Shown: positions 1 to 64,000 of the stretch, piece after piece
Numbering within the stretch: position 1 is the stretch's first letter
How the letters are laid out: every line of letters begins with the position of its first letter
DNA from: Stegostoma tigrinum
Lineage: Eukaryota
Assembly (NCBI RefSeq): GCF_030684315.1
Contig: NC_081385.1
Coordinates: 6,126,341-6,190,340 of the forward strand
Reading direction: 5' to 3'
Length of the DNA stretch: 64,000 nt
Translations under genes and position numbers: made by a program
The notes under the pieces: generated by a model
The model's database searches: none
What the model was told of the DNA's origin: nothing
The model's input: only the letters and a program-made list of their open reading frames with translations

Positions 1-110
1 CTCTCTCTCTCTCGTCCTCTCTCTCTCTCTCTCCCCCGCCCCGTTCTCTCTCTTTCTCTCTCCTGTCTTCTCTCTCTCTCCTCTGTCTTTCTCTCTCTCT
101 CCTGTCTTTT

Positions 111-146
<36 letters not shown>

Positions 147-292
147 TCTCTCCCCCGCCCCCTCTCTCCCCCGCCCCCTCTCGCCCCCTCTCGCCCCCTC
201 TCGCCCCCTCTCGCCCCCTCTCGCCCCCTCTCGCCCCCTCTCGCCCCCTCTCGCCCCCTCTCGCCCCCTCTCGCCCCCTCTCGCCCCCTCTC
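1..292. repeat. (CT)n microsatellite grading into a 10-bp tandem repeat (CTCTCGCCCC)n, ending at an assembly gap
   Basis: Directly visible. The 10-mer repeats about 11 times from about 177 to 292. Confidence 0.95.
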
Positions 293-845
293 NNNNNNNN
301 NNNNNNNNNNNNNNNNNNNNNNNNNNNNNNNNNNNNNNNNNNNNNNNNNNNNNNNNNNNNNNNNNNNNNNNNNNNNNNNNNNNNNNNNNNNNNNNNNNNN
401 NNNNNNNNNNNNNNNNNNNNNNNNNNNNNNNNNNNNNNNNNNNNNNNNNNNNNNNNNNNNNNNNNNNNNNNNNNNNNNNNNNNNNNNNNNNNNNNNNNNN
501 NNNNNNNNNNNNNNNNNNNNNNNNNNNNNNNNNNNNNNNNNNNNNNNNNNNNNNNNNNNNNNNNNNNNNNNNNNNNNNNNNNNNNNNNNNNNNNNNNNNC
601 TCCTCTGTCTTTCTCTCACCCCTCTCTCTCTCTCTCTCTCTCTCCTGTCTTCTCTCTCTCTCCCTTCCGTTCTCTCTCTCTCCCCCCCCCGTTCTCTCTN
701 NNNNNNNNNNNNNNNNNNNNNNNNNNNNNNNNNNNNNNNNNNNNNNNNNNNNNNNNNNNNNNNNNNNNNNNNNNNNNNNNNNNNNNNNNNNNNNNNNNNN
801 NNNNNNNNNNNNNNNNNNNNNNNNNNNNNNNNNNNNNNNNNNNNN
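293..845. other. Two assembly gaps (N runs 293-599 and 700-845) inside CT-rich simple repeat
   Basis: N characters; (CT)n and (CA)n continue to about 912. Confidence 0.98.
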
Positions 846-858
846 CTCTCTCCTGTCT

Positions 859-910
<52 letters not shown>

Positions 911-1939
911 CATGTAAAAGAATAACTTTCAGATATCCCACAGATTTATAGCCATTCCCATATTGCCAGCTGATGGAATTGTGTTTGGTCTCCTGTGAGA
1001 GCTTGCTTTGTTGAGAGGCTTTTACAGCATAAATGTGGATACATGAGAGACTTCAAATGGCTTTCTAAGTGGGTGATATTGGGATAATTGATTTACTTGC
1101 TAATGTAAATATCTAATGCGCCAATTCCTAAACATTGCAGTAGAAGTGAGACTAAATGTGACAATAAATGGTATGAGTAATCATCACGCAGCATTTTATT
1201 TTAAAGACTGAGGTGATAGGAGGAAGTGAAGGTTCAGTGGTGTTAACCTGCAGGTTACATTACTTTGAGTGAATAACGCAATTGTAATGAGTTTCTTGCT
1301 CAATTGAATGAGGCGTTTTGGGGTTTGATGATCAAGTCATGCAATTCAAAGTTGAATTGAGTGGCATTGAGAATAAATCGGACGTGTTTTACTGTTTGCA
1401 CACTTTCCTGGTGAGAAGTTCTCCAAAGGTTTCTCGAATATATGAAAAAGATTCGGAAATAGAAGGAGGGAGAAAACTGTAGGAATAGAAGCCATGTGGA
1501 GTAATAACACTGTGAGCCCAGGTCAGTGAGATTCCAGTCACTTGTATGGCCCATATTAATCCTAATTCTGATTACCTGAAGCTTTAGGTCATTTGACCAC
1601 TTCAATCTGTTTTTGCTCCATTGACACTGAGACCTCTTTGGGTACCTCAAACTGCTTCTCAAACAACTTTTTTTCACTTGTGAAAAACTATTTGGTGCTT
1701 TATTGTAATGGATTTATTGTTGTCTGTCTTCCTGTATCCTGCGTTAGCCGTTTCCGGGCAACATCCTGCATTACGCCCAAATTTACTGAAATGTTGTCTA
1801 TTGCAAAAGAAATTGAGTGTGGAGAAGTTCTGCTACAGATCTACAAGACCTCAGTGAAACTGCATCTGGAGTATTGTCAGCAGTTTTGGTCTCCTTGGGA
1901 TAGCATTGTATTAGGAGCAGTTCAGAGAAGGTTTTGTCT

Positions 1940-2620
1940 CATAAAGAATCACAACACACAGCAGCTAGTCATCCAGCAATTATCTATTTTATGTCTATTC
2001 TAACCCCACTGCTCAGTACTTATTTCCACAGTCTTGTATATGATGGCATTTCAAGTGCTCATCTAAGTAATTCTTAAACGTTGCAATATTTCCTGCCTCA
2101 ATCGCCCTTTTTGAGGCAGTCTACTTCCAAGTACGCACCACCCTCTGGGTGGAAAAGCAGCTATCCTTAAATCTGTTGTAAACTTTCTGTCTCTTCACTG
2201 AAATCTTTGCCCTCAGTAACAGATCATTCCTCTCATGATAGGGGCTTCTTCCTAGCGACCTTATCGAAGCCTTTCATAATTTTGTAGACTTCAGTCAGAC
2301 TCCCCTCAGCTTTCTGTGCTCCAAGGAAAACAGCCCAGTCTATCAGGTTTGTCTTTTTGTAACAGAATAGTTCCAGGCAGCATCCTGATGAACCTCCTCT
2401 GTACCCTCTCTGTATGTTCACATCTTTGCTATCGTGTGGCAACTCAGAACCACATACAGTACTCCAGCTGTAGACTAACTGATGTCCTATACAACTCCAT
2501 TATAACCTCCCCCCTCTTGTATTCAAAACCTTGATTAATAAACACTGGTATCTTGCATTAAGTTCTGTATCCATTTGTCCTTTTGCCTTCAATGATCTAT
2601 GTACATATTCACAAAGGTCC
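1940..2620 (-). mobile_element. Decayed CR1 LINE 3' end, antisense
   Basis: Minus-strand peptide GSLTEVYKIMKGFDKV and a CR1-type 3' tail near 1945. Confidence 0.75.
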
Positions 2621-2846
2621 CTTACTCAGCTGATTCCTGTAATGATGGCCATAACTTACAATGAAAAGTTGAACAGATCAGGCCTGTGTAATTTGGGAGT
2701 TAGAAGATTGGGAGGTATTTCTTGTTGAAGGAACTTGTCAGGCTGAATGATGAGAGGATATTCCTACCCTTGGACAGTCTAGAATTATTGGATGTGAAGG
2801 GGCACAGTTTAAAAACAGATGAGGATAAATCCTTTCTCTGAGGATG

Positions 2847-4041
2847 AGATAGTAGGAACTGCAGATGCTGGAGAATCTGAGATAACCAGGTGTAGAGCTG
2901 GATGAGCACAGCAGACCAAACAGCATCAGAGGATCAGGAAGGCTGACAATTCAGGCCTATACCCTTCTTGAGTGGTGTTCCACAGGGCTCTGTCCTTGGG
3001 CCTCTACTGTTTGTAATTTTTACTAATGACTTGGATGAGGGGATTGAAGGATGGGTCAGCAAGTTTGCAGACGACAGGAAGGTTGGAGGTGTCATTGACA
3101 GTATAGAGGGCTGTTGTAGGCTGCAGCAGGACATTGACAGGATGCAGAGATGGGCTGAGAGGTGGCAGATGGAGTTCAACCTGGACAAATGCGAGGTGAT
3201 GCATTTTGGAAGGTCGAATTTGAAAGCTGAGTACAGGATTAAGGATAGGATTCTTGGCAGTGTGGAGGAACAGAGGGATCTTGGTGTCCAGATACATAGA
3301 TCCCTTAAAATGGCCACCCAAGTGGACAGGGTTGTTAAGAAAGCATATGGTGTTTTGGCTTTCATTAGCAGGGGGATTGAGTTTAAGAGTCGTGAGATCT
3401 TGTTGCAGCTCTATAAAACTTTGGTTAGACCGCACTTGGAATACTGCGTCCAGTTCTGGTCGCCCTATTACAGGAAAGATGTGGATGCTTTGGAGAGGGT
3501 TCAGAGGAGGTTCACAGGATGCTGCCTGGACTGGAGGGCTTATCTTATGAAGAGAGGTTGACTGAGCTCGGACTTTTTTCATTGGAGAAAAGGAGGAGGA
3601 GAGGGGACCTAATTGAGGTATACAAGATAATGAGAGGCATAGACAGAGTTGATAGCCAGAGACTATTTCCCAGGGCTAAAATGGCTAACACGAGGGGTCA
3701 TAGTTTTAAGCTGGTTGGAGGAAAGTATAGAGGGGATGTCAGAGGCAGGTTCTTTACACAGAGAGTTGTGAGAGCATGGAATGCGTTGCCAGCAGCAGTT
3801 GTGGAAGCAAGGTCATTGGGAACATTTAAGAGACTGCTGGACATGCATATGGTCACAGAAATTTGAGGGTGCATACATGAGGATCAATGGTCGGCACAAC
3901 ATCGTGGGCTGAAGGGCCTGTTCTGTGCTGTACTGTTCTATGTTCTATGTTCGAAGGGTCTAGGCCCAAAACATTAGCCTTCCTGCTCCTCTGATGCTAC
4001 TTGGCCTGCTGTGTTCATCCAGCTCTACACCTTGTTATCTC
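2847..4041. mobile_element. Penelope-like fold-back insertion, family A (arms about 2847-2967 and 3953-4041), with a CR1 in its centre
   Basis: Arms are reverse complements (about 85% identical) and match the termini of the element at 55956-59110. Flanking direct repeat CTTTCTCTGAGG at 2832-2843 and 4041-4052. Confidence 0.85.
2968..3952 (+). mobile_element. Young 5'-truncated CR1 LINE (HER1-like): RT C-terminal region and 3' UTR, one frameshift near 3519
   Basis: SGVPQGSVLGPLLF, FADD, VRPHLEYCVQFWSP, RGDLIEVYKIM; ORF2 stop at 3866; ends in a (TGTTCTA)n tail. Confidence 0.95.
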
Positions 4042-4464
4042 TTTCTCTGAGGGTGTTTAGTGTTTGGAATTCTTGCCCACAGTGAGCAGTGGAGGCTGGG
4101 TCTCTGAATATATTCACAGTCAAATTGAAAAGATCTTTGATTAACAAATGTGATTCAAGGTTGTGAAGATTGGAGAAGAAAGTGTTGTGTGGACCAAATC
4201 TGATCAACCATGATCTTAGAGGGCTGAATAGCCCCTAAAGCTTATGATGATGCAGGAATCAGGCAGTGAGGCTGGACTTCTATTTTTAATGCCTGTTTAT
4301 TTTTCTTTTGGTAAATGAGTGTTCTGTCCCATGACTTTATGGAATGTGGGGAGTGTCTTTGTTTTGAAGTCATCCTGTCTGTGTTTGGTAACCCATCTTG
4401 GGGAATGAGGGAGACTGTCACCGTGTGTTTCAGTCTCCTGGGTGAGAGAGAACAGTGCTCCACT

Positions 4465-4555
4465 GAAGTTCAAAGGAAGGGTCACTCAATCTGAAACATT
4501 AACTCTGATCTCTCTCCACAGATGCTGCCAGGCCTGCTGAGCTTTTCAAATAATA
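4465..4555 (+). mobile_element. Penelope-like terminal fragment, family B, with degenerate hammerhead motif
   Basis: GGAAGGGTCAC...GAAACATTAACTCTG...CAGATGCTGCCAG...CTGCTGAGC, shared with many copies in the window. Confidence 0.7.
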
Positions 4556-4689
4556 TTTTTATATTTTTGACTTAGTCATTAGGTGATTTGTTTAACGTGT
4601 AAACATCCACGTTCAATCCTATCCCACATTACTCCCGTGACTGACTATACACCAGGAGCAGCAGATACCCATGGAGAGGGTAATTTCAT

Positions 4690-5100
4690 TGCATACTCCA
4701 GAGCCTGGATCTAAAGTTGTAGATTCACCATAACAGCTGTAGGGGGTATTTTAAATCCAGTTTATAATCTGGGATGCAGGTCTAGTCTCGTTTACTAATG
4801 ACAGGATTTCTGATTTTAAAAAATCCAATATAGTTCACTGTCTTGAGGAAGGAAAACTGTACACCTTCATTGGTCTGGTCTAACATGTGCCTCCCAGATC
4901 CACAACAATGCGTTTGCCTCTTCAGTGCCCTCTGAAATGGCCTAGCAAGCCTCTACGTTCTGCCAAATCATTATAGAAAATTTTGAGTGTATGTGGACTG
5001 CAGCAGTTCAAGAAGGCAGCTCACCACGACCTCCTCAAGGACAGTTCGGAGATGCATAACCTCTAGTCCCGCCAATGACATGCACATCCCCTGAATGAAT
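4690..5100 (+). mobile_element. SINE whose 3' tail matches the second LINE family (other copies about 11075-11432 -, 15494-15822 -, 23965-24200 +, 34265-34500 +, 54130-54415 +)
   Basis: Shared core GAAGGAAA...GGTCTGG...ACATGTGACTCCAGA...TGCCCTCTGAAATGG and tail CACATCCC(A/C)TGAATGAAT, also found at the LINE ends at 43652 and 63090. Confidence 0.65.
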
Positions 5101-5224
5101 GGGAGCAAAACACATAACCAGCCTAGATGTGGGTGCCCATATTCTGAGCCCTGCCTTCTGTCATATCCTTTTTTTAAACAGAAGGTTCGAGAAGTGAGGG
5201 GGAAATCCTGGAAGATAAACTTGA

Positions 5225-5686
5225 GGGTGGCACGGTGGCTCACTGGTTAGCTGCTGCCTCACAGCACCAAGGACCCAGGTTCGATTCCACCCTCTGGTGA
5301 CTGTCTGTGTGGAGTTTGTGCGTTCTCCCCGTGTCTGCGTGGATTTCCTCTTGGTTCTGAGGAAGGGTTGCGGATTCAAAACGTTAACTCTGTTTTTTTC
5401 CCTTCACAGATACTGCCAGACCTGCTGTGCTTTTCCAGCAATTTCTGTTTTGTTTCCTGTTGGTGGGCTGTGGTTTCCTCCCTTAGTTCAAAGATGTACA
5501 GGTTAGGGTGGACTGGCCATGTTAAACTGCCCATAGCGTCCAGGGATGTACAGGTTAGGTGGATTAAGCATGGGAAATGCAGGATTACAGGAATGGGGTG
5601 GGGGATGGGTCTGGGTTGGATGTCCTTCAGAAGGTCGCTCTAGAATTGATGGGTTGGATGGCCTGCTCCCACACTGTAGGGATTCT
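5225..5686 (+). mobile_element. HE1/V-SINE-like tRNA-derived SINE, interrupted by a family B Penelope fragment (about 5352-5460)
   Basis: A box and B box (GGTTCGATTCC), V-domain TGTGTGGAGTTTG...TCTCCCCGTGTCTGCGTGG, CR1-like tail. Confidence 0.85.
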
Positions 5687-6139
5687 GAGTTGAACATTCT
5701 GACCCTTGTGTGCACTAACTACATCATGAACACCGGTTCAGTCTGTGCTTAAATGTCATGATCATTTTGTAACAATAAGTTCAGCCATTAAGGAACAGAA
5801 TTCCTGGCTGACTCCCTCCCTCCCCTCTCTATTCCTTGTTTACACACCACCTTTTCCTTGTGGAATCCTAAAGAAGCCTGCTATAACTGACTCGATTCCA
5901 TCTGGAGTGTCAATGTTGCTTGATGCCCAGTGAGCTCTGGTGTGAGAGTTGTGAGCTGTTAGATTGACAGAGGTCAGAACTGTCACACTAGCATAGAGCT
6001 GTAAGTTTACAGCTGAATGAAGTTCCCCTCTGAAGGTGAGAGAGAGACAAAACCGCAGCAATCTTTTGGATTGCAATGAGCAAATGCTGCGCAACAGACT
6101 CCCACTTAAAACATGGTCATTTTCGGATTGAGCTAAAAT

Positions 6140-6670
6140 GCGCTGGAAACTATCTGCAGGTCTGGCAGCATCTATGGAAGGAAGAGTTGATGTTTTGGGT
6201 CAATGACCTTTGATTGGAACTGGGCAAGTTTGAAATGCAGTCAGGTTGAAACAAGTGAAAAAGGATCAGAGTAGGGTAATGAACGAGGGAAAGCCTGTGC
6301 TGGAGTGAAAGAGGACTGAGATTGAGTGAGAGGAGAAGTTGATTGTGCTGAAGGGAGCGGTGACAGGACACGGAATGCTGTCTGGAGGAGGCATGATGAT
6401 AAACCAAACAGCTATCTGAAAGAAAAGAGTGAAACCAAAACACCCAGAGAAATGGAACGAAATGGATGCAGAGATTTACAATCTGAAATTCTTGAACTCT
6501 TGTTGTCTGGAATGCTATAGTGTGCTTAATGATAAGGTGCCATCGTTCAAGATTATCTTGAGCTCACTGGAACAATACAGCTGACCTAGAGCTCTGCATG
6601 GGTCACAGAATTAAATTAACAGATGATACGAAACCTGATCATGCCTGTCGACTGGAAGGGGATGTTTTAC
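6140..6670 (-). mobile_element. Decayed Penelope-like 3' end (family B terminus plus a remnant resembling the GIY-YIG C-terminus)
   Basis: Family B terminus at 6140-6215. 6480-6590 resembles the reverse complement of the LIFRLGTLQP.G.N region of the element at 58533-58793. Confidence 0.5.
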
Positions 6671-6856
6671 AAATACAACAAACAGCATAACTTTGTTTTC
6701 AGTTGGGACGTTTTGTGTCTTTGCTGGCAGGCTCTTTCTTTACCTGCAGTGACGTCACCAAAAACCGAAAGATAACTATTCTCTCCCACCACAAGCTATT
6801 ACCTCTAGCCAGTGACTGAGAAACCAAACGATTAATGTGTCTTCAGTCAGGTATAA

Positions 6857-7074
6857 AAAGGTAAAGCTGCAGTAGTCTTGCCAGACCATAGGCCTGCAGT
6901 CTGTCTCTCTCATTAGAGCGGTGGTGGTCTAACTTGAGGGCCATCACTCCTCAAGTGAAGGGAGAGTTTGAGAAGCTGGGACCTTCATGATAACTTTGGC
7001 CAATGTAGGAATTGAACCCGGGCTGTTGGCATCACTCTGCATTGCAACCCAACCATCCAGGCAACTGAGCTAAC
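6857..7074 (-). mobile_element. tRNA-derived SINE, third family (also 51177-51368 + and 60283-60435 -)
   Basis: Minus strand starts GTTAGCTCAGTTG with B box GGTTCAATTCC. Core GACCCTCA.GTTA.ACCACCA...CTAATGAGA is shared among the three copies. Confidence 0.7.
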
Positions 7075-7744
7075 AAGGCAATTAAATGCTAATATGTTAT
7101 TGTGGGATTAGATTTGACTATTTAAAGCAGCAAAGTTTCCATTCCTCACTTTGGATTTTTAATCGCCATTTGATAGCTTTCCAGTCATTTGCTGATATCT
7201 GCTTTATTATTTTTAGGTTATTGTAAAACTGATTTTCAAACCCTCAAATACCAATAGTGGGATTGAAATCCCTGTCCTGTGGGTGATCAGCCCTGTACAT
7301 TCTCTACTCTCGCCATATCCTTTTGCTTTTAATCTGTGTACTTGGCCTCTAAGTGAGCAAGTGTTTCTTCACGCTTCGACTTGTCTCTGAGTTTTGTTTA
7401 AAAATAGAAATTTAAAAGGTTAAAGCGTGATCTAATTAAAATGGTGAAGATACTTCAAAGGAGTTGATAAACAGGGAGACACTATATTTCCATTTGTTGG
7501 TAGGGGTGAGCGTAAGGGTCCAGAATGGAAGGGATCATAATCTGAAAATTACAGCCCAGGCATTCATTGCTGGCACCAAGAAACACTGCTCCATATGAAG
7601 GGTTTGAAATTTAAAATGACCGACTGCAAACACCCAAGACTGAAGTTCAGTTGAAATGTCAATATTTCAATGAGTGTATTTTTGTGGGATGTGAGAGGGA
7701 AAATGGAGTTTAGATTCAGATCTGCTTTAATCTAATTAATTAGA

Positions 7745-8100
7745 GCGATAGAGTTATACAGCACTGAAACGGACCCTTTGGGCCAATGTGTTCATGCCGA
7801 CCATATATCTTAAATTAATCCAGTCCCATTTGCCAGCATTTGGCCCATATCCCTCTAAATCCTTCCTATTCATGAACCCGTCCAGATGCCTTTTTAAATG
7901 TTGTAATTGTATCAGCCTCCACCAATTCTTCTGGTCCCTCATTCCATACACTTACCACCCGCTGTGTGAAGAAGTTGCCCCTTGGGCCCCTTTTAAAACC
8001 TTTCCCCTCTTGCCTTCAAACCTGTGCCCTCGAGTTTTGGGCTCTCTACCCTGGCAAAAGGGCCTTGGCTATTCACCCTATCTATGCCCCTTCATGATAT
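7745..8100 (-). mobile_element. CR1 LINE 3' fragment
   Basis: KRHLDGFMNRKDLEGYGPNAGKWD, nearly identical to the peptide at 63462-63995. Confidence 0.9.
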
Positions 8101-8174
8101 TTTGGAACAGATTTGAGTGGCTGACTGGCTTCTGTTTGTAATTCTTTAGTGTGTAATAGGAGCTCTATGAAGTA

Positions 8175-8375
8175 CTCTTGTGGTGCTGTGGTTTTTGTTC
8201 ATTCATGAGATGTGGGCATTGCCCGTCCCTAGTTGCCCTTGAAATGGTGTTGGTGAGTTGTGTCTTTGAACGCTGCTGTTCCCGTGTCCCTAGCTCTGGA
8301 CCAGGAAGCCTACGTTCAAGTCCCACCTGCTCCAGAAGTATGTCGTAACATCTCCAAACAGTTTAATCAGTGATA
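8175..8375 (+). mobile_element. Short (about 120 bp) tRNA-derived element split by an inserted LINE/SINE tail (other copies about 17198-17320 +, 33625-33735 -, 48915-49005 +)
   Basis: CTCTTGTGGTGC.GTGG...GTGTCCCTA.CTCTGGACCAGGA...GTTCAAGTCCCACCTGCTCCAGA. Confidence 0.6.
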
Positions 8376-8760
8376 ACACAGAAAGAAAAGAAAGTTGTGT
8401 TAATGTCAGGCTAGGAGAAGATTGGTGTAACTGGGGGAGTATGGCTGAGGAAAGACCACCCAGGAACCTCTGTGATAACCGTGACCTGGAATTGCTCAAT
8501 GTTTTACATGCAGAGGCTTCCTGAAATTACGCTCAAATTTTTCTCTTCCTTTCGCTCCTTTGTCCTCCTTCCCAATCCTCACTGAGCCCAGGAACTAGTG
8601 TTACCGGTGACTGGCATGAGGGAAACATATGAAGTTTCTTGATCTGGATGAATTTTTTTCATCTACATTTCAGTCCTAATGTTCCATTGGCTGTTCTCTA
8701 AGTGAAAATCGATGATTCTTAGACTAATGGAAGCTGAGAGCCGGAGGGAGTACAATGGTT

Positions 8761-8900
8761 AAAAAAAATGAAAGAACTGCAGATGCTGGAAACCTGGAAC
8801 AAAAAACAGAAATACTGGAGAATCTCAGCAGGTCTGGCAGCATCTGGAGAGAAATCAGAGTTAATGTTTTGTGTCGAGTGACCCTTCCTCAGAACTATGA
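8761..8900 (-). mobile_element. Penelope-like terminal fragment, family B, single arm
   Basis: Minus strand reads GTTCTGAGGAAGGGTCAC...AAACATTAACTCTG. Flanking repeat TACAAT(G/A)GTT at 8751-8760 and 8901-8910. Confidence 0.8.
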
Positions 8901-10427
8901 TACAATAGTTGTTGGGGGCAGGGTTGTATTATCTCCCATCTTGGTTGTCCTGTACAAGTGCAATTAGCAAGTTTCTCCATTTCAAAAGGCACTATGACTC
9001 GAGCAGATTGTGTGGAATTAAAATTAACGTGGAATCTCGAGTAAAGTTCTTGAATCAAAGAAAAATGTTGCAGGATGCTGGAAATTAAAAAGAGAAAGCG
9101 CAACAGCAGCTCAGCTGGACTGAAGACACCTGAGGCTTTGTGAAGAACTCTAAACATTAAATCTGTTTCTGCCTCCCCAGCTGCTGCTGAGTTTCTCTGG
9201 CAATTTTCTTCCTTTAGAAAGGATAGCTATTTTTGGATGAAGGAACCAGTGACTTGTTTTTTTTAAACAACGATCTAATAGATTCCACGGTCACTTTATT
9301 TTTGATGCCAGTCCACAAATGACCAGATTTATTCGATCAGAATGTTGTGGGATTTTGACTCCTGATCCTCTGGGATCTTATGGCCAACGCCCTTAAACTC
9401 TGCATTGTCAGTGTGTAGGAATGATCCAGCCCATTGAAGATATTATTAGAGTAGATGGTAGTGTCTGAGCAAAAGAATCACAGTTGAATTTGTTAATGCT
9501 GTGTGGGGAAAGTTCAAGCTACAGAGACCACCAGAACCCCTCATTCACACAGGAATTCATGGGGGGCTGGCTCTGTTCACCTACTGAAAGTTGTGAATTA
9601 CTTGGCCCATTTCAGGCTGAACATCCTTAGAGGCTTAGCTGGTCCATCCCAGTGTTTATGCTCCACTACAGCTTTGTTGCCTGATATACATTCCATTCTC
9701 TCTCTCTCATGTTTACTACACATCATTTTAAAGGCGTCTCCACTGTTATGTTGATCAATCTGTGGTCATGAGTTCTGCCTTCTTATCAGGCTGTGGTCAA
9801 AGGAGTTTCTGCTGGATTTCTCATGGCATTGCTAACCACTGTGCCACTGTTTACTAACTTTATATTTCTGGTTCCAGTTTCTATTCACCTTACAAATGGA
9901 AACCTGTTCTTCCTGTTAAACCATTTCAGAAATTTCAAGATGATGAAACTGTTGGCCTACTCTGATTTCGAGAGGATAGAGCTCCATCCTGTTATCGTTC
10001 CTTGGATCTAGTAGCAAACTTGTAAATTGTTTACTACGTTTTCTCGAGTATCTCTATCTCTTTTTGATAATATTGAGACCAGAACTCTGCAAACTACTCA
10101 GTGTGGTCTCTCCAAATGTTTTGCAATATATGGGTTTGCAATAACTTTGCTTTTCAATTGTATCCCTTTAGATTTGTTTGCTTTTACACAGGGCTTTTTT
10201 ATTGCTATCTTATTGCTTTCCCATCTGTACAGGATGATCTGTTTGCTTGTTTGCAGTGTTCAGACTTGTTTTCCCAGCAGTACGTGGCCTCCTTGCTCTT
10301 GCTCACCGAAATGCACCATCTTGCTTTGATCTGTGTTGACATTTATGTTGTTAACTTTGGCCTTTTAGTAGGCAGTGGCTGTGCCACTGACCACCTCTAG
10401 CGCAGCAATTGTCTCCGAACCTCTGGA

Positions 10428-30938
<20,511 letters not shown>

Positions 30939-33215
30939 GAACAAGAGGTGTGGGGACAGAAGTCCACTTTGTTCCTTGACCCGGTTTCCTGAATGTACGG
31001 GAGACTATTACTCTATGCACTTTATTGAAGATTTTTAAGGGATGCAATGAATTACTTCTTTGTCTTGCCTTTGCTCAGTCCAAAATGCAAGACTGCAAAA
31101 CTCTCAGACACCAACCCTCATGACCCCCTACAAGGGAGTTCAGACATGAGATTCGGGCAAATGACAGAAATTTGTAGTAACTTTTTATGTTTTTATATTA
31201 TGTGAACTGTGTCAATTTTGAGATTACAAACCATCCAATTGTACACTGTTCTGTGTTGTCAATATCGAAAAGTCTGAAAGTACAATGGAAGGAATGGGAT
31301 TTGTTAACTTATCTTCCAGGGAGCAACTAATGTTGTTGTTGACTTATTCTAAATACCTCCTGGTGGCTCAAACCTCCACATTTCTAAATGTCTTGCCACC
31401 AAAAAATAACCTTTTAATCTTTTGATTGAAAATGACTGATGGACAACCAGAAGGGTTAGAAATTCTTTCTGATTCACAGATTGATGGCCAGAGTTTTTGC
31501 ACAGCAGGTTCCAGGTTTTCCTACTGATATTCTGCAAAGGAAAGATTGAGCAGGATGTATTTGGTGAAGACCAGAGCCTTGTTTTTAATATAGCTTTATT
31601 ATTTTACATTGTAACTTTTTAATGTTTGTGAAACACACATTTTAATACCTGTTGGTAAAGCTTGGAAAGCGTTGATGATGAGGGATTGGGGGTGTGCAGG
31701 TGTATGGAAAAAGCTATGTGCTGCTTGAGTCTATCTGTCTAGGAGATTGTCACCCCTATCTCCTTGAATTTGAGAGCGGACCCAAAATAATGAAAAGGGC
31801 TATTTTGTGTGTTTTGATGCAGACGAGGAATACTGGTATTTGGAAATGGCACCCTATTCCCTTGTTGACATTGATAAGAACCACCCCGGATTGGAGACTT
31901 AAGTCTTGATCTCTGTCCCCTTCCATCAAATAGTCTTCCAGGTGAAGATGTGCTGCATGCAAATTTGTACACCCTTCACGCTGCCCAGCGTAAAGACTAA
32001 TTCTACAGCAACAAGCCGTGGTCATTGATTTGATTAATTTCTGGATGAGATTGAAGCGCAGTAGGAGTGCCAAGGGAGGAGTAAATTTGTTTGGAGACTG
32101 GCAAAAGCCACAGTGAGGGAGTAGATTTCACTAAGACTTCTAGAAGTGACTGCCAGAGAGAAAACAGTCCTATGTGGTCATATTGATAAAGGCCGTGAGC
32201 GAGCATAATCCTCGTGAAACCAGATGGGCCATCTGAATCTTAATGGTTGTAATCCAATGAACATTGGCTTGTGTATGGTATGTCAATTCATGGATATTTC
32301 CATAATGCTTCATTCAACAAAATGCAGAACCTATTTTAAAAAGGAGCTTTTGATTTAAAGATATTTACTTGAATCAGGGTCAACTCTTCCTCATGATTGA
32401 GGCAAAGCTGAGGAGCATTTTTATGAACTTGTGCACTAACTCGAGGAGGAGATAAACTGGTTGAAAATGGGGGGCCTTAGTCACTCAGTGTGGGAAGTGC
32501 ACTGCTTGGGCAGGTACCTGTCTGCATTAGCCAGATCCCTGATTTCATCCATGGATTCTACAGCATTGAGTGGCACAGCCACGTCTCGGTGAGAAGGAAG
32601 CAGTTATATTTGGTTTGAAAGCCTTTGGTCGGTGTTGGCTATCACAAATCATCCAGCAGTCCTACCTCTCACTTTCCAGTGTCTCCTGCTTTGGAATGCA
32701 TGTGTTGGTAAGTCCAAGGCCTGGGCTATGATCCATTTTTGTCTCCTTACCAATATTCTGAAAATTGTCACTGTCTAAAACCTGTACGTGATGGAGAGGG
32801 AATTATGTGGGGGCTGAGGGAGTTGCCATAGAGTGTACATAAATCCATTCTCAAATGAGAGAGCTGGTTCCTTTTCGTTGACTGGGGAGGGACTGTTAAA
32901 GACTCACTATTTTTCTGTTATATAACAAAAATGTTCATTCAACCTGTTGATCGGAGGTGACATTTTCCGTTTGGAAACCAACCGGGTTAGTTCCCATCTG
33001 TAATTTCTGTTTGGTCCATCTTTGTGGTACTGATCCTGGTGCTAACCTCTTCTAGCGACAAAAGTGAATGCTGCTTTTTCTCACTCTCTCAATGCCACAT
33101 CCCCCTCGAGTGACTATAGCTTTGATCTTGAATGTTTGCACCAAATTGCATGTCAATTTTTTTTTGGTTTGGCTTTTTTGATATCTTTGTACCGGAATAT
33201 TCAGATTTGTTTTTA

Positions 33216-33221
33216 AATAAA
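33216..33221 (+). promoter_or_regulatory. Candidate TMPRSS4 polyadenylation signal AATAAA
   Basis: About 2.3 kb after the stop, with U-rich sequence upstream and GU-rich TGTTGTGTATGTG downstream. Confidence 0.5.
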
Positions 33222-34669
33222 TAATGGACTATTTTTCAATGCTGTTGTGTATGTGACATGTCTGAGTTATATAAACAGGTAGGAAATGTTCATCTTGCAC
33301 AGTAAACCCTTGTCGGTGTACAGATGGGGATAGGGGTGAGGGGTGGTGAGTCAGGTCAGTCAGACCATCCTTATCTCCCCCTCCACTTCCATGTCTTCTC
33401 TCCTGCCCCACCAGAAGGAAAATTCCAGTGCCTCCATTCAGCTTCGTACTGGGGGAAGGCGAGCTGCATTTTTGTGTTGGAAACTTGGTAACAAAATACA
33501 TTAAGGTTCCAATAAAAACAAAGTGTGGGAAAGTCTCAGTGAGCCTGGCAGCATCTGTTAACAGAGCAAATGTTTCAGGTCTATCTGTTGTTGCTGAGTA
33601 ACAGTCTCAGCTCCTTGAGCTCAGATATTTTCCGAAACAACTTGTTCAGAGATGTTATGACATACCTCTGGAGCAGTGGGACTTCCACCCAGCTTAGAGG
33701 TGGAAACAATAACGCTCTGCCGCAAGAGTCCTAATGCTACAATCAGACTCCAACCTATGTACCTAACCTTTGTGTTACTGACAGAATATGAGTGACATGA
33801 CCACTACCCTACCATCACTTGGTGTCCTCTTGAGGAGGTAGGTCGTGGTGCTTAAGATGTCACAGGTAGAGAACATTGGACAAAGGCCTAGTTTGCCCTC
33901 CTAGTTCTTAGAATCTGTACATTGAAGAAGCGGGCCATTTGGTCAATTTGAGTATACAATGACCCTCCAAAGAACATTCCACCCAGACCTGCCCTCCCAT
34001 GCCCTGTTCCTGGCATTTCCCCATGACCCACACATCTTTGGACTGTAGGAGGAAACCCGCACAGGAGACATGGGGAGAATGTGTAAACTCCACACGGGCA
34101 GTTGCCTGGGACCGGAATTGAACCTGGGTGCCTGGCGCTGTGAGGCAAAAGTGCTAAACACTGAGCCACTGTGCCGCCCCACTTGGGTGTAAAATAATCT
34201 CACAGCACGACTTGCAACAAAAACTGAGGTGTTCGTCCCTTCCCACCCCAGTGACCAGAGGTTGAACTGTGTGGTAATGGTGTCCCGACTGGTTCTTGCA
34301 TCACAACAGACAAGGGTTTCACCCATTTTTTGTTTGGAAGCGTGACCATTCACTGATGTTCTGGAAGTCTGCCAAGCCCAATCTGGGTTACACGTGACTC
34401 CTGGCTTGCAGCAATGTGTTTGACACCCCTCTGAAATGGCCCAACTAGCCATTCGGCTATCTAAGAGAAATCTAGAAATGCTGGCATTGATGGTGACACC
34501 TATTTCCTTTTATTTAATTTTGATTTTAAAAATTTCAAAGAAATAAAGAGTTGGTTTCTCAATCCATTGATCGAAGTACAGGGAGATATGCAAAGCACCT
34601 GTTGTAACTGCTGACTATGGGGAAAAGAATGAGACAGGAGCATATACAACAAGGTTAGACTGAAATGTT

Positions 34670-34675
34670 TTTATT
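34670..34675 (-). promoter_or_regulatory. Candidate minus-strand polyadenylation signal AATAAA
   Basis: TTTATT on the + strand, U/GU-rich sequence downstream on the minus strand, at the end of a repeat-poor tract. Confidence 0.35.
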
Positions 34676-37600
34676 TTGAATTGTGGGGGATCTTCTTTTT
34701 GGTATAAAATAAATCTATTACCGGCATACAAAAATTAAATAGAATCTAGTATGTCAATCCTTTACACATTGGCAACACATGCATAGTTTATATTTGGCAT
34801 CTAAATCAAAAAGACAATGCAATTTTCATCATCAGAGTTTGAGAGACACAGATTCTGCCCTGCTACCTTCTGAACCAAAGTGCACCTCCTCTAGACTTAC
34901 AGTTACCAGAATAAAAGGACATCGTCATCCTATGTCAAAGTGTGATGAAGTTGGGTCATTCCTCAATCAGTAAAGATAGCCATTTAAACTCAGGCAGTGA
35001 CCCATTGTTTTGAGCTTCATTTCATGCCTTTAAAGGTCAATGTTATTTTGAATTGGCTTCCTTCAAGAAAACCCTGAGTAATGTAAAGTTCACCACCAGC
35101 TCCCCTTTATAAATGGTGAGGTATATCGTTCGTCACAGTTTTATCGTTTGGTTTGCCCATCCGACAGCTCTGTAAGGGTGGGACTTCAGTCTGATTTGAC
35201 ATCATCTCTTGATTGACAGTTACAAAAGGTTGAGCGGGCAGGGATGGGGGACTCTCATTCCTAAAACTCACCCACGAGGAAACTGAGTGTTTTCTCTAGA
35301 TCTACATAGGAAGATAATTAAATAATTGAGTGGTGGAGCTTTAAAACACAAAGCCAAGGTGCATGCTGCATTTTGTATATGTCTCCAATACTTTGTGATT
35401 AAAACCTGGTAAAATACCCTAATCCCAACCTCCACCCACTTTATTTGATAGAAGGAACTCTGCAAACATTTGGAATAAGATTTCCCTTTCAAACATATTA
35501 TTTTTAAAAAAAAATTCACCTTCTACTTCATCCTGTAATGTGCAGCAATGCAGTGGCATGTAGAGACTGCCTAAAAGGACAACCCAGGGTTAAAGAATTC
35601 TGTCAATTACAGTCTAGCATGCAGCAGGCTCTGTAGTACTCCTGCCATGTGCTTGTTACCTGGGGCAGAGGTCCAGCCAATCCATTTCTTTCATGGAACC
35701 ACAGGTTGACTTGACTGGAGCAGTTGGGGGTCTCTAGCGATGGACTTGAACCACTCACCTTTGGGTGACTGATGTTGCAAGAGGGGTTTGCTAGGACATC
35801 CCTGGGTTTCAGAAACCTCCAGAAGGTAGCTGATCAGAGTCTGTGGATATTGCATAAACTCTTGCTGTTTCTTTCATAATGCCCAATTTCTTGAGCACAT
35901 TGTGATTTGACATCTTACATGCATAACATCTTAAGTACTATAGTGAGGTAACTGGCATCACAGTATCACTTAATCTAGTGACATCAGTGCAAATTCTAAT
36001 AACAAGTCAGTTACATTGTGGGTGTGCATTCAGTCGTGTCAAGAAGCATCTTAAATTCCATGCAATCACCAGGGTGAGAAATATTTTCCCTGGCTTTAGG
36101 GCATCAGTCTGTTCACCACTCACCACCTCCACATTAGTTAGCCTTGTACTGATCAGAAGAGGTCATGACTTAAAAGTCATTTTCTCCTTGGACTTGAGGT
36201 TAATGCAGCATCCTCAATTTCAAGTCTCATCAACCACAAGCTCAGCCAGAATAATTGTAACTGGCATCATTGTAGGTCATTGAGAACATCTCACGCCCTC
36301 TTGTTTTAGTGACTCAGTCTGTGCATCATGAGTCTAGGACCCAGTGCATTTCATTACGTGGTTTCGAGAGACCTTCGTCTCTTATCATCTTGCTGTTGTG
36401 CCACAGCCTGTCAAATTGAGCTAAATCTCAACGCGCGACATCTGCAATAGGTTCAGATGGGTTCCAGAAACAGAAGGACTAGGTCCAACCAACAATCGAA
36501 TTCAATTCCTCTCTCTCATCTCTATAGTGTAAGCAGGCCTTTTATTGAAGATGTCAAGGATACTTCTCAAAGATGCCACACTGTTACTCTGGGGTGTTGA
36601 GATGAACCATTTCTTGGGAGGTTCCCGTTTTGAGTCCAATGTTGTACTAATCTCCTTCTCTGTCAGGTATTGGGCTCTCCTATATCTAACCAGCCAACCC
36701 TGAGGGCAGTCATAATATTTTAAGATGCTTCCTGCTCACACCAGTGTGCAAATTCACAAGGCTTATCAAAATCAGATCTAAATTTAGACCAAAGTTGGCA
36801 GTTTTGGAAGTGAGTTTGCAACTGAATCCTGGCAAGAGCTGATGAGTCTGAGAGAAGAACAGGTTTTTGGGGAAAAACTAACTTGCTGTGTGGGGAATCC
36901 ACAGGATCACATAGGGCTAAATCTACATTCCATCCAATGGGAGCAGGTTGACTTCGTCCTGCCTATATGGGATTGGATGCAATGTTGGTTTTATATCGTC
37001 CAGATTTTACTCTACTTCAAAGCCAATATGTAAAAAACAAAGCTCTCTCTGACCACAGTCTGCAGTTAAAATTGCTTCTCTTTGGATCCAAGTTTTCCAA
37101 TTTTGAGCAATGCATTGATAGTGACTATCATCATTACAGACTATATTTAAGCAAAACTGTGTGAGGTTTGACAGAAGAGGCATCTTTTGGAACTTAGACA
37201 CTGATTATTAAAGGAATATCTTTCTGAGATACGCTGAGAATGACCAGCCTCACTATTACATACTGATATTCTGAGGGATTGTGTAGCAGATGCTTGTTGC
37301 TACGACACCAGTTGTAAGTGGTACCGTGGTTTATTTGCCTGAAAGGTGCTTTTGGTAGATCAGGCAATGACATCATCATTCCAGGAGGGCAGTAAGTTAA
37401 TGACACTTTGCCTTTCATTTATTCACAATAAGCAAATGGAATTGAGGGGAGCCAGTTGCAAGGGACAATGCCTTGTGGGTGTGGGGTGGAATTTACAATG
37501 TGTGATGATACAGTGATGTAATATCAGTGACTTCTGATGGATGCATCAGTGCTCACCTTCTGGTTTTATCAGGTCTTTCACTGAGGACCCTTTGCCACCT

Positions 37601-38109
37601 ATGAGATGCATGGAAGGATCCACACATACACAAGGAGTAGAGACCCTGGGGCAAATGGTTAAGAGGAAAGCTGTTCCTGGATAATAATGCCAATCTAATG
37701 GACATTCACTGGGAGGAAGTGCCACTGGTGGGTTCACCCAGCTGTGGAGAGGGATGCAGATCCAGGGTTTGAGTGGCAGTAAGTCGAAATGAGCTGGGAA
37801 GAGGGGATGCTGACTGATTTTGTCTAAAGGATGATTTGGGAACATCAAAGAGTCTACAATCAAAGCTGAAAACTGAAGGTGAAATGATAGAGGTTCCAGA
37901 GAGCCACCTGGAGGCAGCTCTCCAAAATCTCATTGGCTGACCTCCACCTGATTGTTGGAGATTGGTTTCAGTCAATCAGTGACTGAATCAACTGGAGCAG
38001 TCAACTCATGGAAAAATGTTTATAAATTACATGTTGTGAGCATATGATGGGTCACAGTAGCAGTTCATATTGCTATGCTAGAAAGACCAGCCCAAAGGAG
38101 TTTTTAGAT

Positions 38110-38492
38110 ATTTCCTAACCAACTCTGGAGCAGGTAGGACTTGAACCAAGGTCACCTGGTCCAGAGGGAGGAACACTACAACTACACCACAAGAGTCCTA
38201 ACACAGATATTTTTATACTTACTAACCTGTTCTCGGATATTATTATGCTCATCTGAAGTAGGTGGGACTTGAACCTGGGTTGCCTGGCTAAAATGTTGGG
38301 ACACTAACCCTGCACCACAAGATCCTCCAAATGGCTGTTTTATCATATATCCCTAAGGAGTTTCTCAAATAAAAATTAACATACTTTTCTAATCAACCTA
38401 TTCAGAGATGTTATTACCCACCTTTAAAGTAGATGGGGACTTAAACCTGGGCCTCCCGATCCAGGGGGTAGGGACACCACAAGGACCTCCAA
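38110..38492 (-). repeat. Three tandem copies of the short tRNA-derived element
   Basis: GGACTT(G/A)AACC near 38137, 38266 and 38438, each followed by G(A/G)ACAC...CACCACAAG. Confidence 0.75.
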
Positions 38493-41400
38493 AGGAGTTA
38501 TTATTTATAGGCCCCACAGGGACTCTAGTCCCTTTTATTTAACAATATCTACCTGACGCCGCTATGTAGATAATGAAGAGTCTGGGACTTCCCTGATGGT
38601 GAGAAAATGCAAAAATCTGCATTCAACATGCAAGAAAAGCTAGCTCCTGCAATGGATCCAAGTGCCTAAATACGCATAAAGTGTATGAATACTTGAATGT
38701 GTCTTCAAGCTCCAGGAGAGGGACATTTGGAGATGAATGAGGAGTGGAGCTCATTTACTGCTTTTCTATGAAACAATTATTGCTGGAACTATTTTGTGGA
38801 TAGAATCTAACCCCAATACTGTTACTATTAAAGAACTGAAAATCGCTTCATGATTGCCAATGTTCTTGTTTGTACACAATGGAATTATCCAAGCGGAGAC
38901 AGAAAATGATACATGCCACTCTCAGTTCCCAAAACTTTCTGCTGAACTACTTCATGTGAAAATTCTTATTGGCAACACTCTCCTTTAGTAGACCGATCAT
39001 CTTCCTTCACATGTTTGTTGACAATGTTATTCCTATTACTTAGAAAGAAGATTTAACTAACTCTATTACAGGAAGCACTTGATTGCACCACTCCTTGACC
39101 GCACTGACATCACTGCATTCTAAGGTCTTGACCAGAAAGTTCCCAGTCAGTTGCACATCATTTGCAACACCACCCAGCTTGGACTAGAAAAATGACAACC
39201 AGAGTCTTACGCGATCTTTCATGTTCCCAACCGATCAAGCTTCAGATAATTTGCCCCTTGATTAAGTGCCTTTGAAATTCATAGCCAAAAAAAAACAAAG
39301 AGCTAAGTCATATAAAAGTAGCATCCTGAGTAGCATCATCTGTGTTTAATACCATTGGGCATGCAGAGTAATCGGGTGCTATGCAAATGCTCCCAGAGTT
39401 TTATATTGTTTAGAATATATTTATGAACTTCTGAATGATTGCAATGATAAAGCAGTAGTTCTAATCTCATACAGTGCATGTTGGGTCTTGGAAACTGACC
39501 AATTCAATCACATCATGTTCTTCACACCTCAGTGTTGATACTCTGTACAGCACCAGTGCCTTGTGCCCAACTATGGCAAGTTCAGATTGGAAAGAAGTGC
39601 AAGGATTCTCTTCATTGAGGTTCTGACTTTGGTACAAATTTCTGGAGAAACAGTGTATATTTACACCACTTTTTGTACTTTTACAAATCACATGACATTT
39701 TGCATGACTTGTCTCATCAATTTGGTCCCAGGAATAATCAGGAAAGAGGATAAGTAGAGGAATAATTTTCCATGTATCTCTGAATGTCTCATTTCCTTTA
39801 TGCTGTATTTAGAATACAGAAAGAGGCCAATTGATCTCTGCTGGTGATTCTGTCCACGTCAGCCGTTTCCCAGTTTTCTTCATCCAATCCCATTATAGCT
39901 ACTCTTCTCTACTATTATTTTCTACCCCTGTCTACTCATGCAGTGTCCAGCTTCCCCTCAAATGTATTTTCACTTTTCACTTTAACTATTACCTGTGCTA
40001 GTGAGTTCCACATTCTCACTATTCCCTAGGTAACATCTCAGTAAAACTCAGATCTAAAGTCACAACGAGAGGAAATTATCCCTAAGATTCCTCTGGTTGC
40101 TGACTTATTGCAATGAATGATTAAAGGTTTCACTGAAAGTGCTTTTTGAAGATGACCCAACATTTGAACCCTTCCTTTTCCATACAGCTGCGAGCCAGGA
40201 GGCCTCAGGTGAGAGCTTCCGAGCTGAGAAAGGATCAATGATTGTGGCTGCACATAGAGTTTATAGAGTCATAAATGTCTACAGCACAGAAAATGGCCCT
40301 TCAGGCCGTCAAGTCTGTGCCAGTCAAAACCACAGAAGATTCTAATCCCATTCATTCCACTGCTGCAACAGCAGGATGGAGAGACCTTGCATGGCAGGGA
40401 AGGAGAGGCTGCGAGGAATGTATGCATAGGTGCAGGGGTGGGGGGGCTATATTTGTAATGGTTCTATAAAAATCTGCAGTGAATTCTCGAGTCCACGGTC
40501 AAGGTGTGAGCTGTAACACTTGGTTTTTATTAATACCCATTGCTTCTATGCTGATATCAGCTCAGTTAGGGGTACCACCAATGTGGGTGTGCTTTCAGCT
40601 CATAACCCCATACGTTATCTTCTCTAGGTACAGCCTTCAGGCTATTGACATTCCTTCACCATCTCTGGATCAAATTCCTGGAATTCTCTCCCAAACAACA
40701 CCCTACACCCCAAAGACTTCAGTAGTTCAAGAAGGCAGCTCACCATCACCTTCTCCAGGGCCAACAGGAATGGACAATAAATGCTGGTCCAACCCTAAAA
40801 TGAAATATAAGTTACCAACTCCTCAGAATGGATAACCACCATTGGCTGAGGTGGTGTGCAGCCTCATCCATCCACATTTTGTTTCATTTGATTTTAAGGA
40901 ATGGTGGATTTGGACCATCGTCAAAATGTTCTCAAAATGCTTTGTGAAAGTTTGTGGATGGCAAGTTTAATGCAAACTAATCAGAACGTGATTGTTCCTT
41001 CCACTCGGGCACCAGTATCTCAAGGTGAAGTTAAATAAGGATCTCCTTACCCAACAACCCACAGCAGTCTCATCACAGAGGCTAATGCTCTTCTTATTGG
41101 GTCCAAGGTTTTTGTATCCACTAACCTCTGAGAAATCCATTGATGACATTTGACACTGGTCTTCAGCTTGCCTCACCCCTTCAATGTCATTTGTCCAATA
41201 TTTCCTTCTAAGCTGTGAAAATACTTCACCTACATCCTTATGTTTCCAAAAATGCGGAGGCTCAAAAGATCTGAGGAAGATTTTTTTTCTCTCTCGGAAC
41301 CTGATTTGATGTCATTTTGATTAAAGCAAAATCCTGCAGATGCTGGAAATCTGAAACAAACACAGATAATGCTGGAGAGTCTCAGCAGGTCTGGCAGCAT

Positions 41401-42943
41401 CTACAGAGAGAGAGTGAAACAGAGTTAACATTCCGAGTCCTGTATGATATCTCTTCACAATCCCGAAGAAGAGTCATATCAGACTCAACATGTTAACTCT
41501 GTTTCGCGCTCCACACATCCTGCCAAACCTGCTGAGTTTCTCCAGCATTATCTATGTTTACTGATATTGTTTAGCTTTTAATGAAATTCCATTAAATATT
41601 CCACCCCTGGTTTGATACCAGCACACACAGAAGAGCATTAATATTATTCAGTGTCAGCTCTACTGTTGGGTTAAATGGAAGCTGAAACAACAGACAATTG
41701 CTTTCCCCAGTAATCCATTTCCCATTACTAGATTCTTTCTTGTTGGCACTCCTGTTTACTATGTTTGTATTACATCAATAGACTAGGAGGACAAAGGTTG
41801 ACAGCAAAGATCTCAAAGTGACCAGGGGATGAGTAGTAGCAGAGTGGGGCGGAAGGTCCCTTGACATCCGTTAATCCATTGCTCTATTCTGGTACCTAGC
41901 ACTGAAATGGATAATATTGCTACTTCTACTAAGATCCACCAGGCTCAAAATAAACAAAGGAATTGTCATACCAAGCATTCCCACACAACTGCTATCAGTT
42001 CCAGTTTCCCAATATTATCAGGAAACCTCATTCAGACAGTGTGAGGAACCCAGTGAGGATCTCTTTCACCTGTCCTTGTGATAAGCTATGTCTATATCCA
42101 TCCACATTTTCTAAAGTCTGTTCACCCTAAGCAATTGTTTTGCTAGGGTACCCATTAACTGGTTAACTGTTTTCCACAACCAAAGACAGGAAAATTATGG
42201 AAAGTAACCAAGAAACTCAGTAAAAAAAAGACATAAGAACCAAACAGGAGGAAAGAATATCAAAAACAATGAGGGATATATTTTGTCCGATATGTATGGG
42301 CAAAGTTTTTTTAATTTCTGATTTATCTACTTTGACAAGAGAATTAATGTTAACCAATACTTTTTTGGTTGGCTGAGACCTGTGGTACCTATTACATAGG
42401 AAGAACTGGAATAAATCCAAGGTCTAGTGTGAGCAGGCACATAAAGGCTAAAAGAATGTTCATCTTTAGCTCAAAGCAGTCATAGTATAAAGTGAGGTGA
42501 CATTTCATTCGTACAGAACCTTGGTCTCACATAATTTGTCGTAACTATGTTTAGTTCCAATCACTACATCAAGGAAGGACATACAGGTTTTGGAGAAGTG
42601 CAAAGAGATAACACAGCTAAAAGGACTGAAATATTTATGACAAGTTGCATAAATTTGGTTGTGTTCTCTTGGGTTCAGAAGATTAAGAAGTACTGTCATC
42701 AAGGACTTTAAAGGATTTAAGAGAATGGATAGAGGAAACCATGTCCTCCAATGGGGCATCAAGGACAAGGGGCCAGAATCAGACTAGCGCACCTCAGGAC
42801 TGAATTCATGAAACATTTCTCCATGCAAGGGTAGTGGGGATGTGGAACATTCTTCTCGAAATGCCGAGGGTCAATTAAACCTGCCAAGACTGAGAACAAT
42901 ATATTCTGCAATGGAAGGAAATTGAAGGATATGAAGCAAAGGT

Positions 42944-43300
42944 AGCGAGTTTTGAGAAGATTTATAGCTCAGGTTGAGGTTCTGGATGTGAGTTTGCTCG
43001 CTGAGCTGGAAGGTTAGTTTTCAGACGTTTCGTCACCATATTAGGTAACATCATCAGTGAGCCTCCGACGAAGCGCTGGTGTTATGTCCCGCTTTCTATT
43101 TATCTGGTTAGGTTTCCTTGGGTTGGATCACCACATCACCAATGCAGGAAATGACATCACCAACCCAAGGAAACCTAACCAGATAAATAGAAAGCGGGAC
43201 ATAACACCAGCGCTTCGTCGGAGGCTCACTGATGATGTTACCTAGAATGGTGATGAAAGGTCTGAAAACTAGCCTTCCAGCTCAGTGAGCAAACTCACAT
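42944..43300. mobile_element. Penelope-like fold-back insertion, family C (arms 42986-43126 and 43160-43300), inside an old CR1 tail
   Basis: Near-perfect 141-bp inverted arms with a 33-bp spacer; TSD ATGAAGCAAAGGT at 42931-42943 and 43299-43311. A degenerate relative lies at about 43495-43620. Penelope assignment is by architecture, since no ORF is present. Confidence 0.85.
43021..43060 (-). ncRNA. Minimal type I hammerhead ribozyme, family C (mirror copy at 43226-43265 + is mutated)
   Basis: Minus strand TCA-CTGATGA-T-GTTACC-TAATAT-GGTGAC-GAAA-CG-TC-TGA: stem I TCA/TGA, CUGAUGA core, 6-bp stem II, GAAA, GUC cleavage triplet. Confidence 0.75.
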
Positions 43301-43651
43301 GAAGCAAAGGTGGTCAGATTGAATTACAGCTACAAATCAACCACTAGCTAATTGTGTGGCAGAGAGAGAACAGAGGGCTGAATGGCCTCTTCTCATGGCC
43401 ATGCTGATGATGTAGCCTTGTGACTAAAGTGTGAGTGGAAGCTATGCCAACGTACTGGGCATTTTCAACACACACACCAAGGTATTACAGAGATCTCAGA
43501 GTAGATTTGTAGCTTGGGTTGTGGATCTTGTCATTGGTTGGCGTGCAAAGCTGTTGTTTTTCCACAGACATTTCATTACCCTGCTGGGTATCAGCTTGGC
43601 GAGCCAACCAACCACAGAGTTGAATAACTGGGAGCGTTTTGTATAAACATT

Positions 43652-44573
43652 TTTTATTCATTCATGGGATGTGGGCATTGCTGGCTGGCCAGCAATTATT
43701 GCCCATCCCTAATTGCCATTGAGAAGGTGGTGATGAGCTACCTTCATTAACTGCTGTAGTCCAAGTGCCGTAGGTTGACCGACAATGCCCTTTGGGAGGG
43801 AATTCCAGGATTTTGACTCAGCAACAGTGAAGGAACATTGATACATTTCCAAGTCAGGGTGCTGAGTGGCTCAGAAGCAAACTTGCAAGTGATGACATTC
43901 CCATGTATCTTCTGCCCTTGTCCTTTTAGTTGGAAGTGGTCATGGGTTTAGAAAGTGCTGTCTGAGGATCTTTGGTGAATTTCTGCAGTGCATCTTGCAG
44001 ATAGTACACACTGCTGTTACTGAGCGTCGGTGGCGGTGAGAGTGGGTGCTTGTGGATTCGGGGCCAATCAAGTGGCTGCTTTGTCCTGGACAGTGTCAAG
44101 CTTCTTAGTGCTGTTGGAGATGCACCCTTCCAGGCAAGTGGGGAGTATTCCATCATACTCCTGACTTGTGCCTTGTAAATGGCGGACAGGCTTTTGGGAG
44201 TCAGGAGTTACTCACTGCAGAATTCCTAGCCTCTGACCTGCTCTTGTAGCCACTGTGTTTATATGGTGAGTCCGGTTGAGTTTCAGGTCAAGATAACCTC
44301 CAGGATGATGATGCAGGAGGATTCAGTGATGCTTACATCATTTATTGTCAATGGGCAGTGGATAGATTATTTATTATTGAACAGAGTCACTGCCTGCCAT
44401 TTGTGTAGCATGAATGTAACTTGCCACTTGTCAGTTCAAGCCTGGATATTGTCCAGATTTTGTTGCATTTGAAAGCCGACTGCTTCAGTATCTGAGGAGT
44501 CACAAATGGTGTGGGGTGTTGTGCAATCATTGGTGAACATCTCCACTTCTGACCTTACAATGGATGGAAGGTC
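43652..44573 (-). mobile_element. Second LINE family (CR1/L2 group), 3' 0.9 kb
   Basis: YKAQVRSMMEYSPLAW...ASPT peptide; 3' end GCCCACATCCCATGAATGAATAAAAAA. Confidence 0.85.
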
Positions 44574-45962
44574 TAACTAAATTAGAGGCATGTTGAGAAT
44601 GAGACTTTGCACCAGAGGGCTGTAATAATCTGGAACTCACCACCCAAAAAATTGATTGAAACAAAAATCATATTTAAAGAAAGTTTGGACTGTCTCTTGA
44701 CTGTTGGAATTGACAGAGCAACAGACTAAAAGCTGGGAGGTGGGATAAGATGCGGGAGCTTATTTCTGTCCAAATGGTCAAGATGGGCTGAATGGCCTTC
44801 TGCTCCTTAAAGCTTTCTTTGCTTCTACCCTCTTTTGCTACATTTTTCTCTCAGTTTATGTGTGTTGACCAGAAAATGAGGTTTCTGGTGAGTAAGACAC
44901 AAATGATTTCTCTGGCTGTTGTCCCAATCTACATGCGGAGAATCATGCTTCAGTCTATAAGTGGACCTTCCCAAAGTGGACCCATATAAACGCTGTGGAA
45001 ACTGGAAATCTCTCAGAGATGTCCCTGATAGCACTACCTCCCAGTAGGAATTATTCCTGTGCTTTTAGGAGCAGCTGTCACTCTCACTGGCTAGTTAGTT
45101 TAATCTAGTTTGCTGAACACAAATTTACTGCCTATAAAATAAGCAGGGAATCTGAAGCAAAAGAGAGAATGATAGAGAAACTCAGCAGGTCTGGCAGTAT
45201 CCATTGAGATAGAAACAGAGTTAACATTTTGCGTCCAGAATGGCACTTCTTTAGAATGTTACACTACAAAAGCTGCCATCAAACAAACTTAAACATACTT
45301 GCCCATTTAATCGTATTCCTGGTTTAGCTAAACATGTCCCTGCAACAGACAACATTTCTCAAGATCTTTCCAATGGCATATGACAAAGGAAAATCTTGGG
45401 TTCCGAAACAGTGACTTAAGATTCTCAGCAAGCTCTCGGACTGCCCAGCATGATTACAAGTTAGCCATGAGAGATGTCCCAGTGTGGTTTAACCAGTTAT
45501 TGACTGAAGCTGATATGCAGGAGAGCCAATTGTTCTTGAGGGGCACAACCAAATCAAAAGGAAGGAGTTCAAGAGGACAGTAAGACCCTGCTGTAAAAGG
45601 CAACATGCGGCACAAGTCTGGTGCTACACAGCTGGTGTAAATCCCTGTATGAATTGAATTACATGCAGCAAGGTAGATGAAGTTGCATGCCATAGCGTCT
45701 CCGAGCTTGATATGATGGTGCTGAGGATTAGGGAAGGGAGAGGTAGGCAGTACATGTGAGTGGGGCAGTCAGGAATGAAGTCATGTCCATAACTGTGATG
45801 CCTCAGACTGATGGCCCAACTCTCCCGCGCAATCAGTGCACAATTCATGCCCTCCCCTCCCCATTCTGTAATCGGGTTACCTTACAAATTGTGTGTACCC
45901 GTTAGTGTTTTTATAGGCACGTCACATGTCTTTAAGCACTGATGCTAAAATCGGTGCAATCT

Positions 45963-46050
45963 TCAAGCCTTTGGTGGGGTTTTGAGGTCGGTTTTGGAAC
46001 CATAATGTCCACGTTCAGTGTTGGCACAGGAGTTTACCAGGCACTCCTTC
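45963..46050 (-). CDS. SCN4B: SCN4B last coding exon (KKECLVNSCANTERGHYGSKTDLKTPPKA-stop)
   Basis: Acceptor TCTCTCTAG; KECLV motif. Confidence 0.92.
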
Positions 46051-49000
46051 CTAGAGAGACGACAGCAAGCACCATGAGTAGAAGCACCTACCCACTGGTG
46101 ATACACAGTTAACACTTTGCTTACACAGGGACACAGGAAATGCAAATGCAACCAGTTAAAACACTTTGGTTCTGAATTTCCTCAGAGCTGTCATAACTGT
46201 GCCTTAGCCTGGTCGTAGCTTCACCTGAATGCTGGTAGGAAGTAATGCTTTCCCCAATCTTACAGGAAAAGTACAGCAATGCAGATGAAACAGCTCCCAG
46301 GAAATTCTGAGCCATTTTCAAGACAAAAAGGATTGCATTTTAATAATGTCTTTCAGGATGTCCCACTGTGCTTTACATTCACTGAAATACTTCTAAAAGT
46401 TAAGTTGCTGTTGTGATGTAGGAAAGATGGCAACACCTTCTATGCACAGAAAGTTCTCCCTGGTTACAATAATGATATCATCTTTTTTGTCACATACTGT
46501 TGACTGAGAGATAAATGTTGACCAGAAATCTCCAAAGAACACCCCTGCTCTTCTTCAAAATGGTGTCAGGGGATTTTTTGGGACCTACCCACGAAGTGGA
46601 CAGGACACTGGATTAACACCTCATCCGGAAGACAGCTCCGATGACAACACAGCACTCCCTCAGTACAGGTGTTGTGCTCAGGTCCCTGGAGCAAGACTTG
46701 AGCATATGCCCTCTCAGGCGTGTGTGCTGTCCATTGAGGCATGGGATAGAGGGAGGTTCAAGCAGAACAAAAAGAATGACAATGGAATAAATTTACAACA
46801 GGGATGGAATCATGACTGAGGTATTGGGTGAGAGAGGAGGTCAAAATTCAGATTGACGTGACTTTGGCACAGGAAGATCCCATCATCTGATGAACTATGG
46901 TTGCTTTTGTCAGACACAAAATGGTGTCCGATCAGTAAGCAGGTAAATTATTTACCACAGTATTAGACAAGCCTTAACATTCAAAGAGCATGATCAAAGT
47001 GATTGGGGGAAAGGATGGGGATGAGGGTGCAGGGTGGGGTGGGGTGGGGGTACGGAAGGAGGTGGGGGAGCACAGCAGAGGGTAAGAAAGGTTGCACCAG
47101 AACTAACTCTAACCCTATCACAGGAGCAGAAAATCCAAGACTGACACATTAATCTTAACAGACAAGGAACGTGTCAGCGAGTAATCAGAGCAAGGACTTT
47201 GTTCACAAGTCACAAATCCCTAATGATGGACTGGAAAAAACAACTTAAACACAACAATTGAGATGCTGCCTGATCAGGTAAGGCTTTTGTGCCTGGATTC
47301 TAAAATAATATGGCTCTCAATCTCAACAGGAAGTGTACCACCAATCCTCATTATTCTGTCTGATGGGTAAATACTTGCCAAGTATGGACTATAATTCAAC
47401 ATTAGATAGACGCTTCTACTAAAAAGCCTAAACCTCAGACATGAGTAATCTCTGTAGTGATCATATGAAGAAACTTATTATTCTTACTTGCATAGAATTA
47501 GTGAATTGCAGATTGTTCAGTCCTTGATATCTCTTGAGTAATCAGAGTTAAATTCTCTCTCTACATAGATTGATAGGATGGATGGAAGCTTTTCAGCACA
47601 TCACACCTGTGTTATTGCTAATTCTTACTGACTGAGCTACAGTTGAATGTTACTTTTTAATCAATGTAATGCAGAGCTACGACGATTAAATCATAGGCAC
47701 AAACTAGTGTGTGTTGCGAGGTATATTGGAGCATGTTACAGTTAATCAGCTAGTTCATCTTCTTATCCTACAAACTGACAGGTGCAAACTTTTGCTTTAA
47801 GATGCATTTTTAAAAATAATATAATGTTCCGCATATTTGCATCTTACTTACTTCTTCTTTCCAACTCGCTTAATTATAAACATTACAAGCTTTTTAATAA
47901 TAAATATTAGAATGATGAATCCTATCAACCCTCCGATTACAGACAGGATGATCACTGTCACTGTGTTGTCCACTTCTACCACTGTAATACAAAGGGAAAG
48001 TTTTTCAAATTAGTACAATGAAAATCACCAGTTAGACTCATCACTAAAGAACTAATATTTAGATTAGATTCCCTACAGTGTGGAAACAGGCTCTTCGGCC
48101 CAACAAGTCCACACCACCCCTTGAAGTATCCCACCCAAACCCATGCCCCTATAACCCACACACCCCTGAACACTACTGGCAATTTAGCATGGCCGATCCA
48201 CCTAGCCTGCACATCTTTGGGCTGTGGGAGAAAACCAGAGCTCCCGGAGGAAACCCACGCAGACACGGGGAGAATGTGCAAACTCTACATATAATACGAA
48301 GTGGGATACAGTGAATGTAAATAAGGGAACAATGGGGTACAAGCAGAAATATAAAGATACGCACAGGGATATAGAGAAACAGGTGAACATTGGATATACA
48401 AAAAGAAAGGTTATCAACAGATAGGGGAAATATTATTCCTCGACATCTGGTTTTATCAAAGTTAAAAAAGCAAATCTGAAACAGAAACCCAGTGTTTGTT
48501 TCAGCAGAGGTAGGACAGCCAATCCATTTGCAGGAGGCAGGCTGGTTGTTCACATATTTTCACAAAGTGTTCACTTTGAATATATTTCCTGAAATAACTC
48601 CCCAAAGGCCAGTACCCTGTCACCAAGTCACATTTTATTTACACACGGAGAGTCCTTCATACCGATCCAGCCAGCCCAGAGCAGGTTCCGAAAATGAACA
48701 GAACCTTTGACATTCATGTTTATATGTGTTAGCCAGGGCTCCCAGATTGGACCAGATTAACAGCCCCAAACAGGGAACTCATATTCGCTGAGGTCCATCT
48801 GGCAGACCTCATTATAAGCACTACAATTCCATTTTTAACAACCGTTTGCCAAGCTTCAGGTAACAAATGAAAAGAGCAGAGCCATGTAAATGAGCTAATG
48901 GACAACCCGTTCCCGACACAGTGGTAGCGTCCCTACCCCAGGACCAGGAGGCCCAGGTTCAAGTCTCATTTTGCTCTGTAAAATCTCTGAACAGGTCGAT

Positions 49001-52000
49001 TAGAAAAAAAAGGATGAATTAGTTAATTAATTAGTTAATTAGTTTAATTAGCCGTAAAGCACTGCTCGTGGGTCGTAAGGAACTGCAATCCTTCCACCAG
49101 GTTGAGAAAGTAGTCGTGAATCATGTCTTCATGATTGTGATCTGTCTGTTTATCCTTTCACAACTCCCTGGCAACCGGACCCCACTTGCCAACAGACCCA
49201 TCACTCATGCCCTCCCACTGATTGGATCTACCTGCTGTAAGGTCAGTTATAGCCTTGTGCTGTCTGTCCTCCTGTCTGATAGGCAGGGGGAGTCCTGTAA
49301 GTCTCAGCTCCCTGTTTCTCCTTCACTCCACATTTTGAAGATCCCCAAGGATAAGTTTGTGGACAGGAAAAGAGAGGGATAAGACACACAAAGGAGGGGA
49401 TAGAGTGACACAACAGGACAGACAGACATAGGGATAGAAATGTAAATGGAGACAAAGATAAGCAAGGGGATAAAGAGACAGATAGAGAGAGATGGGTTTA
49501 GAGATATAGAGAAGGAGGTGGAAATACACCAGCAGGAATAGAGAAGCACACACAGACAGTTAAAGACACAGGTATATAAAGAGACAAGAATGAACAGAGG
49601 CACCAGGCGAAGAGAGGGGTTTGGACTATGGGATATTGTGGCTATGCCGTGGGAAATAAAATTTTCACAAGTAACCTATATCTCTAAATGAATCCCTATT
49701 TGTAAATGTGTAACATTGTCAGATCTAATCAAAGCCTCTCAATAAAGTGGTATTTTAGAAACATTGTCACTCTGTATAAAGAGATAATGGGAACTGCAGA
49801 TGCTGGAGAATCCGAGATAACAAAGTGTGGAACTGGATGAACACAGCAGGCCAAGCAGCATCTTAGGAGCACAAAAGCTGACGTTTCGGGCCTAGACTCT
49901 TCATTAGAGAGGGGGATGGGGAGAGGGTTCTGGAATAAATAGGGAGAGAGGGGGCACTGCAACTCTTTTGTAATCTCCTCTCCTCTCCACCTATCTTCTC
50001 CTCTGTCCATCTTCGGTCCGCCTCCCCCTCTCTCCCTATTTATTTCAGAACCCTCTCCCCATCCCCCTCTCTGATGAAGGGTCTAGGCCCGAAACGTCAG
50101 CTTTTGTGTCCCTCTTCACTCAGTATAAAACCAGCTTAGCACTGAGAGACCTCACTACTTGTTTCTGAACACACTTTAATGAGATAGTTAAGAAGCATAA
50201 ACCAGAAATTGACAGAAGTATTTATGTGTAGATATTTGGCCGGGGGAGGGGGGGTATTAGTTTTTTGGATAATTCAGATGGAGTCCAGTTAATCATTCAC
50301 ATATGAATACAAATGATCCAGAAGTGGCTGTGTTAGGCAAACAGAATTTCACCCCATTGCATATTTACATAGATGTTTGGACCAAGGAGCCCCAGTGCAG
50401 TTAGTCACAGCAGGAAGAATTGCAGCTTGAAGTGTCACATGTTAAAACACAGGAGGGAGGAGCCCAAGGAGATCAAGTGGAACGTTAAGGTTAATGAGCA
50501 GCTGAGTAAATTCTTGGGGGAGGTCACTGAAGGAGTTAAACTATGAAGGTCCATTGTTCCAGATACTGGATGCCATTACAACTTCCCACTATAAAAAAGT
50601 GTGGGTTGAGCACAAAGCTACAAAATTATGATGCTGATTCTCTATTTGCATCCCAAGTTTTCTCGTAAGCACCAGTGTGTCTCAGGAGAAGGAGCGGAAT
50701 GGGAGGAATTGCATAGAGATTTAAAGCTCAAAAACAAGCAATTCAATCCACAGCACAGCCTCCTCCCACACTGCTTCAACTTCCTGGTCATTGTAACCTT
50801 CTGCCCATTTTGCTCATCCACTTACTCATCTGGTTTCCAATAAGTGTATAATATTGACCGACTGGTGGTGAGCTCTACTCCCTAGGAAAAGAGGTTTCTC
50901 TGGAAATTGCCTCAGAGCTAATGGTGACCCTCACATTTATAAGCCACCAACGCTTAGTTCAAGAGATGCATTAGCCTCTTGATTCATTTCCTGTGGGTTT
51001 TTGAAGTGACAAGTATAGAATCCATATTCCTCAAAATCCACGTCTGCAAACAAAAGGGAAATATTCTTCTCTTTAATATTCCCAATAAATGTAACTCTGT
51101 CATATTCCTCTGATGGAAAGATTTGGGGTCTCTTATCTTTCAGTTTAATATGAATAATCTGTGCAAGAACTTTCTCTAGCTCACTTGGCTGGATGCATGG
51201 ATTATGATGCAGGTTGATACCAACAGTGTGGGTGTAAAGGCCACATTGGCTGCGGTTATCCTGCCTTCTCAACCTTGCCCCTGGCCTGTGGTGTCGTGAC
51301 CCTCAGGTTAAACCACCACCAATTGTCTCTCTGTCTAATGAGAAACTGGGACTATGGTGACTTATAACTACGCTTGATGCAAGGACAAATGAGCAAGTGT
51401 GGTTATTGCCAAGAATCCATTCTGGTAGCTCCAACTAGCCAGGAATTTTAAATTGTAAATCTTGCATTGCAAAGTATCAAGAGAGAAAAAACAGAACACT
51501 CACGTTCACTGACAACACTTAGTTCAAGAGATGCATTAGCCTCTTTATTCATTTCCTGTGGGTTTTTGAAGTGACAAGTATAAAATCCATTGTCCTCAAA
51601 ATCCACGTCTGCAAGCAAAAGGGAAATATTCTTCTCTTTAATATTCCCAATAAATGTAACTCTGTCATACTCCTCTGATGGAAAGATTTGGGGTCTCTTA
51701 TCTTTCAGTTTAATATGAATAATCTGTGCAAGTAAAAAAAAATCAGAATTAGAAAAAACCTTTTGAGCGAAGAATGTTTTATTTCCCACCATTCACCTGC
51801 CACCACACCCAATCCTAATGACTAAAGTTGTTTGCAAACTCAGGATTTCCCAAAGCCTTCCAAAGCCAATTAAATGTGCTTCTGATCTTGTGATCACTGT
51901 TACATCAGAAATACAGCAACCAATGTGTTCACAGCAAGGTCCACCAATCAGCAAGGTGGTAACAATGAGATAACATGCTTTGGTGATGTTTGTTGAGATG

Positions 52001-54992
52001 TGGCCATAGGACATCAGAAATAACTCCCATTTTACTTTGGTGTAACATCTTACATCACAGCAATGAAGGGGTGGTACAGTGGTTAGCCAGGGACCCGGGG
52101 TTGATTCCACCCTTGAGTGACTGTCTGTGTGTTGCCTGTTCTCCCTGTGTCTGCATGGGTTTCCTCCAGGTGCTCCAGTTTCCTCCCACAGTCGAAAGAT
52201 GTGCAGGTCAGGTTGATTGGCCATGCTAAATTGCCTGTAGTGTGCAGGTCAGATGGGTTAGCCATGGGAAATGCAGGGTTACGGGGATAGGATGGGATGT
52301 TATTTGGACGGTCAGTGTAGACTAAATGGGCTGAATGGCCTGCTTCCATACTGTAAGGATTCTATTCTGTATGGAAAGTCCATATTCTCCTCTGCTTTTT
52401 CTATTAAAGGCTGTGGATGGCACTTGAGGGGGCAGCGGACAGAAAAGGTCACACTCACTGGCCACACAATTCATAGGATGAAGGGTGGTGGGGTGTTCTC
52501 CTTCTGTACACCCTTGTTGAGGTGCCCTCATGGTTACTAACCTGCCTCAGCAATGCCTAACTCTCTGAGGTGCAGTTGAGGCTACACAGTTGGTACAGCT
52601 CTCATTGAACTGGTGCCATTGAAAGCCCATAAACACAAAGTCAACCACCAAGGGACTCAATCTACCCTTAGGGAGTCCCTTTCGGTGCAGGTTAAGGACA
52701 GGCTTGAAGATCTTCATCCAACAACCCGCCACAGCTCCACCAAGCATGAGAGAACATTTCTGATCTGGGAAAATCCTGGTCTTTGTTGTTCTTTCCCCAC
52801 AGATAACTCCTCAGTGAAGGGGCGACCTCACTCAGTGACACTCACGAGGCTATCTGACTGCTGAGGTAAAGATAACCTACAGCCTACCCAACATCCATCA
52901 AAAGGCATGGAAGGAATGGGGAGGAGTGAAAGGGAAGGTGAGATCTTCAGCGAATTTTGAACAGATTGTCAGAAGCAATGACTTTGTATTAAAAAAGAAC
53001 AAACTGATTTTCAAATGTTCAAATAAAAATAAGGAGGGTTAACCAGATTATTAACCAAATTGTAGGGAGAACGTTCAGCATTCTTTGAGTTTTTAAAAGC
53101 AAATTTACTGTAACGTGGTTACAGTGACACGAAGTAAAATTGCTCCTAAATTAAAACCAATCCTTTCAGCAGTGATGTTATGAAATATTTCTTCACACTA
53201 TCAAGTTCAGAATTTTATTTCCACTAAAGGCAACTGATGCTTGATGAATTGCTAATTTTGACTATGAGATTGATAAATCTTTAGCTGAGTTATTGAGGAA
53301 TTTAGGGGAAAGGTAAGTATATGGAGTTATGTCACAGAGAAGCCCTAATCCCACTGACAGACACAACAAGCTCAGAGAGCTAGGGCAGAAATTGCTGCAA
53401 AAGCTCAGCAGGCCTGGCAGCATCTATGAAGAAAACAATCTGAGTTAATGTTTTGGGTCTGGGTCCCTTCCTCAAAACTAAGGGAGGGTCACCAGACCCA
53501 AAACGTTAACTCTGATTTTTTCTTTACAGATGCTGCCAGGCCTGCTGAGCTTTTCCAGCAATTTCTGTTTTGTTCCTGATTTACAGCATCCGCAGTTCTT
53601 TTGGTTTTTATCATTATCAGAGAGCTAAATGGCTTCCTCCTATCTTTGACTAGATTTATTTCTCTAATATTGATGTTTGTTTCAACTGAACTTGCTTATC
53701 TCAATTCAGATCTAAGCCTGTTGGAGAAACAGAAAAGACACAGTTTTCTTGTGGATAAAGTTTATTGACTACTCAGTGACATAACTCATGCCACACCCAG
53801 TACTCTCTGTTCTATCCTTTATAATTGCGTTGTCACTTAATTTTCAATTAACCACAGCCAGCACCTTAACTCTTGCTAGAAAGGCACACAAAATACAATT
53901 AGTCAGTGCATAGGCATCAATGGGATAGAGTGTGCAGTGAGCTTTGAATTAGCTAGCAACTGAGATGAGTCTCACATCCTTATCTCCACCAAGTTCAATC
54001 CCTCCTAATCACCTCCAAAACTGGCAAATGTGCTTTTCTCAGGTTGTTTATTGTATTGAGGAACCAGATAAAAGGCCTAGGATCACGTAGGCCAGGGAAC
54101 AATTACCCAAGGTGGAATGGGTTCAGTCATAAAGGTGGTAATAGCACAGGCCAGCCCCAGGCTTGAATTTCACCACAGCAGTTGAAGAAATTTGGATTCA
54201 ATAAAATCTGGAATAAACAGTTAGCCTAATGGTGATGATGTAGCCATTATCGTAAAAACCCTTCTGGTTGACCATTGTCCTTGAGGGAAGGAAATTTACC
54301 ACTCTGACTTACATGTGACTCCATACCCATAGCAATGTAGTTGACTCTTAACTGCCCTCTCGGCAATTGAGGATGGAAAATAACTGCTGGCCTAGCAAGC
54401 AACACCCAAATCCCAAAAATGTTCTTTTCTTTAATAAAAGGTGGAGGAGTGAAATGAGTCAGAAGTAAATAGTCAGTAACACCAAGCAGCAGATTTAAGA
54501 AAGGGAGATGTGGGAGGTAGTAAGGACATCCATAAGATACATTTGAGGAGTGGTCTTAATTTGAATACAGTGAGGATGTGGAGGGAAGGAGAGCAGGGTA
54601 GGAGTCGGACTCCAAAAGGCAGACTTGCAAATGAAATATGTGACACAGAGTTTGGGGCATGCAGTGTGGACCCCTCAACATGAGACTGAGGATATTGCTA
54701 AGAGCATCACCTCTAAGAAATACCCGCTAGAATTTGAGGGTGGAGGCACGTTTCTTGGTGGAGAATGGGAGTTGCTGGGGAGTGAAAAGGGAACATGGAT
54801 TTGCATGGCTCACTTTCGTTTCTTCACTTGTTTTGTTTTTCCGGAATGTCCACCAGAAGTCGGAGTTTTTGAAGTCCATGCAACTAGAGAAGGTACAGGG
54901 TAACTCGACATCAGAGCCATTCAGTGCCACAATCGTTGGCAATTTTCCAATGTGAACTTCTATAGCTTCATTATTTTGAAATACAACAAAAC
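45963..54992 (-). CDS. SCN4B: Sodium channel beta-4 subunit, 5' partial: complement(join(45963-46050,47852-47981,51504-51723,54814-54992)); exon 1 not located
   Basis: LNGSDVELPCTFSSC, NISLLL, DNGFYTCHFKNP, EVDNTVTVIILSVIGGLIG, KKLVMFIIK, KKECLV all align with human SCN4B. GT-AG sites and phases 1-0-1-2 are consistent. Confidence 0.95.
47852..47981 (-). CDS. SCN4B: SCN4B transmembrane exon
   Basis: LVEVDNTVTVIILSVIGGLIGFIILIFIIKKLVMFIIKRVGKK; ATTACAG and GTAAGT. Confidence 0.95.
48590..48825 (-). mobile_element. Probable solo LTR (236 bp) in SCN4B intron 3, same strand as the gene
   Basis: Minus strand begins TGTAGT and ends TTTCA, with CCAAT, TATAAA and AATAAA in LTR order. Flanks TTTCC and ATTCC are a possible 5-bp TSD with one mismatch. 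Confidence 0.6.
49360..49615. repeat. GA-rich low-complexity tract
   Basis: Degenerate (GA/GACA/GATA)n. Confidence 0.7.
49781..50115. mobile_element. Penelope-like fold-back insertion, family A, short
   Basis: Inverted arms matching the 55956 and 59110 termini; TSD TCACTC(T/A)GTATAAA at 49767-49780 and 50116-50129; hammerhead core at 50071-50098. Confidence 0.88.
50937..51167 (-). pseudogene. SCN4B: Duplicate of SCN4B exon 3 (pseudo-exon or alternative terminal exon)
   Basis: 50948-51167 matches 51513-51732 with 7 substitutions in 220 bp and no indels. Acceptor CTTGCACAG is kept, the donor is lost, and the frame ends VGGL-TAA. Confidence 0.9.
51504..51723 (-). CDS. SCN4B: SCN4B exon 3 (second half of the Ig V-set domain)
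   Basis: IIHIKLKDKRPQIF...NISLLLADVDFEDNGFYTCHFKNPQE...LELSVVSE; T-rich acceptor and GTGAGT donor. Confidence 0.95.
53383..53616. mobile_element. Family B Penelope-like fold-back insertion in an old CR1 tail
   Basis: Inverted arms about 85 bp; TSD TCAGAGAGCTA at 53372-53382 and 53617-53627. Confidence 0.85.
54814..54992 (-). CDS. SCN4B: SCN4B exon 2 (end of signal peptide and first half of the Ig domain)
   Basis: GFVVFQNNEAIEVHIGKLPTIVALNGSDVELPCTFSSCMDFKNSDFWWTFRKNKTSEETK; retains the second Cys of CTFSSC. Confidence 0.95.
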
Positions 54993-57437
54993 CTGCCGAG
55001 AAAGATAGTAGGTTAAAAAAAAATACATGACCCTTGATTAAGAGTTCAGATTTCTCTCGCTCTCTATATTCCCGCTGCTATCTAAAGGGATCCATGCCCT
55101 CACTGGGAGTTCCACAGCAGCCAGACTGGCGAATCTTCCAATCTTACCATTCCTCACCGGCATGCTCAGTGGCTGTTAGGAAGACTCATGGAAGTTACAG
55201 AAATTGAGGAGGATGGGATCATCCATCCGAGGTAAATCACTGACTTCCAGATGTATCCAAACTGTAAAATCAGGGGATGTCTTCAACACATGAGAAATGG
55301 CAATCCACAATGACTTTATTTGGCTGCAGTGTATTTACCTAACTACATATTGTGACAATAGGTTTTAGATCTTCATTTATGTCTATGTTACCTGGAAGAC
55401 ATAGCTATTCTATTATTCTACTGGACAGCCTCATATGTTGGTAAACTCATGATTATCCAAAGCTATTATTCCATAATTCACACTAATTCCCAACCAACCA
55501 TCATCCATCACTGATATAGGTCCTAGTCCTGCCATGGCTCACTTCTCCCTGTCTCTGGAATCTTCTCCAACCCCAAACCCCTCTGATATCTGTTCCTGTG
55601 TGTCCAGGGTAAGGATTATCATTATACAACTGTACAGGGTTTCTGTGTGTGCAGGGTAAGGGTTACGCAGTGTGTAACTGTATACTCACTAGTTATCAAA
55701 AACAAAGTCACACCCGCATTGCAAAAGAGCTTTAATTGATCAAATATGCTTCACAGCTAAACTAGTGCATTTGAAATGTGATTATTATTGTAATGTAGAA
55801 AATGGAGAGATCTACTTGCACACAGCAAGTTCACACAAGCAGTGGTGTTTATTGACCAATTAACTTACATAGCTACATAACAACGTAAAGGCTTCAGATC
55901 TAATAATTACCTGGAAAGCAGCACTTTTGACAGTGCCGAACTCTTTCACTCCTGTGATAATGGGAACTGCAGATGCTGGAGAATCTAAGATAATACAATG
56001 TGAGGCTGGATGAACACAGCAGGCCAAGCAGCATCTCAGGAGCACAAAAGCTGATGTTTCGGGCCTGGACCCTTCATCAGAGAGGGGGATAGGGTGAGGG
56101 TTCTGGAATAAATAGGGAGAGAGGGGGAGGTGGACCGAAGATGGAGAGAAAAGAAGATAGGTGGAGAGGAGAGTATAGGTGGGGAGGTAGGGAGGGGATA
56201 GGTCAGTCCAGGGAAGACGGACAGGTCAAGGAGGTGGGATGAGGTTAGTAGGTAGGGGATGGAGGTGCGGCTTGGGGTGGGAGGAAGGGATGGGTGAGAG
56301 GAAGAACAGGTTAGAGAGGCAGAGACAGGTTGGACTGGTTTTGGGATGCAGTGGGTGGAGTGGAGGAGCTGGGCTGGTTGTGTGGTGCAGTGGGAGGAGG
56401 GGACGAACTGGGCTGGTTTAGGGATGCAGTAGGGGAAGGGGAGATTTTGAAGCTGGTGAAGTCCACATTGATACCATTAGGCTGCAGGGTTCCCAGGCGG
56501 AATATGAGTTGCTGATCCTGCAACCTTCGGGTGGCATCATTGTGGCACTGCAGGAGGCCCATGATGGACATGTCATCTAAAGAATGGAAGGGGGAGTGGA
56601 AATGGTTTGCGACTGGGAGGTGCAGTAGTTTGTTGCGAACTGAGCGGAGGTGTTCTGCAAAGCGGTCTCCAAGCCTCCGCTTGGTTTCCCCAATGTAGAG
56701 GAAGCCACACCGGGTACAGTGGATGCAGTATACCACATTGGCAGATGTGCAGGTGAACCTCTGCTTAATGTGGAATGTCATCTTGGGGCCTGGGATAGGG
56801 GTGAGGGGGGAGGTGTGGGGGCAAGTGTGGCATTTCTTGCGGTTGCAGGGGAAGGTGCCGGTGTGGTGGGGTTGGAGGGCAGTGTGGAGCGAACAAGGGA
56901 GTCACGGAGAGAGCGGTCTCTCCGGAAAGCAGACAGGTGTGGGGATGGAAAAATGTCTTGGGTGGTGGGGTCGGATTGTAGATGGCGGAAGTGTTGGAGG
57001 ATGATGTGTTGTATCCAGAGGTTGGTGGGGTGGTGTGTGAGAACGAGGGGGATCCTCTTTGGCCGGTTGTGGCGGGGGCGGGGTGTGAGAGACGTGTTGC
57101 AGGAAATACGGGAGACGCGGTCGAGGGCATTCTCGATCACTGTGGGGGGAAAGTTGCGGTCCTTTAAGAATTTGTACATCTGGGATGTGCGGGAGTGGAA
57201 TGTCTTGTCATGGGAGCAGATGCTGCGGAGGCGGAGGAATTGGGAATAGGGGATGGAATTTTTGCAGGAGGGTGGGTGGGAGGAGGTGTATTCTAGGTAG
57301 CTGTGGGAGTCGGTGGGCTTGAAATGGATATCAGTTACAAGCTGGTTGCCTGAGATGGAGACTGAGAGGTCCAGGAAGATGAGGGATGTGCTGGAGATGG
57401 CCCAGGTGAACTGAAGGTTGGGGTGGAAGGTGTTGGG

Positions 57438-58793
57438 ACCCTCAACAACTTCTCTTTTGACTCCTCCCACTTCCTACAGACTAAGGGGGTGGCCATGGGC
57501 ACCCGCATGGGCCCCAGCTATGCCTGCCTCTTTGTAGGTTACGTGGAAGAGTCCCTCTTCCGCACCTACACAGGCCCCAAACCCCACCTCTTCCTCCGGT
57601 ACATTGATGACTGTATCGGCGCCGCCTCTTGCTCCCCAGAGGAGCTCGAACAGTTCATCCACTTCACCAACACCTTCCACCCCAACCTTCAGTTCACCTG
57701 GGCCATCTCCAGCACATCCCTCATCTTCCTGGACCTCTCAGTCTCCATCTCAGGCAACCAGCTTGTAACTGATATCCATTTCAAGCCCACCGACTCCCAC
57801 AGCTACCTAGAATACACCTCCTCCCACCCACCCTCCTGCAAAAATTCCATCCCCTATTCCCAATTCCTCCGCCTCCGCCGCATCTGCTCCCACGACAAGA
57901 CATTCCACTCCCGCACATCCCAGATGTCCAAATTCTTCAAGGACCGCAACTTTCCCCCCACAGTGATCGAGAATGCCCTCGACCGCGTCTCCCGTATTTC
58001 CCGCAACACGTCTCTCACACCCCGCCCCCGCCACAACCGGCCAAAGAGGATCCCCCTCGTTCTCACACACCACCCCACCAACCTCCGGATACAACGCATC
58101 ATCCTCCGACACTTCCGCCATCTACAATCCGACCCCACCACCCAAGACATTTTTCCATCCCCACCCCTGTCTGCTTTCCGGAGAGACCACTCTCTCCGTG
58201 ACTCCCTTGTTCGCTCCACACTGCTCTCCAACCCCACCACACCCGGCATCTTCCCCTGCAACCGCAGGAAATGCCACACTTGCCCCCACACCTCCCCCCT
58301 CACCCCTATCCCAGGCCCCAAGATGACATTCCACATTAAGCAGAGGTTCACCTGCACATCTGCCAATGTGGTATACTGCATCCACTGTACCCGGTGTGGC
58401 TTCCTCTACATTGGGGAAACCAAGCGGAGGCTTGGAGACCGCTTTGCAGAACACCTCCGCTAAGTTCGCAACAAACTACTGCACCTCCCAGTCGCAAACC
58501 ATTTCCACTCCCCCTTCCATTCTTTAGATGACATGTCCATCATGGGCCTCCTGCAGTGCCACAATGATGCCACCCGAAGGTTGCAGGAACAGCAACTCAT
58601 ATTCCGCCTGGGAACCCTGCAGCCTAATGGTATCAATGTGGACTTCACCAGCTTCAAAATCTCCCCTTCCCCTACTGCATCCCTAAACCAGCCCAGTTCG
58701 TCCCCTCCCCCCACTGCACCACACAACCAGCCCAGCTCCTCCACTCCACCCACTGCATCCCAAAACCAGTCCAACCTGTCTCCGCCTCCCTAA
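57438..58793 (+). pseudogene. 5'-truncated Penelope RT and GIY-YIG ORF with a premature TAA at 58461-58463
   Basis: ORFs 57423-58463 and 58533-58793 are in the same frame; the mirror arm has TCA at the stop position. Confidence 0.92.
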
Positions 58794-59015
58794 CCTGTTC
58801 TTCCTCTCACCCATCCCTTCCTCCCACCCCAAGCCGCACCCCCATCTACCTACTAACCTCATCCCACCTCCTTGACCTGTCCGTCTTCCCTGGACTGACC
58901 TATCCCCTCCCTACCTCCCCACCTATACTCTCTCCACCTATCTTCTTTACTCTCCATCTTCGGTCCGCCTCCCCCTCTCTCCCTATTTATTCCAGAACCC
59001 TCACCCCACCCCCCT

Positions 59016-59047
59016 CTCTGATGAAGGGTCTAGGCCCGAAACGTCAG
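59016..59047 (+). ncRNA. Minimal hammerhead-ribozyme motif in the Penelope terminal repeat, family A
   Basis: CT-CTGATGA-A-GGGT-CTAG-GCCC-GAAA-CG-TC-AG. Identical core at 50071-50098; mirror copies near 56051-56080 and 49878-49907 carry point changes. Confidence 0.7.
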
Positions 59048-60659
59048 CTTTTGTGCTCCTGAGATGCTGCTTGGCCTGCTGTGTTCATCCAGCCTCACAT
59101 TTTATTATCTTTCACTCCTGTACTGGGAGTACCAACCAGGATTTTTGCAGGCAGGTTCTGGAGTGAGATTATGAACCTGCAGCCTTCTGAATTTGAGGCA
59201 ATAGTGCTACCCACACAACCGTAATGCACAGCATTATCTGCTTGCAAATAAACACGGTTGTTGTTGAGCTCAACTGCTGGCATATTTCTGAAACTGACTT
59301 ATTTATTTCTGAGGATCAGACTGGACTTGGATTTGTTTGCATATACCCAATGCTCATTTATAGCATAGGGATCTGAAGGAGTCCTGATCGAGGGAATGGA
59401 ACAGAAAAGCACTTGATGATTTGACTCTCATTTCACTTCCAAGTGTTACATTTGCCCAAACTGCAAACATGGTTTCCTAGCCAGTACACAAAAAAGTTCC
59501 TAATGGCATTAGGTTAAGAGATCAGAGACAAAAGAGTTGTGAAAATCTGAACCTCCCTCTCCCAAAAATCTGCTGAATTTAGGGGAGAATTTTAAAACTG
59601 AGATTGAAAATTCTTTTTAAGTCAACGGTTGCATCATCAAGGCAGGTAAATGGATTATCTTATTGATCAGGAATGATCTGACTGAATGCTGGAACAGTTT
59701 CTAGGGGCTGAATGGCCTCTTCCTGTTTGTTTTATGTTCCTTCTTAGAAGTAGAAATACCAGTTGTGAGTCCCTGATCATCTGAGAATAGCTCCCCCCCC
59801 CAACATCTACCCATGGGTGATTTATAAGTCAGTCTCACCTTTATTCATTTTTATAGATTTCTGTCGGCTCTAACAATAAATTCACTGCCATTATGCCCGT
59901 GGAAATTGCTGACAAAGCCAAAATTCCCACATTTTTCTTGCTAATTTAATGCTTCCCTGCCAACTGAACCATTTTCACTGAGAGGGTCGTGGCTATGGCT
60001 GTATGTAAGGCATTTCTTACACAGCGAAAGAAAGAAAGCATTTGCATTTGTACCTATCATCATACAGCAATCCAAAATGCCTTACTAACACTAAAATACT
60101 CTTCTAAAATGTCGTCACTGTTATAATGTAGGAAACAGGCAGCCATTTGTGCACAGAAAGATCCCACAACCCTTACATGATGATGACCAGATAGCTCTGT
60201 GTTTTATTTCATAATATGGCTGAAAATAAGTAATAGCCAAGCACTCAGGTAAATTCTTTTGCTCCTTTCTTGGAAGGTAGAGGTAAAGTTACCATAGTCC
60301 CAGAGGACTTTCAGGCTGTTCTCTCATTAGAGAGAGATAACTGGTGGTTAGTTTAACCCGATGATCACCATGACCCAGGTGAGAGGTGAGGTTGAGAAGG
60401 CAGGTCCTTCATGGCAGCCTCAAGTAATGCAGGAATGTAATAATGTTGTGGGAATAGCATGGCCATTCTCATGGGATCATACTTTACAATGTCCCAGAAT
60501 TCACCATCACCAGCCATAGGTAAGTCCTGTCTCACTGATAGGTCAGACTTATCAGAAATGCTGGTACAATGGTGCACTGTTGGGCAGGAGTTGAGCTCGG
60601 AGTCATCAGACTCCATGAAGTCTCATGGTAACAAGGAAACCTTGTGCTGATTATGACCT

Positions 60660-63093
60660 ACTAACTTCCCTCAGTTGATGAATCAGTTTTCTTTCATATT
60701 GAGCACCACTTGGAGGACACATTAAGGAATAACAAGAGCACATAATATATTCTGCATGGAGGGTTCAAAGTCCATCCCAGAGAGTGAAATGGTAGCACCA
60801 CAACTGACCAACGCAGCTGAGTTCTAAAGGATATACCCTCCAGACTGGCACTGTGACTTGTGGTATGGGAACCAACACAACAGAAATACCCATTTGACCT
60901 GCTCCTCACCAATCTTACCTATGACTGTACCTGTAACAATGACTACTGTACAGTCCTTATGAAGACAAAGTCCAGCCTTCACCTTGACAATGCTACCTAT
61001 CAAGTTGTGTGCATCATTACTGTGCTGAATTATAGAATCCCTACAGTGTGTAAACAGGTCCTTCGGCCCTACAAGTCCACACCAACCCTCAGAGCATCCC
61101 ACCCAGACCCATTCCCCTAAAGCCCACCTAATCTACACATCCCTGAACACTTCGGGCAATTTTGCATGGCCAATCCACCTAACCTGCATATCTTTGGGCT
61201 GTGGGAGGAAATCGGAGCACCCGGAGGAAACCCGCACAGGCACAGAGAGAATGTACAAACTCCGCACAGTCGCCAGAGGGTGGAATCAAACCCTAGTCCC
61301 TGGTGCTGTGAAGCAGCAGTGCTAACTTCTGAGCCATTGTTCCACCCTTAAACATTACTCAGATTGCTGGATTAATTATCTAGCAACAATACCACTATGC
61401 TGAGAGGGCAAGATTTTGAAAAAATCTAGTAACTCAATGCTATGCATCCATGAGGCGCTGTAGGCCATCAGCAGCAGAACAATTCTCAACCACAGTCATT
61501 AATCTCATGTCCCTGTACATCCATTGGTCTACCACTGCCATCAAGCCAGGGGGATGGAACCTGGTACAATGAAGAGCACAGAAGGGCATGTCTGACAGAA
61601 TGGCATAAGAGAGCCCTGTAGATTAGTGTAAAAGAAAAGGCTGAACCATTTGCAAACACATCCAACCAGAAATGATAACTGAACGATCCATCCCAGTTTC
61701 TTCCTGAGATCCCCAGCAATACAGATGTCAATCTTCAGCCAACTCAATTCAGTCCACATGATATCGAGGAATGTTTGAAAGCAGTGGATATTGCAAAGAC
61801 CTTGGGCTCTGGCACCATTCCAGGAATAGTACTGAGCCCACTTGGTGCCAGAACTAGCTACATCCTTATTTGAGCTGTTCCAGCACAACTACAACACTAA
61901 CATCTAAGTCGATACGTGAAAACTTCCTAGATATGCCTTGACCAAAACACACAGGCCTAATCCAACCCAGCTAATTAGTCTACTGTTAATAAACAGCAAA
62001 TACTATCCAGCAGTCCTTACTTAACAGTGACTATTCACTGAAGACTCACTCAAATCCTGTCGTCACAACAGTTTTGGTCCAAATGTGGACTAAAGAGCTA
62101 AACTCAAGAGAGGATGTATGCCCTTGACATCAAGGTGAAACTGGAGTCAGTGGGAATTAGGAGAAAAGCTCTTTGCTGATTGGAGTCTTACTTAGCACAA
62201 ATGAAGATGGTTGTGCTTGCTGGTTGTCAATCATCTCAGCCCCAGAACATCACTCAAGGAGTTCTTCAAGACAGTGGCCTAGACCCAACTATCTTCAATT
62301 GCTTTGTCTCTTTGCCTTCTCTCCTCTATAAGGATATTCACTGATGTCTGCACAATGTTCAGCACAATTACAATTCCTCACGTCTGAAGTAGTTTATACC
62401 TAAATGCAGCAAGACCTGAACAACATCCAGGCTTGAGGTGATGAGTGACAAATAACATTCACACCACACAAGAGCCGGGAAACAAGAGAAAATCCAATCA
62501 TTGTCCTTTCATATTTAATGGCTTTACAATCACGTCAAGATCCTGAGGGTTTGCAGTGACCAGAAATTGAATTGAACCAACAATGCAGATCCTGTAACTA
62601 TGACAGAATGTCATAGGGTAAGCATTCTACTGCAAATAACTCACCTCCTGTCTTCTCAAAGCCTGTCCACCATCCACAAGAAATGAGTCAAGAGTTTAAT
62701 GGAATATTCCCCACTTGCCTGGATGAGTGCACCTCTAACAACAGCAAGATTAATACTAAACAGAGCAAAACAGCTTGCTTGATTGTTCCCCTACTCACAA
62801 CCTTCAAAGGTCACTCCCAAAACCACTGACAGAGTGGCAGCCATGAACAACGAGCACAACAAATACATGGAAACACCATCCCCTGCACATTCCCCTCCAA
62901 GCCACTCACAACCCTGACTTGGAAATATGATGCTGTTCCTTTACAGTCGCGGGGTCAAAATCCTGGAAGTCCATTGTCGGCCAATGTATATCCTGAGGAC
63001 AGCAGCGTTTTATAAGGTGACGGTGGGGTAATTAGGGATAGGCAATAAATATCTGGCCAACAACACGCACATCCTCTTAATGAATAAATAAAA
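60660..63093 (+). mobile_element. Long decayed copy of the second LINE family, interrupted by SINE insertions near 61033-61400
   Basis: RT-region remnants (GCCCTTGACATCAAGG, GGAGTTCTTCAAGACAGTGGCCTAGACCCAAC, ATGGAATATTCCCCACTTGCCTGGATG) and the same 3' tail as 43652. Confidence 0.8.
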
Positions 63094-63382
63094 GGAATTA
63101 TTTCTGTCCATCTAAGAGGACCAGTAGAGTTTTGAAATAACTCATTGGGAAGACAAACATAATATGGGTAGAGATAATGACGGAGTAACTTTCATTGAAC
63201 ACAAAGGTTTGTTGAAGGAGTTATGTACTAATTATAGAACGATTCAGAACAGAAACTATCCATTTAGATCATTGAGTCTGTGCCAGGTTTTTGAGAGAGC
63301 TGTCCAATCAGATACACTGTTACAATCCCAACAGAATTCCACTGTCACCAAGAGGAAGAAAACTGCTGGTCGGGAATTCACT

Positions 63383-64000
63383 TATAGAGTCGTCAAGTTA
63401 TACAGCACCAAAACAGACCTTTCGGTCAATTCATCCATGCCGACCAATTACACAAATTAATCTAGTCCCATTTGCCAGCATTTGGCCCATATCCCTCTAA
63501 ACCCTTCCTATTCATGTGCCCATCCAGATGCCTTTTAAATGTAGTAATTGTACCAGCCCCCACCACTTCGTCTGGCGGCTCGTTCCATACATGCACAACC
63601 CTCTGTGTGAAAAAGTTGCCCCTTACGTCCCTTTTAAATCTTTCCCCTCTCACCTTAAACTGAGGTCCTCGATTTTTGGATGCTCCTACCGAGAAAAGTC
63701 CTTGACTATTCACCCTATCCATGCCCCTCATGATTTTATAAACCTCTATAAGACCATCCCTGAGCCTCTGACACTCCAGGGAAAATAGCCCCAACCCATT
63801 CAGCTTCTCCCTAAAGCTCAAACCCTCCCATCCCAGCAACATCGTAAAGCTTTTCTGAACCCTTTCAAGTTTCACAACATCCTTCCCATTGCAGGGAGAC
63901 CAGAATTGAATACAACATTCCAAAAGTGCCTCAACCAATGTCCTGAACAGCTGCAGCATGACATCCTGCCTCCCATATTCAATGCAATGATTCATAAAGG
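63383..64000 (-). mobile_element. CR1 LINE 3' region running off the window end
   Basis: LECCIQFWSP, LIEVYKIMRGMDRV, RGNFFTQRVVHVWN, FKRHLD. Confidence 0.95.

Follow-up and report, generated by a model that had tools for sequence, protein, structure and literature searches.

Internal exon duplications are found in 7-17% of metazoan genes, and many of them are perhaps neutral (PMC3342872; also PMC2592719). In general, exon duplication is associated with mutually exclusive splicing (PMC3342872). At human junctions, insertions of hundreds of bases copied from nearby with short microhomology have been described, of the FoSTeS/MMBIR type (PMC5120786). Among the beta subunits, proteins without a transmembrane (TM) segment are known as well: the secreted beta-1B and the TM-less beta-2A of zebrafish are both tied to retention of intron 3 (PMC1971062), and BACE1 cleavage sets beta ectodomains free as well (PMC5924814). 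Beta-1B is named as the only secreted or spliced exception among mammalian beta subunits (PMC4877568, PMC4313373). Neither a secreted SCN4B splice form nor the duplication described below appears among the literature matches listed (titles and openings of abstracts, subscription papers excluded).

The window, the whole stretch of 64,000 nucleotides that we analysed, contains exons 2 to 5 of SCN4B, with exon 1 falling outside it. The encoded protein has a V-set Ig domain, one TM segment and a short tail, and it matches beta-4 better than beta-2; its whale shark counterpart, P0001, aligns to solved beta-4 at E 5e-54 and to beta-2 at 1e-23. Across exons 2-5, 198 of 202 residues match P0001 and four differ, two of the 59 in exon 2 and two of the 73 in working exon 3, which marks the host as a carpet shark closely related to the whale shark but distinct from it. 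Exons 3 and 4 have the same lengths as those of zebrafish beta-4.1, 220 and 130 nt (PMC1971062, Table 4). The first-pass annotation had taken the gene for SCN4B with its Ig exon duplicated, and the exon sizes and the P0001 match agree with that identification; its reading frames are also correct. Working exon 3 carries a strong acceptor and the donor AAC/GTGAGT (the slash marks the end of the exon). Read-through past this donor (51503-51447) adds 18 further codons and then a stop, and retention of intron 3, as in beta-1B, could yield a TM-less beta-4 without any duplicate.

For protein comparisons we used 65 homologues (16 chondrichthyan, 49 other), all of them hits at E 1e-30. Two mammalian beta-4 records of 200 aa in this material, P0064 and P0065, one of them a rabbit isoform X3, have a common internal deletion that starts directly behind the conserved Asp-Thr and extends to exon 4, losing the second Ig cysteine and keeping the TM segment, which suggests an alternative donor inside exon 3. 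Another record, the 357-aa bat protein P0016, is named beta subunit 2 and contains two Ig halves, the second of them beta-4-like with a beta-4 tail; it probably stems from an annotation that fuses or reads through the neighbouring genes SCN2B and SCN4B.

A repeat search of the window recovered a direct repeat of 220 nt with 97% identity and a start-to-start distance of 565 nt, in which the last bases of intron 2 and most of exon 3 recur within intron 3 (Table 1). Chance is excluded as the source of the similarity (blastn E 4e-101). The two segments differ by seven substitutions, at 51105, 51050, 51027, 51026, 51018, 50981 and 50952, three synonymous and four missense, and by no indels. The copy begins in phase 0, and its homology to exon 3 stops 9 nt short of the exon end. 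Its best protein matches are shark beta-4 subunits, with whale shark P0001 at 94%. The first-pass annotation had described a 220-bp copy at 565 bp spacing with exactly these counts of changes, a kept acceptor and phase 0, a missing donor and a frame reading VGGL-stop, all of which the repeat search and alignment reproduce (TAA 50942-50940). The range it gave for the duplication has to be narrowed: the 220-nt copy stands, but only 220 of the 565 nt are duplicated, and the 345-nt spacer is single copy.

Table 1. Features of the SCN4B locus and of the exon 3 duplicate, in window coordinates.
Feature	Position	Strand	Remarks
SCN4B exon 2	54814..54992	-	179 nt; V-set Ig domain, first half; ends in phase 0; tblastn of P0001
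Donor segment of the duplication	51513..51732	-	final 9 nt of intron 2 + initial 211 nt of exon 3
SCN4B exon 3, working copy	51504..51723	-	220 nt; Ig domain, second half; Pfam V-set 32.3 bits
Single-copy spacer	51168..51512	-	345 nt; exon 3 end, exon 3 donor, intron 3 start
Old SINE-like repeat	51177..51363	+	antisense to transcript; its head lies 10 nt off the upstream breakpoint of the copy
Duplicate	50948..51167	-	9-nt acceptor remnant + 211 nt of exon 3; 7 differences
TAA, frame of copy spliced behind exon 3	51145..51147	-	four codons into the copy; frame +1
In-frame TAA closing the copy's frame	50940..50942	-	VGGL-stop
Cryptic donor AAT/GTGAGG	50927..50937	-	exon would end at 50935, 5 nt beyond the stop; 7/9 consensus
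Cryptic donor TGA/GTAAGT	50818..50828	-	exon would end at 50826, 114 nt beyond the stop
Closest poly(A)-like hexamers following the copy	50039..50180	-	ATTAAA 50180, AATAAA 50044; motif match only
SCN4B exon 4	47852..47981	-	130 nt; transmembrane segment; 0/42 residues differ from P0001
SCN4B exon 5, coding part	45963..46050	-	cytoplasmic tail; 0/28 residues differ from P0001

The copy is an exon-homologous segment in the same gene and on the same strand, and most likely represents one more internal exon duplication of the known kind, with a near-identical exon copy in the adjacent intron. It differs from an internal tandem duplication in that it is not head-to-tail: 220 nt were inserted 345 nt away, and both splice signals were lost at birth. 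Its arrangement is consistent with a locally templated insertion, by template switch or break repair, that postdates the split from the whale shark: intron 3 would have received a copy of a nearby stretch next to an old antisense SINE, the copying having ended shortly before the T-tract on one side and shortly before the donor on the other. The trinucleotide GTT borders the insert on either side, in keeping with templated insertions of the FoSTeS/MMBIR type, although a 3-nt match is easily chance and the mechanism is putative.

Other origins fit the surroundings poorly. An old 565-nt tandem unit with a later deletion is rejected, given that the spacer and the post-copy sequence are unrelated, their similarity not being significant (134 of 300 shuffles score as high). 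A processed retrocopy is likewise rejected, the copy having 9 intronic bases and not the exon 2 junction. Recombination mediated by the SINE is unsupported: a 33-column post-copy match to the two paralogues was reached by 10/300 and 292/300 shuffles, in a set of five comparisons. The upstream flanks share a short off-register match that 6 of 300 shuffles equal, and we take it as chance. The repeat itself, which we take to be a SINE from its tRNA-like head, is 68-78% identical to window paralogues at 6920-7072 and 60322-60404. It does adjoin the upstream breakpoint, as had been noted, but the proposal that it sits in place of the pyrimidine tract is rejected on divergence: at 68-78% it is far more diverged than the copy (97%) and likely predates the duplication.

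The splice signals of the copy were scored with simple counts and U1 duplex energy. Its acceptor counts 9 pyrimidines in 22 positions, against 14-17 for the real acceptors of exons 2-5. The preceding 32 nt contain six AGs, and the AG-free zone spans 9 nt, compared with 34-53 nt at the real sites. Of 458 decoy AGs taken from introns 2-4, 21.6% are at least as good as the copy, against 0.4-1.5% that are as good as the acceptors of exons 3-5. Each of the four real acceptors has two or three yTnAy branch motifs within 70 nt, and the same interval at the copy has none. At the other end, the G/GTGGCT at 50948 matches the consensus at 4 of 9 positions, and 71% of 432 decoys do as well in Watson-Crick pairing with U1; it stays a possible donor, since its duplex energy (-4.3) resembles the value for the real exon 2 donor (-4.6). 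Beyond the stop there are two better donors. As strong as the one at 50935 are 13% of the 432 decoy GT sites; by duplex energy, 3.5% of decoys equal the one at 50826, compared with 2.1% and 2.3% for the real exon 3 and exon 4 donors. The first-pass annotation's caution about a weak acceptor is thus borne out, and its weak G/GTGGCT donor is indeed weak, with the qualification that better candidates exist at 50935 and 50826.

By simple counts, then, the splice signals of the copy are at background level, with polypyrimidine tract, branch motif and donor all absent. We consider it probable that the copy is a lineage-specific duplicate, predicted to be passed over in splicing, and that it is undergoing neutral decay as a pseudo-exon. 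Exon 3 would be spliced straight to exon 4 and normal membrane beta-4 would be made, while stray inclusion would end at a stop at least 135 nt before the final junction and be degraded. A copy that took both splice sites would add 220 nt to mRNA containing exon 3 and cause a frameshift, and the copies expected to persist are those that took neither working splice signal. The frameshift on inclusion of both exons, already pointed out in the earlier annotation, is found, with TAA after four codons. One feature counts against the pseudo-exon reading: both ends of the copy lie within 10 nt of exon ends, a striking fit. We infer that this closeness reflects ascertainment together with the survival of copies that are without splice signals.

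Low-level use as a poison exon is an unlikely alternative to such a skipped pseudo-exon. Exon 3 or exon 2 would join to 51158 and the transcript would leave at 50935 or 50826 to exon 4, so that nonsense-mediated decay (NMD) tunes the dose of beta-4. A stop more than 50-55 nt before the final junction leads to NMD; in silico, inclusion through 50935 or 50826 would leave 135 or 244 nt between the stop and the exon 4/5 junction. Because donors stronger than GTGGCT lie past the stop, any spliced inclusion of the copy would be a predicted NMD target. These usable-looking donors, together with the CAG and the exon's own enhancers, which the copy retains, speak for a poison exon. It would have to work with a decoy-level acceptor facing six competing upstream AGs and no branch motif, and the element is lineage-specific, with conserved flanks not in evidence.

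The first-pass annotation had raised a different possibility, a soluble beta-4 encoded through the copy, which we judge very unlikely. The copy would act as an alternative terminal exon, polyadenylated in intron 3, and would give rise to a secreted beta-4 Ig domain by one of two routes. Exon 2 could be joined to the copy, producing a mutant domain that ends in VGGL (route A), or exon 3 could be joined to it, producing the wild-type domain intact, followed by four residues and the stop at 51147 (route B); the latter, which was absent from the earlier annotation, is independent of the coding sequence of the copy. The idea is possible on paper, as the frames work for both routes. Homology extends to residue 159 of P0001 and the solved mouse/human ectodomain 5xaw_A aligns over 40-160, so the predicted secreted domain would be nearly whole. 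Poly(A)-like hexamers follow the copy, and there are precedents in beta-1B (PMC5924814) and in TM-less zebrafish beta-2A (PMC1971062), which the predicted product resembles as an Ig domain without a TM segment.

What weighs against secretion is, first, the machinery it requires: a decoy-grade acceptor without a branch motif would have to be used while both donors past the stop are ignored. The precedents also differ. Known TM-less beta forms, which were cloned from RNA, arise when intron 3 is retained and keep the original Ig sequence, whereas the route proposed here would be not intron retention but a duplicated exon with a changed Ig motif. No TM-less beta-4 occurs among the 65 homologues. 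A protein search with the copy returned four hits out of 22 candidates of at least 127 aa, the best at 94%, a weak result in a database clustered at 90%; it held no candidates at 39-126 aa, and absence of the isoform is not shown thereby. If a secreted form did exist, it would be a genetically encoded secreted beta-4, like beta-1B but born by exon duplication instead of intron retention, and a testable adhesion ligand or decoy.

The coding changes of the copy speak to route A in particular and to selection in general. Three are specific to the copy (P0001 numbering): L126F, D133E and N134Y. Position 133 is Asp in 65/65 homologues, position 126 is Leu or Ile in all 65, and Tyr at position 134 occurs in none. 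The changed Asp of the D-x-G-x-Y-x-C motif, a point of caution in the first-pass annotation, is therefore an invariant residue. In V-set domains this Asp is the partner of a conserved Arg and lends support to the Tyr corner, and Arg or Lys occupies the expected partner column in 65/65 homologues. Route A would thus carry altered Asp and core Leu residues, and it would also lose the last-strand Val (59/65). Pfam V-set scores 32.3 bits with the working exon and 24.3 with the copy, below the cut-off of 26; the predicted secreted product has no TM segment by either route, and its domain is intact by route B.

The summed profile cost of the three changes resembles that of random missense changes (P 0.35) and departs from that of orthologue differences (P 0.002), which reads as unconstrained change, with three caveats: Q149K, a change of the working exon itself, has an equally bad score (-3.98), the orthologue control takes P0001 as its reference and is hence lenient, and D133E and N134Y involve adjacent bases and may be one event. 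pN/pS between the copies is 0.32, with three of seven changes synonymous (P 0.14 under neutrality, the synonymous changes being unpolarised), a value with which mild constraint on the copy may be compatible. An open frame is expected by chance, the probability of no stop being 0.76-0.87 for 3-6 random changes, and is therefore not a sign of selection.

The comparison with other sharks also bears on whether the copy is real. An assembly artefact, with two exon 3 alleles or a chimeric read set in tandem, could be suspected in a window that has N runs and is not gap-free, but we regard it as highly improbable. The nearest N runs (293-599 and 700-845) are at the window start, ~50 kb off, and the repeat is limited to 220 nt. 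The copies differ at 4/70 residues, compared with 2/73 between working exon 3 and the whale shark, so their divergence exceeds the protein-level distance to another species, and all differences are substitutions. The copy keeps Gln149, which is Gln in P0001 and in 14 of 16 chondrichthyan proteins, while the Lys of the working exon (51546, exon 3 codon 60) is found in 0/65 homologues. By this comparison Q149K is a lineage-specific change of the working exon after the duplication, and the K>Q assigned to the copy at first had the wrong polarity. Unrelated flanks, together with the ancestral Gln retained in the copy, make an allelic or error artefact unlikely. Of the 9921 31-mers of 45100-55050, 188 (1.9%) depend on the copy; four sequencing runs of one study, possibly the source of the sequence, contain 0.94-0.95 of the sampled words of that stretch, a figure uninformative on the copy.

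A duplicate of this kind can also be placed in time. His140 is common to both copies where the whale shark and the epaulette shark have Tyr, and for this reason the duplication is likely younger than the split from the whale-shark line, although gene conversion could mimic the pattern. Whale and zebra shark differ by a dS of 0.061-0.111 over ~50 Myr (PMC13100897). Between the copies pS is 0.074 (3 of 40.7 sites), with 2-3 missense events on the copy's 169 sites. The duplication is perhaps 10-40 Myr old, roughly, if the distance between host and whale shark is near that between whale and zebra shark and bearing in mind the few changes. "Recent", as it was first described, holds in the sense of lineage-specific, but at shark rates the event is likely tens of Myr old.

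Mutually exclusive use with exon 3 through G/GTGGCT is extremely improbable. It would make a membrane beta-4 that is three residues shorter and carries four substitutions, and it can point to the general association of duplicated exons with such splicing, to a homologous neighbour with the same entry phase, to a retained frame into exon 4 (211 nt and 220 nt, same phase) and to the U1 duplex energy of the site; yet equal phase at both ends is reached only via this weak donor, a better one lies 13 nt on, the acceptor is weak, the Ig motif is damaged, and the 345-nt spacer offers no steric mechanism, with no branch motif near the exon 3 donor (the scan covered 70 nt from the acceptor). Where mutually exclusive exons both keep a working acceptor and donor, the copy has lost its authentic donor, pyrimidine tract and branch motif, and purifying selection is not evident.

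As a dead duplicate the copy would be ordinary, useful at most as a lineage marker and as a small example of why surviving copies are without splice signals. It is also a trap for gene annotation or primer design.

Several other repeats lie in the window. Intron 1 contains a young inverted pair at 55987-59111, with 1451-nt arms at 97.7% and a 230-nt gap, which to us looks like a Penelope-type element; an ORF within it (56311-56901) matches GIY-YIG weakly (E 6e-4, 20.5 bits, below the cut-off of 22.6). A short inverted fragment of the same family (91-94%) at 49783-50113 in intron 3 supplies the AATAAA at 50044. Intron 2 carries a small MITE-like hairpin element at 53386-53567, with 50-nt arms at 94%, and a reverse transcriptase fragment (RVT_1, E 1e-12) is found at 2947-3561.

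Follow-up and report, generated by a model that had tools for sequence, protein, structure and literature searches.

Insertions of Penelope-like elements (PLEs) typically consist of an element with an inverted 5'-truncated copy, a one-sided tail and a TSD, as described by Arkhipova et al. (2013, PMC3846280) and Craig et al. (2021, PMC8557442). Canonical EN+ elements of the Penelope/Poseidon type encode an RT followed by a GIY-YIG endonuclease, carry a hammerhead-like motif in the pLTR and have their inverted copies arranged head to head, with a tail of 30-40 nt on one end and a TSD of about 9-14 nt flanking the whole unit. Another close known system is Poseidon of Anolis carolinensis (PAc), for which it was found in vitro that two RT start sites bound the tail and that both target strands are cut and extended; a dimer was predicted for the protein, and the joining step was left open (Frangieh et al. 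2024, PMC11167929).

The palindrome described here is a standard, already described PLE insertion with longer arms. It lies in a window of 64,000 nt (the whole stretch of DNA that was analysed) and is made up of the following parts:

55942 to 55955, plus strand: left copy of the TSD (host target sequence), an exact 14-nt direct repeat; contig alignments of a related species (organism B) stop at 55955.
55956 to 55986, minus strand: one-sided PLE tail of 31 nt; 55956 is a modal 3' end of the family.
55987 to 57436, minus strand: left arm, a 5'-truncated PLE copy comprising the RT end, thumb, GIY-YIG, 3' region and pLTR, with a frameshift near 56860.
56053 to 56080, minus strand: minimal hammerhead-like core of the left pLTR, recognised by eye, Rfam match absent.
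57437, no strand: single extra base at the head-to-head junction, microhomology absent.
57438 to 57666, plus strand: the 'spacer', 5' sequence found in the right copy alone, whose RT YIDD motif occupies 57600-57611.
57667 to 59111, plus strand: right arm, the same PLE 3' part without the tail, ending at the second modal 3' end of the family; premature stop at 58461-58463.
59018 to 59045, plus strand: minimal hammerhead-like core of the right pLTR, recognised by eye, Rfam match absent.
59108 to 59121, plus strand: right copy of the TSD, whose first 3-4 nt are common to the element end.

The arms are 97.7% identical across the 1451 columns of their alignment, differing by 26 substitutions and 3 indels, and their innermost 212 nt show no differences. 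The first-pass annotation had already recognised arms of about 97-98% identity around a YIDD-containing centre of 230 nt (57437-57666), a perfect 14-bp TSD around the whole unit, and a 3' part that is duplicated and not merely inverted. These claims agree with our analysis, with the limits of the arms amended to those given above; the annotation overlooked the tail, which is found on the left only. Exact agreement over 14 nt far exceeds a chance match at both boundaries. The right TSD begins with 3-4 nt that are identical to the end of the element as well, which puts the true stagger at 10-14 nt. Base 57437 differs from the upstream sequence of the family, whose loose ends lie at 57438, and from the right arm's own upstream sequence. 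Each arm also has sequence private to it, namely the tail on the left and a 229-nt head on the right, so that neither can simply have been copied from the other; this argument would lose force if recombination within the identical innermost 212 nt had later flipped the centre.

The PLE nature of the element, also proposed in the first-pass annotation, was borne out. An RT domain precedes a GIY-YIG endonuclease at the C-terminus. This region is 96% identical to a PLE protein of the zebra shark and 87% identical to one of the whale shark, with full-coverage matches to RT proteins of 800-900 aa (best E 1e-125). As the ORFs are fragmentary, none of the profile matches reached its curated cut-off, whether to RVT_1 (E 0.017) or to GIY-YIG (E 0.018 and 0.0006). 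Domain order and similarity suggest a placement in the Penelope/Poseidon clade. The core boxes of the hammerhead-like motif can be made out, as can a stem II of 4 bp; folding z-scores were near 0, and an Rfam search of the 64,000-nt window gave no match at the gathering score. A term search of a retrozyme preprint (10.64898/2026.07.22.740005) turned up nothing relevant, and a metagenome scan returned 24 distant PLE loci of 24-56% identity, none of which entered the analysis.

In its inverted copy, its tail and its TSD the palindrome thus has the layout typical of PLEs (PMC3846280, PMC8557442), and the novelty that the first-pass annotation implied is not supported. The layout moreover recurs in the same window, where 25 matches to PLE ends include nine head-to-head pairs, five of them with a clear TSD of 11-15 nt. 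The element at 49783-50108 is oriented in the manner of the palindrome, the tail-less arm having the longer 5' end in both. Unlike in the canonical EN+ elements, both copies here are truncated inside the RT, and there is neither a direct upstream pLTR nor a palindrome at the junction. In addition, the arms measure 1.45 kb, whereas the pLTRs in the rotifer examples are of about 0.2 kb. In the twin priming of L1, which Ostertag and Kazazian reportedly described in 2001, both target strands are said to prime in one event, giving a single TSD and an inverted 5' part with no duplication. The palindrome is like this in being one event primed by both target strands, with one TSD and an inverted 5' part; it is unlike it in that both primers start at the 3' end of the element, so that the 3' part occurs twice. 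An inversion of the L1 type does not fit, the 3' 1.45 kb being present in two copies.

The contigs of the window organism and of its relative bear on the history of the site. In each of the two runs of organism B that were compared, the match of a long contig ends precisely at 55955, and the contig goes on for another 1044 or 659 nt that are unlike the element, which is as expected if the related species carries the empty site. The left junction is crossed in two samples of the window organism by one unbranched contig each, with 19 nt beyond the junction where the bridging rule is 31 nt; among the contigs listed none bridges the central junction. The left flank is modestly repeated. The host repeat at the target, which the first-pass annotation saw as a DeuSINE-like element resuming on the far side, is a putative one: comparison of the right flank with SINE heads elsewhere in the window gave weak matches (E 0.04 and 0.11), and no copy of a host repeat spanning both flanks of the insertion site was found in the window.

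Loose-ended contigs of the family pile up at 55956 (669 in X1 and 610 in X2) and, at the place paired with the end of the right arm, at 55988 (402 in X2); contig depths were not taken as copy numbers. The two commonest 3' ends of the family are therefore 32 nt apart, and the two outer ends of the palindrome coincide with them, which fits the two start sites bounding the tail in PAc (PMC11167929). The right end shares 3-4 nt with the target, whereas initiation in PAc was reported as non-homologous (PMC11167929).

Among the 40 variant rows listed of 206, a count that leaves out some differences in X1 and X2, 38 fall inside the arm, and in six of these 38 the two arms have a common allele from which about 95-99.8% of the family depth differs. 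One of the six rare alleles is also carried by another genomic copy (P0125), and none of them is of the CpG decay type. As both arms share six family-rare variants, they come from one source lineage. Together with the single TSD and the organism B contigs, this supports the one insertion event of the first-pass annotation.

The palindrome is a dead head-to-head pair of 5'-truncated PLE copies, its reading frames being broken, with a one-sided tail and a TSD. We consider it likely that the pair arose in a single event, in which a staggered cut left two nicks and reverse transcription was primed at each of them. The GIY-YIG endonuclease would nick both strands 10-14 nt apart; one 3'-OH would prime at the start site of the tail, giving a cDNA of about 1.48 kb, and the other about 32 nt upstream, giving one of about 1.67 kb. 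The two cDNA ends would then be joined without microhomology and with the addition of one base, after which host repair would fill in. To our knowledge no experiment has shown how PLE cDNAs are joined.

The remaining oddity is the asymmetric decay of the arms. When the substitutions were polarised, 18 derived ones fell in the left arm and 3 in the right, with 5 unpolarised (p=0.0015, or p=0.076 with all five assigned to the right). Changes of the CpG type number 8 on the left and 0 on the right; the other changes alone are not significantly skewed (10 vs 3, p=0.09; 10 vs 8, p=0.81). Position 58189 was considered as a CpG decay of the right arm and was discarded after the family allele was seen. 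In the left arm 13 of the 14 in-frame substitutions alter a residue and a frameshift is present as well, so that these changes look like neutral ageing. A term search of PMC10620051 for a divergence date, from which an absolute age could be had, found none.

With a single template the two arms should decay equally, and 18 against 3 counts against this, which hints at two templates. Priming would then have been double, on two different RNAs that stem from sister units within a single master lineage, of which one had decayed beforehand; adjacent units of a tandem-array transcript would be an example, as would a pair of RNAs bound by a dimer. Such an origin reconciles the shared rare variants with the unequal ageing, and PLE transcripts do carry several tandem copies, while the protein is a predicted dimer (PMC11167929). 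Nevertheless, the pattern was spotted post hoc at a single locus, its significance depends on the unpolarised sites and on the CpG changes, and the same picture would result if the arms were methylated unequally once inserted, so we hold the two-template origin only as a tentative possibility.

Rather unlikely is a fold-back origin, in which a single cDNA folded over and was copied, or an antisense template primed its own synthesis (Arkhipova et al. 2013). It would directly account for the head-to-head geometry and for the shared rare variants, and it was proposed from palindromes at the inverted junction (PMC3846280). At 57437, however, there is neither a palindrome nor microhomology. The private sequence of each arm would moreover require the later flip of the centre, and asymmetric decay is not predicted.

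The palindrome lies 963 nt upstream of the acceptor of exon 2 of SCN4B, a shark sodium-channel subunit gene, in line with the distance of about 1 kb in the first-pass annotation. The exons in the window are:

54814 to 54992, minus strand: exon 2, with acceptor AG at 54994-54993.
51504 to 51723, minus strand: exon 3.
47851 to 47982, minus strand: exon 4, approximate limits.
45966 to 46052, minus strand: coding part of exon 5, approximate limits.

The 29 N-terminal residues had no match in 54994-55955 or in 59122-64000 (best ungapped scores 25 and 31). Exon 1 is thus likely to lie beyond the window, and the palindrome is likely a passenger within intron 1. Pairing between the arms can extend over 1.45 kb, the longest stretch without a mismatch being 212 nt, and a long duplex in the pre-mRNA is plausible if the intron is transcribed through the palindrome. 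Rearranged Drosophila Penelope copies, whose long inverted arms could likewise pair as double-stranded RNA, were shown to yield matching siRNAs (PMC3681739), whereas the shark copy would be transcribed from a host intron. We nevertheless regard it as improbable that an intronic duplex acts on SCN4B splicing, editing or small-RNA output, or as a fragile site: the insertion is young and lineage-specific, its decay looks neutral, the acceptor lies outside the duplex, and the left junction shows no branch to a deleted or empty allele in the two samples compared. With 230 nt between the arms and a divergence of 2%, the cruciform or fragile site suggested by the first-pass annotation is unlikely in view of yeast data (PMC8053094, PMC10164571), in which breakage is down 80% already at a 9-bp spacer (PMC8053094). 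Fold-back of the arms within single-stranded DNA is possible, widely spaced repeats being able to do so when the single-stranded DNA is long (PMC10164571).

Two independent insertions at one site, homogenised later by arm-to-arm gene conversion, are very improbable. The PLE endonuclease is able to cut within its own pLTR (PMC11167929) and the innermost 212 nt are identical, but a single TSD surrounds the entire unit, the arm differences are not significantly clustered (p 0.16-0.28), and the shared variants are neither CpG decay nor, in one case, confined to this locus. Assemblies are known to have difficulty with the inverted structures of PLEs (PMC8557442) and the centre is unbridged among the contigs listed, yet an artefact from a fold-back chimeric read is hardly credible for arms with this many differences and a CpG signature, a tail and TSD typical of the family, and a left junction present in two samples.

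The structure itself matters little, and it is of value for what it adds on PLE integration: its ends match the two in vitro start sites, and its long arms hold variants in sufficient number to address the choice between one RNA template and two. It is conceivable, though we would not expect it, that head-to-head PLE insertions in general are built from two RNA templates, one per nick, the one primed at the tail site and the other at the core site. Very many copies of the PLE family exist in shark genomes, so the question of the template could be answered by computation. If the two-template reading is true, the arms would be sisters, not twins, at birth, and the comparison of arm pairs across shark genomes would read out the integration step of PLEs.

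The inverted repeat at 55942-59121 is real, and it is an ordinary example of an already known layout of Penelope-like elements (PLEs). Two copies of the element stand head to head with their 3' ends pointing outward, and their arms align by BLAST with 97.7% identity over 1451 columns, differing by 26 substitutions and 3 indels. The repeat is present as the first-pass annotation had described it, and the same is true of the 230-bp spacer bearing the YIDD motif and of the perfect 14-bp target-site duplication (TSD). That annotation left 55956-55986 unaccounted for; this is element sequence, a one-sided tail by which the left copy reaches 31 nt past the end of the right copy.

Parts of the palindrome
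55942-55955 and 59108-59121, exact 14-nt direct repeat (TSD)
55956-55986, 31-nt tail of the left copy
55987-57436, minus strand, left arm
57437, single extra base at the central junction, microhomology being absent
57437-57666, plus strand, 230-nt centre, reverse transcriptase (RT) coding sequence in frame with the right arm, YIDD at 57600-57611
57667-59111, plus strand, right arm

The right copy begins at 57438, where the upstream sequence of the family is seen in loose contig ends. Both copies are dead, each being 5'-truncated inside the RT, with a stop at 58461-58463 in the right copy and a frameshift near 56860 in the left. The element ORF encodes an RT followed by GIY-YIG, with domain scores under the curated cut-offs because the ORFs are fragments, and its closest proteins are from Stegostoma tigrinum (96%) and Rhincodon typus (87%). 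Three 39-nt tandem repeats lie at the end of the ORF in both arms (56331-56447 and 58662-58778).

A search of the window with four queries for the PLE terminal region, all drawn from the window, gave 25 merged matches, namely nine head-to-head pairs and seven single ends. Five of the nine pairs are bordered by a TSD of 11-15 nt with at most one mismatch, and in all five the 3' reach of the two arms is unequal. The eight small insertions belong to at least three families, and the main palindrome is the longest example of a routine layout. Two N runs (assembly gaps) lie near the window start, at 293-599 and 700-845.

Head-to-head PLE pairs in the window
2848-4040, with TSD, split by a later LINE fragment of roughly 1 kb
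42944-43300, with TSD
49783-50108, with TSD
53386-53617, with TSD
55942-59121, with TSD, main palindrome
12155-12340, 14854-15067, 15959-16207 and 41322-41559, small pairs outside the TSD set

In the typical Penelope structure given by PMC3846280, an adjacent inverted terminal region completes the insert, with a 9-10 bp TSD and an optional 31-bp tail, to which the 31-nt tail of the left copy corresponds; the same paper names head-to-head as the commonest arrangement. PMC8557442 describes units often flanked by an inverted 5'-truncated copy, with a 30-40 bp tail often present at one end only, and both features are listed in the curation guide PMC8969392. In the literature searched, outside which lie most subscription papers and supplements, no paper was found that deals with palindromic PLEs in sharks or with template tests comparing one arm with the other.

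Read contigs from four of 19 listed runs were compared over 54700-57666, a stretch that takes in the left flank, the left arm and the centre. They come from samples X1 and X2 of S. tigrinum, one of which may be the source of the assembly, and from runs X8 and X9 of a related species. X1 and X2 each gave one contig without differences up to 55974, unbranched at the TSD, which supports the left junction by crossing 19 nt into the tail, under the 31-nt bridging threshold. No empty allele was seen at this junction in the X1 and X2 contigs, and none of the contigs listed bridged the central junction. In X8 and X9, from two studies, a long contig matches as far as 55955 exactly and then runs on for 1044 or 659 nt in sequence that differs from the element, as would be expected of an empty site. 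Flank divergence between the two species is about 7% (6.9%), against 1.8% between the arms. Provided that the arms started out identical, the insertion would roughly date to the most recent fifth to quarter of the period that has passed since the species separated.

Among loose contig ends from the rest of the family, peaks fall at 55956 (669 and 610 contigs) and at 55988 (402 contigs, listed for X2 only), so that the two ends of the palindrome are the two commonest 3' ends of the family. Both stop at the same short motif, TTATC in the element sense, suggesting that RT initiation may follow a sequence signal. Short family copies show a strong peak of 5' ends at 56081 (596 and 582 contigs in S. 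tigrinum, 84 in one run of the related species), right at the upstream margin of a hammerhead-like core. At 55956/55989 and 55954/55991, contigs of S. tigrinum alone (40 and 45, plus 11 and 14) link a tail end to a core end on opposite strands. These are tail-to-tail junctions at other places in the genome, which might come from tandem palindrome units, from insertion into the end of an older copy, or from circles.

The most likely route of insertion is double priming from both nicks. The endonuclease would nick both target strands, and element RNA would be reverse-transcribed from each nicked end, starting at the tail site in one case and about 32 nt upstream in the other; joining of the two truncated cDNAs and fill-in would follow. 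The structure itself is observed; we infer the steps from PMC11167929, in which reverse transcription starts at two sites that delimit the tail, both strands are cut and extended, a dimer is predicted, and the later integration steps are left unvalidated. A simple fold-back of one cDNA is disfavoured, because each arm holds sequence absent from the other and the pair at 49783-50108 shows the same arm polarity, although a later flip of the centre would make fold-back compatible with the unique arm sequence.

Forty of 206 family-variant rows were taken in, 38 of them inside the arm. At six of these (56361, 56588, 56829, 57063, 57090 and 57379) some 95-99.8% of the family depth differs from the allele common to both arms; in seven the left arm alone departs, one lies at an indel, and in the other 24 the arms agree, the family being either polymorphic or different chiefly in the related species. 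Since one of the six shared alleles is found also in P0125, another genomic copy, and none is a CpG decay, they look inherited from the source and not spread by conversion. Two independent insertions at one site are thus very unlikely, given these shared rare alleles and arm differences that show no significant clustering (p 0.16-0.28).

As the rows record left-arm departures only, the polarity of the other differences was read from homologous proteins, from further copies in the window and from CpG context. Overall, 18 substitutions are derived on the left and 3 on the right, and 5 stayed unpolarised (p=0.0015, worst case 0.076); for two of the 18 (57210 and 56321) the main ground is CpG context or just one homologue. 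CpG-type changes number 8 to 0, left against right, and the skew of non-CpG changes is not significant. Such left-heavy decay is not predicted by a single template. Two sister templates could lie behind it, and so could chance; unequal methylation of the arms could also do so, and the predicted host transcript, G-rich over the right arm (skew +0.53) and C-rich over the left (-0.53), speaks speculatively for it.

The neighbouring host gene is SCN4B, whose exon 3 is 97% identical to that of whale shark.

SCN4B exons
54814-54992, minus strand, exon 2
51504-51723, minus strand, exon 3
about 47851-47982, minus strand, exon 4
about 45966-46052, minus strand, exon 5

For the 29 residues at the N-terminus of two shark orthologues, no match was found in 54994-55955, between exon 2 and the element, where exon 1 would have spoken against the intronic position first proposed, or in 59122-64000; the best ungapped scores were 25 and 31, and a very short exon would escape detection. 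Exon 1 probably lies outside the window, and the palindrome would then likely sit in intron 1, at a distance of 963 nt from the exon 2 acceptor. Exon 3 is followed, 565 nt downstream, by a partial duplicate of itself (50948-51167, minus strand, 97% identical). The duplicate retains the acceptor AG and its frame is open, but the last bases and the donor are missing; at one residue it agrees with whale shark against the real exon.

An RNA duplex between the arms would have a precedent in PMC3681739, which reports siRNAs that match Penelope copies in long inverted arrangement. As to fragility, breakage in yeast falls by 80% at a 9-bp spacer according to PMC8053094, and PMC10164571 has instability suppressed by distance and divergence, except in long single-stranded DNA.

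The one point that deserves to be kept in view is that two arms with rare variants in common have decayed unequally; comparing arm pairs across the genome could serve to test one template against two.
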